In this document: positions 1 through 64,000 of the stretch, piece by piece | Position numbering within the stretch: position 1 is the stretch's first letter | Layout: each line of letters opens with the position of its first letter | Origin: Candidatus Tayloriibacteriota bacterium | Lineage (GTDB): Bacteria; Patescibacteriota; Minisyncoccia; Phycocordibacterales; CAIZLB01 | Reading direction: 5' to 3' | NCBI GenBank assembly: GCA_018883165.1 | Contig: VEQN01000001.1 | Location: forward strand, 21,949-85,948 | Length of the DNA stretch: 64,000 nucleotides | Program-made: the position numbers and the translations under genes | Notes under the pieces: generated by a model | What the model was told of the DNA's origin: nothing | The model's input: only the letters and a program-made list of their open reading frames with translations | Databases searched by the model: none

Positions 1-10319: not shown

Positions 10320-10320
10320 G

Positions 10321-10349
10321 TTGATTTTAAGGTTACAAAATGATATTCT
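10321..10349 (+). promoter_or_regulatory. Putative sigma70-like promoter for tRNA-Gln.
   Basis: TTGATT, a 17-nt spacer, then TATTCT, ending about 9 nt before the tRNA 5' end. Confidence 0.3.
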
Positions 10350-10358
10350 AGGCTCCAT

Positions 10359-10432
10359 TGCGAGATCGTCTAATGGTAGGACATCAGGTTTTGGTCCTGA
10401 GTATCTAGGTTCGAGTCCTAGTCTCGCAGCCA
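10359..10432 (+). tRNA. tRNA-Gln (anticodon TTG), CCA encoded.
   Basis: Cloverleaf folded by hand. Acceptor TGCGAGA/TCTCGCA with the U1:A72 pair typical of bacterial tRNA-Gln. Anticodon arm TCAGG-TTTTGGT-CCTGA, T-arm CTAGG-TTCGAGT-CCTAG, discriminator G, CCA. Confidence 0.85.
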
Positions 10433-10478
10433 ATTTGAGCTAGGTTATCCCGCTCGAGATAGGTTATAATTACTTAAC

Positions 10479-10730
10479 ATGGCACAGATAATTTTTTCAG
10501 AATATAAAGAGAAAATCAAAAAAGCAATTGACACTCGCTCGAGTATCTTAGGTATAAATGAACCTGTTTCTATAATCGACGGTTTTGTGAATCAACCAAT
10601 ACAAAATGATTTATCGGGGTCTTTTGTTATTGGCGGACCTACAATTCCTATGGTGATGCTGGTCGGCAGTCATTCTGGGCGAGTCTATTACTTTGCACTT
10701 AAAGCTCTGATACCCGATATAAACCTATGA
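10479..10730 (+). CDS. Hypothetical 83-aa protein.
   Basis: ORF with an ATGA stop/start overlap onto the next gene. Very AT-rich (about 32% GC). Confidence 0.4.
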   Translation: MAQIIFSEYKEKIKKAIDTRSSILGINEPVSIIDGFVNQPIQNDLSGSFVIGGPTIPMVMLVGSHSGRVYYFALKALIPDINL

Positions 10731-11263
10731 GTTCAGAATTTAAATTTGAAGAAAAGGCAGGGTCAATAAGTCCAAAGTCGTCCGTTGAGTCTAATCCGGA
10801 CCAAAATATACAACTTTATATTTCGAAGGCAATAACTGACTTAAAAGATAGTCAGACTGCTAATTTTATTACTATACTCGGTATTTTTGCTTCTTTTCTT
10901 GCTTTTCTAATAATTGAGATTCAAATTTTAAAAACGGTCTGTGATTATTTGCGTATAATGGGATTCAGTTTATTTATTTTAGGCGCAATATTTTGTTTCA
11001 TTACCTTTTTACTATATTTTATCGATTCAACAGGAAAGAAACTTTGGCATATTGTCTTACTATCAATACTTAGTCTGGTTCTAATTGGTGGCGGCATCTA
11101 CTCAATCTCTAAGGGTGAAGATGAGTACGTGTGTAAATTAAATCGTCTTGATACTGATTTCCAAAAGTTGCAACAAAATTTGCAAGATAAAAATGATAAG
11201 TGGTTGATCGAAAGCACAAAGGACCTCAATAATTTTAAAGCTTCCTTGCGACAAAATAAATAG
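10727..11263 (+). CDS. Hypothetical membrane protein (about 3 TM helices) with a C-terminal coiled-coil-like tail.
   Basis: Hydrophobic segments ILGIFASFLAFLIIEI, FSLFILGAIFCFITFLLYFI and IVLLSILSLVLIGGGIY. It is translationally coupled to the upstream ORF. Confidence 0.5.
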   Translation: MSSEFKFEEKAGSISPKSSVESNPDQNIQLYISKAITDLKDSQTANFITILGIFASFLAFLIIEIQILKTVCDYLRIMGFSLFILGAIFCFITFLLYFIDSTGKKLWHIVLLSILSLVLIGGGIYSISKGEDEYVCKLNRLDTDFQKLQQNLQDKNDKWLIESTKDLNNFKASLRQNK

Positions 11264-11432
11264 CGCTCGAGATACGTCGATCTACTCATGCTAAAATAGT
11301 TGAAACCGGCTTACAGGGCTTAACCTCCCACGGTTCTAGCCCGAGACAGCCAGCAGTCATGTGATAGACCGAAATACCCAAAGGGGTAACTCGCTATCGA
11401 ATATCCAATAAGTAAGTTAGTATTAACTAAGC

Positions 11433-11909
11433 ATGCAAAAAGACTCAGTCTATATCTTTAATCTCGACGGAGAAAGAATTGGCGAAAAACCAAGAGGAGA
11501 AATTGATAAGGTTTCAGATATTCTTGAAACCGTGTATGTAAAGGTGTTTATAGAAGACAAAATACTTCTCTCAAAAGTTGAGCAAAAGGACGGAGGGCTT
11601 AAGAAGTTGTACGAAGGAAAATGGGGTGCTCCCATTGCCACTATCGTCAGGGTCGATGAATTACCTGAGGATGCTTTCAGAAGAGCGTCTCTCGACGATA
11701 TCGGTGAAGTGCCGCAGGTCGTTCAGGTCCATCCTCGAGCATTCTGTGAGTTTGAGAACGGATCGAAACGCTATGTGTATGAATTTGAGGCAAGTCTTGA
11801 AAAAATACCAGTGCACAGTGCAAGGCAATTTTGTCTTCTTACTCAAGATGAATTAAAAGAAGCTATTGATGCGGGCACTGTTGCTGAAACATACATGAAG
11901 CTACTGTAA
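11433..11909 (+). CDS. Hypothetical protein (158 aa).
   Basis: Clean non-overlapping ORF. No motif recognised. Confidence 0.45.
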   Translation: MQKDSVYIFNLDGERIGEKPRGEIDKVSDILETVYVKVFIEDKILLSKVEQKDGGLKKLYEGKWGAPIATIVRVDELPEDAFRRASLDDIGEVPQVVQVHPRAFCEFENGSKRYVYEFEASLEKIPVHSARQFCLLTQDELKEAIDAGTVAETYMKLL

Positions 11910-11933
11910 TCCCCCTAGACCAAGACGGTCAGT

Positions 11934-12443
11934 TTGGTATACAAAAAGATGCTAGAATGCCTTTACAAGGTCTCACCCTACATTGTTCCAGACCAGGGAA
12001 CAACAGCAGTCATTAAGAGACCGAGACACATCAAAATCCATATGAAATATCTATATCACGGATCAACAACACAAAACATCAAAACACTAGAACCAAGAAA
12101 ACGATATACACCTCAAGGTAAGATAGATTACTCTGCCATCTACGCAAAACCCTTACCCGCTTATGCAGCAGCTCATTCCTTCCCTTGGTCAACAGATGAA
12201 GGTGTCGGATTAGATGTGGAAGAACACGGTGTCGACTTGTCGATTCCCAATAGCTTAAAGGAACGATTACAAGTACCTGTTTCTATATATAAACTAGCAC
12301 CTGACAGTTTCGAACACACTGAAGAGGAGCTGACAGGGTATACCTGGCATACAACAAAACCGATTGAGATTCTCGAGGAGGTTAAGTATCCTTCGGTTGA
12401 AGTCGCTCTGAAAGAGCTAGGTGCTAAGTTGACTTATTTTTAA
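11934..12443 (+). CDS. Hypothetical protein (169 aa).
   Basis: Clean ORF 25 nt after the previous gene. No motif recognised. Confidence 0.45.
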   Translation: MVYKKMLECLYKVSPYIVPDQGTTAVIKRPRHIKIHMKYLYHGSTTQNIKTLEPRKRYTPQGKIDYSAIYAKPLPAYAAAHSFPWSTDEGVGLDVEEHGVDLSIPNSLKERLQVPVSIYKLAPDSFEHTEEELTGYTWHTTKPIEILEEVKYPSVEVALKELGAKLTYF

Positions 12444-12630
12444 TATGCAAATGAAATGATAGTCTCAACCGACGATAATGCACGTAAATTTACTCTAGAG
12501 CACATTAGTTCTTAATTTCTTGATTCTAATCACAGTCTCACGAATATTACGGACACAACATCGGAGCAAAGCTTTAAACTATCAACTAGCAAGCTCTTTA
12601 ATTTTCAGGAGTAACAAATCAATGTATCAC

Positions 12631-13779
12631 CTACCTGTTCAACATCGCTCTTGTTGCTGGACCAACATTTCCAAGTTGAGAAATATTCTTTGCTTTCTGA
12701 TATTTCTGTACCGCCACTTTTGTTTGAGGACCGAAATTTCCATTAGCTGGTCCAGTGAAAAAACCTTCCTCTTTCAATCGTTTCTGTAGTTCAGTAACAT
12801 CAACACCTTTTGATCCCACTGAAAGATTTTTAGTAAATTGAAACTTCTGTACGGGTTTTGGAGTTGAAACAACCGGAGATGTATTTCCTGTTGATGATGT
12901 CACGGTCACATTCACTTTTGCAGTTGAGACCTGATTGTACATATCAACTGAAGTGACTGTAATTGTATGCTGTCCGACATCCTGCCTTGTTGGCACCCAT
13001 GTGAATCGGTTTCCATTGAATGTACCCGAATCAATTGTGTTACCACGCATTGAACCAGATACTCTGTATGTTGGTGACGAAATACCATACGGCTTAACTA
13101 TGAATGTTAGTGCATTACCAAATGGTAATGTTGTATTTGATACATCTTCGATCCTAATTCCTTGCACCACAATTGTTTGATATACCGTGTCGTTTCTTCC
13201 ATTCGCCCCAGTCACCCTCACAGTGAGGCTATGACTGCCCACATCCCTCTCTGTCGGTGTCCAACCGAAATTTCCATCAGAACTCATATTCCTACTTGTT
13301 ACAGTGCTGCCGTAGAAAGAATCGGATACAGAAAATTGTGGATTCACATACCCCAGAGCACTTACACTAAATGATACGTTTTTGTCTGGAAACACATGTG
13401 ATCCAGGGGTAAATGATTTGATTGAGACGACACCTGGTTCCCTAACCACAAGTGTTTGATTCACAGTCGCTTTATATCCCGTTGAATCTGTTGCAGTAAT
13501 CGTAATATTATGTGTACCGACATCAGCATATTGTGGAGTCCAATTAAACTCTCCAAACTTATTTATATGTGCATTTGAAAGTGTACTTCCCGGAAACGAA
13601 TCACTTACCGTGTATGCCATGGTACCTGTAAATCCTGAAGGTTCAACTTTAAAGGTGATGGTTGTAAATGACGCAACATCAGCATTTGGAGTAATGATAC
13701 CGATTGAAAGTGATGCGGCATATGTTGGGCATACAAAAGTAGAAAATGCTAATGAAAATATAATGAGGAATGTACGCAT
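12631..13779 (-). CDS. Secreted surface protein: signal peptide, three tandem Ig-like repeats, C-terminal peptidoglycan-binding (PG_binding_1-like) domain.
   Basis: Signal peptide MRTFLIIFSLAFSTFVCPTYAAS. Repeats F[NGT]W[TV]PT..DVG.H.[IL]T[IV] occur three times, about 90 aa apart. The C-terminus LSVGSKGVDVTELQKRLKEEGFFTGPANGNFGPQTKVAVQKYQ matches the peptidoglycan-binding fold. Confidence 0.65.
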   Translation of the reverse strand: MRTFLIIFSLAFSTFVCPTYAASLSIGIITPNADVASFTTITFKVEPSGFTGTMAYTVSDSFPGSTLSNAHINKFGEFNWTPQYADVGTHNITITATDSTGYKATVNQTLVVREPGVVSIKSFTPGSHVFPDKNVSFSVSALGYVNPQFSVSDSFYGSTVTSRNMSSDGNFGWTPTERDVGSHSLTVRVTGANGRNDTVYQTIVVQGIRIEDVSNTTLPFGNALTFIVKPYGISSPTYRVSGSMRGNTIDSGTFNGNRFTWVPTRQDVGQHTITVTSVDMYNQVSTAKVNVTVTSSTGNTSPVVSTPKPVQKFQFTKNLSVGSKGVDVTELQKRLKEEGFFTGPANGNFGPQTKVAVQKYQKAKNISQLGNVGPATRAMLNR

Positions 13780-13788
13780 ATGTACATA

Positions 13789-14823
13789 TTATACACAAAT
13801 TTCACCCACAACCACCTCAAGTGGCAATATTGGGATATATGTTTTTCCAATCTGATACTGGATTTCCAATATCTTTTTGATAACCGAAGCGGTATGAGCG
13901 GCAGGAATACCCTCAACAGTCTTTTTTATCGAATCAATCTCCTTTATATCCACCCCGCTCTTTGCTTGAATCTGAACCAAAAGAACACTTCTAAGTCTCT
14001 CTAAACACAGTTGTGAGAATAATTTTACATCAATTGAATCACTAAGTGCCAGGTGAAGGTGTTCAATTGCCTTCTGTGCATCTTTCCGTAGCAATGCTTC
14101 AGTAAATCCATTAACCAATGTAGACTTTGGAGCATTGGTAATTTCTTCCACAAACTCTCTTGAGATACTTGTACCCTTTGATGCTGATATGACTTTCTGT
14201 AGAGTACTCAGCGTATCTCTAAATGACCCATCACCAAGAAGCGCAACAAGTTCAGCACCCGAGGCATCGATTGTATATCCTTCACTTTTTGAAACCTTCT
14301 GTACAACACCAGTTAGGATATCCACTGTTGGTTTTTTAAATGTATACACTTCACATCGAGAAAGAATTGTCTCTGGTATCCTTTCAATTTCAGTTGTCGC
14401 GAGAATAAAGATGACATGCTTTGGCGGCTCTTCAAGAGTCTTCAAAAATGCATTAAATGCTGCCTTTGAGAGCATGTGTACTTCATCCAAGATATATACC
14501 TTGTATTTTGATTCAAGAGGTACCGTATTTACAGCCTCTGTAAGCGCACGAATATCATCAACACTTGTGTTTGATGCCGCATCGATTTCATACAAATCAT
14601 TTTGTGTTGTACCAATGGCACGAGCAAATATTCTTGCAATACTTGTCTTACCAGTTCCACGCGATCCGTGAAATAAATACGCATGACCGATCAATCCATC
14701 TTTTATGGATTGTTCAAGAACTGAAACTACATGATCTTGATCAACAACATCTTTAAAATCTACAGGTCTATATTTTCTATATAGTGAAATATGAGATTCT
14801 TGTGGAGTATTTTTCTTTGACAT
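13789..14823 (-). CDS. dnaX: DNA polymerase III gamma/tau subunit, short form (344 aa).
   Basis: YRPVDFKDVVDQDHV, the P-loop GSRGTGKTSIARIFARAI, ILDEVHMLS, and a SRC arginine-finger region. It lacks the tau C-terminal domains. Confidence 0.8.
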   Translation of the reverse strand: MSKKNTPQESHISLYRKYRPVDFKDVVDQDHVVSVLEQSIKDGLIGHAYLFHGSRGTGKTSIARIFARAIGTTQNDLYEIDAASNTSVDDIRALTEAVNTVPLESKYKVYILDEVHMLSKAAFNAFLKTLEEPPKHVIFILATTEIERIPETILSRCEVYTFKKPTVDILTGVVQKVSKSEGYTIDASGAELVALLGDGSFRDTLSTLQKVISASKGTSISREFVEEITNAPKSTLVNGFTEALLRKDAQKAIEHLHLALSDSIDVKLFSQLCLERLRSVLLVQIQAKSGVDIKEIDSIKKTVEGIPAAHTASVIKKILEIQYQIGKTYIPILPLEVVVGEICV

Positions 14824-14943
14824 ACCTTTGTATTTTACCCCCTATCACCAACAAAAGAAACTCATGGACTTTAATACATATATATTGTATATTCTGACAA
14901 ACCGGACAACAGTCCACAGTTCCACCACAAACCAAAACTTGCC

Positions 14944-15657
14944 ATGATACTCACCAAGAAGTTCGCACTCACATGGAAAAAACTGATCGAGGGCGCAGCG
15001 CAAGGAAAGTGCTGCAGATTCAAACGTGTGCTTTTCGAAGTTCCTGAAGGCTACCTCACTGGATCATCAACAGAAGATCCTCACACCCTGGCCTTTGCTG
15101 GACTCTCACAAAAAGCACTACACGGATACAGAAAAAGACTCGAATATGACGATGTAACGTATATCCATGCCAACTGCCTACATCTCAACGCGATTGCTGG
15201 AGGCTTGGTACTTGGGACCAGAAATACCAAGTGGATGACTCCCGATGACGACGTGTTCGTTCTACCAGGCGGCTTCTGGTACGTGAGAGCAGATGTCTAT
15301 GCGAGCACAGACGAACCTGGGGATGTCTCATTCACTTGGGCACAGACGCTCTGTGAGATTCTTTCTGGCCAATCACAGATTGAAGTCAGTGGTGGAATCC
15401 AGATGGCTTCCCCACCTGGAGACAAACCATTTAGGATCAGGCTTAAAGCGAGTAACCGTGACGACAAGAAGTTGCTTCAAATGAAAGTGCTCTTCGACAT
15501 AATCAAAGGTTCCAAACACCCATACCACGCCAAGGTTATGGCAACCTTGATTCACGTCATGCACATACTCATCATGGCTCATGAGGAGCTCCCCAAAAGA
15601 GCAAACCTTGTGAGCATCGGAATCAACGATGGCTACATTACGGGCAACATAAATTGA
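14944..15657 (+). CDS. Hypothetical protein (237 aa).
   Basis: Long ORF divergent from dnaX. No motif recognised. About 47% GC, similar to the core genes. Confidence 0.45.
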   Translation: MILTKKFALTWKKLIEGAAQGKCCRFKRVLFEVPEGYLTGSSTEDPHTLAFAGLSQKALHGYRKRLEYDDVTYIHANCLHLNAIAGGLVLGTRNTKWMTPDDDVFVLPGGFWYVRADVYASTDEPGDVSFTWAQTLCEILSGQSQIEVSGGIQMASPPGDKPFRIRLKASNRDDKKLLQMKVLFDIIKGSKHPYHAKVMATLIHVMHILIMAHEELPKRANLVSIGINDGYITGNIN

Positions 15658-15701
15658 CCCGAGGACAAAGGTGCACCTATTCGTAGGTGCACCTTCTTCT
15701 T

Positions 15702-16766
15702 TTACCGCATAGATTTCAGAAATCTTTTCACGATTTCTTCCACTTCCTCAAGAGTATTTGCTTTCTCCATCAATTCTAATCTCAACTCTTTAGCACCATC
15801 AAAATGGTTCACGTATGCTTTGTAATGTTTTTTCATAATCGCAAAGCTTTTAATATCCCCCAATTCCTTTACATACTCTCTCGTATGCTCCATCATCACG
15901 CTAAGTCTCTCTTCAACCGATGGCATATATATCTCTCCAGTATCGAAATTTCTGAAAAGCCACGGATTACCAAATATTGCTCTGCCAAGCATGACCCCGT
16001 CTGCACCAGTAGTCATTCCTTTTTCATATGCATCATTAATTGAGAGTGCATCACCATTCCCAAGAATGAGTGTCTTGTCCCCTGCTTTGTCTTTAAAATA
16101 TGCATCTCGAATCTCAACAGCACGTTTAACATGTTCCCATCGAGCCGGAACCTTAGACATTTCTTTTCGAGTTCTTGCATGGATGGTAACCACAGCAGGC
16201 TCTGCACTCAAAAGTTTTGGTAACCATGTTTCAAGCTCATTCTTGTTGTATCCGATTCTTGTCTTCACAGTAACCGGAAGATTAGGTGCACCTTCTTTAG
16301 CAGCTTTAATTACGGCAACAGCAACATCTGGGTTCTTAATCATCGCAGATCCGCAACCCTGCTTTTCTATACCCTTGTCGGGACACCCCATATTAATATC
16401 AATGCCATCAAATCCGAGTTCCTGAACAAGAGCCGCGGCTTGCTTCATATATTCTGGATGTGAGCTAAAAAGCTGTGCTACAATAGGTCGTTCAATATCT
16501 GGATTGAATTTCAAATCCCTAAGCAGTTTCATCTTCCCTTCTGGGGTGGCACGGATGAGCCCGTCAGCAGACACAAACTCTGTCCACGTAACATCAGGCT
16601 TACCATATGTATTGATCATCTTCCTAAAGGCAACATCAGTAACATCCGCCATTGGAGCGAGCACATATATCGGTCTCTTCTCAGAGTTTGTCTTCTTTTT
16701 TACATCTTTCCAGAATCCAAGATTTACCATATCTAGGATACTACTGGAGAACGGGTTTTTCTTCAA
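15702..16766 (-). CDS. dus: tRNA-dihydrouridine synthase.
   Basis: LAPMADVTDVAFR, GFDGIDINMGCPDKGIEKQGCGSAMIKNPD, and VTVKTRIGYN. Confidence 0.8.
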   Translation of the reverse strand: MKKNPFSSSILDMVNLGFWKDVKKKTNSEKRPIYVLAPMADVTDVAFRKMINTYGKPDVTWTEFVSADGLIRATPEGKMKLLRDLKFNPDIERPIVAQLFSSHPEYMKQAAALVQELGFDGIDINMGCPDKGIEKQGCGSAMIKNPDVAVAVIKAAKEGAPNLPVTVKTRIGYNKNELETWLPKLLSAEPAVVTIHARTRKEMSKVPARWEHVKRAVEIRDAYFKDKAGDKTLILGNGDALSINDAYEKGMTTGADGVMLGRAIFGNPWLFRNFDTGEIYMPSVEERLSVMMEHTREYVKELGDIKSFAIMKKHYKAYVNHFDGAKELRLELMEKANTLEEVEEIVKRFLKSMR

Positions 16767-16823
16767 GTAAACCCCTTAGTTTCAAGGAAGTTTATGATAC
16801 AATACCACCCGTAAATTAATTAA

Positions 16824-18218
<1,395 letters not shown>

Positions 18219-18227
18219 GACAAGGAG

Positions 18228-18258
18228 AAAAAACACCCTCGAGAGAGGGTGTTTTTGT
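18228..18258. terminator. Bidirectional rho-independent terminator between eno and the pilus operon.
   Basis: aaaaa-acaccctc-gaga-gagggtgt-ttttgtattt. Confidence 0.6.
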
Positions 18259-18262
18259 ATTT

Positions 18263-18706
18263 CTACTTTCTTCGTATCTTTTTCTCAGATGCTTCGTTTT
18301 GTGACGTAAGCCTTTCAATCTCAGCATTGTGAAATCTCTGAAGCATCAGTATGTGGTCTAACTTTTTCTGTAGTTCCCTGTTCTTTACTAGAGCATTCTC
18401 AATTTCACGTGGATCTTTCTTTTCAATTGCAAACGTGTTATCCATCTTCTGTTGAATTTCTTTTTCTTGTTCAGTGAGATGAAGTATGGCAACTCTCCTT
18501 CTTTGTATTTCATCTTGGTTTACTTGGATCTTATGTTCAAAGTATGCAAGTTCTCTTTGATGCTGTGATGTTTCTTGTTCTTCTTTCTTTTGCTTCTCAT
18601 AGTCTAAACGACTCTTTGACGCTTCTGCAGCAACACTTTCAAGGACATCTCGTTTTTTACCCAAGAGACCTCCCTGACTTCTGAAAAAAGAGAATTTAAA
18701 TACCAT
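18263..18706 (-). CDS. Coiled-coil protein (147 aa), last gene of the pilus-like operon.
   Basis: Q/E/K-rich heptad-like sequence. It lies 1 nt after the upstream gene on the same strand. Confidence 0.5.
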   Translation of the reverse strand: MVFKFSFFRSQGGLLGKKRDVLESVAAEASKSRLDYEKQKKEEQETSQHQRELAYFEHKIQVNQDEIQRRRVAILHLTEQEKEIQQKMDNTFAIEKKDPREIENALVKNRELQKKLDHILMLQRFHNAEIERLTSQNEASEKKIRRK

Positions 18707-18707
18707 A

Positions 18708-19445
18708 TTATTTTGTATGCGGTAACACCATCTTTATTTCCATCTCAATCTTTTGAATTTCCTGCTGAAGGCGAATCCCCTCTTGTACTTCATGTTGTTG
18801 TTTTTGTTGAAGAAAACCAAGCGCCCTTCTCTTATTGTCTACATCTTTCTCTTTATACAACCTCTCACTCTTAGCATGCTCCGCATCGAGCTCATGCTTG
18901 TTCTTTTGTGTCTCAATTTGTCTCATGGAAACACCAAGTTTTTGAATCTGTACACCTGTCTCAAATATTTCATTTTTCTCAGCAACTAATTGATGCTGGA
19001 GTTGCTGTAGCTGAGTCTCCAAATGCTTCATTGTATTTGTTTTATTGTCAGATTCTTTTCTTTTTTCTAGAATCTCTTTCTCCAACTTCTGCAGTTCTTG
19101 CCCCGCATCACTCACTTTTGCCTTGAGAGAATGTTCCTTCTCTAGAAGCCCCTGAAGGATATGTTCAATATCTTTTAGTAACCGACCATCATGTTCTATT
19201 TCCGTAGCAAGTCTTCTCGCTTCAGTTTGATGATGTGACAATTCAAGCTTCGCATGATCACGCTTGCGCTCCAAATCTGCAAGTACCTGCTTTGCACGCT
19301 CACGCTCTTGCCTCTGACGTTCTCTCTTGGCCGCTTCAATTCGTAGTCGCTCAGATGCTGCTGCATCATAGTTTAAAGATTGACCATGTGAGCCGTAGCT
19401 ACCATATGACCCATGATATCCATAGTTTGAACTGCCGTATGACAT
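18708..19445 (-). CDS. Coiled-coil protein (245 aa) with an N-terminal Ser/Tyr/Gly low-complexity region.
   Basis: MSYGSSNYGYHGSYGSYGSHG, then about 200 aa of E/K/Q/L-rich predicted coiled coil. It is packed tightly behind the pilin-like genes. Confidence 0.55.
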   Translation of the reverse strand: MSYGSSNYGYHGSYGSYGSHGQSLNYDAAASERLRIEAAKRERQRQERERAKQVLADLERKRDHAKLELSHHQTEARRLATEIEHDGRLLKDIEHILQGLLEKEHSLKAKVSDAGQELQKLEKEILEKRKESDNKTNTMKHLETQLQQLQHQLVAEKNEIFETGVQIQKLGVSMRQIETQKNKHELDAEHAKSERLYKEKDVDNKRRALGFLQQKQQHEVQEGIRLQQEIQKIEMEIKMVLPHTK

Positions 19446-19454
19446 ATGCTCATA

Positions 19455-19850
19455 TTATATCAAATATATACGGTGTTGTTCATTAAATATCTTTTTTGCA
19501 ATACGTACTTGATATGTAACATCAATGATTCTGAATTCTTTATTAACATTGAAGTGAATATACAACACCTCTCCGAGAATATTCTTCACTCTCTCTAGGG
19601 AATGTACATCAATGATTGTTTTACCATTGTATGCAAGTACCGTACCACCAGAAACACCTAAGATATTCTTAAAGTCCAACGATTTCACCTGAAGCGAAAT
19701 ATATCTTTCCATCACCTTCCTTCTGTATGTCGATTCAATTCCCTGAAATACATATTGTGTACCCATATACATATCAAGAACCACTACCCCAAGAACAGAA
19801 AGTAATGAAATATATATTGAGATTTCAATTAATGTAAATCCTTTACTCAT
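19455..19850 (-). CDS. Type IV pilin / pseudopilin-like protein (class III signal peptide).
   Basis: N-terminus MSKG|FTLIEISIYISLLSVLGVVVL: Gly at -1, Phe at +1, Glu at +5, then a hydrophobic helix. This is a canonical prepilin peptidase substrate motif. Confidence 0.65.
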   Translation of the reverse strand: MSKGFTLIEISIYISLLSVLGVVVLDMYMGTQYVFQGIESTYRRKVMERYISLQVKSLDFKNILGVSGGTVLAYNGKTIIDVHSLERVKNILGEVLYIHFNVNKEFRIIDVTYQVRIAKKIFNEQHRIYLI

Positions 19851-21000
19851 GTGAAAGAATAGTTAAAGGGGTAGTTGTAGAATTTATGCCAAGAAAGAGC
19901 TCATCACCTACACACAGAGCAGATGTAACTCTTCCGGAAAGATCCATACCGGTTACTTTCTTTAGATCAGTATCAAATATTTGTAGCTCCTGGTTGGAAT
20001 TCGATGTACCAACAATGTGTTTTTCTTCTCCTGATATGATGATATCAATACTTGAACCAACTTTGGCAGACATTTTTGATATCAATGAATTATCTTCTTC
20101 AGACAAATATGCCAGTTCATCATTTCCTCTACTCCTACCGAAGATGACCCCTTCCTTGTATATATCCAAAGATCTACCATTACCTGAAAAACCAGGCGCA
20201 TCATATGTATATATTTTATTCAACATACCATCCTCAAACTTATACACTTCAATCTCTGGATCAGATGGCCCAAGTACATATACCAAGTCATCAATGGAAT
20301 ACATATCATATATGCCATATCCAGTTTCGATACGTTGTAGGATTCGACAAGAAGTATCTATGACAAATATTTCAGGCCCGTCATTCTTTTCAAACCCAAC
20401 GATTAACATATTTAGAGCTGCTGTAATGACTCTGGGTACTCTTTGATCGTTCCGAACGGTCTTAAGCACACATGAGTTCTGCAAACTCAGACTACTATTT
20501 TGATACGTCACATGTTGCACATCGGAAGACACACCTGTATTCGTGAGATATATCGATGACCCTACGAATGTCATGTCGCTTGTACCCGGACCAGTATGTA
20601 GACTCGCTTGTATGGTTTTAGATATCGGATCAAATACAGCAATGTCATGGTCACTGGTACTTGCCGAGTTTAATGACATGTATATATCCCCACCCAGCAT
20701 CTTCATACTTGAAATGACAGTGGTAGTTCCAAACTGTAGCCCTACTTCAATCTTCTTGAGTACACCAGGATTCTTAAGAAAAGATGTACATATTTTTATA
20801 CCCCCCAGATCTGCTGATCTTCTCAATACACCTGTTACACTTTTTCCTTGAATCTCATGCATTTTAGTAAATATATTTGAGTGCATAGTATTTGATTTTA
20901 AATATACAGATATTTGAAATATCGGAATGCAAATGAGGACCAAGAGACCCATTGCAAGTAATATCTCTAAAATCATGAATCCTTTGTTATGGTGATACAT
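19843..21000 (-). CDS. Large prepilin-like protein (about 385 aa mature) with an extensive, possibly beta-rich, C-terminal domain. Candidate minor pilin or tip adhesin.
   Basis: MYHHNKG|FMILEILLAMGLLVLI prepilin motif, with Glu at +5. The ORF track starts 15 codons earlier, at 21045. The Met giving a 7-aa leader is at 21000. Confidence 0.55.
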   Translation of the reverse strand: MYHHNKGFMILEILLAMGLLVLICIPIFQISVYLKSNTMHSNIFTKMHEIQGKSVTGVLRRSADLGGIKICTSFLKNPGVLKKIEVGLQFGTTTVISSMKMLGGDIYMSLNSASTSDHDIAVFDPISKTIQASLHTGPGTSDMTFVGSSIYLTNTGVSSDVQHVTYQNSSLSLQNSCVLKTVRNDQRVPRVITAALNMLIVGFEKNDGPEIFVIDTSCRILQRIETGYGIYDMYSIDDLVYVLGPSDPEIEVYKFEDGMLNKIYTYDAPGFSGNGRSLDIYKEGVIFGRSRGNDELAYLSEEDNSLISKMSAKVGSSIDIIISGEEKHIVGTSNSNQELQIFDTDLKKVTGMDLSGRVTSALCVGDELFLGINSTTTPLTILSHE

Positions 21001-22021
21001 GTTCAACAATTGAATACATCGGTTGAATAACAGAAAGGGAAACAAAAAGAACTACGCCTGCGATACAAAACATCAACACAGGCTCAACCCATTTCGATAT
21101 CCTTCGGTGAAGCTTTGATATATCTTCGGTATATATCTTTGACAAATATGAAAGTGAGGCATCGAGTCTCCCTGTTGCCTCACCGACCATGGAAAGCTCA
21201 ACCCATGGTGTGTGTTTAAAATATCTAGTTGCTTGAAGTGCGGTGCTTAGTGTCACACCCTGAGATATCATCTCGCACATAATATGCATGTCCTTTTGTA
21301 TTGGAATATACTTTAGATCCTGAAGCACGTTATTCATTGCATCAGCAAGTGATGATTCAGATTTCAACAAGACCTCAAGTGAACGTGATATATGCAATGA
21401 GTAATTGCTAAATATGAATGTGGCTAAAACTGGTACCTTCAAGAACATACTTTGAATATATTCTCTTACAGCAACATATTCACCATACACATATTTCACA
21501 ACATATATTACAAGTACACTCATCAAAAGTATTACCAGGATATTACCTTCTACAAAACCAGTACATAACAGAATGAGTTTGGTAGCGTACGGTACATCAA
21601 CTTTCATTGAAGAAAATATGGGTAATATTTTCGGGAATATGAACGAGACAATTGCATACGACATACAAATTGAAAACAGGAATATGAGTGTCGGATATGT
21701 AATACTCTCAACAAGTTTTCTCCTTACTTCAGCTTTCTTTTCAATATACTCTGCAATTCTCAAGAACCCATTATTAAAATCTCCACTTTTCTCTGCGGAT
21801 TTAATCATCGATATCACAGTTGAATCCCCTCCAACCACATGTACAATATGTACAAAAGACTCAGAAACTGGTTTTCCCTCGAGAATCTTTTCTTTTACAA
21901 TCCCGATACCATTACATATCTTCCGATCTTTAATTTTTCTCTCAATCAGCGTAAGAGCTTCCGGGATGGTCATTGGAACTTGTATGAAATATGACAAATA
22001 CACAAAGAGATCAGCCTTCAT
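20987..22021 (-). CDS. Type II secretion / type IV pilus platform protein (GspF/PilC/ComGB family).
   Basis: Two-repeat polytopic architecture. The cytoplasmic domain and hydrophobic block ITYPTLIFLFSICMSYAIVSFIFPKI are both repeated. It is about 344 aa, similar to ComGB. Confidence 0.75.
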   Translation of the reverse strand: MKADLFVYLSYFIQVPMTIPEALTLIERKIKDRKICNGIGIVKEKILEGKPVSESFVHIVHVVGGDSTVISMIKSAEKSGDFNNGFLRIAEYIEKKAEVRRKLVESITYPTLIFLFSICMSYAIVSFIFPKILPIFSSMKVDVPYATKLILLCTGFVEGNILVILLMSVLVIYVVKYVYGEYVAVREYIQSMFLKVPVLATFIFSNYSLHISRSLEVLLKSESSLADAMNNVLQDLKYIPIQKDMHIMCEMISQGVTLSTALQATRYFKHTPWVELSMVGEATGRLDASLSYLSKIYTEDISKLHRRISKWVEPVLMFCIAGVVLFVSLSVIQPMYSIVEHVSP

Positions 22022-22956
22022 GAGTAATTGCGAATTACGTCTGACAATTCACCAGAAAGCACTTCGTATATCCCTTTCCTGGAAATTAACCTACCCTCAT
22101 CGTCATGAATAGGTACAAGCTGCTGACCGATGACCAGCTGAAGTAGCGGTAACACTCCTTTTGAAACACCAAGATCAATCAATCTCCCCACCACCCCGTA
22201 CGCTTTATCTGCATGAATTGACGCAATTACAAGATGACCAGTAAGTGCTGCTCTGAACGCGAGTTGTGCCGTATCAGTGTCTCTGATTTCACCAATGACT
22301 ATAACCTCAGGATCTTGTCTCAAGACCGCTTTCAAACCTTCAATGAATGGAAACGTTTTTTCTTGAATCTGTATTTGTCTAACACCAGGAACAACATACT
22401 CAACAGGATCTTCAATCGTCACTATATTTTTTCCTTGCTGTGCAAGTTCTTGCACACAGGCATATATTGTCGTTGTCTTACCACTTCCGGTAGCACCAGA
22501 AACCAGTATCATACCTTTACCCCTATCTAGCACATCTTCAAGAAGTGATTGCTGTACCGCAGTGAATCCAAGCGCTTCAAACGAAACGTCCCTTCTGAGC
22601 TTTGGACGGAGTAGTCGTATGACTGCATTTTCACCATAGAATGTTGGAACAATCGAGACTCGCATATCAACACGTTCATTTCTGAATGAGTAGGTACACC
22701 TTCCATCTTGTGCTCTATCGTGTACGTCAGTTCGTATCTTACTCAATACCTTTATCCTTCCGATGATTTCATCCTTGAGTTTCTTATCAATCTCTTCATA
22801 TTTCTCAAGAACTCCAAGTACCCGAAACCGTATCGATACCAATTCTTCTCCAGGGTCAATATGAATATCACTTGCGCCAGCATTACACGCTGCTTCAAAG
22901 ACCGTATGAACAAACGTGCTCATAAGTCCAACATCAGTAAGTACTCTATGCTTCAT
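22018..22956 (-). CDS. Type II/IV secretion ATPase (GspE/PilB/ComGA-like), minimal 312-aa form.
   Basis: ASDIHI, RVSIVPTFYGENAVIRLL (GspE signature), Walker A VSGATGSGKTTT, TIEDPVE (Asp box), Walker B VIVIGEIRD, and the His box ASIHA. It has no N1 domain or tetracysteine motif. It overlaps pilC by ATGA. Confidence 0.8.
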   Translation of the reverse strand: MKHRVLTDVGLMSTFVHTVFEAACNAGASDIHIDPGEELVSIRFRVLGVLEKYEEIDKKLKDEIIGRIKVLSKIRTDVHDRAQDGRCTYSFRNERVDMRVSIVPTFYGENAVIRLLRPKLRRDVSFEALGFTAVQQSLLEDVLDRGKGMILVSGATGSGKTTTIYACVQELAQQGKNIVTIEDPVEYVVPGVRQIQIQEKTFPFIEGLKAVLRQDPEVIVIGEIRDTDTAQLAFRAALTGHLVIASIHADKAYGVVGRLIDLGVSKGVLPLLQLVIGQQLVPIHDDEGRLISRKGIYEVLSGELSDVIRNYS

Positions 22957-23006
22957 GCAGAGAATATACTGAATTCGGATGAAAAACAGATTAAGAAAAT
23001 ATAACT

Positions 23007-23804
23007 TTACAGATCTATACAGTCCGATATATCAAATTGACCAATTCTCGTACGTTTAATATGAAAAGCGATACCTTCTGAACCACACTTTTTCGATATA
23101 TCATTTGCAAGTGTTCTCATGTATGTACCAGATGATGCCGATACTCGAATCCTGAATGCTTTCAACACCTCACTATGTGTACACTTTTTCCATGAATCCA
23201 AGATGGGGCCTTGCCTAAATTCTCCAGAGACCAAAGCATGCGTATTCTCAATTATTGAAAGCACATCCACCATCGAAACAGATCTAGATTCAACATATTC
23301 GATAGAGTGTATATATGAAGTAAAAGTTGGTAATTCCACTTCAGATATCTTACCCTCTTTTGCTAATACATGGAGAGGAACCCCATTTACTGTCTTTGAA
23401 GAGTATGCAGGATACGTACTTGTATATGTACCCACAAATGAATTACATATAGTCTTAAATAGATCATCAGAAATATCCACCGGATTAAAGTATGTTACCA
23501 AACCTAATGTATCCCCTGTATCTGTGGCAACACCAGTGAGCACCTCAACCTCATATACCTTATCCAAAGAAAGAAATTCTTCTCTTCTCTTGTTATAAGC
23601 GCCTGAAAGTACCAAAAGCACACCTTCAGCTAAAGGATCGAGTCTCCCTGCATATGATAAAGGAATATCATTAAGTATCGGATACAACTCACGAAGTCGC
23701 CCCAATGACTCGAGCGGCGTCTCCCCTCGTCTTTTATATACACAAATCAGGCCGTCTACAACACCACGGGCTAAATCGATTGAGGAGATGGTCACAGGTT
23801 TCAT
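23007..23804 (-). CDS. truB: tRNA pseudouridine(55) synthase.
   Basis: Catalytic motif YAGRLDPLAEGVLLV. Confidence 0.8.
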   Translation of the reverse strand: MKPVTISSIDLARGVVDGLICVYKRRGETPLESLGRLRELYPILNDIPLSYAGRLDPLAEGVLLVLSGAYNKRREEFLSLDKVYEVEVLTGVATDTGDTLGLVTYFNPVDISDDLFKTICNSFVGTYTSTYPAYSSKTVNGVPLHVLAKEGKISEVELPTFTSYIHSIEYVESRSVSMVDVLSIIENTHALVSGEFRQGPILDSWKKCTHSEVLKAFRIRVSASSGTYMRTLANDISKKCGSEGIAFHIKRTRIGQFDISDCIDL

Positions 23805-23827
23805 AATACTGTAGAATAATACCTATC

Positions 23828-25069
23828 ATGGCTAAAAACACCAGTCTATCAACCGAAAGCTACAAAGGGGTTAGAGATTTCTACCCTGAGGATATGGCAA
23901 TCCAAAATTATATATTTAACACCTGGAAAAAGACTGTTGAGAAGTTTGGGTACGTGGAATACACAGCATCAATACTCGAACCCGCAGAATTGTATCGAGC
24001 AAAATCAGGCGAAGAAATTGTAAATGAACAAACATATACCTTTGTCGACCGTGGAGATCGAGAAGTTACACTTCGTCCTGAAATGACACCGACCGTTGCA
24101 CGACTCGTAGCTGGTAAAAAAAGAGATTTAGGTTTCCCTCTTCGATGGTACTCAATCCCAAACGTATTTAGATATGAAAGACCACAGCGAGGAAGACTTC
24201 GAGAACACTGGCAACTAAATGTTGATGCATTTGGAGTACCTGGAACAGAAATTGATGTTGAAGCAATTACTCTTGCATATGAAATCATGAAAGCATTCGG
24301 TGCCAATGATTCAGATTTCGGCATTAAGATTAGTAGTCGAAAACTTCTCAATGCAATATTTAGTACTTGGTACGAGCTTGATGAACAGAAATCAAAAGCG
24401 CTACAGAAGCTCATAGACAAGAAGAAGAAAATGCCTGAAGAAGTGTTTGCGGTTGAAGCAGAGAAAATAGTTGGTAAACCATTTTCATTCCTCAATACCC
24501 AAAGTAGTGAATACCAAGAAGCGATGGCAATCCCTGTAATCAGAGAAGCAAAAGAAGAACTGGACTCAATCATTGAAACTCTCAATAAAAGAGGTATTAA
24601 GAATGTTGAGTATGATGAAACACTCATCCGTGGTTTCGATTACTACACAGGTACTGTATTTGAAGTATTTGATACAAACCCTGAAAACAACAGATCTCTG
24701 TTTGGTGGCGGCAGATATGACGAACTTCTTGCACTCTTTGGCGGTGAATCACTCCCCGCTTTTGGCTTCGGTATGGGAGACGTTACGATTCGAGATTTCC
24801 TTGAAACACGAAATCTTCTTCCAAAATACACATCCTCTGCCTCATATATGATTTGCATCATGGACAAATCTGCAACAGACTACGCTGATCAGGTGGCAAA
24901 AGAGCTTAGAAATGAAGGTAAAAATGTCTGCGTAAACTATTCATACAAGTCTATCGGAGACCAGATAAAATCTGCTCTAAAACAATCTATACAATACTGT
25001 ATAGTCATCGGTGAGGATGAGGTAAAAAACAAGACATACACAATCAAAGATTTAACAAAAGAAGCTTAG
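23828..25069 (+). CDS. hisS: Histidyl-tRNA synthetase.
   Basis: GVRDFYPEDM, RWYSIPNVFRYERPQRGRLREHWQLNVDAFG, and GGGRYDEL. Confidence 0.85.
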   Translation: MAKNTSLSTESYKGVRDFYPEDMAIQNYIFNTWKKTVEKFGYVEYTASILEPAELYRAKSGEEIVNEQTYTFVDRGDREVTLRPEMTPTVARLVAGKKRDLGFPLRWYSIPNVFRYERPQRGRLREHWQLNVDAFGVPGTEIDVEAITLAYEIMKAFGANDSDFGIKISSRKLLNAIFSTWYELDEQKSKALQKLIDKKKKMPEEVFAVEAEKIVGKPFSFLNTQSSEYQEAMAIPVIREAKEELDSIIETLNKRGIKNVEYDETLIRGFDYYTGTVFEVFDTNPENNRSLFGGGRYDELLALFGGESLPAFGFGMGDVTIRDFLETRNLLPKYTSSASYMICIMDKSATDYADQVAKELRNEGKNVCVNYSYKSIGDQIKSALKQSIQYCIVIGEDEVKNKTYTIKDLTKEA

Positions 25070-25090
25070 TCATATATATTTGATATTCAT

Positions 25091-25666
25091 ATGCGAAAAA
25101 TTGTTTTAGATATTGAAACTAGAAATACGTTCCAAGAAGTTGGTAAGGCTGACCCTGTCCTTCTTGATATTTCAGTAGTCTGTATATATGACTCAGAAAC
25201 AGATTCATATTCAAGTTACCTACAGGAAAACCTACCCAAACTTTGGCCAATTCTTGAGAAAGCGGACCAGATCATAACATTCAATGGTGATCATTTTGAT
25301 ATTCCGATTCTAAATAAATATTACCCAGGTGATCTTCTCCAAATTAAACAGCTCGACTTACTAAAAGAAGTAAAAAAGAGTTTGGGACACAGAGTGGGCC
25401 TTGGCTCAATTGCAGAAGCAACGCTTGGAGTCGGCAAAAGTGGTCACGGACTCGATGCCATAGAGTGGTGGAAAAAGGGTGAGATTGATAAAATCATCAA
25501 ATACTGTATCGATGATGTAAAAGTAACAAAAGGCGTCTACGAGTATGCTCTTGAGCACAAGAAACTTAAATTTAAGGATGGTACAAATATTGCTGAATTT
25601 GCAATAGATACGACAGGTTGGCAAGATGTTGAAGAGAGTAAAATGACATTTAGCCTCCCGTTCTAG
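25091..25666 (+). CDS. RNase-H-fold 3'-5' exonuclease-like protein (DEDD/PolB-exo-related).
   Basis: Exo I-like VLDIETRN, FNGDHFDIPIL, and a later YCIDDV acidic motif. The assignment rests on motif resemblance only. Confidence 0.4.
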   Translation: MRKIVLDIETRNTFQEVGKADPVLLDISVVCIYDSETDSYSSYLQENLPKLWPILEKADQIITFNGDHFDIPILNKYYPGDLLQIKQLDLLKEVKKSLGHRVGLGSIAEATLGVGKSGHGLDAIEWWKKGEIDKIIKYCIDDVKVTKGVYEYALEHKKLKFKDGTNIAEFAIDTTGWQDVEESKMTFSLPF

Positions 25667-25768
25667 ACAAAACAAATATTTGTTCCCTTATATTCTTCCC
25701 CAGACAAGAACATTTACCCCTATGGTATACTTATCTCATATTTATCAATAATTTGAGTAATACGTAAT

Positions 25769-26530
25769 ATGAATGGAGAGACAAACAAACTCATAGTGCC
25801 AATATCGATAATCGTTGCAGGTGCACTTATCGCTCTTGGTATCTATTTCTCAGGACAAGGTAACACTGATGGAGGTAAAGTAAAGAAAGGTGGCGCACAA
25901 GGAATCATTGAAGATACACTTGGCGAACCAGATCAACCTGAAATTGTAGTAAAACCGGTAACAGCTGCGGACCATATTCGAGGAAGCATTGATGCAAAGG
26001 TTAAAATCGTGGAATATTCAGATACAGAATGTCCATTCTGTAAGCGATATCACGGTACACTTAAGCAAATCTTTGATGAGTACGGTAGCAGTGACAAGGT
26101 AGCTTGGGTATACAGACATTTCCCACTTGATATGCACAAGAAAGCACCTAAAGAAGCTGAAGCTACCGAATGCGCAAACGAAGTTGGTGGCAAAGAAGCA
26201 TTCTGGAAATATATCGACCTTCTGTACGCAACAACAAATGGTAACGACTCACTTGACCTTGCTGAACTTCCAAAGATGGCTGAGAAAGTCGGTCTTGATG
26301 TGAATGCATTCAATACCTGCCTAAACAGTGGAAAGTATGCCGCAAAGATTAACGAAGCAAAGACAGACGGATTTAACGCCGGAGCACGAGGAACACCATA
26401 TACTGTTCTCATAGTTCAAAACGGACGAAAGACAGAGACAGTTCCTTTGGTTGATAGTGAAGGTAATGGACTTGGAGCTCTTCAGTACCCTGCTCTCAAG
26501 AAGATCATCGACAAACTACTCGCACAGTAA
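25769..26530 (+). CDS. Membrane-anchored DsbA-like thiol:disulfide oxidoreductase (thioredoxin fold).
   Basis: N-terminal TM segment LIVPISIIVAGALIALGIYF. CxxC active site ECPFCKRY. The remainder is DsbA-like. Confidence 0.65.
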   Translation: MNGETNKLIVPISIIVAGALIALGIYFSGQGNTDGGKVKKGGAQGIIEDTLGEPDQPEIVVKPVTAADHIRGSIDAKVKIVEYSDTECPFCKRYHGTLKQIFDEYGSSDKVAWVYRHFPLDMHKKAPKEAEATECANEVGGKEAFWKYIDLLYATTNGNDSLDLAELPKMAEKVGLDVNAFNTCLNSGKYAAKINEAKTDGFNAGARGTPYTVLIVQNGRKTETVPLVDSEGNGLGALQYPALKKIIDKLLAQ

Positions 26531-26544
26531 ACAAATCGATGTAA

Positions 26545-26577
26545 TAAAAAACACCAGGCACTCCTGGTGTTTTTTAT
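26545..26577. terminator. Bidirectional terminator.
   Basis: aaaaa-acaccagg-cactc-cctggtgt-tttttatt. Confidence 0.6.
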
Positions 26578-26580
26578 TAC

Positions 26581-29500
26581 TTATATCTTACCTGCCAACA
26601 AATCATCTTCGAATGCTTTGATACCCTCTAAATCCTTGCTGTACCCATCTGTATTTGGAAAATCAAGATTTCGTATCTTGTTATATACAATCAATAGCAG
26701 TTTTTCTACTCGCTCCTTACTCTCCACATCTTCCTCAAGTGACAACTCAGCAATTTGCCCATTCTTCATAGGTTCGACGAATTGTAATATACCTTTCTCA
26801 AACCTATACTTGTCTTTCCATTCACGCGCTTTCTCAATGAGAATGTGATAGAACATCAACTGTCTTCGGTATTCATACAGTTTAATTTCCTCATAAGAAG
26901 AAATGGCTTTCCATTCATTTTTTGGTTTACCGGTTTTGTAGTCAATTACAACAATTCTACCCCCGGGAAGCTCTACACACTTGTCGATCTTTCCTGTAAG
27001 GTGCGCCTCGAGTCCGCCCTCAGAAAGTACAATTCCCTGATCTTTGAAGTTTACTTCCGTCTTATCAGTAGATTTAAACTCGGATATCTTTTGGTCATAG
27101 AATGAGGAGATAGCCTCAACGCCACGCTCACTAAACAAGTCAAAATCAGCTGGTGCCAATCTTTCTCTTCGAAGATATTCCAAGAACCACTCTGTGCAAG
27201 TTTCCTTACTCACCACTTCGCCATCAAATCTAAGCTTTACCGATATTCTCTCTAGCGTATTATGTATCGCCGTACCGTATGCACTCGAAGGTGTCTTTGC
27301 CTGTGGGAACCTGAGTAAATTCTGTTCTAGAAAGATTTGAGGGCCACCCTTGGTTACATTCAAAAAGTTGTTCAAATGCGTTACAGAGAGCTTGTAGTCC
27401 TCTAGGAGTGATTTTAGAAGCTCTTCTTCTTCACCCATGAATGGTGGAGTGTGGTACAAAAGCCATGATGATGTGAGGAGTTCATGGGTTTCAGGCGTAT
27501 ATATGGTTCCGAATTCTTTTTCCATTGGAGCTTCAGTCTCTTCTTGCTCGGTTAAGAATCTTAGCTTTTGAGATTCTCGACCATCATCTTTGACTTTGTA
27601 TGATGTGATATACAGGTTACTTTTTGCTCGAGTCAGTGCTACGTAGAACAAACGAAGCTGATCATCTTCCGTATCACCAGCCGGCTCAATCGGAAGGTTA
27701 CTTGGTAATGATATTCTCTTTGGGGCGCCTCGCCCTGCCCACACCTCATCTTGGCACGAGAGTACGAATACCGTATTGAACTCTAAACCTTTTGCTTTGT
27801 GTGCAGAAAGTAGACTTACTGCTTTTGCAGAGTTTGCAAATGGACTCAGGTCATTGAGTGGAATGTTGTTTGTGGTATGCATATCCACAAACTCAATCAT
27901 GTCTTTCACATGAAGCTGCTCCATTGCCCCATCTCTTCCCTTGTATTCTCGGAGAGCTCTCACAAAGACTCGAAGACTCGACAAGAAAGAGAGGTATTCA
28001 GCTCTGGCATGTTCGAATCTTTCTTTACTAAAATAGTATGACTTGAATGTACTCACATACACATTAGGTGAGAGAGGTTGTTGTACTAATTCTTCCTCAT
28101 CCTCTTCGGACTCACGAATGAGTTCAACATGCGCACCGATAAGTGTGTCTAATATTTTCTCGAGCGGCAGTACCTCTGCTTCTGCTCCTGTGGTTATGAA
28201 AAAGTCAGCAATACGTTTAAGCTCGGCATCTTCGAGCATGCACTCAAGCCACGATTTACCTTCCTTGAAAGACTTCTTTGAGAGATTCCAAATCTTGATT
28301 CTCGGGATCTCGAAAAATGGGAATGCTAATATCTTTGGCAGATATTCATCTGCCTCTACCATGTTCTTTGATGATATTGAATGTATGAATCTCCCAAGAA
28401 GTATGAGCTGTTCGATATGTGGTTCAAGGAATACATTCTGTTCACGCTCATATCTAATCGGCACACGTGCACCTTGAAGAAAAGGAACTAATGCTTCAAG
28501 ATATGCATGCTTCCTTGCAATGACTGCAATTTCTTCTGGTGGTACCCCTGAATCAATGAGAGACTTAATCCTTCTGGATACATAGTGTGCCTCATGGAGA
28601 CTAGTATCAAATACCTTGTGAATTATTTCACCTTTCTTTAGTGATGTATTTGAAGAAACCAAAGATTTTTCAAACGCAGGTAAGATATTCTCAAGTCTAC
28701 TTTCACCCTTTCTAATGATTGCGGTTGCAATATCAAGTATATCTTGTGTAGAACGATAGTTTTCAACCATATTTACCACTTCAACGTCTTTGTACATATC
28801 TTTGAAATTCAATATGTTTGACAGTTCAGCACCTTGAAACTTGTATACAGCTTGATCATCATCACCCACCACCATTATATTCGGCCTCCCCTCATGTACT
28901 GGCGCATCTGCAATGAGTGACAATATCTTCATCTGAGCATTGTTTGTGTCCTGAAACTCATCGACTAATATGTATTGATATTGCTCCTGTAGATCAAACT
29001 TAAGTCTTGGGTGTTTCTGGATCGCTTCAATTACATCAAGGATCATATCATCGAAATCAAAGAGGCATTTTTGGTGCATCACATTCCTGTACTCCTCATA
29101 TATATGCTGTACAGACATCATCTTTTCAAGAGACAATAGGTCTTTGATGGTTTTCTCTCCTTCATCTGTGTTTTTGAACCACTTAGTTTTCCATTTAGAA
29201 ATCGGCTCATTTTTTTCGATCTTCTCTGCAGTATCCAGTGCTTCTGCAAGCGTCTTAACCACAACAGTTTCGAGACTTGGAAATTCTCCGATATATTTAT
29301 TATCATCTAATGCATCAAGAGCTTTTTGAAATTCACCAATCGTTTCTTTCCCCACACGCTTCTCCACTATCGGCACTAGCACATCATTGATGTGAACTAT
29401 TGACTCCCCGTTTCGTTCAAGTATCTCCTTAAGTTTAGATGGTGTGATTCCTGCTTTCTTCAGATATCCAATAACCTTGAGTACATCTTGCAGAAAAATA

Positions 29501-29931
29501 TACCCCTCTTCTGGGTGACTAGCTTTTAAAGGATCTTTGTATGGCAACGTATCGAATATTGATTCTAATATTCCAATTTGTGAAATCTGATCTGCAGGAC
29601 TAAATATTGCACCTTTGTAGAAAAACTCTGGGTACTTCTGGATGATATCAACTGAGAAACTATGGAATGTATGTATTGATACTCGATATGCTTCTGTCCC
29701 GATGAGCTTTGAAAGTCGCTCTCTCATATTTACTGCAGCGGAGTCTGTGAACGTGAGACACAGAATATTTGAAGGAGAAGCTTGAGTCTCCTTCAAAATT
29801 TTTGCCACACGAAGTGAAAGAATTTCTGTTTTTCCAGACCCAGGACCTGCAACAACAAGAAGTGGACCTTCGATGGTGTCTACCGCTTTCTTTTGTGCTT
29901 TGTTTAATTTTTTATATCGTTCTTCAAACAT
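26581..29931 (-). CDS. UvrD/PcrA-family helicase fused to a C-terminal PD-(D/E)xK (RecB/Cas4-like) nuclease domain. AddA-like helicase-nuclease.
   Basis: N-terminal Walker A VVAGPGSGKTEILSLRVAKIL, VDEFQDTN, and a UvrD C-terminus. The final roughly 150 aa include GKIDKCVELPGGRIVVIDYKTGK, a nuclease core. Confidence 0.8.
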   Translation of the reverse strand: MFEERYKKLNKAQKKAVDTIEGPLLVVAGPGSGKTEILSLRVAKILKETQASPSNILCLTFTDSAAVNMRERLSKLIGTEAYRVSIHTFHSFSVDIIQKYPEFFYKGAIFSPADQISQIGILESIFDTLPYKDPLKASHPEEGYIFLQDVLKVIGYLKKAGITPSKLKEILERNGESIVHINDVLVPIVEKRVGKETIGEFQKALDALDDNKYIGEFPSLETVVVKTLAEALDTAEKIEKNEPISKWKTKWFKNTDEGEKTIKDLLSLEKMMSVQHIYEEYRNVMHQKCLFDFDDMILDVIEAIQKHPRLKFDLQEQYQYILVDEFQDTNNAQMKILSLIADAPVHEGRPNIMVVGDDDQAVYKFQGAELSNILNFKDMYKDVEVVNMVENYRSTQDILDIATAIIRKGESRLENILPAFEKSLVSSNTSLKKGEIIHKVFDTSLHEAHYVSRRIKSLIDSGVPPEEIAVIARKHAYLEALVPFLQGARVPIRYEREQNVFLEPHIEQLILLGRFIHSISSKNMVEADEYLPKILAFPFFEIPRIKIWNLSKKSFKEGKSWLECMLEDAELKRIADFFITTGAEAEVLPLEKILDTLIGAHVELIRESEEDEEELVQQPLSPNVYVSTFKSYYFSKERFEHARAEYLSFLSSLRVFVRALREYKGRDGAMEQLHVKDMIEFVDMHTTNNIPLNDLSPFANSAKAVSLLSAHKAKGLEFNTVFVLSCQDEVWAGRGAPKRISLPSNLPIEPAGDTEDDQLRLFYVALTRAKSNLYITSYKVKDDGRESQKLRFLTEQEETEAPMEKEFGTIYTPETHELLTSSWLLYHTPPFMGEEEELLKSLLEDYKLSVTHLNNFLNVTKGGPQIFLEQNLLRFPQAKTPSSAYGTAIHNTLERISVKLRFDGEVVSKETCTEWFLEYLRRERLAPADFDLFSERGVEAISSFYDQKISEFKSTDKTEVNFKDQGIVLSEGGLEAHLTGKIDKCVELPGGRIVVIDYKTGKPKNEWKAISSYEEIKLYEYRRQLMFYHILIEKAREWKDKYRFEKGILQFVEPMKNGQIAELSLEEDVESKERVEKLLLIVYNKIRNLDFPNTDGYSKDLEGIKAFEDDLLAGKI

Positions 29932-29973
29932 ATAACATCTGTATTATATCTCGTATCGTATACAAAAGCAGAC

Positions 29974-30582
29974 ATGATATGTATTGACAATCTGTCTTTC
30001 AATTGTATTATATTAGGCAGTTCTTTCACACAAACCCCACACACTAACACGCATATGAAATTCCACTTGATTGAAACCCTTGAGTTTGATATCCGCCCTA
30101 AAAAATTTAAGCCCGGTAGACACTTTGGCGAAGGATGGGCACTTAGCCAAACAACAACCGGTCTCACACAAAAACCTGTTGAAGAGGAACTGGCACTGTT
30201 TTTCAAAAGAATAGCCGCCGCCTCAAAACTACCTACCGCTCAAGGGAGAAAAGCTCTCTTCACCAACGCCCTTACGGATGCTGAGGAAAGTACCAAGTAC
30301 ACCGACGCCATCAGCAGGCTGAGTAACGACCTTCTCGGGAGCCCACACTTGCTATGGACTCTCCTCATGGAGAAGGACACGAAACTCCTCAATCATATTG
30401 AAGGAAAGTATGGTGTCGATTTCATCGTGTCATTCGGGAAGATGATTCAACATTCGGGCGATCCAAGACAGCATTATGTCCTCTGGGCCGCCAAAGCGAA
30501 GAATAGACCTGGATGGACCTGGGGCAAGTTTGATGTTAAAGGCAGCAGCGTACTGCAAAATACATCCATCTTGATTCTTTGA
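29974..30582 (+). CDS. Hypothetical protein. The true start may be MKFHLIETLEF at about 30055.
   Basis: ORF with its own downstream hairpin. No motif recognised. Confidence 0.4.
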   Translation: MICIDNLSFNCIILGSSFTQTPHTNTHMKFHLIETLEFDIRPKKFKPGRHFGEGWALSQTTTGLTQKPVEEELALFFKRIAAASKLPTAQGRKALFTNALTDAEESTKYTDAISRLSNDLLGSPHLLWTLLMEKDTKLLNHIEGKYGVDFIVSFGKMIQHSGDPRQHYVLWAAKAKNRPGWTWGKFDVKGSSVLQNTSILIL

Positions 30583-30606
30583 TGTAGATGCGTATGCACC
30601 CTTAAA

Positions 30607-30638
30607 GCCCCCGAGCCACAACTCGGGGGCTGCTTCTT
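30607..30638 (+). terminator. Hairpin terminator.
   Basis: gcccccgag-ccacaa-ctcgggggc, then a weak T-tract. Confidence 0.45.
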
Positions 30639-30693
30639 AAATACGTTTGACTACTACATACAGAAATGATTATATTCATCCTGAATTCGTCCT

Positions 30694-31179
30694 ATGAAAA
30701 CATATATCTCCACACTCGAGCTCTGGATTCTAGAGCATTTCTTTCAGCGTTTTTCAGATTTAAGCTTTAAGTACTTGAGACTCACCAACTTCTTTTGGGC
30801 AGTAGTAATGTCTCTAATTTCATTATCTGCATATACCTACCTCACGGTTGTATGCATCATAGAAAAAGAATACATGATCATACTTGCAGCACTTCCGGTA
30901 CTGGGAGGATTTGTACCAGCTATGGCATATTCAGTTAATATAGCTCGTCTACATGCATACGACCACGCAACCTGGGGTGTCGAAAACCCCTTAAAAAGCA
31001 AAGAGGTCAACACCCGTAGGAGTGCACTCGTAATGACATTTGTTGTACTCTCGCTATGGACCCTAATCGGAGTCAGGAATGGGACATACCCAATCGTGAC
31101 GCTTATTTGGTGGGTATCAATGATTAACTACCCAACATTCAGTTTTTGTGCCTGTAACCCACCAGGTCACAGATTCTAA
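30694..31179 (+). CDS. Hypothetical integral membrane protein (4 TM helices).
   Basis: Hydrophobic segments FFWAVVMSLISLSAYTYLTVVCII, IILAALPVLGGFVPAMAY, and ALVMTFVVLSLWTLIGV. Confidence 0.45.
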   Translation: MKTYISTLELWILEHFFQRFSDLSFKYLRLTNFFWAVVMSLISLSAYTYLTVVCIIEKEYMIILAALPVLGGFVPAMAYSVNIARLHAYDHATWGVENPLKSKEVNTRRSALVMTFVVLSLWTLIGVRNGTYPIVTLIWWVSMINYPTFSFCACNPPGHRF

Positions 31180-31216
31180 CCCCACACGAAGCCCTGCTTC
31201 ATGTGGGGCTTTGTAT
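31180..31216. terminator. Bidirectional hairpin between the membrane-protein gene and rpoD.
   Basis: 13-bp stem ccccacacgaagc / gcttcatgtgggg with one G-U pair, followed by a T-rich run. Confidence 0.45.
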
Positions 31217-32466
31217 TAATAGTTCTTCAATCGGTTTACCTTGTCGTGCTGTCGAATCTTTTCATGAGCTTTTGCTTCAATCTGTCGAATTCGTTCTCGA
31301 GTTACCCCGAACATCTTACCTACCTCTTCGAGTGTATGCTGAATACCATCATTAAGACCATGTCGAAGCGCAAGAATTTCTCTTTCTTTTTCTGAGAGAT
31401 CTCCAAGAATCTCTTGAACTTGATCTGCGAGAATTCTTCGTGATGACTCCTGGTCTGGTGAAAGAATTTTGTCATCTGCAATGAAATCACCAAATGCCGA
31501 TGCTTTATCATCATCATCGTTCACTGGTGTGTCGAGTGACACAGTGTTTTGATCAATCTTCTCGATGGTGTACACCTTATCAACTTCAATTCCCATTTCA
31601 GTAGCAATTTCTTCCGGCAATGGTTCTCGTCCGAGATCCTGAAAGAGTCTTCGTACCACCTGTTTGTATTTTGCGATTGTTTCTACCATATGAACCGGTA
31701 CTCGAATTGTTCGTGACTGATCAGCAAGTGCTCGTGTAATTGATTGTCTAATCCACCAAGTTGCGTATGTAGAAAATTTAAATCCTTTTGACCAATCAAA
31801 CTTGTCTACTGCTTTGAAAAGACCAAGATTTCCTTCCTGAATGAGGTCAAGGAGTGTAAGGTCAGGACTTCTGTTTGCATATTTTTTAGCAATCGATACC
31901 ACAAGTCGAAGGTTTGCTTTCGCAAGAAGGTTTTTTGCCTCTGTATCACCTGCCTGAATTCTCTTTGCAAGTTCTTTCTCTTCAGAACCACTAATGAGTG
32001 GGTACTGACCAATTTCCTTGAGATACATTTGAATAGAATCATACGTAGAATCACTCTTGTTCATTGCATACTTCTTAAGCATATCTTCTTCCTCTTGTTT
32101 GAAATCAAGAAGACCTCCTCCTTCTAGGATATCAATACCTGCCGTTGAAAGTTTCTCATACAAGTAATCAAGAAACATCACATCAATCTCAATATTTGGG
32201 AATTCTTTTAGAATTTCATCGTATGTAACAAACCCCCTGTCTTTACCACGCTGAAGAAGTACGTTTGCCTTAGCTTCGTACTGTAACTCTTCTTTTGATT
32301 TCTTTGGAGGTTGTGCTGGAACCAAAGTCTTTGAAACCTTTTTTTGTGGTGCTTTTTCTTTTGCTGAAGTCTTTTTTGATGACTTCACTTTCGGCTTAAC
32401 AGCCTTAGGGGTAACCTTCTTTACGGGTTTCGCTTTTGCTTTAGATTGTGTTTGTTTCTTTTTCAT
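31216..32466 (-). CDS. rpoD: RNA polymerase sigma-70 factor RpoD with a Lys/Ala/Pro-rich N-terminal tail.
   Basis: Region 2 [40 protein letters not shown], and the region 4 helix-turn-helix [20 protein letters not shown]. The start is placed at Met-42 of the track ORF (MKKKQTQ), 7 nt after the dnaG stop. Confidence 0.85.
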
Positions 32467-32473
32467 ATTTCTT

Positions 32474-34261
32474 TTAATTTTTCTTTTTCTTATTGAGTAG
32501 TGATAACTTGTTTGAGATGTCCTGACAGAGTTGTATGAGTTCCTCTGCCCTTTTGGTATCTTTCTTGGTTTCGGAAAGATGCAGGTCATGCATTGCTCGA
32601 ACCAATTTGTCTTTTAGATATTTTTCTTCAAGACTTTGTAGTAATTCATCAATTTCTGTTTGTATTTTCTCTGAACCTTGGAAGAGAAGCTCAGCTTCAT
32701 ACACCATATCCTCAGATCCTTTCTGTAATGCTTTTTTGTATACCTCTATATCTGTCTCTTCGAGAAATGTACCCATTTCATCAAGTATCAATTTCTCATA
32801 TTCAGATGCTTTCTTACCGGACTTTACCGTATCTCCAAGAGAGTGAAGCCACAAGAGGAGCCCTACTATTCTTCTTTGAATCGGATCTCGTTTTAAAAGT
32901 GCAATCTCATCTTGTACATCCGCTTCCCTGTCTTTCTGTACATATTCCTTCTCAGAAGACCCAACAAATTTCTCAAGAATCTTATCTTTCTCTTTAAGTA
33001 ATTTGTGTAATTCCTCACGTAAATCCTCAATCAAGATTCCAGTCTTGAGGCTAATTCTAGATATTAGTTCTGATCTGAAAATTGCACTTTCTACTGCAAC
33101 TACATAGGGTAACACTTCTCCTTGCACTGCCATTTTTAATTTGTCTGGCGTTTTATGTTCTCGAACTACAATGTCGAGGTAATATTCTATTATGTTTTTT
33201 GAATTTTGTAAGGCTTTCTTAAACTCGTCTTTGTTTTTCAAAAGAAGAGATGCAGGGTCGTCACCATCTGGAAGACCTGCCACCTTTACATCCATACTTA
33301 GCTGCAACGCTCCAGTCCAAGCTCGAAGTGTAGCTTTGAGACCTGCTTTGTCAGCATCGTACACTAACATCAGATTATCTGATATTTTCTTCAGTTTATC
33401 AAGATGCCCGGGGGTTAATGAGGTTCCTGATGTTGCTACCGCATTGGTATATCCATTCTGGTGACACAGCAACAGGTCCATCTGTCCCTCAACAAGAATG
33501 GTATATTTCCATTGTCTAATACCCTCCTTTGCCTTGTGATATCCATACAAGATTTCTGACTTGTTGAAGAGTGGTGTATCTGGACTGTTTAGATATTTAG
33601 GACCCTCTGAATCTGGTACACCAAATATTCGTCCTGAATATCCGACAACTCTTGATGACGGATCAAATATCGGAAACATCACACGTGCTCTGAATCTGTC
33701 ATACATGGTTCCATCTGACTTCTCAGATCTTTTAACCAAACCAACAGTTTCCATATCAGCTTCACTTACTTTCTTCGATTTAAGAAAGTCATACAGCTTT
33801 CTCCAATCATTTGGAGCGTACCCCAATCTCCAATCACGGATTGTCTTCTTGGTGAGCCCTCGACCCATCAGGTATTCAAGAGCCTTCTTGTTCTGTTCCA
33901 GTTGCTTTTGGAAGAATGTTGTTGAAAGTTCTAACACGCCTCGAAGTCTGTCATATTCTCCTTTCCGTTCGTCCTTGAATTGTTCAAGTTCAATACCAGC
34001 TCGTTCTGCTAATATTTTTAATGCACCTACGAAATCTACTTTTTCGAATTCTTGTACGAATGTGAATATGTCCCCTTTAGCACCACACCCAAAACAGTAA
34101 TATGAGTTACGTGCAGGTGAGATGAAGAACGAAGGTGTTTTTTCATGATGAAAAGGGCAGCGAGCTTTGTAATTAGCTCCTGCCTTTTCAATCTTCATAT
34201 ATGATTCAAGAACCTCAACGATTCCTAAACGCTCTTTAATTGTTTCTGCAGCTGATGACAT
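32474..34261 (-). CDS. dnaG: DNA primase.
   Basis: CHC2 zinc finger [30 protein letters not shown] and the TOPRIM motif [10 protein letters not shown]. It lies immediately upstream of rpoD, the classical macromolecular-synthesis operon arrangement. Confidence 0.85.
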
Positions 34262-34317
34262 ATATATGAGATACCATCCATTAGATTACAATTGTAACCT
34301 GACCGAAACCACAGAGA

Positions 34318-37300
34318 CTAGTTTTGTGTATCCTCTTCTTCGTTTCCAAACAATGCTTCAGACTTAAAGTCTTCAATCATTTGATGCTTCTTACTTCCCT
34401 TAAATCCTGTACCTGCTGGGATGAGTCTTCCGATGATCACGTTTTCCATAATACCGTAGAGTGGATCGTGATTAGCCTTGAGAGATGCTGAGATGAGCAT
34501 TCGGTTTGTGTGCTGGAATGATGCTGCTGAAAGGAAGCTTCTTCGGTTGAGTGATGCTTCACCGATACCCATGACTACTGAATCAGCTTTCGCTTCGATT
34601 CCGTTCTTAGCTCGGATAGCTCTGTTAACCTGATCAATTTCAAACCTCTCCACATAGTCACCTACAGCAAAGTGTGAATCACCAACTTCCTTAATTCGAA
34701 CTCGAGAGAACATTTCTCGAACAACTACTTCAAGGTGCTTTCGTGATACGTTTTCACCCTGAAGTTCGTAAATCTTCTTCGCTTCAGTAATGATGTACTC
34801 CTGAGCTCTTTCCTTACCAGCAAGTTCAAAGAGTTCTTCGAGATCAGCAGAACCATCAGTGAGGAAGTCACCCTTAGATACATGCTGTCCTACCTTAACC
34901 ACAGGAACTCGAGCATAGTGGAATGTATATTCAACTTCACTACCTTTCTTTGACTTTGTTGGAACATCAGGAAGAAGCTTAATGATTCGCTCTTTGTTTA
35001 CCTCTTTCACTTCTGTAATTACACCATCATGAGTTGCAATGACTGCAGGATTCTTAGGTGATCGGTTGTCGAAGATTTCTTCTACTCGAGGAAGACCCGC
35101 TGTGATGTCTCCACCCACTGTCGCCACACCTCCGGCGTGGAAGGTTCGCATTGTAAGCTGCGTACCTGGTTCACCAATCGCCTGAGCAGCTACTGTTCCT
35201 ACAGCTTCACCTACTTCAACAAGCTTGTTTCTACCAAGGTCATATCCGTAACACTGTGTACACACACCTTGTTCTGTCTTACATGTAAGTGGTGATCGTA
35301 CAAATACACTATCAATGTTTTCAGCATCAAGTTTCTTAGCATCATCTTTTGTAACAAGATGATTTCGCTTGAATAGTACTGTTCCATTCTTTTCAATATC
35401 TTTTGAAAGTACTCGGCCAGTTACACTCTTAACCATTGGAGTTGAGATACCGGATGCACCTACTCGTTTAATTTCTACACCTTCTTTAGTTCCACAATCC
35501 TCTTCAGTAACCATCACACTTTGAGCAACTACGAAGAGTCGTCGTGTGAGGTAACCAGCTCGAGCAGTGTTCAAAGCGGTGTCTGTCATACCCTTTCGTG
35601 CACCGTGAGTTGTAATGAAGTACTCAATAGGTGTTAGACCTTCCTTGAATGACGAGGTGATTGGGAGTTCGATAGTTTCACCTTGCGCGTTTGAGATCAA
35701 ACCTTTCATACCAACCATCTGTGTTACCTGACCCATAGAACCTCGGGCACCAGAAACTACCATGTCGTGTACTGGACTGTTTCGATCAAGGTTTTGAGCT
35801 ACAAGCTTTTCAACCTTGTCTTTTGCTTCCTGCCAAATTGTAATTGTCTTTCGAGTCTTTTCCTCTTCTGAAAGAAGACCATCGTTGTATTCAGCGAGAA
35901 TAGCTTCTGCTTTCTTCGCAGTTTCCTCAATTACTTCAGTCTTTGCCGCAGGAACTTTCACATCGTCAATACTCCATGTGATACCAGATTCTGTTACGTA
36001 TCTGAATCCGAATTTCTTAACTGCATCGATGAGCTTAACTACCTCTTCCATACTTCGGTGAGTAATCATGTCATCCATGATTCCGTTCATTACAGAGTTT
36101 GTAACTTCTTTGTTGATATATGGATAGTCTTGCGGAAGAAGGTTGTTGAAAAGAATTCTACCTGCTGAAGTCTCGATGATTACACCATCAAATTCCTTGT
36201 ACTTTGTTGCCAAAGAACCTTCTTTTGGTGTTCGAACCTTAATCTTAGCTCGGTATGATACAAGATCATAGTTAAGAGCAGCTACCGCTTCATCTGGATC
36301 TGCAAAAATCTTACCTTCTCCTTGTTCACCTGTTACATCCTTTGTCATCCAATATGCACCAAGCACCACGTCGAGCATCTTCTTTGTAACTGTTGGATCT
36401 CCTGAACCAGGCTTCAAGATGTTCTTAGCTGATTCCATGATTTCCTCAGCTTCTTTCTGAGCTTCCTCTGAAAGTGGTACGTGTACTGACATAGTGTCAC
36501 CGTCGAAGTCCGCGTTGAATGGAGAACATACAAGTGGGTGCACCTGGATAGCGTTACCTTCAATCAATACTGGCTTGAATGCCTGGATTGAAAGTCGGTG
36601 AAGTGTAGGGGCTCGGTTAAGGAGTACTCGCTTGTTCTGGATTACCTGTTCAAGAATAGCCCATACTTCTGGAATACCATCATCGATGAGTCGTGATGCT
36701 CCTCTGATGTTGAATGCCATTTCTCGCTTCAAAAGTTCTGAAATTACGAATGGTCGGAAGAGTTCAAGTGCCATGTGTTTTGGAATACCACACTGGTTGA
36801 GCTTCAATTCTGGACCCACCACAATTACAGATCGTCCTGAGTAGTCTACTCGCTTACCAAGGAGGTTCTGTCGGAAGAGTCCTCTTTTACCTTTTAGGTT
36901 GTCAGCAAGTGACTTCAACGGTCGTCTTTGTGCAGCGTTAAGACCTGCATACACCGTTCCACCACTTCGAATTGAGTTATCAATCAAAGCATCAACAGCT
37001 TCCTGGAGGATTCGCTTTTCGTTTCGAAGAATTACATCTGGAGCATTAATTTCTTTAAGCTTCTGTAATCGGTTGTTTCGGTTGATTACTCGTCGATACA
37101 AGTCGTTCACATCAGATGTTGCGTGTCTACCACCTTCAAGAGCAACCATCGGTCGAAGTGCTGCCGGGATGATTGGAAGAGCTGTAAGGAACATCCATTC
37201 AGGTCGAATATGTGATCGTCCCATAGACTTCACGAGACTGATTCGTCGAAGTAGTTTTTCTCGATCAGCTGCAGAAACCTTCTGCTGTGATTCTTCAAGC

Positions 37301-38028
37301 TGTGCGAGAAGTTTCTTCAGATCAAGATTCTTTAGGATGTTGTATACCGCTTCAGCACCAATACCTGCTTCAAAGCATGTACCGTACTTGAGTGAGAACT
37401 TGTGATATGTAACTTCATCAAGAACTTTTCCAAGTTCAATTGATTCAATATCTCGCTTAGCACCCATGAGAAGTTCAGTAATTGCCTCTTTAGACTTTTC
37501 ATCCTGAAGAGTTTTTACCTTGCTCTTGAATTCACTATCAAGTTCCTTAAGAAGATTTTCTTTTTCTTCTTTGTTTACTTTTGTGATGAGGTATCCAGCA
37601 AAGTACACCACCTTTTCTACATCCGCTGAACTCATACCAAGAATTGTTGCAATTCTTGATGGCATAGTTCGAAGGTACCAAATATGTGCAACTGGAACAG
37701 AAAGCTCAATGTGACCCATTCGCTCTCGTCGAACGATTGATCGTGTGAGCTCTACTCCACATTTTTCACACACAATACCTTTATATCGAATTCCTTTGTA
37801 CTTACCACAGTAACATTCATAGTCTTTCTCAGGTCCGAAAATCTTTTCATCGAAGAGACCATTCTTCTCACTTCGCTGAGTTCGATAGTTCATAGTTTCA
37901 GGTCTAGTAACCATACCGTATGACCATTCTCGAATTCGCTCAGGAGACGCGAGTTTCAAAATCACAGAACCGAATTCATCAATTGAATGCTCTTGGTTCT
38001 TTACATTTAGAGGGTTTTTCATATTCAT
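34318..38028 (-). CDS. rpoC: DNA-directed RNA polymerase subunit beta'.
   Basis: Zn-finger CYCGKYKGIRYKGIVCEKCG, the catalytic NADFDGDTMSVHVP, and the trigger-loop and bridge-helix regions. Confidence 0.95.
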   Translation of the reverse strand: MNMKNPLNVKNQEHSIDEFGSVILKLASPERIREWSYGMVTRPETMNYRTQRSEKNGLFDEKIFGPEKDYECYCGKYKGIRYKGIVCEKCGVELTRSIVRRERMGHIELSVPVAHIWYLRTMPSRIATILGMSSADVEKVVYFAGYLITKVNKEEKENLLKELDSEFKSKVKTLQDEKSKEAITELLMGAKRDIESIELGKVLDEVTYHKFSLKYGTCFEAGIGAEAVYNILKNLDLKKLLAQLEESQQKVSAADREKLLRRISLVKSMGRSHIRPEWMFLTALPIIPAALRPMVALEGGRHATSDVNDLYRRVINRNNRLQKLKEINAPDVILRNEKRILQEAVDALIDNSIRSGGTVYAGLNAAQRRPLKSLADNLKGKRGLFRQNLLGKRVDYSGRSVIVVGPELKLNQCGIPKHMALELFRPFVISELLKREMAFNIRGASRLIDDGIPEVWAILEQVIQNKRVLLNRAPTLHRLSIQAFKPVLIEGNAIQVHPLVCSPFNADFDGDTMSVHVPLSEEAQKEAEEIMESAKNILKPGSGDPTVTKKMLDVVLGAYWMTKDVTGEQGEGKIFADPDEAVAALNYDLVSYRAKIKVRTPKEGSLATKYKEFDGVIIETSAGRILFNNLLPQDYPYINKEVTNSVMNGIMDDMITHRSMEEVVKLIDAVKKFGFRYVTESGITWSIDDVKVPAAKTEVIEETAKKAEAILAEYNDGLLSEEEKTRKTITIWQEAKDKVEKLVAQNLDRNSPVHDMVVSGARGSMGQVTQMVGMKGLISNAQGETIELPITSSFKEGLTPIEYFITTHGARKGMTDTALNTARAGYLTRRLFVVAQSVMVTEEDCGTKEGVEIKRVGASGISTPMVKSVTGRVLSKDIEKNGTVLFKRNHLVTKDDAKKLDAENIDSVFVRSPLTCKTEQGVCTQCYGYDLGRNKLVEVGEAVGTVAAQAIGEPGTQLTMRTFHAGGVATVGGDITAGLPRVEEIFDNRSPKNPAVIATHDGVITEVKEVNKERIIKLLPDVPTKSKKGSEVEYTFHYARVPVVKVGQHVSKGDFLTDGSADLEELFELAGKERAQEYIITEAKKIYELQGENVSRKHLEVVVREMFSRVRIKEVGDSHFAVGDYVERFEIDQVNRAIRAKNGIEAKADSVVMGIGEASLNRRSFLSAASFQHTNRMLISASLKANHDPLYGIMENVIIGRLIPAGTGFKGSKKHQMIEDFKSEALFGNEEEDTQN

Positions 38029-38046
38029 AGTAGTTTCGTTTAGATA

Positions 38047-41000
38047 TTACGCTTCAATTGATACATCACCAGCTACATCATCAGAATCGTTCTGATCTTT
38101 TGCTAATTCAACATCGATACCCAAACCTCGGAGGTTTGAAAGAAGTACGTTGAATGATGCAGGTGTGTTAGGTTCTAGTAATTTCTGACCTTTCACAATT
38201 GAGTCGAATGCTTGTGATCGACCCTGAATATCGTCTGATTTGATTGTGAGCATTTCTCGGAGTGTGTGCGCAGCACCGTAACCCGCAAGAGCCCACACTT
38301 CCATTTCTCCAAATCGCTGACCTCCTCCTTGTGCTTTACCACCAAGAGGCTGTTGTGTGATGAGAGAGTATGGACCAATTGATCGCATGTGAATCTTGTC
38401 ATCAACCATGTGGTGAAGTTTCAAGATGTACATGTATCCAACGGCAATATCTTGTTCAAATGCATCACCAGTTCGTCCATCGTACAGTTTCATCTTTCCA
38501 GTTTCTTTGAAACCAGCTGTTGTGAGTTCCTTCTTTACTTCTTCAACAGTAGCACCAGCAAATGGAGGTACGATTGCCTGGTAATTCATTGTATGAGCTG
38601 CAAGACCCAAGTGAAGTTCTAGGATTTGACCTAGGTTCATTCGAGAAGGTACACCAAGTGGTGTAAGGATTACATCTACAGGTGTTCCATCTTCCATATA
38701 TGGCATATCTTCAACAGGAAGGATTCGTGAAATTACACCCTTGTTACCGTGTCGTCCAGCAAGCTTGTCACCCACTGAGATATTTCGGAGTACTGCAACT
38801 TCGATGTGGATTCGCTTGATGATTCCAGAGTCGAGTTTGTCACCCTTCTCTCGTGAGAAGATTTTAACACTGATAACTCGTCCTTTCTTTCCGTTTTCAA
38901 GTCGCTTTGATGTATCTTTTACATCTCGAGACTTTTCACCGAAGATTGATCGGAGGAGTCGTTCTTCTGGAGTAAGTTGAGTTTCTGTTTTTGGAGTAAT
39001 TTTACCTACGAGAATATCTCCAGGTCGCACTTCTGCACCTACTCGTACAATTCCATCTACATCAAGATTCTTCAATCGGTTTTCACCAACGTTTGGAATA
39101 TCGTGAGTTGTAACTTCAGGCCCAAGTTTTGTATCTCGAACGTTGATTACAAATTCTTCAATATGGATTGTTGTAAACTTTGAATCCTTAACAAGTCGTT
39201 CTGAAAGAATGATCGCGTCTTCGTAGTTTGCACCAGACCATGCCATGAATGCCACGAGGCAGTTCTGTCCAAGTGCCATCTGACCATCTACTGATGTTGA
39301 TGTATCAACAAGCACATCGCCTCTCTTAACTTTCTGATTCAATGAAACAGTTGGTCGCTGGTGTGAAGCAGTGAACTGGTTTGTTCTATCAAATGCAACA
39401 AGTGTATATGAGTGTTCTTTCTTTGCACCCTTAAGCACCACTTTCTTTGCATCTACATATGAGATGACACCATCTTCAGGAGCGAGAATTACTCGTCCAG
39501 TATCCTGTGCCGCTTTCTCCTCAATACCAGTTGCAACCAATGGAGCTTCTGGGACGATACAAGGAGTGGCTTGTTTCTGCATGTTAGAACCCATGAGCGC
39601 TCGGTTCGCGTCATCGTGGTTAAGGAATGGAATCATGGATGTAGAAACTGAGAACGCCTGCTCAGGAGCAACGTCAATCAAATCTACTTCTTCTCGATCT
39701 ACGATTACAGGTTCACCCTTCATTCGAACTTCAAGAGTTTTTTCCTTGATGAGTCCTGAAGCGTCATATGGAGTTGCCGCATGCGCAATCTTAAACCCTT
39801 CTTCTTCAAGAGCGTTTAGATATACGATTTCTTTTGTAATTTTACCGTTCTTTACTTTTGCATATGGAGTTTCAATCATTCCGAAATGATTTACTCGTGC
39901 GTATGTTGCAAGTTGAAGTACAAGACCTATGTTCTGTCCTTCAGGTGTGTGAATTGGACAAATTCGTCCGTAGTGTGATGGGTGCACATCTCGAACTTCG
40001 ATACCAGCTCGTTCTCGTGTAAGACCACCCTGGCCGAGGGCAGAAATACGTCGAAGGTGTTCAATTTCAGCAAGAATGTTTTCCTGTGACATGAACTGTG
40101 ACAACTGGTTTGTTGTGAAGAATTCTTTGATTCGAGCCTGAAGTGGTCTAGGAGAGATGAATTGCATTGGGAGGTTTGCATCTGTATCAATTGTAGACAT
40201 TCGGTTCTGAATGTTTCGCTTGATCTGTGTCATACCTACTCGAATCTTTTGCTGGAGAAGTTCACCTACAAATCGAACTCGTCGTGATCCGAGGTGATCG
40301 ATATCATCATTTACCGCTTCTGGGTTGTGGTTTAGTTCAACAATGAGAGCAACTGTCTTTGCGATATCATCAAGTGAAAGAGTCATCTCTTTGAGAGACT
40401 TCTCATCCATTGATTTGTTGAATCGCTGATTGATTCGGAATCGTCCAACCTTTGAGAGGTCATATCGTTCTGAACTAATGAGTGACTTGAAGAAGTCTCG
40501 AGCGTTCTCAGCTGTTGCAAGGTCACCGTCTCGAAGTCGCTTGTGGATTTCGATATATGCCTCATCCTTTGTCTTAGCATGATCTTTCGCAAGAGTAATT
40601 TCAATATGCTTCAATGTGTTTTCATCACCTTTAAAGAGTGCCTTAATGTCTGAATCTGTATCAGCACCATACGCTCGAAGAAGTGAAGTTACTGGGAACT
40701 TTCGCTTTCTATCAATTCGTACATATATTGCCCCATCAGCATCTGATTCAATTTCAATCCACGCACCTCTCGCTGGGATAATTTTTGCACCGAAATAGTT
40801 TTTACCCTTCACTTCTTGTGAAGTAAAGAATGCACCGTATGATCGGATGATTTGAGGCACAATGAGTCGTTCGATACCGTTGATGATGAATGTACCGTGC
40901 TCAGTCATCATTGGGAAGTCCGCCATGAAAATTTCTTGTTCTTTTACAGAACCAAGAATCTTGTTTTTGAGCTTCACCATAACCTTAAGTCCACCTTCGT

Positions 41001-41238
41001 AATTTACCTTGTTAGCTTTAGCATGATATTCATCATACTTTGGCTTGGTAAGTTCGAAACCTGTAAACTCAAGTTCAAATTTCTTCTCTGAATAATCTTT
41101 GATTGCAGAAAGTTCTGCAAACACTTCTTTGATACCTGTCTCCAAGAGCCATTTGTATGACTCAATTTGACCCTCAACGAGATTAGGAAGCGGCGCAAGC
41201 GGCTCCTTAAATCGTGAAAAATATTTCTTCTGGCGCAT
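38047..41238 (-). CDS. rpoB: DNA-directed RNA polymerase subunit beta.
   Basis: Conserved blocks GQGGLTRERAGIEVRDVHPSHYGRICPIHTPEGQNIGL, NMQKQA, and GGQRFGEMEVWALAGYGAAHTLREMLTIKSDD. Confidence 0.95.
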   Translation of the reverse strand: MRQKKYFSRFKEPLAPLPNLVEGQIESYKWLLETGIKEVFAELSAIKDYSEKKFELEFTGFELTKPKYDEYHAKANKVNYEGGLKVMVKLKNKILGSVKEQEIFMADFPMMTEHGTFIINGIERLIVPQIIRSYGAFFTSQEVKGKNYFGAKIIPARGAWIEIESDADGAIYVRIDRKRKFPVTSLLRAYGADTDSDIKALFKGDENTLKHIEITLAKDHAKTKDEAYIEIHKRLRDGDLATAENARDFFKSLISSERYDLSKVGRFRINQRFNKSMDEKSLKEMTLSLDDIAKTVALIVELNHNPEAVNDDIDHLGSRRVRFVGELLQQKIRVGMTQIKRNIQNRMSTIDTDANLPMQFISPRPLQARIKEFFTTNQLSQFMSQENILAEIEHLRRISALGQGGLTRERAGIEVRDVHPSHYGRICPIHTPEGQNIGLVLQLATYARVNHFGMIETPYAKVKNGKITKEIVYLNALEEEGFKIAHAATPYDASGLIKEKTLEVRMKGEPVIVDREEVDLIDVAPEQAFSVSTSMIPFLNHDDANRALMGSNMQKQATPCIVPEAPLVATGIEEKAAQDTGRVILAPEDGVISYVDAKKVVLKGAKKEHSYTLVAFDRTNQFTASHQRPTVSLNQKVKRGDVLVDTSTSVDGQMALGQNCLVAFMAWSGANYEDAIILSERLVKDSKFTTIHIEEFVINVRDTKLGPEVTTHDIPNVGENRLKNLDVDGIVRVGAEVRPGDILVGKITPKTETQLTPEERLLRSIFGEKSRDVKDTSKRLENGKKGRVISVKIFSREKGDKLDSGIIKRIHIEVAVLRNISVGDKLAGRHGNKGVISRILPVEDMPYMEDGTPVDVILTPLGVPSRMNLGQILELHLGLAAHTMNYQAIVPPFAGATVEEVKKELTTAGFKETGKMKLYDGRTGDAFEQDIAVGYMYILKLHHMVDDKIHMRSIGPYSLITQQPLGGKAQGGGQRFGEMEVWALAGYGAAHTLREMLTIKSDDIQGRSQAFDSIVKGQKLLEPNTPASFNVLLSNLRGLGIDVELAKDQNDSDDVAGDVSIEA

Positions 41239-41431
41239 GTTGTGTAGCGTCTAAAGTTAAATTATTAAAATTTCTGTTAATTCCCGGTTAACAGTATTTT
41301 GCTATCAACACAACCAAGAACACAAAACATCTTCTTCACAAAATGTATGTATTCTCCGTCGAGAATGTATTGATAGAGGAGTTTCCCGCGAAAGAGCCGG
41401 CCAAAACTCATTCGTCTAACGCAGTAGGTAT

Positions 41432-41461
41432 ATATTAGTTTATTTATCCACAGGTGTCAAT
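41432..41461 (-). promoter_or_regulatory. Putative sigma70-like promoter for rpoBC, embedded in a 7-bp inverted repeat.
   Basis: The minus strand reads TTGACA (41461-41456), an 18-nt spacer, then TAATAT. The -35 hexamer lies in the palindrome gtgtcaat-caaaaaac-attgacat, so TTGACA occurs on both strands. Confidence 0.3.
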
Positions 41462-41546
41462 CAAAAAACATTGACATTGCTGGGGATTTCTTAGGGGTAC
41501 AGGTCCCCTATTGTGTGGCTTGGTGGGTTATCCACTTCACAATACC

Positions 41547-42260
41547 CTATCTAACCCCTCCAGCCTGGTTTCGCCACTCATCTATAGCTTTATGATCCCC
41601 TGACAACAACACCTCTGGAACCTTATATTTCTTACCTTTGTACTCCAAAACCTCTGGCCTTGTATACACATCACTTGAACTTGCTCTTGATTCTTCCCTA
41701 CTATCAAAATTTCCAAGTACCCCTGGGATTTGTCTTGAGATGACATCAATCATGAGCATCGCTGGGAGTTCGCCACCTGTTGTAACAAATGGACCCACTG
41801 TTATATCAACCATTTTAAATATCTTTTTTACTCGAGCATCTACCCCCTCGTATCTACCACAAAGAATCACAACATCTGTATATGAAGCTGGTATTTCAGC
41901 CGCAAATTCGTTCGTGAACTGAGTACCCGTTGGAGAGAGGAACACCAAGAGTGCTTTTCCTTTTTTCTTTTGTATTGCGACAACTGCTTTTTCAATAGCT
42001 TTAACAACTGGAAGTGCTTGCATGACCATACCTGGTCCACCACCATATGGCCTATCATCAACCCGAAGGTATGGCTTCTCGTTTTTCGATTGTGACTTTG
42101 TTGGCTTTACAAAATCCCTTGGGTTGTAGAATTTAATCGAAATATGTTTTTCTTTTTGAGCTCGTGCGACTATAGATTCATTGATGTACGAAGAAAGAGA
42201 CTCTGGGAAAAGAGTGATGATGTGAAAAGTAAGGGTTTTTTTAGCTTTTTTGATTGCCAT
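41547..42260 (-). CDS. trmD: tRNA (guanine37-N1)-methyltransferase.
   Basis: FHIITLFPE and the family-typical YGGGPGMVM block. Confidence 0.8.
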   Translation of the reverse strand: MAIKKAKKTLTFHIITLFPESLSSYINESIVARAQKEKHISIKFYNPRDFVKPTKSQSKNEKPYLRVDDRPYGGGPGMVMQALPVVKAIEKAVVAIQKKKGKALLVFLSPTGTQFTNEFAAEIPASYTDVVILCGRYEGVDARVKKIFKMVDITVGPFVTTGGELPAMLMIDVISRQIPGVLGNFDSREESRASSSDVYTRPEVLEYKGKKYKVPEVLLSGDHKAIDEWRNQAGGVR

Positions 42261-42329
42261 ATATATTGAATACTACATAAAATACATGTATTTGCAAAAC
42301 AAAAAGCCCCGAAGGGCTTTTTGTTTTTA

Positions 42330-42647
42330 TTACATATTAAGATCTGCAATCGCCTCGTCTACACTTTTTGTAGCTCCGAGTCCTGCATCTCGTGTACCAC
42401 CAACTGGTTCTTTAATTTGGATACTAATATTTGCCTGATGCTTTTTACCGAACGCTTTCATGATTGTTCGAATCGCTTGAGCAGTGTGTCCATTTCGTCC
42501 AATGATTTTACCCATATCAGCTGGGTCAACCACGAGCTCAATGAATACTCCCATGTCGTCCACCCGTCGACTTGTCTTTACTGCATCTGGGTTTTCAACT
42601 AACGCTTTTACAATATACTCAAGAAACTGTGTGTCTTGTTCGTGCAT
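42330..42647 (-). CDS. KH-domain RNA-binding protein (UPF0109/YlqC-like).
   Basis: ELVVDPADMGKIIGRNGHTAQAIRTIMKA matches the KH GxxG loop. It sits upstream of trmD, as is usual in the rpsP-rimM-trmD region. Confidence 0.7.
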   Translation of the reverse strand: MHEQDTQFLEYIVKALVENPDAVKTSRRVDDMGVFIELVVDPADMGKIIGRNGHTAQAIRTIMKAFGKKHQANISIQIKEPVGGTRDAGLGATKSVDEAIADLNM

Positions 42648-42768
42648 TTTATTCTGAAATATTACTTATACATTGACAGTATATCATGAATCACTTGATT
42701 ACATTACATACACATATGCACATGTATGCAATGTAATATGATACCTGTGTGAGAAAGATTCTCCCGTT

Positions 42769-43347
42769 TTAACACTTCTTTTCAATTCTTCTAACTTTCC
42801 AACCCGTATCCGCACCGTTGAGTCTATATATTGTCTTACTTGTACTATTAATATGGCTTACTAAACTGTTATGCAATATGTATACAATTGATTCAGGCGC
42901 AACCTGAGTGACATATACAACAGGAGCAGTACCTTTGTGTGGATTAGGTTGATCTGAAACAAACCTATACATACAAGATTGGTCGAATGGAGAATTATCA
43001 TTGAGTGGAACATTGACCCAGGCTGATGTGGCTGGTGCTGGAGATATGATTGTATTTCCACTAGTTGTTACACTAATCCAACTCGCTTTACCTTCAGCAT
43101 CTGACACGAGAAACTTTCCTGCTCCTTGTGTACCATCAATGAGTTGGAACCTTCCGAAGACAGCAAGACCACCTAATCCCAACTTACCACTCTTGTTCTG
43201 GTCACTCCCAGATACATTAAGTGGTGCAGGAGCATTATCCCTTGGAGGTCGAGGGGGTGCTGGATTCCATGCAAATGCCACGGATACAAAACCGAACAGT
43301 ACGATGACGGGTAATATATTTTTTGTAACAAAGATAATTTTTTTCAT
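42769..43347 (-). CDS. Secreted hypothetical protein (signal peptide, Pro-rich linker).
   Basis: Signal peptide MKKIIFVTKNILPVIVLFGFVSVAFA, then WNPAPPRPPRDNAPAPL. No known domain recognised. Confidence 0.5.
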   Translation of the reverse strand: MKKIIFVTKNILPVIVLFGFVSVAFAWNPAPPRPPRDNAPAPLNVSGSDQNKSGKLGLGGLAVFGRFQLIDGTQGAGKFLVSDAEGKASWISVTTSGNTIISPAPATSAWVNVPLNDNSPFDQSCMYRFVSDQPNPHKGTAPVVYVTQVAPESIVYILHNSLVSHINSTSKTIYRLNGADTGWKVRRIEKKC

Positions 43348-43382
43348 TGTGTATGATTACACTAAAATAATAACATAGGGAA

Positions 43383-44945
43383 TTACCATCCACCAGCTTC
43401 ATTGTTTGCCCTTTTATCAACACCCGAACAAATTCTAGAATCAACTACTTCATACGGATCTTTACAATAATCACCTACGGCACCCGCACGAAGAACACAT
43501 CTCCAAGATGGAGTATACAAAGTGTTTCGGTTATCACTTACAGGCTCATACGCTGTGTCGAGTTCCCATTTACTTGCATGTGAACAATCTCCATACATTA
43601 AAAGCCCACACGGATTACCCCAATCAATCCATGATTTACCTTCTCGGGTAGTGTTCGGATCACATAGATTCGCACCCTTTTTAGGAACACATTCATAGTC
43701 TACTCGAGAGAACAGTCTTCCAAATACTGACTTTTCTTTTTTTTCATATTTGTCGTAACAAGTTATCTTACACTCAGCGTTACAATATCCCTTACCTGCA
43801 CCAGCATAACTACTCTTTTCACATTCTTCACCTGGCTCTATCTTATCGTTACCACAAACAGCCGCCTGCCCATTGTTATTATTTCCATCAGGATTCTCAC
43901 CCCCATCACCATTATTATCTTGCATCCAGATACCTCCAGCTCCTAGTACTTCGGCTACCCATTGAGCTCCATCGGCTACACAAGAAGCTTCATCAAAATA
44001 TACAGGGTTTGTACAAGAATATGTATACAATTGATTCTCACACTCCGCCTTTGTACCAGAGACACCATCACTACATCTACCTACTTCTACTGGCTTATTT
44101 TGAGATACTGTGCTTGTACTTACATTGTTACTTGCTGGAGTATTAGGCACACCCTTACACGCCGCTGTGTTTGTACAATCTGAATCTTTACAATCAACAA
44201 CACCATCTCGATCATTATCTAGCTTATCGATACATGTTGTTTGATCTTCTGATTTTGGACATTTTGCATATGCACTGAATTTCTTAATCAAACCAGCAAG
44301 CCTCTGGCTTTCTGCAGTCAGTACTCTCTTTTTAGTACCATTGAGATGATTTGCGTACAAAGATTCAAGTGCTTTGATCTGGGCTGAAAAAGCACTTACG
44401 GCCTTTTTGGCGTTAGTAAATGAATTTATCAACCCGTTCATACCATCCTCAGCTTTTTTAATTGCTGTTTTTATGGTTGCGATTTGTTTCTCAATCACAG
44501 CTCTTTGTGCTGGTGTCTTAGCTGCAGTTAACTTTTGAGTACTCTCCTGCAATGCTTTCTTTTGTTTAGTAATCTCAGCCTTAAACTTTGACACACCCGT
44601 ATTGTAGGCACTCTCAACCTTCTTTAGGTTCTCATTAGCCTTGATTAATTGTTTTTGTATGGCAGACACCTGTGTCTTATATTTCTCTATCTCTTGGGGT
44701 ATCTTTGATATTTGCACATCAACCTTATTTTTCTCTGTATTTAAAACTGAAAGTTGTCTATCTGAGTAACAAGTAGGTTCGTTTGAATAATCTAGCGCAG
44801 ACACTGCTGCTAATTGATTTACAGAATTAATATTTTTTGACTGGTATTCTATGGAACCCCACACAAATGCACCGAACGCAGTGGCTAATACCAAGCTAAA
44901 TAGAATATGAGACATCCCATGCTGCATAATCTTTAATCGTGACAT
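43383..44945 (-). CDS. Membrane-anchored protein with a long coiled coil and a C-terminal Cys-rich domain (TSP3-like Asp-rich and Myxococcus-type CGN..GEEC repeats).
   Basis: N-terminal TM HILFSLVLATAFGAFVWGSI. About 180 aa of K/Q/A-rich coiled coil. DKLDNDRDGVVDCKDSDC, a calcium-binding-like motif. CGNDKIEPGEECEKSS..CNAECK. About 30 Cys in the last 250 aa. Confidence 0.55.
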   Translation of the reverse strand: MSRLKIMQHGMSHILFSLVLATAFGAFVWGSIEYQSKNINSVNQLAAVSALDYSNEPTCYSDRQLSVLNTEKNKVDVQISKIPQEIEKYKTQVSAIQKQLIKANENLKKVESAYNTGVSKFKAEITKQKKALQESTQKLTAAKTPAQRAVIEKQIATIKTAIKKAEDGMNGLINSFTNAKKAVSAFSAQIKALESLYANHLNGTKKRVLTAESQRLAGLIKKFSAYAKCPKSEDQTTCIDKLDNDRDGVVDCKDSDCTNTAACKGVPNTPASNNVSTSTVSQNKPVEVGRCSDGVSGTKAECENQLYTYSCTNPVYFDEASCVADGAQWVAEVLGAGGIWMQDNNGDGGENPDGNNNNGQAAVCGNDKIEPGEECEKSSYAGAGKGYCNAECKITCYDKYEKKEKSVFGRLFSRVDYECVPKKGANLCDPNTTREGKSWIDWGNPCGLLMYGDCSHASKWELDTAYEPVSDNRNTLYTPSWRCVLRAGAVGDYCKDPYEVVDSRICSGVDKRANNEAGGW

Positions 44946-45085
44946 GATAATACGTGTTATATATAAAAAGTATTAATACATATTAATCTAAGTATTTAAT
45001 ACACTTCACGTATAATTATATCAATGATATAGACCGAAAGATACACACCTACCAACAGCTTAAACCATAACAAAGGATATTTTTG

Positions 45086-45158
45086 TGCCGAGGGCCGGGC
45101 TCGAACCGGCGACCCCTTCCTCTTCAGGGAAATGCTCTACCAACTGAGCTACCTCGGC
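45086..45158 (-). tRNA. tRNA-Phe (anticodon GAA), CCA not encoded.
   Basis: Reverse complement GCCGAGGTAGCTCAGTTGGTAGAGCATTTCCCTGAAGAGGAAGGGGTCGCCGGTTCGAGCCCGGCCCTCGGCA folds into a cloverleaf: acceptor GCCGAGG/CCTCGGC, anticodon arm TTTCC-CTGAAGA-GGAAG, T-arm GCCGG-TTCGAGC-CCGGC. Confidence 0.85.
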
Positions 45159-45202
45159 AGGACCACTACTGTATCAATAAAATGGGTGAAAAATCAACTA
45201 GA

Positions 45203-45499
45203 CTAAAAATTCTTTAGCAGGTTCAATAATTGAGACGTATTTACACCCTCTAAATCTTTTGCAGGTGATGCCGCCTCTCCACCAAACGTACTGTAGAACT
45301 TCAACATCGTCTCAAGATACGGCTGAATGTAGTACAACGAACCAATCGTTAGCGCAACAATCACACCCCATTTGATAAATACAAAATATGAAGCAACTTG
45401 TGCTCTTCGGTATAGAGATTTAATCATTCTCTGATTTTCAGTAACCAGTTCGGATAATTCCTCTACCTTATGTTGTAATTCATCAATCTTTTGTTCCAT
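45203..45499 (-). CDS. Small hypothetical membrane protein (98 aa) with an N-terminal coiled coil.
   Basis: TM segment YFVFIKWGVIVALTIGSLYYI. ORF only. Confidence 0.4.
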   Translation of the reverse strand: MEQKIDELQHKVEELSELVTENQRMIKSLYRRAQVASYFVFIKWGVIVALTIGSLYYIQPYLETMLKFYSTFGGEAASPAKDLEGVNTSQLLNLLKNF

Positions 45500-45541
45500 A
45501 ACAAGGGGCTTTGCTACTGTAGCATATACATGAATAATTTT

Positions 45542-46480
45542 CTAGGCAGTTTTTCTCCATCGAGACACGATTCCACATGGCAATATTCGCTGTGGTACAC
45601 CAGGCCTCTTCTCCTCCTCAACACCTAATTCACCACTTGAAAGTTCACCACCATATTTCTGTACCAACACTTGCATATTGTTGTCATATGCAACTGGAGA
45701 ATACCCAGCCGCATATCCGTTTAAAATTACAAACAACGGATTATCTGACAAAAGTTTGAGAACATCCTCAAAGAACGGGAGGAAACTTTCTTCAATTCGC
45801 CACACTTCCCCTTTTGCGCCACGACCAAATGCTGGCGGGTCCATAATGATCGCATCATATGTGTTCCCTCTTCTTATTTCTCTTTTTACAAACCCATACG
45901 CATCATCCAAGATCCATCGAACTGGTAAATCTTTAACTCCCGTTGATTCTGCATTTAGATTAGCCCATGTAAGTGCTGACTTTGATGCATCAACATGTGT
46001 CACTTCAGCACCTGCTTTAAGCATTGCAACTGTTGCACCTCCGGTATAACCGAAAAGGTTTAAGACCTTAATTTTTCTTTGTGGGTTCTTTTTTAATTCA
46101 TCTACAACAATATCTGTTGACCATTTCCAATTCACGAATTGCTCTGGAAATATACCAGTATGTTTAAACGGTGTCGGTTTAATATTAAATATTAAATCTG
46201 CAAAAGATATCTTCCACCCATCTTCGATTCCTTTTCTAGTGTATACCCAAGTACCCCTTTCTTCATCTCTGTTTGTCCGATCTCGAACAAATGACGCATC
46301 GGCGCTACCCCATTCTTTTTCAGAAAGTCTTTTTCTCCACAATGCTTGTGGATCTGGTCGAGACAATGTCACAGAACCGTATCGCTCGAGTTTCATTCCA
46401 TCTCCACTATCAAGGAGCGCATATTCTTTTTGTGCAGGAGTTTTAAAGATATTAAGATCTGACATGTTCGTAGTATACAC
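45542..46480 (-). CDS. Class I SAM-dependent (r)RNA methyltransferase, RlmI/YwbD-like.
   Basis: SAM-binding motif VLNLFGYTGGATVAMLKAGAEVTHVDASKSAL and catalytic region DAIIMDPPAFGRG. Confidence 0.6.
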   Translation of the reverse strand: MYTTNMSDLNIFKTPAQKEYALLDSGDGMKLERYGSVTLSRPDPQALWRKRLSEKEWGSADASFVRDRTNRDEERGTWVYTRKGIEDGWKISFADLIFNIKPTPFKHTGIFPEQFVNWKWSTDIVVDELKKNPQRKIKVLNLFGYTGGATVAMLKAGAEVTHVDASKSALTWANLNAESTGVKDLPVRWILDDAYGFVKREIRRGNTYDAIIMDPPAFGRGAKGEVWRIEESFLPFFEDVLKLLSDNPLFVILNGYAAGYSPVAYDNNMQVLVQKYGGELSSGELGVEEEKRPGVPQRILPCGIVSRWRKTA

Positions 46481-46488
46481 TGTTTTTG

Positions 46489-46560
46489 TGCCGTCAGCAG
46501 GAATCGAACCTACATCTATCCCTTAGGACGGGACTGTTCTATCCATTGAACTATGACGGC
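46489..46560 (-). tRNA. tRNA-Arg (anticodon CCT), CCA not encoded.
   Basis: Reverse complement GCCGTCATAGTTCAATGGATAGAACAGTCCCGTCCTAAGGGATAGATGTAGGTTCGATTCCTGCTGACGGCA. Acceptor GCCGTCA/TGACGGC, D-stem GTTC/GAAC, anticodon arm GTCCC-GTCCTAA-GGGAT, T-arm GTAGG-TTCGATT-CCTGC. Confidence 0.8.
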
Positions 46561-46592
46561 AAAGCGCATGATATTACTCATGCGCGTTTGAC

Positions 46593-47054
46593 TTACTTAG
46601 CCTCAGGTGTTTGAGGTTGTGGTCTTAGACTTCGAAGTGCATCAAGGACCTCAACATCAAATGTGAGTTGAGCATCTGGCGGAATGATATATCCACCCTT
46701 TCCATCTGGAACACCCTGGCTTCCATATGCTTTGTCACCTGGAATCACAAGTGTTTTCTTTTCACCAATCTTCATACCAACTACACCTTCATCCCAACCT
46801 CGAATCACCATACCTGCCCCGAGGACAAACTGGAATGGTTTGTTTCGAGCCGGCTGACCATTTACTGATTGGTTTGAACTATCGAAGATAGTTCCATCTG
46901 ATAATTTACCTGTGTAGTGCACAAATACTACATCTCCGTTCTGTACTGTTCCGTGAAGTTCATTCATAAGTGTTGGTGATACAAAAAAGTATGTACCGAA
47001 AGCACCCACAAGGAATGCAATCGCCACAGCCATCATGTTAGTTTTATTAATCAT
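46593..47054 (-). CDS. FKBP-type peptidyl-prolyl cis-trans isomerase with an N-terminal membrane anchor.
   Basis: VHYTGKLSDGTIFDSS, FQFVLGAGMVIRGWDEGVVGMKIGEKKTLVIPGDKAYG, and an N-terminal TM helix. Confidence 0.8.
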   Translation of the reverse strand: MINKTNMMAVAIAFLVGAFGTYFFVSPTLMNELHGTVQNGDVVFVHYTGKLSDGTIFDSSNQSVNGQPARNKPFQFVLGAGMVIRGWDEGVVGMKIGEKKTLVIPGDKAYGSQGVPDGKGGYIIPPDAQLTFDVEVLDALRSLRPQPQTPEAK

Positions 47055-47085
47055 TAAATTAAATATCTAAAGAGCTAATAAAGAT

Positions 47086-47340
47086 TTACTGCTGAGCAGG
47101 TGCTGCTGGTGTAATACCTACAACTTTTGAAAGTAGAGCTTCATTGTATCCAACAATGATCTGACCATCAATTTCAAAGACAGGTACTCCGAGTTGTCCG
47201 CTCTTTTCAACCATCTCTTCCCGCTCTTTTGGATCAGCGGCTACATTTACATCTGTAAATGCAATATTATGGCTTGTAAGGAATTCCTTCGCCATCTTGC
47301 AGTAACCACAAGCTGGCGTGCTATATATCTTTATTGTCAT
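47086..47340 (-). CDS. Glutaredoxin-like small redox protein.
   Basis: IKIYSTPACGYCKMAKEFL carries a CxxC active site in a thioredoxin fold (84 aa). Confidence 0.7.
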   Translation of the reverse strand: MTIKIYSTPACGYCKMAKEFLTSHNIAFTDVNVAADPKEREEMVEKSGQLGVPVFEIDGQIIVGYNEALLSKVVGITPAAPAQQ

Positions 47341-47387
47341 AGTAGGTGCATTATACCCTCTTTGAGAGGCTCGTACAACCTTACATT

Positions 47388-47768
47388 TTATCGGAACACA
47401 TTCACTACAGAATCAAAGAATTTCTTTATAACCCCTCTCTTATCTTCTTCAATTATCGGTATTTCCTTGTCTACAATGACCACAACACCTTCTCCGTCCT
47501 TTACCACATCAAACTTGTGACGTATCTCATGTTCAACACCCGCAGGAGTCCGTAACATTTCATTATGATTCTCGATATTTGAGAGTCTTTTCTGTAGCTC
47601 TTCTTTTTGCTTTAAGATACGTTCCATCTCAGCTCTGCTGTCTTTTTCTTTTATATATACCCCATACGCCCCACGAGAAACGATGACTAACAAAAAAAGT
47701 AATATGAACAATGTACTTTTAGAGTACATTCTTTTTTTAACTGTGTTTTTCTCTTGAAATTCTCGCAT
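47388..47768 (-). CDS. FtsB/DivIC-like septum-formation protein candidate (TM plus coiled coil).
   Basis: N-terminal TM LFILLFLLVIVSRGAYGVYI, then coiled coil ERILKQKEELQKRLSNIENHNEMLR. The architecture is typical of FtsB/DivIC. Confidence 0.45.
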   Translation of the reverse strand: MREFQEKNTVKKRMYSKSTLFILLFLLVIVSRGAYGVYIKEKDSRAEMERILKQKEELQKRLSNIENHNEMLRTPAGVEHEIRHKFDVVKDGEGVVVIVDKEIPIIEEDKRGVIKKFFDSVVNVFR

Positions 47769-47924
47769 ATGTATATTCTTGCATACAGTATACCATTTGG
47801 TACTATGTATGCATGTTATTCGATCAAAGAAACCAGAAATACATTAAGTGGATTTGGAATGCTCTAGCGATTCTCATTGCGCTTTCAATGATTCTCCTCT
47901 ATATCCCTGCATTGTTTCAGTAAT

Positions 47925-49427
47925 CTATATTGAAACAGTCTTTGTAATACCAACCTTCTCCACGAATTTTTTGTCGTGGCTCACCAATATCACAGTTCCT
48001 GAGAATTCTAGAATTGCCTGTTCAAGCGCCTCTACCGCTTCTATATCAAGATGGTTTGTCGGCTCATCAAGAACGATACAATTCGGCTTCATGAGATACA
48101 TGAGTGCAAGTTGAAATCTTGAACGTTCACCTGAACTTAGATCTGTCACATGCTTTTTTGCATCTGCATCATCAAATCCAAATCTTTTAAGTGTCATACG
48201 GAAGTTTCCCTCGCTCTCATTGTCACGTACAACATCAAATACACTACAAATTACATCAATGATATCTTTGTGATTGCCAAAGCTTTCTAACACCTTCTCT
48301 TGTGGTAGATACCCAATATGCATGTTACTACCCAACACAACCTTACCTTTGATTGGTTTGATCTCACCTAATATTGCTTTTACAATTGTTGATTTACCAG
48401 AACCATTCTTTCCTTGTATGTGTACTTTTTGACCATACGAAATATCAATATTAAATGGACCAATGCTTTGTGTTGAATCATATGCAAAATATGCATCTTC
48501 TATCATGCACACCTTTTCACCTGATCTTTGAGTAACTTCAAACGTTAATCGGATTGGAAGTTTTACCACTGGCTTTTCAACACTTCTCTCTTCAATCTGC
48601 CGACCCAGTCTGTCACGTACCACTTTTGCACGAGTACCCATTCTCCCTTCTTTGTCTCTAAGGTACGCAGCTGCCGGTTTTTCTTTCTCACCAGGATCAA
48701 GCTTTCTGTTGTTTGCCCGTGTTCGTTCGATTTTTCTCTGCCACTCCTCTTTTCGATGAACATCTTTTTGTAGACGCTTTACTTCTTCCTGTTGCAGTTC
48801 ATAGTCTTTCCACTGATCTTCAATTTCTTTTTTCTTAATTTCTCGATATTCAGAATATGTACAGGTATACACCTTTACCGTTCGGGTATATTCATCAATT
48901 TCATATATCTTGTTTGATACCGCATCAAGAAATGTACGATCATGCGATACCACTACAAGTGCGGACTTTTTCGGTAGAGACGATATCTCATCTTGAAGCC
49001 AAGAAAGTCCATCAGCATCCAGATTGTTTGTCGGCTCATCAAATACATACAATGTGCGGTGTACATCTACACCACTATCCTTCTGTGCAAATATTTCAGA
49101 AAGTATTCTTTTTGTTTTTTCACCACCTGAAAGGTTGCCCACTTCTTCACCTGGAATCTGAGGTACATACTGTATGTTCAAATCATCACTCATATCCACT
49201 GATCCGGAGATGAGTTCAAGTTCATCATTTTTTTGTGCAATATATTTCAGTAAACTAGACTTTCCTGCTCCGTTTGCACCCACGAGTGCAATCCGATCCC
49301 CTGACATGATATTAAATTCAATATGTGACAACACATCAAAAACTCCATAGCGAAATGAGGCATCTTTGAAGTGTACGAGCATGTTGTCTTTCTTGGACAT
49401 ATGCATAAGTATACACGATGTTGACAT
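47925..49427 (-). CDS. ABC-F family ATPase: two ABC domains, no TM domain (EttA/Uup-like translation factor).
   Basis: Two Walker A motifs GANGAGKSSLLKYI and GKNGSGKSTIVKAI. Two LSGGE/LSSGE signatures. Two Walker B/D-loops DEPTNNLD and DEPTNHLD. A charged linker lies between the domains. Confidence 0.8.
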   Translation of the reverse strand: MSTSCILMHMSKKDNMLVHFKDASFRYGVFDVLSHIEFNIMSGDRIALVGANGAGKSSLLKYIAQKNDELELISGSVDMSDDLNIQYVPQIPGEEVGNLSGGEKTKRILSEIFAQKDSGVDVHRTLYVFDEPTNNLDADGLSWLQDEISSLPKKSALVVVSHDRTFLDAVSNKIYEIDEYTRTVKVYTCTYSEYREIKKKEIEDQWKDYELQQEEVKRLQKDVHRKEEWQRKIERTRANNRKLDPGEKEKPAAAYLRDKEGRMGTRAKVVRDRLGRQIEERSVEKPVVKLPIRLTFEVTQRSGEKVCMIEDAYFAYDSTQSIGPFNIDISYGQKVHIQGKNGSGKSTIVKAILGEIKPIKGKVVLGSNMHIGYLPQEKVLESFGNHKDIIDVICSVFDVVRDNESEGNFRMTLKRFGFDDADAKKHVTDLSSGERSRFQLALMYLMKPNCIVLDEPTNHLDIEAVEALEQAILEFSGTVILVSHDKKFVEKVGITKTVSI

Positions 49428-49581
49428 ACCAGAAACTTACTGTACTATTTTGCAGAAAAAAGCTCTTTACATATTCAAGGTGAAATATCTGTGCATCTAC
49501 TAGGTGTGTGGGTGTTTCACCTTGAAGCATACCGTAGTCTTGGTCTGTTAAATGTGAAAGAAAACCAAACACGTTCTACCC

Positions 49582-50979
49582 ATGACACACCCATCCCTAC
49601 CACCCAAACCACATCCACAACTCTTCCGTTCAGGATTCCTCTCCGCTTGGTTCCAGACACCACCCGGAACAAGCAGCGAGATGTTTACCCATAAGCCGTC
49701 GCGGGCATCTCTTACTGCTGCGCGCTGGCACATCGAATATGCAAAAAAGCACGGTATCCAGACCATTGAATTGGCTGGGGCTCATACCAAACGCACCGCA
49801 AATGTCAATCCGGAAAAACTCGCAGACCCGGTTGCAGCACACTGCGACATGGAGACCACCAGCGACGGAGAAGGCACAGACATGAGCGACGACTTCATCA
49901 AGCGGCTGAAAGATGCCGCTGATGGCAAAGTCACTATCGGCACACTCGGAACATTCGAAAATGCTCTGCATCTCGACCTCGGTGCCCGACGCCAAAACAT
50001 CATGCACTTCCGGCGCGCAATTCGAGCTGTGGCGCGGATGAAAGCACTCGGTCTCGGAACTGAAGGGGTCACGATCTTTGTTGGCCGAGACGTCACAAAA
50101 TCAGTGGCAGAGAACCTGCGGCTGTTCGCCAAGGTCCTCATTCCTATCGCACTGTATGCAAAAAGCCTGGGCGTCAAGATCTTCATCGAGAACTGCCCGA
50201 TGTGCGGATGGAGTGAGACCCACGAGGTCTTCATCCAAAACATCGCGAATAACGTGGAGCACTGGATCGTCATGGCGCGCACCATCGAAGAAGCTGGCCT
50301 GAAAGGCTGGGTCTTCATCAACTATGATGCAAGTCACGACATCCTCCAGTTTACTCGCCCAGAGTGGGTGTTCCAAATCCTTAAGCGTGCGGGCTACGCT
50401 TGGATCATTGGCCGATTCCACGGCAAAGACTTGTCGCGAATGTCTGGTTACACAGCAGCGGCGACTTCTCTTGGCTCACGAATCCGTGGACCCTGGGAAA
50501 AGATGTCTGGTGATCAACCCCTACCGGGCGCGACACACCACAACCCCCTCGCCATTGCAAATGGTCAACAAGTGGACTGGTTTGGATTCTGTGTCCATGC
50601 AATCACAAGCCTTGGCTGTGCATCAGACCCAAACAACCTGATGACATTCACCACCGAATGTGAGCACGGCGCACTCCGATACTGGAAAAACTTCCTCGTG
50701 CCCGGAACCACAGACAAGTGGGACCAAGAACGACACGCGGAAGTCGCAGGTGCGGTTCTTGCCTCATCTATCCAATACATCCAGCATCAAGGATGTGCTG
50801 CGCTCCAACACACCTACATGCGAGATGTTCTTGCCCAAGTCCCCGGGTCAATCTGGTCATATCAACCACTCGACCCAAACAACTTGGAACTCCTACCTGG
50901 GGTTGATGACTGCATCAGTCGTGCGAAAGAATTCGAAATTGGTCCAATCAACATGACCGAAGAGGTCGTCATTGAATAA
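49582..50979 (+). CDS. Divergent xylose-isomerase-family TIM-barrel protein with a Pro-rich N-terminal extension. Compositional outlier.
   Basis: GTEGVTIFVGRDV resembles the XylA FWGGREG block. IGRFHGKD resembles the XylA FHD.D metal motif. KIFIENCP resembles the XylA EPKP block. 60-nt hand counts give about 50-55% G+C, with frequent CTG/CGC/GCG codons, versus about 37-48% in the flanks. Confidence 0.45.
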   Translation: MTHPSLPPKPHPQLFRSGFLSAWFQTPPGTSSEMFTHKPSRASLTAARWHIEYAKKHGIQTIELAGAHTKRTANVNPEKLADPVAAHCDMETTSDGEGTDMSDDFIKRLKDAADGKVTIGTLGTFENALHLDLGARRQNIMHFRRAIRAVARMKALGLGTEGVTIFVGRDVTKSVAENLRLFAKVLIPIALYAKSLGVKIFIENCPMCGWSETHEVFIQNIANNVEHWIVMARTIEEAGLKGWVFINYDASHDILQFTRPEWVFQILKRAGYAWIIGRFHGKDLSRMSGYTAAATSLGSRIRGPWEKMSGDQPLPGATHHNPLAIANGQQVDWFGFCVHAITSLGCASDPNNLMTFTTECEHGALRYWKNFLVPGTTDKWDQERHAEVAGAVLASSIQYIQHQGCAALQHTYMRDVLAQVPGSIWSYQPLDPNNLELLPGVDDCISRAKEFEIGPINMTEEVVIE

Positions 50980-51002
50980 GGCCAAGCCCTGACTACGGAG
51001 AA

Positions 51003-51040
51003 CACCCACAGCCTTTGCAAGCTGTGGGTGTTTTTTCTTT
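51003..51040. terminator. Bidirectional rho-independent terminator shared by the convergent xylose-isomerase-like and lepA genes.
   Basis: cacccacagc-ctttgcaa-gctgtgggtg-tttttt. Confidence 0.6.
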
Positions 51041-51047
51041 TCTCACT

Positions 51048-52973
51048 TTAATTATCCCCACTCTTCATCATCTTCAAGAAGACATCGTGAGGAATATTTA
51101 CATTACCCTTTCCACGTTCTGCCATCTTCTTCTTTCCTTTCTTCTGTTTCTCCAACAACTTCATTTTTCGTGTAATGTCACCACCATAGAGATATCCTGT
51201 AACATCTTTTCGGAGCGCTGAAAGTGTTTCTGATGCAATGATTCTTCCATTTGCACGACCTTGTATTTTTGTAACAAAGAGTTGTCGTGGCAAAATATTT
51301 TTAAGTTTCTCAACTGCCTTTCGTGCCTCATCCTCTACTCTTCTTTGTGCAACAACGCGTGTGAAAGCTTCAACCGGTTCATCTGCAACTAAGATATCCA
51401 ACCGAGTTACATCAGCATCACGCATAGATTCAAATTCATATGACAATGATGCATATCCTGAAGAGATACTCTTCAATTCATCGAAGAAGTTTCTCATGAG
51501 CTCACGAAGTGGCATGTGTATGATGAGCTTTGCTCTTCCGTCACCAAATGAAATTGTGTCTGAAAGCTCAGCTTCATGATCATAGAGTAGTTGATATATT
51601 GGTCCGGTATACAAATCAGGAGTGATGATTGAAAGCTTTACCCAAGGTTCTCTGACCGCTTCAACCTGACCATGATCTGGAAACATCGATGGTGAATATA
51701 TCATCACAGTTCTTCTACCATCTTCATGTGTTTGGATTCTACCCATGTATGTGTTTCCAAGACCATTTGCAGGCAGAATTCCATTTGCAAAACCGACATC
51801 AATTCGATCATTCTGACTTGGTGTTGATTGTCTCTTGAGTGTCACCTCATATGTAATACTTGGTGTTGCAATTACAAGGTTAAGATTAAACTCTCGCTTT
51901 AATCGTTCTGTGATGATTTCAAGGTGAAGAAGTCCAAGGAATCCACATCGGAAACCTCGCCCCAGTGACCCTGATGATTCTTCTTCGTGTGTAAATGCAG
52001 AGTCAGACAATCGTAGTTTTCCAAGTGCTTGTTTAAGGAGTTCGAAATCATCCGCATCTTCTGGGTATACAGATGCCCACACAACCGGTGCCGGACTCAT
52101 ATATCCAGGAAGTTCTGGAAGTTGTTTTCGAAAGAGCGTGATGGTGTCTCCCACTGATGCGATACCTGGTTGTTTGATACCCGTAACAATATATCCAGTC
52201 TGCCCTGCTTCAAGCTTATCAGCTGGCACTTCTTCGGGTGTGAAGATTCCTGTTTCAAGTGCATAGAATTTCTCTCCTGCAATTTTGAAAAGCAATTCAT
52301 CACCTTTTTTAACAGAACCTTCCATTACTCGTACGTATACAATTACACCTTTGTGATTTGAATATTGAAAATCGAATACCAAACCTCTGAAACTTCCTGA
52401 GTTTACAATTTCTTCCTTTGGCTCTGGTACCTTTTTAATTATCTCCTGCAACAATACATCAACACCTTGGCCAGTCTTTCCAGATGTTTCCATGATGTCT
52501 TCTGGGTTACATGACAAAAGCATGACCATTTCTTCCTTGATGTCATCAATTCGTGCAAGTGGTGAATCTACCTTACTTAAAACAGGGATGATGGTAAGAC
52601 CTGCTTCTTGTGCCATATGGAGTGTGGTGAGAGTTTGTGCTTGCACTCCCTGTGTTGCATCAACAAGAAGAATGCACCCTTCCACTGCTTTAAGTGCCCG
52701 TGACACTTCATATGAAAAGTCGATGTGCCCTGGGGTATCGATGAGGTTTAATTCATAGAGCTCACCATCAGTGTTTTTGTAGTGCATCTTTACAGGTCGC
52801 ATCTTGATGGTGATACCCTTTTCACGCTCAAGTTCCATGTTATCAAGAACCTGGTTCATCATCTTTCTCTTTTCAATTGTCTGGGTCAGCTCAAGCATTC
52901 TGTCGGCAAGGGTAGACTTACCGTGGTCAATATGTGCGATGATACTGAAGTTTCTAATTCGTCTAAGTTGCAT
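51048..52973 (-). CDS. lepA: Elongation factor 4 (LepA).
   Basis: IRNFSIIAHIDHGKSTLADRMLE, DTPGHIDF, and the LepA-specific C-terminal domain. Confidence 0.9.
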   Translation of the reverse strand: MQLRRIRNFSIIAHIDHGKSTLADRMLELTQTIEKRKMMNQVLDNMELEREKGITIKMRPVKMHYKNTDGELYELNLIDTPGHIDFSYEVSRALKAVEGCILLVDATQGVQAQTLTTLHMAQEAGLTIIPVLSKVDSPLARIDDIKEEMVMLLSCNPEDIMETSGKTGQGVDVLLQEIIKKVPEPKEEIVNSGSFRGLVFDFQYSNHKGVIVYVRVMEGSVKKGDELLFKIAGEKFYALETGIFTPEEVPADKLEAGQTGYIVTGIKQPGIASVGDTITLFRKQLPELPGYMSPAPVVWASVYPEDADDFELLKQALGKLRLSDSAFTHEEESSGSLGRGFRCGFLGLLHLEIITERLKREFNLNLVIATPSITYEVTLKRQSTPSQNDRIDVGFANGILPANGLGNTYMGRIQTHEDGRRTVMIYSPSMFPDHGQVEAVREPWVKLSIITPDLYTGPIYQLLYDHEAELSDTISFGDGRAKLIIHMPLRELMRNFFDELKSISSGYASLSYEFESMRDADVTRLDILVADEPVEAFTRVVAQRRVEDEARKAVEKLKNILPRQLFVTKIQGRANGRIIASETLSALRKDVTGYLYGGDITRKMKLLEKQKKGKKKMAERGKGNVNIPHDVFLKMMKSGDN

Positions 52974-53078
52974 GAATATATGAGCAATATACCAGAAATA
53001 TTAAAAAATGACAGGGACAATAGTTGCAATATCCATAAACGCTCTGTATAGTTATGGCGAAAATACAGAAACCCTGCA

Positions 53079-53651
53079 TTGCACTTTCTCATGAAACCCA
53101 CATATACACCACCTGATAACGGCGGATTTATGATCCCCCGTTGTTCCGACAGGGTCATTTTGGCCTTTGTCAATGAAAAAGACCGCTGGGAAATTCTTGG
53201 CGGCGGCGAAGAACCCGAAGACAATGGTGATCTCCTTAACACTGCTATTCGTGAATCGCAAGAAGAAGGAATGCTCACCGTGGAAAGAAATCACGCGCGC
53301 CATGTTGGAAACCTGGTACAGGTCATTCCTGGTACAGGTGGAAAAACTGGCATCGCTGCGGTTTGGAGTACTCAAATCTTTGAGCCCATCTCCGGACTAA
53401 AGTGGAAAGAATTCCAGCTCTTTCGCAAGACAGACCCTGCCTACAACAAAGAGACTGGGGGAGTATCCATGATTCGCCTAAAAGACATCTTCTGTGAAGG
53501 TTCACCGTTTGCCATCCCACTGGGACACAAACGAATGATTCTCCACATGTTGAATGTTGAAACAGACTTCGGCAAACCACTCATTGAAGGAATTCGCCTT
53601 GGTCAACCTGTGACCGCCTTGGTGCCACACCTTGGTATAATCACATGCTGA
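53079..53651 (+). CDS. Nudix-hydrolase-like protein (degenerate Nudix box).
   Basis: WEILGGGEEPEDNGDLLNTAIRESQEEGML approximates GX5EX7REUXEEXGU with a 3-aa insertion. The assignment rests on the motif only. Confidence 0.4.
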   Translation: MHFLMKPTYTPPDNGGFMIPRCSDRVILAFVNEKDRWEILGGGEEPEDNGDLLNTAIRESQEEGMLTVERNHARHVGNLVQVIPGTGGKTGIAAVWSTQIFEPISGLKWKEFQLFRKTDPAYNKETGGVSMIRLKDIFCEGSPFAIPLGHKRMILHMLNVETDFGKPLIEGIRLGQPVTALVPHLGIITC

Positions 53652-53660
53652 CATACTCAC

Positions 53661-53696
53661 CCGACCTTGGAGCCCTGTGCTCCAAGGTCGGTTTTG
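53661..53696 (+). terminator. Rho-independent terminator.
   Basis: 13-bp perfect stem ccgaccttggagc-cctgt-gctccaaggtcgg, then ttttgtt. Confidence 0.55.
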
Positions 53697-54392
53697 TTAT
53701 TCTCTAATTATTTGCCCGTCCTGAAGTCTAATTACCCTGTCTGTTGCTTTACCATATTCATCCTCATGTGTAACCATCACAATCGTTTGACCAAGTGCGT
53801 GTAGCTCTTGAAAAATCTTAAGCACGAGTGCAGAAGATTCTGAATCAAGGTTTGCGGTCGGCTCGTCGGCAAACAGAATTTTTGGTTCATGTGCAATCGC
53901 ACGTGCAATACTTACACGCTGCTGCTCACCTCCTGAGAGTTTTGAAGGTAAATTGTTTACTCGATGTCCTAACCCCACACGTGTTAATACCCTCTCTGCA
54001 ATTTCATATGCCTCAGAAATTTGCTTGCCTTGCATAATTAAAGGTACTGCAACGTTTTCTTTTGCGGTAAGGTCTGGCAAAAGCGCATAGTCCTGAAATA
54101 CATATCCAAGCTCTTTTAATCTAAAGGAAACTCTTTCATCTTCATGCATATCAGTCACCCGAACACCATCAACATATATTTCACCTTCTGTGGGATGATC
54201 AAGAAGGCTCACTTGATACAAGAGCGTCGATTTACCAGCACCTGAGCGACCCATGATTGCAACAAACTCCCCCTTCTTTATTTTAAGATCAATACCTTTA
54301 AGTACATGTGTTACTTTGTCACCATCAACAAATGATTTTCTCACACCACTTGTTCGAATTATGTATTCTGATTGTTCTTGTGTAGTAGACAT
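53697..54392 (-). CDS. ABC transporter ATP-binding protein (MacB/LolD/FtsE-type).
   Basis: Walker A GRSGAGKSTLL. Signature LSGGEQQRVSIARAI. Walker B ILFADEPTANLD. Confidence 0.8.
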   Translation of the reverse strand: MSTTQEQSEYIIRTSGVRKSFVDGDKVTHVLKGIDLKIKKGEFVAIMGRSGAGKSTLLYQVSLLDHPTEGEIYVDGVRVTDMHEDERVSFRLKELGYVFQDYALLPDLTAKENVAVPLIMQGKQISEAYEIAERVLTRVGLGHRVNNLPSKLSGGEQQRVSIARAIAHEPKILFADEPTANLDSESSALVLKIFQELHALGQTIVMVTHEDEYGKATDRVIRLQDGQIIRE

Positions 54393-54403
54393 ATATGTAT
54401 TTG

Positions 54404-55678
54404 TTATCGTCCTAATATTGCATCAAGCGTATTTCTCTTCACAATCATTCTTGCTGGAATATATCCTGCAATTACGGTGGTTATGAGGAGGAGCACAACT
54501 CGCATCATAGTCCCAACGAGTGGTGCATAGATGATTCCGTCACTAAATGGGAAGTTAATTGGATGTGCATCAACGAATGGCACCAAAAATCCATAGAGTA
54601 CAGCGAGGCCGATTGATGAACCTATTACAGCGTAGAAAATGGACTGGAGGATGTATGAAAATTCAATTGATTTCGGATGGATACCGATTCCCTTCATAAT
54701 ACCAATGAATTTTCTTCTGGTAAGTGCGTTCACGAAAATCACAATGAATATTGTGATTGACGCAACCGCAAGACCAATTGAACCAATGAGGTTTCCGAGG
54801 ATTCCAAATGTTGCAGCGATATCTTTCAAGAATTTTGGCTGTGCCTCAACTGATGTCTGGATCTTAGCGAATTCCTCAAATCCGTTATTCAACAAAAATT
54901 GTTTGGTATATTGTGCATCTGCTTCGGTCGCACCAGGTTTCAAACGAACTGAAATCTCATCTACATTCGAATCGGTTCTACCAATGAGTTTTCTTGCTTC
55001 TCTGTCGAGCATAAATACTCTAAAGTCATTTTCGTCTACCTTTGATTTAATGACACCTCGGACAATTACCTCCTTAGCATTGTCACCGATATTTAATTTT
55101 AACTTCTGTCCAATTTTAATATCTTTCAATGTCTGGAATCCTGCGGTTTCAATTGGTGTATATTTGTACAACAAGTTTGCACCAATAACCACACCGTCAG
55201 TATCATTCTCTTGAAGGTACGCACCTTCGATGACATACTTCGATACACCTGTGATTAAGTCTTCATGCACGGGATTGATTCCAACCACTGTTGCACCTAC
55301 TTTGTTTGGTGACTCATCTTGTCGAAGCTTTCTTCGATAGTCAGCATTTAATATTCCTGATCCAATGTACTTAGCTGATATGTGCTTTACAGAATCGAGT
55401 CCTTCAAGAACACTTAATATTTCACCACTTCGTTCAATCTGGTTTTTCTGCTGCAACTTGGTGACAATAATATCGCCAGTACCTCTCTCCTTCTGTGCCT
55501 GAATAGAGCTTTGAATAAGTCCAACAAGTACACCATTCACCACTACAAGGTTAAGAAATGTAAGTGTCATCACTGCGATAATGAGCATAGTAGTCCAAAG
55601 ACTTGCTCGCTTAATCTGACGGTACGCAAGAAAGAACCCTACTCTATATATATTCGATTTTCTTTTTAATGCGTGCAT
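54404..55678 (-). CDS. ABC transporter permease, FtsX/MacB-like (4 TM helices plus a large extracytoplasmic domain).
   Basis: N-terminal TM LWTTMLIIAVMTLTFLNLVVV, a periplasmic-like domain of about 230 aa, and three C-terminal TM helices. This is typical FtsX-fold architecture. Confidence 0.75.
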   Translation of the reverse strand: MHALKRKSNIYRVGFFLAYRQIKRASLWTTMLIIAVMTLTFLNLVVVNGVLVGLIQSSIQAQKERGTGDIIVTKLQQKNQIERSGEILSVLEGLDSVKHISAKYIGSGILNADYRRKLRQDESPNKVGATVVGINPVHEDLITGVSKYVIEGAYLQENDTDGVVIGANLLYKYTPIETAGFQTLKDIKIGQKLKLNIGDNAKEVIVRGVIKSKVDENDFRVFMLDREARKLIGRTDSNVDEISVRLKPGATEADAQYTKQFLLNNGFEEFAKIQTSVEAQPKFLKDIAATFGILGNLIGSIGLAVASITIFIVIFVNALTRRKFIGIMKGIGIHPKSIEFSYILQSIFYAVIGSSIGLAVLYGFLVPFVDAHPINFPFSDGIIYAPLVGTMMRVVLLLITTVIAGYIPARMIVKRNTLDAILGR

Positions 55679-57270
55679 TACTTCTTTAGTACAATTACAA
55701 CATCACCGATATTTAATCCTGATACGATTTCAATTTTACCTTCTGCATTGATTCCGCCAGTTACCACATTTTTGTTTACCCTCTTCCCGTCAACTTCAAC
55801 AGTCACCACCTTCTCACCACCTTCAAGGAACAATGCTTCTTGTGGAACAATCACAGTTCCAGCTTTCTCAGCTGTTTGAATTGTTGTATTTGCAGTCATA
55901 CCAGATCGTATTCTAGGATCGTTCTCTACGAATTGTAATTTTGTTTTGTATGTAGATACACCATCTTGTACTGTTTCAGCAGGATCAACCTCTCCAACCG
56001 TTGCCTTGAATATGACTTCTTTTCCATATGCATCAAGAGTTACTTTTGCTGGTTGTCCAACTGACACTTTTGCAATATCTGATTCAGATACAAAACTTTC
56101 AATTTCATATCCAGCGGAGCTGATCATTGAAATTGCATTATCCTGTGTTGAAACAGTTTGTCCAAGCTTCACATCTACTTTCGTAATCAAGCCATCAAAT
56201 GGCGCTGTGATTATCGTCTTTGCATATGCAGCTCTTGCACTTTGAAGATCCGCTTGGGTACTTTTCAATTTGGCAGCTTGTGCGAGTATCTCTTCGCTTG
56301 TTGCACCAGACAATTTAATTTGTAGTTGCTCTGCTTTTGTATCTCGTGTTGTAACAGCATTCTTGTATGTAAGTTCAGCAGACGTAAGTGAAGTTATAGC
56401 ACCACCAACAGCAGTTCTCGCTGCTGAAATATCGTTTCTGTATTTGTCCACTATGGTCTGCGTGAGTGTACCGTTTGCCTGAAGACCCGAGACTGCACTA
56501 CTAAGACCATTGAGAAAATCTCTCATCTGTGTGAGGTTTTTTCTAGCATCTTGAAGAACCGATGCAGTGTAGGTATCAACAGAGAGTGAATTTGTTTGCC
56601 TCTCCCATTGTGTAAGCATCTCACCCGCTCGAATCCTTTGATCTTCGAGTGTTTTCTTTAGTGAATAGTTATCAAATGAAATTATTTCAGGAGTCGCTGT
56701 TCTTGGGTTGGTGTACAACTGATCAATTTTACTTCGAAGTGCATCATCCGACACCGCGTATGCATCTTTAATTTCATCAACTAACACCTGCGTTGCTTGT
56801 TTGTATGAAGACAGTGCACCTTCGGCTTCAGCTCGTGCAATGTTCACATCTTCTGCTCGAGGTCCTCGTCTTACCTCTTGAAGTCGTGCAGATTCTTCAT
56901 CAACTCGAGCTTGTCGTTGTAGTACATTTCCCCATGCATCACCATTTGAAAGCACTGCTAGTGTGTCACCCTTCTTTACCTGATCACCGATTGAGACTTT
57001 AATCTCAGCTACTCGTCCCGCAGTTTCAAATGCCATATCTACATTCTCAGCTGCAACAACTTTACCTGTAACTGAAACCTCTTGCACAAATGTTTCAGGT
57101 TGTACGGTAATTCGTTCCACTGTATCAGAATTGCCACCACGAGAGGTAAAGGTGATGATGGCAATGATTACTATGAGGGGCATGTATACCCTTTTCTTTT
57201 TGAGTACTGACATAAATGACGAGAATCTGCTTTTCATGTTTTGATATGAATAATTACAACGAATATACAT
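55678..57270 (-). CDS. HlyD/MacA-family periplasmic adaptor (membrane-fusion protein) with an extended alpha-helical hairpin.
   Basis: N-terminal TM. Lipoyl/beta-barrel motifs ETAGRVAEIKVSIGDQVKKGDTLAVL and ITAPFDGLITKVDVKLGQTV. A coiled-coil region of about 200 aa. It shares an operon with the ABC ATPase and permease. Confidence 0.65.
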   Translation of the reverse strand: MYIRCNYSYQNMKSRFSSFMSVLKKKRVYMPLIVIIAIITFTSRGGNSDTVERITVQPETFVQEVSVTGKVVAAENVDMAFETAGRVAEIKVSIGDQVKKGDTLAVLSNGDAWGNVLQRQARVDEESARLQEVRRGPRAEDVNIARAEAEGALSSYKQATQVLVDEIKDAYAVSDDALRSKIDQLYTNPRTATPEIISFDNYSLKKTLEDQRIRAGEMLTQWERQTNSLSVDTYTASVLQDARKNLTQMRDFLNGLSSAVSGLQANGTLTQTIVDKYRNDISAARTAVGGAITSLTSAELTYKNAVTTRDTKAEQLQIKLSGATSEEILAQAAKLKSTQADLQSARAAYAKTIITAPFDGLITKVDVKLGQTVSTQDNAISMISSAGYEIESFVSESDIAKVSVGQPAKVTLDAYGKEVIFKATVGEVDPAETVQDGVSTYKTKLQFVENDPRIRSGMTANTTIQTAEKAGTVIVPQEALFLEGGEKVVTVEVDGKRVNKNVVTGGINAEGKIEIVSGLNIGDVVIVLKK

Positions 57271-57386
57271 ACAAATATATCATATATATGTACATGTGTA
57301 CTGTAGACACGGTAAGGTTTGCCAAATCATTCATTTAATGCTTTAATCAGAGCCTGATTAACCACGCCTCTGGCGTCATTTTATTT

Positions 57387-59192
57387 ATGGACATACGAAA
57401 CATCGCAATCATCGCTCACGTAGACCACGGCAAGACCACCATTGTTGACTCTATGATGAAGTACACCGGTATGGTAAAGGACGCCGTATCAATGGACTCA
57501 AACACTCTTGAACAAGAGCGTGGTATTACCATTTACGCCAAGAACGCTTCACTCATATATACCAGTAAAGCAACAGGAGTAGCTCACAAAATTAACATCA
57601 TCGATACACCTGGTCACGCGGACTTCGGATCTGAAGTAGAACGTGTACTTAAATCAATCGACTGTGTACTCCTTGTTGTTGATGCCCAAGAAGGCCCAAT
57701 GCCGCAAACACGGTTTGTACTCAAAAAATCAATTGAGCTCGGACTTAAACCAATTGTAATCATGAACAAGCTCGACAAACCTGCTGCGAACCCAGGACGA
57801 GTACATGATGAAATCCTTGAGCTCTTCATGGAACTTGGCGCTGATGATGCACAGCTTAACTTCCCTGTCATCTATGCCGTTGGCAGAGACGGTGTTGCTA
57901 AAAAAGAACTTACTGATGAGTTTAAAGACCTTGAACCATTGTTTGAAATGATCATTGAAAAAGTTCCAGCTGCTGAAGACAAAAGTAGCGAGCCACTTGT
58001 TGCACAGCCATTCAACCTTGCGTACGACAACTTCCTTGGACGACTTGCAGTTGCACGTGTATGGAGCGGTACAATTAAAATGAATCAAACTGTATATATC
58101 AAGAAACCAAATGGTTCAGTTGAAACTGCACGAGTAGTTAAACTATTCACATTCGAAGGCATGAGTAAGAAAGACTCAGATGAAATTACATCTGGTGATG
58201 TTGCAATGATTGCCGGCCTCACAAACATCTACATTGGTGACACCATCACTGACAACCCTGAAACACATTCCCTTCCAGCAATTTCAATCGACGAACCAAC
58301 AATCTCACTCAACTTCCTTGTAAACGACTCTCCATTTGCTGGACGAGAAGGAAAATTCGTAACAAGTAGACAAATTCGAGATCGACTCGAAAAAGAACTT
58401 GAAGTGAACGTTGGACTTCAGGTTGATTTCACAAATGCTGATCGTATGAAAGTGTACGGACGAGGTGAACTCCATATCGCGATTCTTCTTGAACAAATGC
58501 GACGAGAGGGGTTTGAACTTCAGGTATCACAACCAGAAGTAATCTTTAAAGATATTGATGGTAAGAAACATGAACCATATGAAGAAGTGGTAATTGATAC
58601 ACCAGATGAATTCTCTGGAACAATCATCGAGAAGCTCGGGAAGCGAAAAGGTATCATGACTTCAATGAAGCAACATGATGGGGTTACTAGACTCACATTC
58701 GATATTCCGACTCGAGGTCTCCTTGGATTTCGAAGTCAGTTCGTGGTTGATACAAAAGGTGAAGGAATCATGTCATCACGATTTACGGAATTTAGAACAT
58801 TTGCTGGTGTCATTGAAAAACGAGAAGTTGGATCAATGATCTCAATGGAGAACGGAAAAGCAGTAACATTCGCACTAGGCAACCTACAAACTCGAGGTGT
58901 TCTCTATATCGGTCACGGCACTGAAGTATATGCTGGTATGGTCATCGGAAACACCTCAAAAGGTGAAGAGATGGAAGTGAATCCAACTAAAGGAAAGCAG
59001 CTCACAAACATGCGAGCATCAGGTACTGATGATACGGTATATCTTACTCCCCCACTTGAAATTACAATTGAGCGAGGTCTAGAACTCATCAATGAAGACG
59101 AATATTTGGAAATTACTCCAACATCTACGAGAATACGAAAAAAATATCTGACACGAACAGACAGAGACAAAGCAAAGAAAGGAATTGTATAA
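57387..59192 (+). CDS. typA: Translational GTPase BipA/TypA.
   Basis: IRNIAIIAHVDHGKTTIVDSMM, DTPGHADF, NKLDKP, and the BipA-specific C-terminal domain. Confidence 0.9.
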   Translation: MDIRNIAIIAHVDHGKTTIVDSMMKYTGMVKDAVSMDSNTLEQERGITIYAKNASLIYTSKATGVAHKINIIDTPGHADFGSEVERVLKSIDCVLLVVDAQEGPMPQTRFVLKKSIELGLKPIVIMNKLDKPAANPGRVHDEILELFMELGADDAQLNFPVIYAVGRDGVAKKELTDEFKDLEPLFEMIIEKVPAAEDKSSEPLVAQPFNLAYDNFLGRLAVARVWSGTIKMNQTVYIKKPNGSVETARVVKLFTFEGMSKKDSDEITSGDVAMIAGLTNIYIGDTITDNPETHSLPAISIDEPTISLNFLVNDSPFAGREGKFVTSRQIRDRLEKELEVNVGLQVDFTNADRMKVYGRGELHIAILLEQMRREGFELQVSQPEVIFKDIDGKKHEPYEEVVIDTPDEFSGTIIEKLGKRKGIMTSMKQHDGVTRLTFDIPTRGLLGFRSQFVVDTKGEGIMSSRFTEFRTFAGVIEKREVGSMISMENGKAVTFALGNLQTRGVLYIGHGTEVYAGMVIGNTSKGEEMEVNPTKGKQLTNMRASGTDDTVYLTPPLEITIERGLELINEDEYLEITPTSTRIRKKYLTRTDRDKAKKGIV

Positions 59193-59200
59193 AAATTGAA

Positions 59201-59237
59201 CCCCCGGAGCATGATGCCACGGGGGTGAAATTTTTTT
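59201..59237. terminator. Hairpin terminator after bipA.
   Basis: cccccg-gagcatgatgcca-cggggg-tgaaattttttt. Confidence 0.45.
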
Positions 59238-59274
59238 GACACTATATTTCAAAGTGGTTGCTGGAGATGCCAGC

Positions 59275-60303
59275 CTACTTCGTCTCTTCGATTTTCTTCA
59301 GTTTCGCCTGAAGCTCCTCGAAGAAACGATCCTTTGTCTGCACAGCTTCCTTACCTTCAGGGGGATTGGGGTTGTGAACATGTGTATTCTCACCCTCCCG
59401 CGCATGGATGCGCCCAAAGAAACCATTGAGTTGTTTAAGGATGGCAGTGGCACGCCCTGGTGTAATTGTCTTGTCATAGACGCGACGGAACACAAAAGCG
59501 ATTCCTTTCCTGAACGGATCAGGTTTGCCATCTGGACCAAACTGGGTAAACAAATGTTGCTGCTTGTTTTCAACAGTTGCCAGATAATACGCGAGCTCGC
59601 GCTCATACCAACCTGGCTGACTGATGACATCTTCAACATGCTTCCCCAGTTGAACATATCCTTCACGGTGTGTCTTTGGCATGAAAGCAAAGAGCAGATC
59701 GAACTGCTGAGTGATTTCATACACCAATGCATCCTGATGCTTCTCATCCTTCAAGAGTTCAATCTGTGGGATGTTAGCAAACACCCAGAATGGAACCCCT
59801 TTGGTGATTTCATCGAATGCAGACTTCCGTTTTTCCAAGTCAGCATCTGTTGCATTTTTCAAAGTGACATTCGTCACCTGATCAATGCGGGTACTCACCG
59901 ACTTTCGGGATTCCTCAATGAGCGGGTCATAGAAGTTTCCGCGACCAAGGACGCCGTAGGCGGTGATGATCCGGAGCCAAGACTCATGATCCCACCTGGC
60001 GTATGATGCAGGTTCTGAGACCATCGATGCGGCGTGAGTGGAGAACCATCCACCCCAGATGTCTTTTCGAAACTCCGAAGGCAGATTCAAACTGGAAGGC
60101 ATCCTGGCGATGATGGAAGCCTCCACTGTTGTAAGGTGACTTCCCCATGATGTGTTTCCAAAGTAGGCAGGCGGAGGTGGAACACCTTCGCTTTCAGCCG
60201 CAATGAGGTTAAGGTTGATGTTAAGGCCGATGATGGCCATAAGGCAGGCGCGCAGCAAAACTGCGGACCACGACTGGGTGTGGGTGCTGGTGTTCATTTT
60301 CAA
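59275..60303 (-). CDS. Secreted hypothetical protein (signal peptide), moderately GC-rich.
   Basis: MKMNTSTHTQSWSAVLLRACLMAIIGLNINLNLIAA, a signal peptide. No domain recognised. Local G+C is patchy, about 45-63%. Confidence 0.45.
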   Translation of the reverse strand: MKMNTSTHTQSWSAVLLRACLMAIIGLNINLNLIAAESEGVPPPPAYFGNTSWGSHLTTVEASIIARMPSSLNLPSEFRKDIWGGWFSTHAASMVSEPASYARWDHESWLRIITAYGVLGRGNFYDPLIEESRKSVSTRIDQVTNVTLKNATDADLEKRKSAFDEITKGVPFWVFANIPQIELLKDEKHQDALVYEITQQFDLLFAFMPKTHREGYVQLGKHVEDVISQPGWYERELAYYLATVENKQQHLFTQFGPDGKPDPFRKGIAFVFRRVYDKTITPGRATAILKQLNGFFGRIHAREGENTHVHNPNPPEGKEAVQTKDRFFEELQAKLKKIEETK

Positions 60304-60421
60304 TGAAAGCGGACTATCCGCATTTATTATTATACCATATATAACATATTAGTCAATATATGGCACAGATCAGGTAACAAGTTACATATTAAAATATAGA
60401 ATTATGTATGCACCTAAAGAA

Positions 60422-60450
60422 ACTGCCCGACCATTGGTCGGGCAGTTGCC
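60422..60450 (-). terminator. Hairpin terminator downstream of the PurO-like gene.
   Basis: 10-bp perfect stem ctgcccgacc-attg-ggtcgggcag. On the minus strand it is followed by a T-rich run. Confidence 0.5.
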
Positions 60451-60466
60451 GTCTTTGTGACATCAC

Positions 60467-61327
60467 TCAAGCACTAGTGGTCTCAGGATAACGGTTCTTG
60501 ATGACCGTTTTCACAGCACCATCCTTGAGGCACACCTCCGTGCCGAAGAGACACACCTTGTGAGCTTTCGGGAGTACCTCCCACAGCGACTCCACAGAAG
60601 AATCCAAATCGCCACCGAATGGTATTTCGAATGGACCACCCCGGAAGGATGGGATGAGCGATTTTTCGTCACTCGGATCTGGCGAGTCTGCTTCATAGGT
60701 TGTCAGGCACAGGCCGACACCTTTGATGAGACCCTCCGCAGGGTACGACCAAAAGGCTCGCTCGACAGGACTGTCAACGCCGGGTTTCGTCCGACGAATA
60801 ATTCCCATCTCGACAGTGTGTTTCCCGCCACTTCGGTGGACAAGACTCGCGACGATGCGCGGAGTCTGATTCAAATCAGGCTCAGGGAGACATGTGCCGA
60901 GAACATTTGCGAGCGTCTTGGTGGCACCATTCTCGACGAGACCGACTGCGAGATCGGTGTGGTCACCATTGCTTGCCACATAGGCGTTGTTACCACAGAA
61001 CACATTTTGACTCCAGGCATTGTAGATGACCAATGATGGGTCATCCTTAGTTTCCTCGGCGAATGCAGTCTTGATGTTCATGTGATTCACAGTCTGAACC
61101 AGCTTGCGGTTCCGAGAGCGTGTACTGCGGCCAGTGATGAAGTACAGGAAACGAATGCCTGTACCACCTTCATTGAGGCCGACTACAAGGCCTCGGCCAG
61201 GGTAATTGCACCCACGCAGAACCTCGAGGTTATGCGGGGCGTCCCCTGGAATGACATTAACACTAATATGTTTTGACTTCACGATGTTAGAGCGGGTTGA
61301 TGTGTTTACAAACAACAAAATCAGCAC
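60467..61327 (-). CDS. Archaeal-type IMP cyclohydrolase (PurO, PF07826-like) homolog, possibly with an N-terminal extension. Compositional outlier.
   Basis: Recalled M. jannaschii PurO blocks align. GRILAVGRNSNGSF matches GRGLVVGLNEGGTG. AVVSNGSHTD matches AYVASNGDHTD. ELNTPRIAAA matches DLNQTPRIVAS. Hand counts give about 53-55% G+C with CGC/CTG codons. Confidence 0.5.
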   Translation of the reverse strand: MLILLFVNTSTRSNIVKSKHISVNVIPGDAPHNLEVLRGCNYPGRGLVVGLNEGGTGIRFLYFITGRSTRSRNRKLVQTVNHMNIKTAFAEETKDDPSLVIYNAWSQNVFCGNNAYVASNGDHTDLAVGLVENGATKTLANVLGTCLPEPDLNQTPRIVASLVHRSGGKHTVEMGIIRRTKPGVDSPVERAFWSYPAEGLIKGVGLCLTTYEADSPDPSDEKSLIPSFRGGPFEIPFGGDLDSSVESLWEVLPKAHKVCLFGTEVCLKDGAVKTVIKNRYPETTSA

Positions 61328-61339
61328 AGAAGTGCCGAC

Positions 61340-62662
61340 ATGTTGTCGGCAAGCGTGTGCTTAGCCACAAGAAGAGTACTCTTAGAGACAGGGTTTGTAA
61401 AGCGACACGGGAATGTGATAAAATTCAAACAAATGGAATCATTTCAACATTCCTATGATCGTCCCAGTTTAAATGGATTTGAAACAGAAGAGCGTGCTTA
61501 TCAAATCAAAGAAAGGATTTTTGGGTCGAGAACACTTTCAAGACTCGCCGAACTTGATCCATCAAGAGATGCAGATCAGATCAATACCCTACTCCAAGAG
61601 TCTATAGAAGATTTGTTTAAAAAATCTTCAAATGATGGTGTATTTAATGACAGAACACTACGGACAATAGCTGGACTATTTGATATACAACTAACGAATT
61701 CTACGGACAAACTTGAGGTATTGGAGCAGATAGATGAGAAACTGTCTGATCTTTTACTGTGGAGATCCGCACTCGAAAGATACAATCGCGAACACCAAGA
61801 GAGACAGCTAATATTTAGATCTGAGATTGAACCCGTTCTTAAAGACCGTGTCGAATCCATGATCGGTATCCAGATAGATTCCGGTTTTTTACCCATAAGT
61901 AGAGAACGTGTGAGTGATTTAGTCGCTCGACTTGAATTTAATGCAGTCGACCTGTTAAACCATCCTGAGCGCGCAGGAAGATATAGAGCCAATACTCATG
62001 AAATTGATATTGTACTAGATTCTTCTTTCCCTACTGCCAACTCATGGAATCCTGAAGATGTAGAAAAGCTCGTCGAACAATATACACATACATATTTGCA
62101 CGAAATAGTGCATGCCATATCAGGTCATACAATTTTAGGGGTATCTGAACAAGATAAATTATCCAGTGTAGTTTCTAGTGAAGAAATTGGAATACACAAA
62201 AATCATGTTCAGAAGATTGGTCTTCTATACATGAAAGGGGCACCTAATAATATAGCAGGATATGCTGGAAAAGAGGCTCGGTTCAATTGGTTTAATGAGG
62301 CGGTAACTGAATACATAACAAGAAAAGTCTTGAGTACAGATTCTGCAGAAAGTCCAGTGTATCAAAGTGAAGTTGATTTTTTTGAGCTACTCAAAGAAAA
62401 AACTGGACTAACTGATGAATTAATTTTACAGGCATATTTCGAAGATTATGTACCATCTGAACAGACGGGTGATAAGGTCCCATGTTGGAACTTACTAAAG
62501 AAACAAATAGACGAATCACTTGGACCCGATGGATTGGTTAAATTAGATGACGCACTAAGAGGATTAAAAGGTCCGCTCCTGTACATGAAAGGAAAAAATA
62601 TATTGAATAAGACACCAACGGAGATTAGTCCTTTACATGCTTTATTGAGTCAACAATTGTAA
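61340..62662 (+). CDS. Hypothetical protein with an HExxH zinc-metalloprotease-like motif.
   Basis: TYLHEIVHAISGH contains HEIVH. The rest is unrecognised and AT-rich like the backbone. The start may be the internal Met MESFQH. Confidence 0.45.
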   Translation: MLSASVCLATRRVLLETGFVKRHGNVIKFKQMESFQHSYDRPSLNGFETEERAYQIKERIFGSRTLSRLAELDPSRDADQINTLLQESIEDLFKKSSNDGVFNDRTLRTIAGLFDIQLTNSTDKLEVLEQIDEKLSDLLLWRSALERYNREHQERQLIFRSEIEPVLKDRVESMIGIQIDSGFLPISRERVSDLVARLEFNAVDLLNHPERAGRYRANTHEIDIVLDSSFPTANSWNPEDVEKLVEQYTHTYLHEIVHAISGHTILGVSEQDKLSSVVSSEEIGIHKNHVQKIGLLYMKGAPNNIAGYAGKEARFNWFNEAVTEYITRKVLSTDSAESPVYQSEVDFFELLKEKTGLTDELILQAYFEDYVPSEQTGDKVPCWNLLKKQIDESLGPDGLVKLDDALRGLKGPLLYMKGKNILNKTPTEISPLHALLSQQL

Positions 62663-62680
62663 ATCCAAAGACTTACCCAC

Positions 62681-62716
62681 AAAACAAAACACCCCTTGCG
62701 GAGTGTTTTGTTTTGG
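62681..62716. terminator. Long imperfect hairpin, bidirectional terminator.
   Basis: aaaacaaaacacccc-ttgc-ggagtgttttgtttt, flanked by A-runs and T-runs on both sides. Confidence 0.5.
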
Positions 62717-62752
62717 AAACGTTATGCCTCAGTCGGGTAAACCCGATAGAGA

Positions 62753-63067
62753 TTAATAACTGTTTCGTCGGAAACCACCTCGGTCTCCACCTCGATCGAA
62801 ATCTCGTCGTGGTGGTCGGTCAGTCATAGGTCGAGCTTCGTTAACAACGATAGCTCGTCCGTCGAGATCCTTTCCATTCCACATGTTGATAGCCGCGTCT
62901 GCAGCATCATCTGGAACTTCTACGAATCCGAATCCTCGAGATCGGCCACTCATCTTGTCAGTCATAACTGTTGCTGACTCAACTGGACCTGCTTGCTCGA
63001 AGGCTGCCTTGAGACTGTCAGAAGTTGTCGCCCATGCGAGGTTTCCAACGTACAATTTTTTTGCCAT
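62753..63067 (-). CDS. RRM-domain RNA-binding protein with a C-terminal RGG/RD tail.
   Basis: RNP-2 LYVGNL and RNP-1 RGFGFVEV. C-terminal DRPPRRDFDRGGDRGGFRR. Confidence 0.8.
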   Translation of the reverse strand: MAKKLYVGNLAWATTSDSLKAAFEQAGPVESATVMTDKMSGRSRGFGFVEVPDDAADAAINMWNGKDLDGRAIVVNEARPMTDRPPRRDFDRGGDRGGFRRNSY

Positions 63068-63295
63068 TCGGTACTTTGTCTAAATGTAATTATCCATAGC
63101 CGACCCTCTACACCAAGTGAACCACGAGACCGCGTACCGCTGGCTTTGAGAACTACGAACGAACCTATACTAGCACATGTTTTTGGTTTTGGGAAACATG
63201 AAGCTTTCCTGGTACCTTACCAATCTCTTGATATTTTCTTCATCTGCTGATAGTAATATTGTTACCATAATCAAATAATATTAGAGAAGTAAACT

Positions 63296-63970
63296 ATGAA
63301 GATACTGCTCATCGAAGATGATATCGAATTTTTAGATAAACTATCTAGAAAATTAACCAGTTCTGGTTACATCGTGGATATTTCACAGGATGGAAAATCT
63401 GGTTCATACACAGCTAGAACAAATCACTATGATGTAATAATTATTGATAACAATATTCCTGGAAAAAAAGGCATAGAGATATGTCAAGAAATACGTATGG
63501 CAAAAATTCAAACGCCGATACTAATGTTAACGATAGACAATGTTACTGAAGTCAAAGTGAAAGCGCTCGATGCAGGAGCGGATGATTATCTAACCAAACC
63601 ATTTTCATATATCGAACTAATTGCAAGAATAAAATCATTAACAAGGAGATCTTATCCGATAACGGAACAAATTTACAAATTAGACGACCTTACTATAAAC
63701 TGTAAAACAGAGGAAGTAATCGTCGATGGAAAAGGAATCTATTTCACAAGAAAAGAATTTCTACTTTTATCGTGTATAGCAAAAAACGCAGGCAAAGTGG
63801 TGAGTCGTGGCCAAATACTTGAAGAAGCATGGGGCAATGATGTAAATCCGTTCTCAAATACAATTGAAGCACATATAAGAAACATAAGAAAGAAAATTGG
63901 CGAGTCCAACAAAAGAAGATACATACAGACGGTACCTGGGCGAGGCTACAAACTCGACCGTTCGAGATAA
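63296..63970 (+). CDS. OmpR-family two-component response regulator.
   Basis: Receiver MKILLIEDD with DVIIID (phospho-Asp) and LMLT. Winged-helix C-terminus with TVPGRGYKL. Confidence 0.85.
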   Translation: MKILLIEDDIEFLDKLSRKLTSSGYIVDISQDGKSGSYTARTNHYDVIIIDNNIPGKKGIEICQEIRMAKIQTPILMLTIDNVTEVKVKALDAGADDYLTKPFSYIELIARIKSLTRRSYPITEQIYKLDDLTINCKTEEVIVDGKGIYFTRKEFLLLSCIAKNAGKVVSRGQILEEAWGNDVNPFSNTIEAHIRNIRKKIGESNKRRYIQTVPGRGYKLDRSR

Positions 63971-64000
63971 CTAGTGCCCCACCACCCCAACCACATACAT

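Follow-up and report, generated by a model that had tools for sequence, protein, structure and literature searches.

A compact type IV filament operon is encoded on the minus strand of the window, which here denotes the whole stretch of 64,000 nucleotides analysed from a Candidatus Tayloriibacteriota bacterium. The operon combines a motor of ComGA/ComGB size with two prepilin-like proteins, and this assignment, already proposed in the initial annotation, is supported by the type IV filament features found in the window, namely a T2SSE ATPase, a T2SSF platform protein and pilins with class III signal peptides. CPR bacteria are thought to rely on pili for finding and holding their hosts. On balance, and with some reserve, the locus is regarded here as a streamlined type IV filament cassette specific to one clade, a lineage of the Parcubacteria/Paceibacteria, with a probable propeller adhesin and a cytoplasmic hairpin protein that would serve as scaffold or regulator.

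The operon and its motor

All six minus-strand open reading frames are present and close-packed, as first described. They encode the ATPase (312 aa; 22018-22956), the platform protein (344 aa; 20987-22021), the large pilin (19843-21000, 385 aa, from an ATG codon, or 19843-21045, 400 aa, from a TTG codon), the small pilin (131 aa; 19455-19850) and the two helical proteins CC245 (245 aa; 18708-19445) and CC147 (147 aa; 18263-18706). For the large pilin, the ATG at 21000 is the start given by NCBI (FGM57_00215). The spacings from the ATPase gene to the CC147 gene are, in gene order, -4, -14, -8, +9 and +1 nt, with the platform start overlapping the ATPase stop by 4 nt and the largest gap being 9 nt. 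One terminator was observed in the scanned operon, after gene six, and none ahead of CC245. It is a bidirectional terminator-like hairpin (18229-18256, assigned to neither strand) with a 12-bp stem that contains 5 GC pairs and is bordered by an A-run and a T-run, located between the end of the CC147 gene and the convergent enolase gene.

The ATPase matches the Pfam T2SSE family (PF00437) with 273.7 bits (E 2.4e-81; cut-off 24.9), and the Walker A motif (GATGSGKT, residues 154-161), the Asp box (180-186), Walker B (215-226) and the His box (239-249) could be read from its sequence. Since the match to the GspE model begins at model position 112, the N1 domain is absent, and since cysteines occur at residues 24, 87 and 167 only, with none beyond 167, the tetracysteine is also lacking; both the motif content and the reduced architecture first ascribed to the enzyme were thus confirmed by the sequence and by the GspE-model alignment. 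The protein consists of the N2 and C-terminal domains, without N1, the zinc tetracysteine or a C-terminal tail. All NCBIfam scores fall below the equivalog cut-offs, with 285 bits for GspE (TIGR02533; cut-off 630.25), 266.9 for PilB (TIGR02538; 675.65), 238.8 for ComGA (NF041000; 300) and 165 for PilT. A PilT-type retraction motor, considered in view of the missing N1 domain and zinc site, was rejected as the GspE, PilB and ComGA scores all exceed that for PilT, and the enzyme is taken to be a minimal ATPase of the extension type. The platform protein, of ComGB size as noted earlier, matches Pfam T2SSF (PF00482) over two stretches with 109.1 bits and contains hydrophobic segments; it scores 166 bits with GspF and 128.5 bits with the ComGB model (NF041012; cut-off 240), both under the cut-offs.

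Pfam scans of about 46 open reading frames of the window, some 40 of them beyond the operon, identified no Peptidase_A24 prepilin peptidase and no PilM/N/O/Q, in agreement with the initial annotation, and PilM/N/O were also absent within 10 kb of the cassette in the relatives. The same scans yielded no second T2SSE protein in the window, including a PilT retraction ATPase, so that nothing in the window speaks for twitching, one of the functions originally suggested for the locus. CPR genomes usually carry in addition a full PilB/PilT/PilC/PilMNO/PilD locus (PMC6744442), which bears on the ranking of the present locus as the prime candidate for such functions.

The prepilin-like proteins and related cassettes

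The large pilin carries the leader MYHHNKG/FMILE followed by a hydrophobic helix and, in the AF2 model, by a seven-bladed beta-propeller; the large non-pilin C-terminal domain recognised earlier in this protein of about 385 aa is thus modelled with a fold that, as in PilX2 (see below), would suit an adhesin at the pilus tip. The leader of the small pilin is MSKG/FTLIE. The two core motifs, KG/FMILE and KG/FTLIE, are the only gene-start prepilin motifs in the window, three further raw matches of the window scan being located inside unrelated open reading frames. The small pilin passes TIGR02532 (16.9 bits; cut-off 16.3) and narrowly misses Pfam N_methyl (20.5 bits; gathering threshold 21.2). 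The large pilin passes no prepilin HMM threshold, its top match being the ComGE N-terminus at 19.7 bits (cut-off 49). The class III signal peptides claimed for both proteins are therefore upheld as sequence motifs, and for the small pilin also by TIGR02532, but not for the large pilin on HMM thresholds. Most orthologs of the large pilin have G/FxxxE and a hydrophobic helix, with an invariant Glu+5 and with F, L or S as the residue following Gly; the copies in lineages L095 and L097 deviate from the motif.

The small pilin has a Gly+Ala+Ser+Thr content of 19.8%, and its N-terminal LYI(A/S)LFS motif and its position match those of the pilin encoded next after the large one in other CPR cassettes. 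Judged from its sequence, the 131-aa protein is not obviously a major pilin and is probably a minor pilin or a pseudopilin. No major pilin was seen in the window.

When GTDB species genomes were scanned with an alignment of the ATPase, the matches listed comprised generic PilB/GspE loci with up to 46% identity and included no close relative. The scan also yielded compact CPR cassettes devoid of a CC245-family gene for comparison. The cassettes of L007 (Sungbacteria), L008 (Saccharibacteria) and L010 (Paceibacteria) resemble that of the window in having a short ATPase (377-414 aa) and a platform protein of about 350 aa, followed by pilins. They also encode a large pilin of 460-510 aa, with a propeller homologous to that of the window (hhalign 97.9% and 89%), and, after it, a small pilin in which the motif LYI(A)LF recurs. 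However, they contain four pilin-like genes as against two in the window type, and a canonical GFTLIE major-type pilin was seen in L008 and L010 (two of the three compact cassettes, in the regions compared). They lack a CC245-family gene, whereas the window-type cassette combines a zinc-less ATPase with one or two hairpin genes. In the alignment, the CxxC...CxxC region is absent in all nine ATPases from cassettes with a CC245-family gene and kept in the three ATPases of compact CPR cassettes that have no such gene.

In the T4P-2 system of TM7x (Saccharibacteria), the beta-propeller pilin PilX2 is needed for host binding and has been proposed to be the tip adhesin (PMC11623550). The large pilin of the window parallels PilX2 in architecture, as a beta-propeller pilin. 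Similarly, PilY1 of the type IVa pili of Pseudomonas and Myxococcus is a beta-propeller adhesin at the pilus tip (PMC11623550), the place proposed for the window pilin. By analogy with these systems, the propeller of the large pilin is probably a surface adhesin. The T4P-2 system differs from the window in having PilM2/N2/O2 and pilins at a separate locus, with no hairpin protein described. The type IVa pilus is distinguished by a PilB equivalog, PilT and PilM/N/O, none of which is present in the window, and type II secretion systems by a GspE with N1E and a zinc tetracysteine, both lacking in the window ATPase, and by the partners GspL/M. The Pam pili, a novel CPR pilus described in a 2026 preprint, are donor-strand-exchange pili and were set aside as unrelated to the window locus.

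The helical-hairpin proteins

The AF2 monomer model of CC245 (pLDDT 84.3) comprises a disordered Gly/Ser/Tyr tail (residues 1-21), a helix (22-143), a turn and a second helix (150-244). The SYGSYG-type N-terminus pointed out previously is present in the sequence. The earlier description as purely coiled-coil is better replaced by that of a disordered tail followed by a long helical hairpin. CC245 is predicted to form a long antiparallel hairpin whose base and N-terminal overhang are conserved; the hairpin was modelled as a monomer, and the true assembly may instead be a coiled coil between molecules. The conserved positions cluster in residues 16-90 and 196-245, corresponding to the hairpin base and the overhang, and the family varies in length from 160 to 380 aa through its distal arm. 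Neither CC245 nor CC147 has a signal peptide, a prepilin motif or a membrane segment (maximum KD19 values 0.12 and -0.02, with no hydrophobic segment), and D/E/K/R/Q residues constitute 45-48% of both. Any role of the two proteins would therefore be cytoplasmic.

CC245 is the founding member of a small, previously undescribed CPR family. A word-indexed search identified 45 homologs and no unrelated coiled-coil matches, an exhaustive search among 1.84 billion representatives yielded 38 clusters at E<=1e-10, and a metagenome scan with the CC245 alignment gave two fragments among the matches listed. No Pfam family was matched by CC245. Pfam and structure searches with the hairpin proteins returned generic coiled-coil or hairpin matches only, including EnvC, PspA and SMC-type hairpins, and the proteins resemble no known pilus component. 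The automatic name of the family at JGI is 'chromosome segregation ATPase'. In the literature searched, no mention of coiled-coil proteins in pilus operons of Patescibacteria was encountered.

The 12 lineages examined are deeply diverged, and all of them encode the ATPase, the platform protein, the propeller pilin, the small pilin and CC245 in this order. In each of them a CC245-family gene comes next after that of the small pilin, so that the adjacency of a coiled-coil gene to pilin genes, on which the initial annotation had staked its proposal, is conserved among the relatives. CC245 (38-69% identity, down to 24-28% in the short forms) is nearly as conserved as the ATPase (47-76%) and more so than the platform protein (28-39%) and the pilins (21-38%). 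CC147, by comparison, is present in four of the 12 lineages, its only orthologs (40-44% identical) being those of L002, L004 and L088, and the coiled-coil pair is thus not conserved as a pair. CC147 aligns collinearly with the CC245 family (hhalign 45%, E 2e-4). The CC245-family HMM scores 26.5, 16.0, 12.4 and 6.4 bits on the CC147 orthologs, compared with a shuffle maximum of 8.9 and with 12.2 bits for an unrelated coiled-coil open reading frame of the window. From these sequence relationships, CC147 plausibly arose as a tandem paralog of CC245 that became shortened, and it is restricted to the subclade of the window.

Alternative readings and the proposed role of the cassette

The putative pilus role of the hairpin proteins is proposed from gene linkage only, and the conserved adjacency of CC245 to the cassette is possibly inherited gene order, because macro-synteny extends over more than 15 kb in all genomes with the CC245 family; the whole neighbourhood, with genes for UvrD, DsbA-like, RNase H-like, HisRS, TruB, enolase, Dus and DnaX, keeps its gene order in them. 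The hairpin proteins could thus be unrelated cytoplasmic structural or regulatory proteins, functioning in division, nucleoid organisation or membrane remodelling and held at the operon end by stable gene order, a reading that is considered possible though somewhat unlikely. CPR operons are commonly of mixed function, and the EnvC, PspA and SMC-type fold matches and the JGI name fit such proteins. A promoter-like -10/-35 site with an extended TG just upstream of CC245 (19454-19482) would also allow its separate transcription; however, promoter-like sites in the region number 16 against 21 expected from shuffling. The 9-nt and 1-nt gaps and the lack of a terminator before CC245 also argue against this reading, as does the absence of a significant match to any division or nucleoid family. 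Moreover, the five-gene block remains unbroken in L095, where an IS1595 transposase gene is inserted between TruB and the ATPase, and across lineages in which the genes downstream of CC245 differ (CC147 followed by enolase, or iPGM, or DUF1761).

It is unlikely that the cassette represents a ComG-type competence pseudopilus for DNA uptake and not an adhesive pilus. With the ComG pseudopilus of Firmicutes it shares a ComGA/ComGB-size motor without N1 or N-terminal extensions and the general layout of a monoderm-type minimal machine without PilMNO. It differs in its scores below the equivalog cut-offs, in having two prepilin genes only in place of ComGC and the ComGD-GG set, in the lack of ComE/ComF nearby and in the addition of the propeller pilin and the hairpin proteins. 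ComEA/ComEC and other competence families were not detected by Pfam in the window, and nothing in the window supports the DNA uptake suggested in the initial annotation.

FliJ, YscO and subunit D of V-ATPases are antiparallel coiled-coil hairpins that act as partners of hexameric ATPases, and these, together with the inhibitor IF1, offer possible parallels to the CC245 hairpin. A decidedly speculative and quite unlikely extension is that CC245 represents a new class of cytoplasmic partner of T2SSE ATPases, a dimeric hairpin whose conserved N-terminal overhang would insert in or between ATPase subunits. It would there slow the motor as IF1 does, or serve as a stalk or stator in the manner of FliJ, and so make up for the missing zinc finger and N1 domain and the absent PilM/N/O. 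If true, this would be a mode of coupling or gating of a type IV pilus motor undescribed in any system.

More improbable still is that CC245 is an IF1-like inhibitor proper, with the N-terminal region wedged in a hexameric ATPase (the T2SSE enzyme of the cassette or F1) to block its catalytic cycle while the coiled coil dimerises. The top matches of the family profile among all PDB sequences are mitochondrial IF1 chains (26 bits, E 6.6e-5 to 1.1e-4, with a collinear alignment to IF1 residues 25-79), the next coiled coils reaching at most 19.4 bits, and the 26 bits, obtained with both a narrow and a broad family HMM, exceed the highest score from 5000 shuffles (15.7) and from reversed sequences (6.3); the layout of a disordered Gly/Ser-rich tail followed by a charged helix is also similar. 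The score is, however, modest and includes 7-8 bits of composition bias, Pfam IATP is not among the 25 most often matched families of the 44 members scanned singly, the His residues behind the striking match are not conserved in the wider family, and T2SSE ATPases are structurally unlike F1. IF1 is also not known to occur outside eukaryotes. An extracellular role of the coiled-coil proteins, as pilus anchor, sheath or tip or as secreted substrates, is suggested only by their position after the pilin genes and was rejected as extremely improbable, given the high charge and the lack of any targeting signal or hydrophobic segment.

Under the favoured reading of a streamlined adhesive cassette, the motor would assemble a short pilus or pseudopilus with the propeller exposed at the cell surface, where it would adhere to a host or substrate. 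Either the small pilin or one from another locus would be the main subunit of the filament, and prepilin processing would depend on a peptidase encoded elsewhere. The hairpin protein would act at the cytoplasmic face, probably as a dimer (a homodimer, or a heterodimer with CC147), with its conserved base and free N-terminal overhang docking on the ATPase hexamer or the platform and its variable distal arm serving as a spacer. It may thereby scaffold or regulate a machine for which neither PilM/N/O nor GspL is encoded in the cassette or within 10 kb of it and whose ATPase lacks N1 and the zinc finger.

The cassette, in which two pilins and a short platform protein accompany an ATPase devoid of N1 and zinc finger, ranks with the smallest sets of type IV filament genes observed, and the CC245 family has no counterpart in the systems studied. 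If the family is a motor accessory, it would constitute a new way to anchor or regulate a T2SSE ATPase and provide a system small enough to lend itself to reconstitution. Otherwise, the locus would still be a clean case of a propeller-tipped adhesive pilus outside the Saccharibacteria.

Gene organisation and the motor proteins

All six minus-strand open reading frames proposed by the initial annotation were found exactly as stated, and its description of them as tightly packed was also confirmed, since neighbouring genes of the cassette overlap by 4, 14 and 8 nt and then lie 9 and 1 nt apart. The 245-aa protein CC245 (18708-19445) is identical to the hypothetical protein FGM57_00205 of a Candidatus Taylorbacteria MAG in NCBI, in which FGM57_00215 corresponds to the large pilin in its 385-aa form. 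A 12-bp palindromic hairpin (18229-18256), with an A-run and a T-run on its two sides, is present between the end of the sixth gene, CC147 (18263-18706), and the convergent enolase gene. A promoter-like site (19454-19482, minus strand; TGAACA, 17 nt, TATAAT, extended TG) overlaps the stop codon of the small pilin, ends 9 nt ahead of the CC245 ATG and would yield a near-leaderless transcript; the number of promoter-like sites in the region is not above shuffle expectation.

The 312-aa ATPase (22018-22956) matched Pfam T2SSE with 273.7 bits and the 344-aa platform protein matched T2SSF with 109 bits, split over two stretches. Among the NCBIfam models the ATPase scored highest with GspE (285 bits), followed by PilB (267), ComGA (239) and PilT (165), while the platform protein covers the ComGB model end to end with a score under its cut-off; no equivalog cut-off was reached by either motor protein. 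The ATPase aligns to the GspE model from position 112 onward only and hence lacks the N1 domain, its three cysteines all precede residue 168, and the entire CxxC...CxxC segment is missing from its alignment with relatives, which bears out the earlier description of an enzyme devoid of N1 domain and tetracysteine. A C-terminal tail of about 50 residues has also been lost in the subclade of the window.

Zinc motifs were compared between the ATPases of the window (22018-22956), L002, L004 and L089-L099 and those of three compact CPR cassettes from Sungbacteria (L007), Saccharibacteria (L008) and Paceibacteria (L010), which, unlike the window type, carry no hairpin gene. CxxC...CxxC is absent in all nine aligned ATPases with a CC245-family gene in the cassette and kept in the other three, whose cassettes have four pilin-like genes each; in L008 and L010 the sequence covered includes a canonical pilin of the major type. 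The comparison indicates that the window type is a derived, further reduced variant of the compact CPR cassette, in which the hairpin gene accompanies the loss of pilin genes and zinc-finger subdomain.

Scanning some 40 further ORFs of the window with Pfam turned up housekeeping genes but no prepilin peptidase, PilT, PilM/N/O/Q or ComEC, in agreement with the absence of prepilin peptidase and PilM/N/O/Q noted earlier; typical CPR genomes carry a full PilB/PilT/PilC/PilMNO/PilD locus elsewhere (PMC6744442). Other genes observed include one for a 520-aa protein that begins with a membrane helix, continues in a long coiled coil and ends in a cysteine-rich region, adjoined by a secreted-looking 192-aa protein (43383-44945 and 42769-43347, minus strand), both without a Pfam family. 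At 59236-60303 a long plus-strand ORF (256 aa) overlaps a long minus-strand ORF (342 aa), the latter secreted-looking and without a Pfam family. A 733-aa GT4 glycosyltransferase-polysaccharide pyruvyl transferase fusion (1140-3341) is adjoined by two further glycosyltransferases. GC content rises up to 0.47 at 50001-52000 and 60001-62000, as against 0.36-0.44 in the remaining window, over a LepA gene and over an IMP-cyclohydrolase-like gene and a 440-aa gene of unknown function.

The pilins and the propeller domain

A motif scan identified only two ORFs in the window with G|FxxxE and a hydrophobic helix at the gene start, the remaining three raw matches being internal to unrelated ORFs. Of the two prepilin-like signal peptides claimed earlier, both motifs are therefore in place; the small pilin (131 aa) narrowly passed TIGR02532 and narrowly missed the Pfam N_methyl threshold, and the large pilin passed no prepilin HMM. 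The motif of the latter is retained in most orthologs, with Glu+5 invariant and the residue after Gly variable, and the large pilins of L095 and L097 deviate from it. With Gly+Ala+Ser+Thr at 19.8%, the small pilin falls under cytoplasmic proteins and far under major pilins by the criterion of PMC11623550. In other CPR cassettes the pilin next after the large one has the same position and the same N-terminal LYI(A/S)LF motif, and the 131-aa protein is accordingly more likely a minor pilin.

The non-pilin C-terminal domain suspected in the large pilin is a seven-bladed beta-propeller in the AF2 model, with homology to pilins of 461 aa and 500 aa encoded by the compact Saccharibacteria and Paceibacteria cassettes (hhalign 97.9%, E 5e-13; and 89%). 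A published parallel is TM7x PilX2, a pilin that ends in a heptabladed propeller and lacks a predicted PilD signal, which is needed for efficient host binding and has been proposed as a tip adhesin (PMC11623550). Invariant cysteines C71 and C363 of the propeller pilin (19843-21000), close to the first and last blades, suggest a ring-closing disulfide. In every related locus a DsbA/MdbA-like thioredoxin gene (25769-26530 in the window) lies three genes upstream of the cassette.

The hairpin protein family and CC147

Hydropathy checks detected no hydrophobic segment in CC245 or CC147, and 45-48% of their residues are charged or Gln, so that both should be cytoplasmic. A single-sequence search with CC245 retrieved 9 homologs and a profile search 45, nearly all of 239-245 aa and none an unrelated coiled-coil protein. 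Across 1.84 billion representatives, an exhaustive search with HMMER gave 78 proteins at E<=0.001, of which 38 reached E<=1e-10, the weaker matches being generic long coiled coils; family lengths span about 160 to 380 aa. The AF2 model of CC245 (44-sequence alignment, pLDDT 84.3) predicts a disordered tail (1-21) and two helices (22-143 and 150-244) joined by a turn into an antiparallel hairpin; helix 1 extends past the end of helix 2 as an overhang of about 27 residues. Conservation peaks at residues 16-90 and 196-245, corresponding to the overhang and the hairpin base; the distal arm is least conserved and accounts for the length variation, and the Gly/Ser/Tyr tail is variable. Pfam matches of CC245, CC147 and family members are confined to generic coiled-coil families. 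The earlier label of a purely coiled-coil protein is better replaced by that of a disordered tail followed by a long helical hairpin.

When the family profile was compared with all PDB sequences, the top matches were chains of the mitochondrial ATPase inhibitor IF1 (E 6.6e-5, 26 bits), collinear between IF1 residues 25-79 and CC245 residues about 32-89, with the next coiled coils about 7 bits lower (19.4 bits or less). With narrow and broad family HMMs alike, IF1 scores above the best of 5000 shuffles (15.7) and above its reversed sequence (6.3). The matching stretch is short and compositionally biased, its histidines are not conserved across the wider family, and IF1 (IATP) was not among the 25 Pfam families most frequently matched by 44 members scanned singly; the resemblance may serve as a lead only.

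Orthologs of CC147 (40-44% identity) were found only in L002, L004 and L088 among the lineages examined, which makes the sixth gene a subclade-specific addition. CC147 aligns collinearly with the N-terminal part of the CC245 family (hhalign 45% probability, E 2e-4), and the broad family HMM aligns both conserved modules, N- and C-terminal, in the orthologs from L088 (26.5 bits) and L004 (16.0 bits), against 8.9 for the best of 2000 shuffles. However, the window copy reaches only 12.4 bits, against 12.2 for an unrelated coiled-coil ORF in the window, and paralogy with CC245 is therefore plausible but not established.

Conservation across lineages and probable function

Twelve lineages were compared (the window, L002, L003, L004, L005, L087/L088, L089, L091, L093, L095, L097 and L099). 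A CC245-family gene directly follows the small pilin in all of them, so the initially noted association of coiled-coil genes with pilins stands for CC245 and not, in general, for CC147; short forms (166-190 aa, 24-28% identity) occupy the same position. All contigs that reach far enough upstream begin the block with the ATPase, followed by platform, propeller pilin, small pilin and hairpin protein. What lies downstream varies by lineage: CC147 and after it enolase, or iPGM, a membrane protein or DUF1761. L095 carries an insertion between TruB and the ATPase, made up of an IS1595-family transposase gene and a 185-aa ORF (4661-5562), and the five-gene block is undisturbed. Compared with the window, the ATPases are 47-76% identical, the CC245 proteins 38-69%, the platforms 28-39%, the large pilins 27-38% and the small pilins 21-35%, so that CC245 is under almost as much constraint as the ATPase. 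These data show that the type IV filament cassette is a conserved set of five genes, one for a propeller-bearing pilin and the last for a member of a cytoplasmic hairpin protein family. The observation underlying the initial annotation is confirmed.

All these genomes share UvrD-like helicase, DsbA-like oxidoreductase, RNase H-like, HisRS and TruB genes upstream and enolase, Dus and DnaX downstream of the cassette, and the adjacency of CC245 to the pilus genes may therefore partly represent inherited gene order. The main rival explanation, that the hairpin proteins are unrelated passengers of this syntenic region, is considered less likely than a pilus role. In L002, L089-L099 and the window (13789-29931) the order UvrD/PD-(D/E)XK helicase, DsbA-like, RNase H-like, HisRS, TruB, cassette, (iPGM), enolase, Dus, DnaX is stable although the platform proteins are only 28-34% identical. 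A ComG-type role in DNA uptake is less probable still, being unsupported by the membership tests. The earlier interpretation is upheld in part.

In the favoured reading, the machine would present the propeller as an adhesin, and the hairpin protein would dock through its conserved base and overhang onto the ATPase or the platform, possibly acting there as a scaffold or regulator. If the hairpin family does partner T2SSE ATPases, it would represent a new type of partner for these enzymes.

Follow-up and report, generated by a model that had tools for sequence, protein, structure and literature searches.

The window analysed here is a stretch of 64,000 nucleotides from a Candidatus Tayloriibacteriota bacterium, and it carries a 465-aa open reading frame (ORF) on the forward strand (49582–50979, ATG start) for a TIM-barrel enzyme of the Pfam family PF01261. 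The same 465 aa are called by NCBI as MBU3668398.1, labelled 'TIM barrel protein', in a Candidatus Taylorbacteria metagenome-assembled genome (MAG). To its left lies a gene for an ABC-F type ATPase (47925–49427, reverse strand; two Pfam ABC_tran domains and ABC_tran_Xtn), and to its right lies lepA, encoding EF4 (51048–52973, reverse strand). The original prediction had described the flanking genes as convergent. Both are on the minus strand, with the ORF divergent from the ABC-F gene and convergent with lepA.

A sigma-70-like promoter (TTGACA-16 nt-TACTAT, 49421–49448, forward strand), which matched at 10 of 12 positions in a scan, reads toward the ORF. It is followed by a predicted 5' leader with a long hairpin (49474–49526, forward strand), which has perfect 12-nt arms and was folded as a continuous stem of ~25 bp (z = -3.1). 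Between the stop codons of the ORF and lepA lies a strong intrinsic terminator, consisting of a hairpin and a T-run (50997–51036, forward strand). Its perfect arms of 12 nt (51001–51012 and 51021–51032) agree with the perfect terminator that had been noted after the ORF. Both window hairpins contain the identical 11-mer TGTGGGTGTTT in their 3' arms. The leader hairpin matched no Rfam family at threshold, and its sub-threshold matches were generic hairpins only. In front of other family members, the same hairpin was not found: those of L116 and L006 are unrelated, and six further loci showed none.

The GC content of the ORF is 0.536 (0.588, 0.442 and 0.577 at the first, second and third codon positions), and it was ranked first among the 43 ORFs of at least 150 aa (z = +3.1), so that the claim of the highest G+C in the window stands. 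GC3 of the remaining window ORFs is about 0.33 (range ~0.27–0.37), as against 0.577. Profiled in windows of 150 nt, GC climbs at ~49550 from 0.37 to more than 0.50 and drops back at ~50975, so that the limits of the GC-rich stretch agree with those of the ORF. The CTG, CGC and GCG codons that had been pointed out are indeed enriched, but they are not the main codons; the main shift is from T to C at third positions, with a C3 of 0.38 compared with 0.15 and no shift toward G in the Lys, Glu and Gln codons. A donor that is uniformly GC-rich would not be expected to leave such a pattern. Five further window ORFs are GC-rich, with GC3 of at least 0.47 (14944–15657, 29974–30582, 53079–53651, 59275–60303 and 60467–61327), and the comparably GC-rich ORFs also resemble variable cargo, not ordinary native genes. 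When relatives of the GC-rich PurO-like gene of the window were searched for their GC content, only homologs of at most 37% identity were obtained.

We compared the locus with sister genomes. Two of these, L117 and L118, are collinear with the window from 45.2 to 59.2 kb at 60–94% amino-acid identity. LepA identity to the window is 92% in L117, 90% in L118, 88% in L119 and 87% in L120. L117 and L118 share the promoter, the long leader hairpin and the terminator with the window, and the gene placed between these elements differs in each. Both promoter hexamers are invariant in the alignment, and the promoter belongs to the conserved slot, not to the cargo. In both sisters the leader hairpin has the same architecture (z = -5.0 in each); its basal stem, TTCAAGGTGAAA / TTTCACCTTGAA, is conserved, and its upper stem varies between genomes yet stays paired. 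The terminator has nearly the same stem in L118 and a different, still pairing stem in L117. The TGTGGGTGTTT 11-mer is absent as a common element from the hairpins of these two genomes.

The slot genes of L117 and L118 are likewise PF01261 members (E = 7.7e-10 and E = 6.4e-35, respectively). However, their BLASTP similarity to the window protein was not significant (E = 0.76 for L117 and E = 0.001 for L118), and the two gave E = 0.003 against each other. Aligned along its whole length, the L118 gene is ~55% identical to SCO6571 of Streptomyces (E = 5e-97), and the L117 gene matches the keto-glucal hydratase AtHYD (5e-20). In all three genomes the slot gene has a GC content of 0.52–0.54, compared with 0.34–0.41 in the flanks. 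No TIM-barrel gene was found beside lepA in L119 or L120. The check for presence or absence in sister genomes thus revealed no ortholog at the locus in any of the four.

The borders of the exchanged segment are sharp. BLASTN homology to L117 ends at 49557 and resumes at 51024, and border alignments showed a common 5'UTR up to the ATG and a common 3' flank from ACTACGGAGAAC, so that homology breaks off with the start codon and resumes ~12 nt beyond the stop. Together with the GC step, these data delimit a cargo segment at 49582–50991 (no strand assigned; GC ~0.54) that has no homology to the sisters. Nucleotide identity of the ABC-F gene to L117 falls from ~0.78 to ~0.60 from ~48200 toward the slot, and the ABC-F protein is 67% and 60% identical to those of the sisters, compared with 90–92% for LepA. 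Neither an integrase nor a transposase lies at the borders, and the closest tRNA is at 46488. The only flanking direct repeat is the 11-mer, which is not conserved in the sisters.

In this Taylorbacteria lineage, the interval between the ABC-F gene and lepA is therefore a fixed expression slot, with promoter, leader hairpin and terminator, whose coding content is replaceable. Given that the slot elements are shared while the PF01261 genes differ and have sharp borders, the gene is cargo in this slot. Since the same position is occupied in close relatives by enzymes that share the fold but are unrelated, it is best regarded as a horizontally exchanged gene. This supports the horizontal acquisition put forward in the original prediction, and we found neither many native genes of like composition in the window nor an ortholog in the closest sister genomes. 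The window is a MAG contig and its GC step is abrupt, as would be expected if an error of assembly or binning had joined a GC-rich gene to a low-GC contig. However, a GC-rich PF01261 gene lies at the same position in three independent assemblies, flank homology is unbroken up to the ORF borders, and the ORF forms one uninterrupted stretch with promoter, leader and terminator, so that a chimera is extremely improbable.

Regarding the enzyme itself, the generic PF01261 model (AP_endonuc_2 / xylose isomerase-like TIM barrel) was the only model matched by the protein (42.1 bits against a gathering cut-off of 31.1, E = 1.1e-10, residues 52–269). An NCBIfam scan returned no XylA model at E<=1 and no equivalog. 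In the PDB, phmmer matched no solved XylA chain, and a profile search gave no return, that is, no solved structure detectably related by sequence. The sole phmmer matches, to cytochrome b559 alpha (E ~1e-4, residues 215–281), were treated as spurious because this stretch lies inside the confidently modelled TIM barrel. The label 'xylose isomerase' does not hold on these data. As for the blocks that had been read as XylA-like, FVGRDV (aa 166–171), FIENCP (201–206) and FHGKD (279–283) exist in the ORF and include family-invariant residues in the alignment, but they are not XylA signatures. Structural identity to XylA (EC 5.3.1.5) is 11–13%, and FHGKD is on strand 7, in contrast to the FHD motif of XylA, which is on an N-terminal strand.

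The AF2 model (pLDDT 86, pTM 0.90) has eight strands in a xylose-isomerase-like (beta/alpha)8 barrel. E203, D249, H280 and E359/E361, which are invariant in 14 sequences, are at the ends of the predicted strands 199–203, 244–249, 276–281 and 354–358, and they are candidate metal ligands. H252 and K282 are further invariant residues at strand ends. In a comparison with the XylA ligand set, these positions were the only ones that could be placed from alignment and model. The folds apparently nearest to the model are those of SCO6571 (PDB 2zds) and AtHYD (PDB 8ro4). An hhalign comparison of the window family with the SCO6571-like gene of L118 gave a probability of 93%, pairing IENCP with LEVHP, NYDASH with NYDPSH and FHGKD with VHMKD, a pattern that may reflect a common N-x-D-x-S-H ... 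H-x-K-D framework. Unlike SCO6571 and AtHYD, to which no sequence similarity is detectable, the window protein is ~120 aa longer, and its family is marked by an N-terminal strand of its own, LTAAVQTPPGT, as well as by the motif ENCPMCGW and a tail at the C terminus. The ketose 3-epimerases, IolI, IolE and L-ribulose-5-P 3-epimerase, also of PF01261, are 12–19% identical to it, with ~260–300 aa and none of its extensions.

Based on fold and motifs, the product is probably a divalent-metal-dependent enzyme of the xylose-isomerase-like superfamily that belongs to an uncharacterised family and not to XylA. Given its E...NYDASH...FHGKD...E framework and SCO6571 and AtHYD as apparent nearest structural neighbours, isomerisation, epimerisation or (de)hydration of a keto-sugar is the most likely predicted chemistry. 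The activity of AtHYD as a 2-hydroxy-3-keto-glucal hydratase has itself been described as preliminary (PMC10628242). A partner xylulokinase or sugar transporter had been suggested as a check, and the 18 window ORFs scanned with Pfam included no FGGY kinase or transporter. An operon partner was also rejected, because almost every context has different neighbours: PurB lies beside the gene in L001 and GH130 genes are nearby in L003 and L005, and neither is conserved.

The family is rare, with no characterised member and no sequence-detectable PDB relative. Close homologs of the window protein numbered only 13 among 5.8e9 proteins, and ~31 representatives were obtained at E<1e-30 among 1.84e9 proteins. 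The hosts of clade A are Taylorbacteria, Nomurabacteria, Paceibacterota and 'Patescibacteria group'. In a neighbour-joining tree, the window protein groups with that of L007, its syntenic relative, and with P0001–P0003. Its nearest relatives are P0002 and P0003, at 55% and 50% identity. In L116, whose LepA is 74% identical, a clade-B member lies beside lepA and is 32% identical to the window protein.

We then considered a recent transfer from a higher-GC donor outside the CPR, such as a host bacterium. The atypical composition and the sharp borders at the ORF would fit such a donor. So would the Streptomyces match of the L118 gene, which indicates that slot cargo can belong to families widespread outside the CPR. 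However, the homologs with at least 41% identity and genomic context are all in Patescibacteria or in low-GC Patescibacteria-like contigs; the nearest outside matches, to Thermotogota and Clostridia, are partial (28–44% identity over ~100–200 residues); and no near-identical copy was found among the 5.8e9 proteins. A non-CPR donor is thus very unlikely, and the suggestion that the donor might be a host is not supported. The homolog search gave no donor, the best hit being just 55% identical. In the literature, most of the gene transfer detected in Patescibacteria takes place within the group (PMC12455944).

A different possibility is a native gene, passed on by vertical inheritance, whose C-ending, GC-rich codons are kept by gene-specific selection, such as high expression or an mRNA-level need. 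At each of the 12 loci examined, some of them syntenic between diverged genomes, the family is GC-richer than its flanks, and its GC3 is above that of the host genes in all 12 and ranks first in eight. The position of the gene is conserved in L002, L005 and L047, and lepA is close by in the window as well as in L007 and L116. In L002 and L005 it lies between the same orthologous neighbours, and 4-fold sites are nearly saturated between the syntenic copies. In the window and L005 only NNY codons are shifted, which resembles translational selection. However, G-ending codons are also increased in L045, L006, L002 and L007, and window genes that are likely to be highly expressed (enolase, an RRM protein, FKBP and rpoB/C) have GC3 of only 0.30–0.36. 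Selected mRNA structure showed no excess as a cause of the high GC (mean z of 150-nt windows, -0.67, compared with -0.28 in lepA and -0.33 in the ABC-F gene), and for an overlapping antisense or alternative-frame gene, no open frame was position-conserved across 12 homologs. In addition, the slot holds non-orthologous genes in the closest sisters, and unrelated cargo genes are just as GC-rich. We therefore regard a native gene as rather unlikely. A reading of vertical, non-recent inheritance, based on synteny with L007, L116, L002 and L005, is set aside in view of the much closer sisters L117 and L118.

Given that the family is GC-richer than its flanks at every locus examined, the GC anomaly is a trait of the family and of the cargo genes and no clean time-stamp of one recent event. 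The model of a recent import that is not yet ameliorated fails, in its simple form, to explain the GC-richness in L002 and L005, and the compositional argument for transfer, taken alone, is unsafe. The family is GC-rich in hosts of 35% to 58% GC, and a GC anomaly by itself is a poor transfer clock in such genomes.

The explanation that we favour as probable combines the slot, the metal-dependent PF01261 enzyme and xenologous displacement in situ. DNA of another Patescibacterium, probably GC-richer and with the same slot architecture, would have recombined through the conserved flanks, and we infer that the resident gene was displaced in situ by this step. The high GC would then reflect a foreign gene pool, or recombination itself, and not native composition. 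Exchange of loci through conserved flanks is known from xenologous displacement in situ and from O-antigen or capsule loci, where the JUMPstart leader is conserved. As in such loci, the flanks and the regulatory leader are conserved here, the cargo is non-orthologous and of atypical GC, and the exchange fits homologous recombination within the flanks. Unlike in such loci, just one ORF makes up the cargo, with swap points almost exactly at its start and stop codons, the alternatives all belong to one fold superfamily, and the cargo is GC-richer than the genome, not poorer.

The precision of these borders, within ~12 nt of the ORF ends, could also be explained by a dedicated cassette exchange, in which site-specific recombination at the bracketing hairpins, as in integrons, would take the place of general homologous recombination. 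The slot resembles integron cassettes in its promoterless single-ORF cargo, its resident promoter and its imperfect bounding hairpins. The leader hairpin, with its conserved base and variable top, is like an attC site, and the TGTGGGTGTTT 11-mer is found in both window hairpins. However, no integrase or recombinase was found within ~5 kb on either side, there is no attC consensus, and the hairpin on the 3' side, followed by a T-run, is no more than an ordinary terminator. Moreover, the break lies ~55 nt downstream of the leader hairpin and not at the hairpin base, the 11-mer is not common to the hairpins of L117 or L118, and the divergence of the ABC-F gene, which rises toward the slot, fits an ordinary homologous-recombination tract. 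Cassette exchange of this kind therefore seems quite unlikely.

A more speculative extension, which we consider unlikely, is that Taylorbacteria-like CPR have fixed slots, built from promoter, long leader hairpin and terminator, in which unrelated GC-rich metabolic ORFs are swapped at their boundaries by a dedicated, undescribed mechanism. The lepA slot would then cycle through deeply divergent keto-sugar TIM-barrel enzymes, and the bipA locus would be a second slot. The uniformly high GC of the cargo at any host GC would be a footprint of the exchange, for example of GC-biased repair or conversion.

Returning to the slot beside lepA, the locus is a clean example, resolved to the base pair, in which one promoter, leader and terminator serve different enzymes of the same fold in three relatives. 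The metabolism of CPR/Patescibacteria is minimal, and the locus bears on how their few metabolic enzymes are gained and exchanged. Our observations suggest selection that retains 'some keto-sugar TIM-barrel enzyme' at the slot while the gene itself is replaced laterally.

Beside bipA, we also observed IMP cyclohydrolases that are not homologous to each other, of the PurO type in the window and of the PurH-N type in L117.

The ORF in question (49582-50979, + strand, 465 aa) lies between an ABC-F gene (47925-49427, - strand) on its left and lepA (51048-52973, - strand) on its right, and its product is identical to MBU3668398.1, named 'TIM barrel protein' by NCBI in a Candidatus Taylorbacteria MAG. 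The original prediction placed it between convergent housekeeping genes; however, both neighbors are on the minus strand and are not mutually convergent. The accompanying claim that it has the highest G+C in the window held, as it ranks first among the 43 ORFs of at least 150 aa (z=+3.1). It has a G+C of 0.536 and a GC3 of 0.577, compared with a window mean of about 0.41 and a GC3 of 0.27-0.37 in ordinary genes. The stretch of raised GC, profiled in 150-nt windows, starts at about 49550 and stops at about 50975, coinciding with the ORF. Codon usage is shifted, as had been claimed, but the third-position shift is chiefly from T3 to C3 (0.38 versus 0.15), with no change in favor of G among the Lys, Glu and Gln codons. 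Five further window ORFs have a GC3 of at least 0.47. A promoter-like TTGACA-16-TACTAT site is found upstream (49421-49448), and the terminator predicted after the gene is present at 50997-51036, with perfect 12-nt arms and a T-run.

The label 'xylose isomerase' could not be upheld. The sole Pfam match of the protein was the generic PF01261 (xylose isomerase-like TIM barrel, E=1.1e-10), no XylA model was matched in the NCBIfam scan, and neither phmmer nor the family profile found a significant PDB chain (matches to cytochrome b559 were judged spurious). A partner xylulokinase or transporter had been suggested as a check, and the window ORFs that were scanned yielded neither an FGGY kinase nor a sugar transporter. 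Therefore, the protein is a member of the superfamily and not XylA. The motif blocks quoted in its favor do exist and hold family-invariant residues, but they are not XylA signatures. The residues E203 (IENCP), D249 and H252 (NYDASHD), H280 and K282 (FHGKD), and E359/E361 are invariant in the family and placed at the C-terminal ends of predicted strands; E203, D249, H280 and E359/E361 are candidates for the E-D-H-E metal site usual in the superfamily. Keto-sugar chemistry would be our expectation for this protein.

Closer relatives were obtained by a LepA search (92%, 90%, 88% and 87% identity). Two sister genomes, L117 and L118, are collinear with the window from 45.2 to 59.2 kb, with amino-acid identities of 60-94%. 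In all three, genes for a methyltransferase, FKBP, glutaredoxin, a DivIC-like protein and ABC-F precede the ABC-F/lepA interval (hereafter, the slot), and lepA, a Nudix-like ORF, an ABC ATPase, FtsX, HlyD and bipA follow it. Both sisters carry a GC-rich PF01261 gene in the slot, convergent with lepA (L117, 9991-11193, 400 aa, GC 0.541; L118, 10157-11221, 354 aa, GC 0.523), within flanks of GC 0.34-0.41. BLASTP of the window protein against these two proteins gave E-values of only 0.76 and 0.001, and 0.003 between the sisters, and BLASTN found no homology across window positions 49558-51023. The sister genes are therefore non-orthologous to that of the window, and the presence of such PF01261 genes in the same slot supports the proposal of horizontal acquisition. 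Over its full length, the L118 protein shares about 55% identity with Streptomyces SCO6571 (E=5e-97), and the L117 protein matches AtHYD (5e-20), described as a putative Mn-dependent hydratase of a 3-keto-glycoside pathway (PMC10628242). Profile comparison detected a remote link between the window family and the L118 protein (93% probability), with catalytic motifs aligned. No TIM-barrel gene lies beside lepA in two other genomes, L119 and L120; in L116, whose LepA is 74% identical, a clade-B family member (see below) does.

Border alignments of the window, L117 and L118 were used to define the slot elements. Both promoter hexamers are common to all three, as is the basal stem (TTCAAGGTGAAA / TTTCACCTTGAA) of a long 5'-leader hairpin (window 49474-49526; L117 11259-11297; L118 11298-11351), which thus stands upstream of three unrelated ORFs. 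The top of the hairpin varies in sequence and length with pairing kept (z=-3.1 in the window, -5.05 in L117 and -5.0 in L118). The hairpin has no T-run after it and matched no Rfam family; possible roles are those of an operator, a processing site or a recombination site. All three genomes also share the remaining 5'UTR, which in the window and L117 is homologous as far as the ATG. Downstream of the ORF, homology restarts about 12 nt past the stop codon at ACTACGGAGAAC and continues through the terminator, whose stem is almost the same in L118 as in the window and different, but still paired, in L117. Therefore, judging from these alignments, the exchanged unit is essentially the ORF alone, from 49582 to about 50991. 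The borders showed neither an integrase or transposase nor an adjacent tRNA or conserved direct repeat. An exact 11-mer, TGTGGGTGTTT, occurs at window positions 49507-49517 and 51023-51033, in the 3' arm of both the leader and terminator hairpins, bracketing the cargo, and is not common to the L117 or L118 hairpins. Long hairpins unrelated to this one also precede the family gene, at a distance of 90-110 nt, in L006 (a Nomurabacteria locus; 9864-9914) and in L116 (4430-4479).

The ABC-F protein is 67% and 60% identical to its sister counterparts; apart from the small DivIC-like protein, no other shared gene is nearly as diverged, and the divergence is concentrated near the slot. At the nucleotide level, identity to L117 stays at about 0.8 across all of lepA, up to the slot edge, whereas within ABC-F it declines, from 48200 in the direction of the slot, from about 0.78 to about 0.60. 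Such a fall is the pattern that would be expected of a recombination tract that came in from the left side; alternatively, this part of ABC-F may be under lower constraint. The gene itself has been swapped within the borders described, and xenologous displacement in situ is the most economical reading. We propose that the slot is common to related Patescibacteria, that the PF01261 enzymes occupying it differ deeply from lineage to lineage, and that recombination through the conserved flanks would swap these enzymes. Homologous recombination is the probable mechanism of the displacement. That a single position has three independent occupants from the same fold family cannot be due to chance; either this kind of enzyme is selected for at the slot, or exchange takes place only among genomes that share the slot, and both may apply. 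The host donor suggested in the original prediction is unsupported. In a published analysis, too, most of the transfers detected in Patescibacteria had taken place within that group (PMC12455944). The source was probably a GC-richer Patescibacterial gene pool, and L114 (two adjacent genes, GC 0.60) and L116 (genome GC 0.52) hint that such a pool exists.

We found only 13 close homologs of the window protein among 5.8e9 proteins (44-55% identity), and about 31 family members at E<1e-30 in a profile search of 1.84e9 representatives. A neighbor-joining tree separated clade A (the window, L007, L001, L002/L046, L005, L006, L045 and L114; 41-79% identity) from clade B (L003/L048, L113, L116, L115 and L008; 30-37% identity to the window protein). 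Named clade-A hosts are Taylorbacteria, Nomurabacteria, Paceibacterota and 'Patescibacteria group'. Matches from outside are partial (28-44% identity) and come from Thermotogota, Clostridia and other groups. Neighborhoods vary between lineages, with no conserved partner gene. The generic annotation, the fold and in-situ displacement as an evolutionary pattern are already known. What is new is an uncharacterised family whose close members are confined to Patescibacteria or Patescibacteria-like contigs and for which sequence searches detect no solved structure, an ORF-precise swap beneath a conserved leader, and cargo genes that are uniformly GC-rich.

The family gene exceeded the surrounding ORFs in GC3 in all 12 loci with context, ranking first in eight, second in two and third in two. 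Across these 12 loci, host GC was 0.35-0.58 and family-gene GC 0.43-0.61, with a regression slope of 0.44. In L002 and L005, the gene (61% identical) is flanked by the same orthologous neighbors (64-80%), and its 4-fold sites are near saturation (0.30 identical versus 0.27 expected); nevertheless, both copies keep a GC3 of about 0.57, compared with about 0.39-0.46 in the other ORFs there. Because the GC anomaly persists in this pair despite near-saturated sites, it cannot alone date a transfer. Window genes that are likely to be highly expressed are without this bias. Neither a conserved overlapping ORF nor excess mRNA structure found support as its cause.

Other GC-rich genes were also seen. 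In L001 (5343-11359), which belongs to a 'Patescibacteria group' MAG, two purine genes, PurD and PurB, form gene-sized islands (GC3 about 0.54) with low-GC genes interspersed, and the adjacent TIM-barrel gene is similarly GC-rich, as is L113, a clade-B paralog in the same assembly. L006 has a second strongly GC-rich ORF (12239-13444, 401 aa, GC3 0.65; no Pfam match) two genes from the family gene. In the window, the ORFs at 14944-15657 (+, GC3 0.525) and 29974-30582 (+, GC3 0.493) matched nothing in Pfam or NCBIfam; the former is hypothetical protein FGM57_00185 (NCBI), the sole member of its 90% cluster. The Nudix-like ORF (53079-53651, +, GC 0.48), between lepA and the ABC ATPase, has counterparts of 64% (L117) and 32% (L118) identity, compared with 84-92% for the flanking genes, and its L120 counterpart is annotated as PF00293 NUDIX. 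Beyond bipA lie two GC-rich ORFs (60467-61327 and 59275-60303, both -), one of which is PurO-type IMP cyclohydrolase-like (PF07826, E=1.5e-28, GC 0.525), with all homologs at most 37% identical. Directly beside bipA, L117 has a stand-alone PurH-N-type IMP cyclohydrolase domain (1083-1718; NCBIfam PRK00881, E=2e-29, GC 0.536), and in L119 an RRM gene adjoins bipA. This locus may be a second slot, with analogous, non-homologous enzymes.

Follow-up and report, generated by a model that had tools for sequence, protein, structure and literature searches.

The 64-kb stretch of DNA analysed here (64,000 nucleotides, hereafter the window) carries on its minus strand a gene that the first-pass annotation described as a lone, archaeal-type IMP cyclohydrolase (PurO)-like gene of atypical composition, in a bacterium probably without de novo purine synthesis. 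The locus raises the question of where such a gene came from and what its product could do in such a cell. RpoB of the window shares 89% identity with proteins from Candidatus Paceibacterota/Parcubacteria MAGs, and a 342-aa ORF neighboring the PurO-like gene is 100% identical to the hypothetical protein FGM57_00380 of a Candidatus Taylorbacteria bacterium (P0141), so the host is a CPR/Patescibacteria bacterium, Candidatus Taylorbacteria. The CPR group is reported to be devoid of de novo nucleotide synthesis (PMC9530719, PMC11665869). The search for pur genes in the 64-kb window was negative: none was found among ~45 Pfam-scanned ORFs, no PurH-type domain was found, and tblastn with AICARFT, purN, purL and purM sequences from related loci returned no match. 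What had been said of purine synthesis in the host therefore fits both the taxon and the window.

Gene model and transcription signals

In the ORF list of the 64-kb window, the gene is a maximal ORF of 286 aa with a GTG start (60467..61327, minus strand). The true start is probably the in-frame GTG at 61282, since the homologues begin ~23 residues ahead of the YPGRG motif in a 21-sequence alignment with database homologues, and residues 1-17 of the maximal ORF have pLDDT below 50 in the structure prediction. The most likely CDS of the PurO-family IMP cyclohydrolase-like protein is thus 60467..61282 (minus strand), encoding 271 aa. Neither frameshifts nor internal stops interrupt the ORF, which is intact and of full length. 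The interval first assigned to the gene (60304-61327) does contain the 286-aa ORF, but 60304 marks the end of the neighboring ORF rather than a gene limit, and the interval also takes in the 163-bp 3' intergenic spacer and the terminator.

The PurO-like gene forms a transcription unit by itself, monocistronic and closed by a terminator of its own. An intrinsic-terminator-like hairpin with a G+C-rich stem and a loop of 1-3 nt lies 20 nt past the stop codon (60421..60447, minus strand), its arms (60421-60433 and 60435-60447) forming 12-13 perfect pairs followed by UUUCUUU. The inverted-repeat search returned arms of 13 nt with 100% complementarity, and in RNA folding the centroid energy is -22.3 kcal/mol (z=-3.9), with 0 of 200 shuffles folding as well. 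The hairpin noticed at first pass is real, although its stem has 12-13 bp and not 10. It was not listed by the consensus terminator scan, and our guess is that the T-run criterion was missed once the stem had been fully extended.

Upstream of the PurO-like gene, the promoter scan gave no match that satisfied its criteria. It did give a strong sigma-70-like match (60329..60356, minus strand; TTGACT-16 nt-TATAAT plus a TG extension, 11/12 matches) in the AT-rich stretch that separates the terminator of the PurO-like gene from the downstream ORF, a spacer with GC of 0.375-0.41 flanked by two blocks with GC above 0.5. This downstream ORF, the hypothetical FGM57_00380 (59275..60303, minus strand; 342 aa maximal, 321 aa annotated; GC 0.498, GC3 0.548), appears to be a separate transcription unit. 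Its translation shows an N-terminal hydrophobic segment, and neither a Pfam nor an NCBIfam match was obtained for it. An Rfam scan of 59000-63300 (E<=1) revealed no ZTP or purine riboswitch and no other RNA family.

Family membership and conserved residues

The Pfam scan assigns the protein to PF07826 (IMP_cyclohyd) with 100.1 bits (E=1.5e-28, gathering cutoff 28.1) over positions 1-186 of the 192-position profile, a significant match for a family first recognized by eye. The three blocks of similarity on which that recognition was based are true conserved motifs, and they align to the M. thermautotrophicus PurO (MthPurO) in the profile alignment as YPGRGLVVG/YLGRILAVG, SNGDHTD/SNGSHTD and TPRIVAS/TPRIAAA (window/MthPurO). 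With phmmer, the PurO-like protein found no PurO at E<1 among PDB sequences; the bacterial-family profile matches MthPurO (2ntk/1kuu) at E=4e-13. The PurO structural family is defined by the Ntn-hydrolase-like four-layer alpha-beta-beta-alpha fold of MTH1020, and the protein has this fold in full length, superposing better on solved PurO than on other Ntn-fold proteins.

Within MthPurO residues 2-120, the only part alignable by sequence, the window protein keeps every MthPurO residue that recurs identically in 99-100% of the 76 bacterial homologues (97% in the case of S26). These are, as MthPurO/window, Y2/Y42, G4/G44, R5/R45, G10/G50, Y20/Y62, R25/R67, S26/S68, R30/R72, Y59/Y102, N73/N120, G74/G121, T77/T124, E104/E149, D106/D151, T110/T155, P111/P156 and R112/R157. 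In MthPurO, 13-14 residues contact the substrate, and catalysis has been postulated to depend on the side chains of one Arg, one Glu and one Tyr (PMC6797443, citing Kang 2007). Since the residues common to MthPurO and the bacterial members are all kept, candidates for the three side chains are all present, including R45, R67, R72, R157, E149, Y42, Y62 and Y102. The active-site core is conserved: all 36 invariant columns of the 21-sequence alignment are kept, as are 44 of the 49 family columns conserved in at least 95% of the sequences. At five near-invariant positions the protein departs from the family: M->T65, Q->H123, G->P216 and N->H256 are substitutions, and a Pro that is 100% conserved after D151 is lost.

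A bacterial rather than an archaeal PurO

The label archaeal-type has to be abandoned, since the protein is a member of a separate clade of bacterial PurOs, described in 2019 with 22 homologues set apart from the archaeal enzymes (Cruz et al. 2019, Genome Biol Evol, PMC6486802). Membership in this clade is indicated both by the clade-specific motifs and by the position on the bacterial side of a neighbor-joining (NJ) tree. At MthPurO positions 24, 54 and 56, the window protein differs from the archaeal enzyme as described for bacterial PurOs in PMC6486802. In the NJ tree, a crude one with a single archaeal fragment as outgroup, it lies on the bacterial side of the MthPurO root on a long basal branch. 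The archaeal equivalog models match all but one of the 21 aligned sequences. The window protein is among the 20 matched but remains far below the cutoffs of both models, with 35.8 bits versus 150 for NF003167 and 24.1 versus 158 (158.35) for TIGR01922 purO_arch. The archaeal-model match is weaker for the window protein (E=5.5e-9) than for other bacterial members (best E=1.9e-19). Because the archaeal models match it more weakly than other clade members, the window protein is no closer to archaeal PurO than they are.

The closest protein to it shares 42% identity, whereas the other family members have their nearest neighbor at a median of 67%, and by sequence identity no member of the family is more isolated. 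Two large protein databases, one of them with 1.84 billion cluster representatives, and the GTDB genomes contained nothing above 42% identity, although RpoB relatives with 89% identity are present in a 5.8-billion-protein database.

Composition and the typA-RRM segment

The PurO-like ORF has GC of 0.525 and GC3 of 0.564, versus means of 0.412 and 0.349 for 47 ORFs of the window (z = 2.6 and 2.8). CGC accounts for 29% of its Arg codons versus 2% in host genes, AGA for 0% versus 33%, and CTG for 26% of its Leu codons versus 5%. Its codon fractions correlate with those of the pooled host genes at 0.45, the host genes themselves ranging from 0.73 to 0.94. The measured values bear out the first-pass hand count of 53-55% G+C and the abundance of CGC and CTG codons. 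The same foreign codon signature is found in the xylose-isomerase-like gene (49582..50979), as had been noticed, and in the adjacent 342-aa ORF. GC steps up and down exactly at the boundaries of the PurO-like gene. Amino-acid composition was rejected as the cause of the high GC, the excess being largest at third codon positions and in synonymous choice. Six GC3-rich ORFs are scattered across the window. The xylose-isomerase-like gene and the GC-rich ORFs of 237, 202, 190 and 342 aa have no homologues in 80 PurO loci, and therefore the GC-rich ORFs of the window are not a conserved module.

The gene is in a variable segment of ~3.5 kb with three genes between typA and an RRM-protein gene (59193..62752), delimited by tblastn synteny and by blastn against two contigs of relatives, L163 and L164. 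In seven relatives (L088, L129, L084, L087, L085, L089 and L100), whose TypA is 66-88% identical to that of the window, tblastn places typA and the RRM gene next to each other with a gap of 0.25-1.5 kb. In L163 and L164 (TypA 92%), a 55-58% homologue of the 342-aa gene adjoins typA and there is no PurO-like gene; in L163, ~0.85 kb replaces window positions 60361..62680, the part with the PurO-like gene and a 440-aa ORF (blastn). The relatives with TypA 86-92% identical thus have no PurO-like gene at the site. The homologues of the 342-aa gene on these two contigs are GC-rich too, and this gene is older in the lineage than the PurO-like gene.

The third gene of the segment is a divergent ORF of 440 aa maximal length (61340..62662, plus strand) with a host-like GC of 0.379 and no Pfam match. 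It probably starts at the ATG at 61433, which would give 409 aa, and the promoter scan found a promoter-like site just 5' of this ATG (61395-61424). No homologue was found in 80 typA loci of relatives. The PurO-like gene and this ORF together fill the segment missing in close relatives. We found no tRNA within 13 kb, no convincing flanking direct or inverted repeats at the site, and no integrase or transposase domain in the Pfam-scanned ORFs of the window. The typA-RRM sites of close relatives, being without the PurO-like gene, substantiate the horizontal acquisition proposed at first pass. Since the site is empty in relatives and no protein exceeds 42% identity, the PurO-like gene is a lineage-specific gain, either from an unsampled donor or fast-diverged.

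Distribution and genomic context of the family

The gene is not an isolated case. Two peptide patterns alone place the family in no fewer than 387 GTDB species genomes, the best 80 including at least 14 CPR genomes, and when 1.84 billion cluster representatives were searched exhaustively with HMMER, 1,129 matches were obtained. Within CPR, the gene turns up in many lineages. The bacterial PurO clade comprises more than 1000 clusters at 50% identity. In NCBI and JGI records, its members often carry the name "IMP cyclohydrolase" or "inosine monophosphate cyclohydrolase".

In the survey of PMC6486802, bacterial purO mostly co-occurs with purV, the gene for a stand-alone AICAR formyltransferase, purV/purO anticorrelates with purH, and 7 of 22 bacterial purO genes are outside a pur context. 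The loci examined here add to this picture. The 117 genes immediately flanking the family gene at 59 non-CPR loci include 23 AICARFT (PF01808), 16 purN-type, 3 purD and 3 purM genes. Because such genes flank the non-CPR copies, the family is embedded in purine operons, and the flanking genes support IMP cyclohydrolase as the family function. In Clostridia, the family gene was seen inside pur operons.

Most CPR PurO-like loci are solitary and have no pur context. Two Saccharibacteria loci (L007 and L010) contain a purM-purL-AICARFT-PurO cluster plus two PurP-type genes, and at one further CPR locus (L017) AICARFT adjoins the PurO-like gene. The GC3 of the family gene minus that of its flanks has a median of +0.01 in non-CPR versus +0.10 in CPR genomes (Mann-Whitney p=0.002), with z-scores in CPR loci reaching 8.9 (L024), 5.7 (L031), 4.9 (L027) and 4.5 (L036). 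This excess is not just an artefact of low host GC, as low-GC non-CPR hosts do not show the effect. Atypical composition is a recurrent property of the PurO-like gene in CPR genomes, which hints at repeated or ongoing lateral spread in this group. In the crude NJ tree, most CPR copies are together beside Planctomycetota and Sumerlaeota, and the window copy stands alone. A literature search for purO or IMP cyclohydrolase in CPR returned nothing relevant, and no enzymatically characterized bacterial PurO was found in the literature examined.

Possible function and alternative explanations

We suggest that the locus is best explained by an intact, divergent bacterial-clade PurO (PF07826), gained horizontally at a variable spot downstream of typA in one Candidatus Taylorbacteria lineage. 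That the protein is a working FAICAR-to-IMP cyclohydrolase, acquired horizontally, seems to us reasonably likely, since the ORF is intact, 44 of 49 conserved columns are kept, the PurO fold is complete, and the laterally acquired TK0430 of T. kodakarensis is a precedent for the function of a divergent, transferred PurO. If it still catalyses FAICAR to IMP, it could form a short AICAR/FAICAR-to-IMP salvage branch in a reduced genome rather than part of a complete de novo pathway. Such a role would need an AICAR formyltransferase (of PurV, PurH or PurP type) elsewhere in the genome, or external FAICAR; a partner of this kind does occur in some CPR (L017, L007 and L010). Against an active enzyme can be set that the 64 kb contain neither an AICARFT nor any other pur gene and that CPR are generally without de novo synthesis, and likewise the position as most isolated member, the five near-invariant departures, the scores below the archaeal cutoffs and the lack of an upstream promoter match.

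A PurO-fold enzyme repurposed for another formamido or ureido ribonucleotide, for a host-derived metabolite or for non-catalytic nucleotide binding would account for the solitary state of the window gene and of most CPR copies, for the long isolated branch with its five departures, and for the presence of the gene in a group without de novo nucleotide synthesis (PMC9530719); the recurrence of solitary, compositionally outlying CPR copies also suggests selection for stand-alone use. We regard repurposing as unlikely, because the residues shared by archaeal and bacterial enzymes are all kept, the Arg, Glu and Tyr candidates among them, fellow clade members adjoin AICARFT, also in CPR, and no alternative activity is known for the fold family. 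A related possibility, unlikely in our estimate, is that CPR devoid of purine synthesis have repeatedly acquired solitary GC3-rich PurO-like genes since the lone enzyme is useful to an episymbiont, the window copy being an extreme, fast-diverged case. In such cells, host-derived FAICAR (or AICAR after formylation) might be turned into IMP as a minimal salvage shortcut, or a new substrate might be used. If, on the other hand, the gene were a neutral passenger, recently transferred, still unlost and contributing nothing to the cell, its occurrence in one sampled lineage only, in a region whose content differs among close relatives, with no clear promoter upstream and no partner genes in the window, would be expected. 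An intact, full-length ORF with most conserved columns kept and a well-formed terminator speaks against such a passenger, which we hold to be quite unlikely; a core preserved at no more than 42% identity to any relative implies a long period of purifying selection, be it in this host or elsewhere, and reduced CPR genomes are generally expected to shed useless DNA.

Two further explanations concern the origin of the sequence, and both are highly improbable. The abrupt compositional switches and the six scattered GC3-rich ORFs could be the mark of an assembly or binning artefact, with foreign GC-rich segments joined into a Taylorbacteria contig. Yet the switches coincide with gene boundaries, a host-like AT-rich spacer with a promoter separates two GC-rich genes, the relatives' copies of the GC-rich 342-aa gene adjoin typA on two independent metagenome contigs, and PurO-like genes contrast with their flanks in the same way in other CPR MAGs, on long contigs that come from unrelated studies. 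Direct transfer from an archaeon, for instance the methanogen host of a symbiont, has in its favor the NGDHTD motif, closer to the archaeal NGSHTD than to the NGDQTR of most bacterial members, and the parasitism of some Patescibacteria on methanogens (PMC10936435). We rejected it on the weak archaeal-model scores (35.8 and 24.1 bits, worse than for other bacterial members) and on the phmmer search, in which no PDB PurO was found at E<1 while bacterial members were matched at 1e-24 to 1e-32. The protein also has the bacterial hallmarks, i.e., ~240-270 aa with a C-terminal extension, Gly at Ser24, DPS for NPY, and GRSxxSRNR.

The locus has some wider implications, of which the main one is a correction. 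PurO is unfit as an archaeal marker, as the window gene falls in a large bacterial clade. CPR bacteria are commonly taken to rely on their hosts for nucleotides, yet at least 14 CPR genomes among the best 80 have this enzyme of the last step of purine synthesis and a few Saccharibacteria have whole pur clusters, so that nucleotide metabolism in CPR is less uniform than usually stated. The empty site in relatives and the foreign codons make the locus a clean case of a gene that a streamlined genome has recently gained by horizontal transfer. If the enzyme is active and a formyltransferase partner is present, an episymbiont would have a two-step AICAR-to-IMP salvage route.

Comparison with known systems

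The closest known system is the bacterial PurO clade of PMC6486802, with which the window protein shares the Pfam family, a length of ~240-270 aa (~240 aa in the clade), the signatures of a kept Ser26, a replaced Ser24 and a Tyr56 region changed to DPS(L), and the motifs GRSxxSRNR, NGDxT, ExDxxxTPRI, TTY and PxFxGxP. It differs from these proteins in being at most 42% identical to any of them, on the most isolated branch, and in having a CPR host, a group absent among the phyla listed in that survey. Unlike 23 of the 59 sampled non-CPR loci (~40%), it has no adjacent purV or purN, and it is a compositional outlier, whereas the non-CPR bacterial copies match their flanks. Similarity to archaeal PurO (M. 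jannaschii MJ0626; M. thermautotrophicus MTH1020, PDB 1KUU/2NTK-2NTM) is detectable only by profiles and only in the N-terminal ~120 residues. The window protein exceeds the archaeal enzyme by ~45-70 residues, has insertions and an extended N-terminus, and stays below both NCBIfam equivalog cutoffs.

The T. kodakarensis PurO, TK0430, is likewise a laterally acquired and divergent PurO. It lies in an "alien operon", is 32-35% identical to characterized PurOs, is active and complements an E. coli purH2 defect (PMC6797443). However, TK0430 is archaeal and has purC and a purP-like gene as companions; the window gene is solitary and of the bacterial clade. PurH2/PurJ, the MGS-like IMP cyclohydrolase domain of PurH, has the same predicted reaction, FAICAR to IMP, but is unrelated to the window protein in fold and sequence and is thus an analogous enzyme (PMC6797443, PMC3261824). 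Set beside these systems, the window gene is a new and unusually divergent member of an already known bacterial enzyme clade, and as such only mildly unusual.

GC3-rich ORFs and the composition of PurO-family genes

Six GC3-rich ORFs are interspersed with host-like genes in the window. Their GC3 is 0.47-0.58, compared with 0.35 for the average gene, and their codon usage correlates with that of host genes at only 0.45-0.62, whereas host genes reach 0.73-0.94. The six lie at 14944..15657 (+), 29974..30582 (+), 49582..50979 (+; the xylose-isomerase-like TIM-barrel gene), 53079..53651 (+; 190 aa), 59275..60303 (-; 342 aa) and 60467..61327 (-; the PurO-like gene). Pfam matches were found in only two of them, the PurO-like and xylose-isomerase-like genes, which share with the 342-aa ORF a signature of no AGA, high CGC/CGG and high CTG. 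In the 80 loci carrying PurO-family genes, none of the GC3-rich ORFs other than the PurO-like one has a homologue. The xylose-isomerase-like, 190-aa and 342-aa ORFs, the three tested, also have none in 80 typA loci of relatives.

No ORF in the window departs further from the usual GC than the xylose-isomerase-like gene (GC 0.536, GC3 0.577), which matches PF01261 at 42 bits. It is probably another lateral acquisition, since no homologue was found in the region around lepA in the relative L088.

In low-GC CPR genomes, PurO-family genes have GC3 values systematically above those of their neighbours, with z up to 8.9 (loci L020, L024, L027, L031, L036, L058 and L059), while in 55 non-CPR loci, from Clostridia, Planctomycetota, Chloroflexota and others, the gene resembles its flanks. 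The contrast in gene-flank GC3 between both groups is significant (Mann-Whitney p=0.002). Because the compositional excess is found in CPR and the flank-like composition elsewhere, we suggest that the PurO-family gene has spread laterally into CPR, in a repeated or ongoing way.

Gene content between typA and the RRM-protein gene

The interval from typA to the gene for an RRM protein ranges from 0.25 kb to 3.5 kb among the window (59193..62752) and the typA loci of relatives (L083-L164), and its unannotatable ORFs differ from relative to relative. It is a hot spot of gene-content change in the host's Paceibacterota lineage.

The 342-aa ORF (FGM57_00380) has a hydrophobic segment at its N-terminus, no family assignment and only three homologues among 5.8 billion proteins, with 55-60% identity. 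It is a very fast-evolving, lineage-restricted, GC-rich gene, since the two homologues with inspected contigs are only 55% and 58% identical and adjoin typA genes that are 92% identical. Just upstream of it lies a promoter-like site with 11/12 matches to the sigma-70 consensus (60329..60356, -).

The 440-aa ORF (61340..62662, +, maximal) has host-like GC, belongs to no Pfam or NCBIfam family, and a homologue is absent from the typA-RRM position in all relatives examined. Its start, giving 409 aa, is probably the ATG at 61433, which a promoter-like site (61395-61424) closely precedes. The 5' end of the maximal ORF contains a short inverted repeat, GCCGACA-ACA-TGTCGGC (61336..61352, -), directly upstream of the maximal PurO-like ORF. 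The terminator scan flagged part of this repeat as terminator-like (61339..61320). Another inverted repeat (62680..62715; 16-nt arms, 94% complementary, 4-nt loop) separates the convergent 440-aa ORF and RRM-protein gene, and is probably a bidirectional terminator common to both.

Purine genes in Saccharibacteria

According to a 2019 survey (PMC6486802), PurP is found in Archaea only. In one uncultured Saccharibacteria MAG, L007, we found two tandem PurP-type genes (DUF1246+DUF1297; 10989-13222, -; E down to 2e-69), and in a second, L010, an equivalent pair. In these CPR bacteria the pair adjoins a purM-purL-AICARFT-PurO cluster (AICARFT, AICAR formyltransferase), and both appear to retain several purine-synthesis genes.
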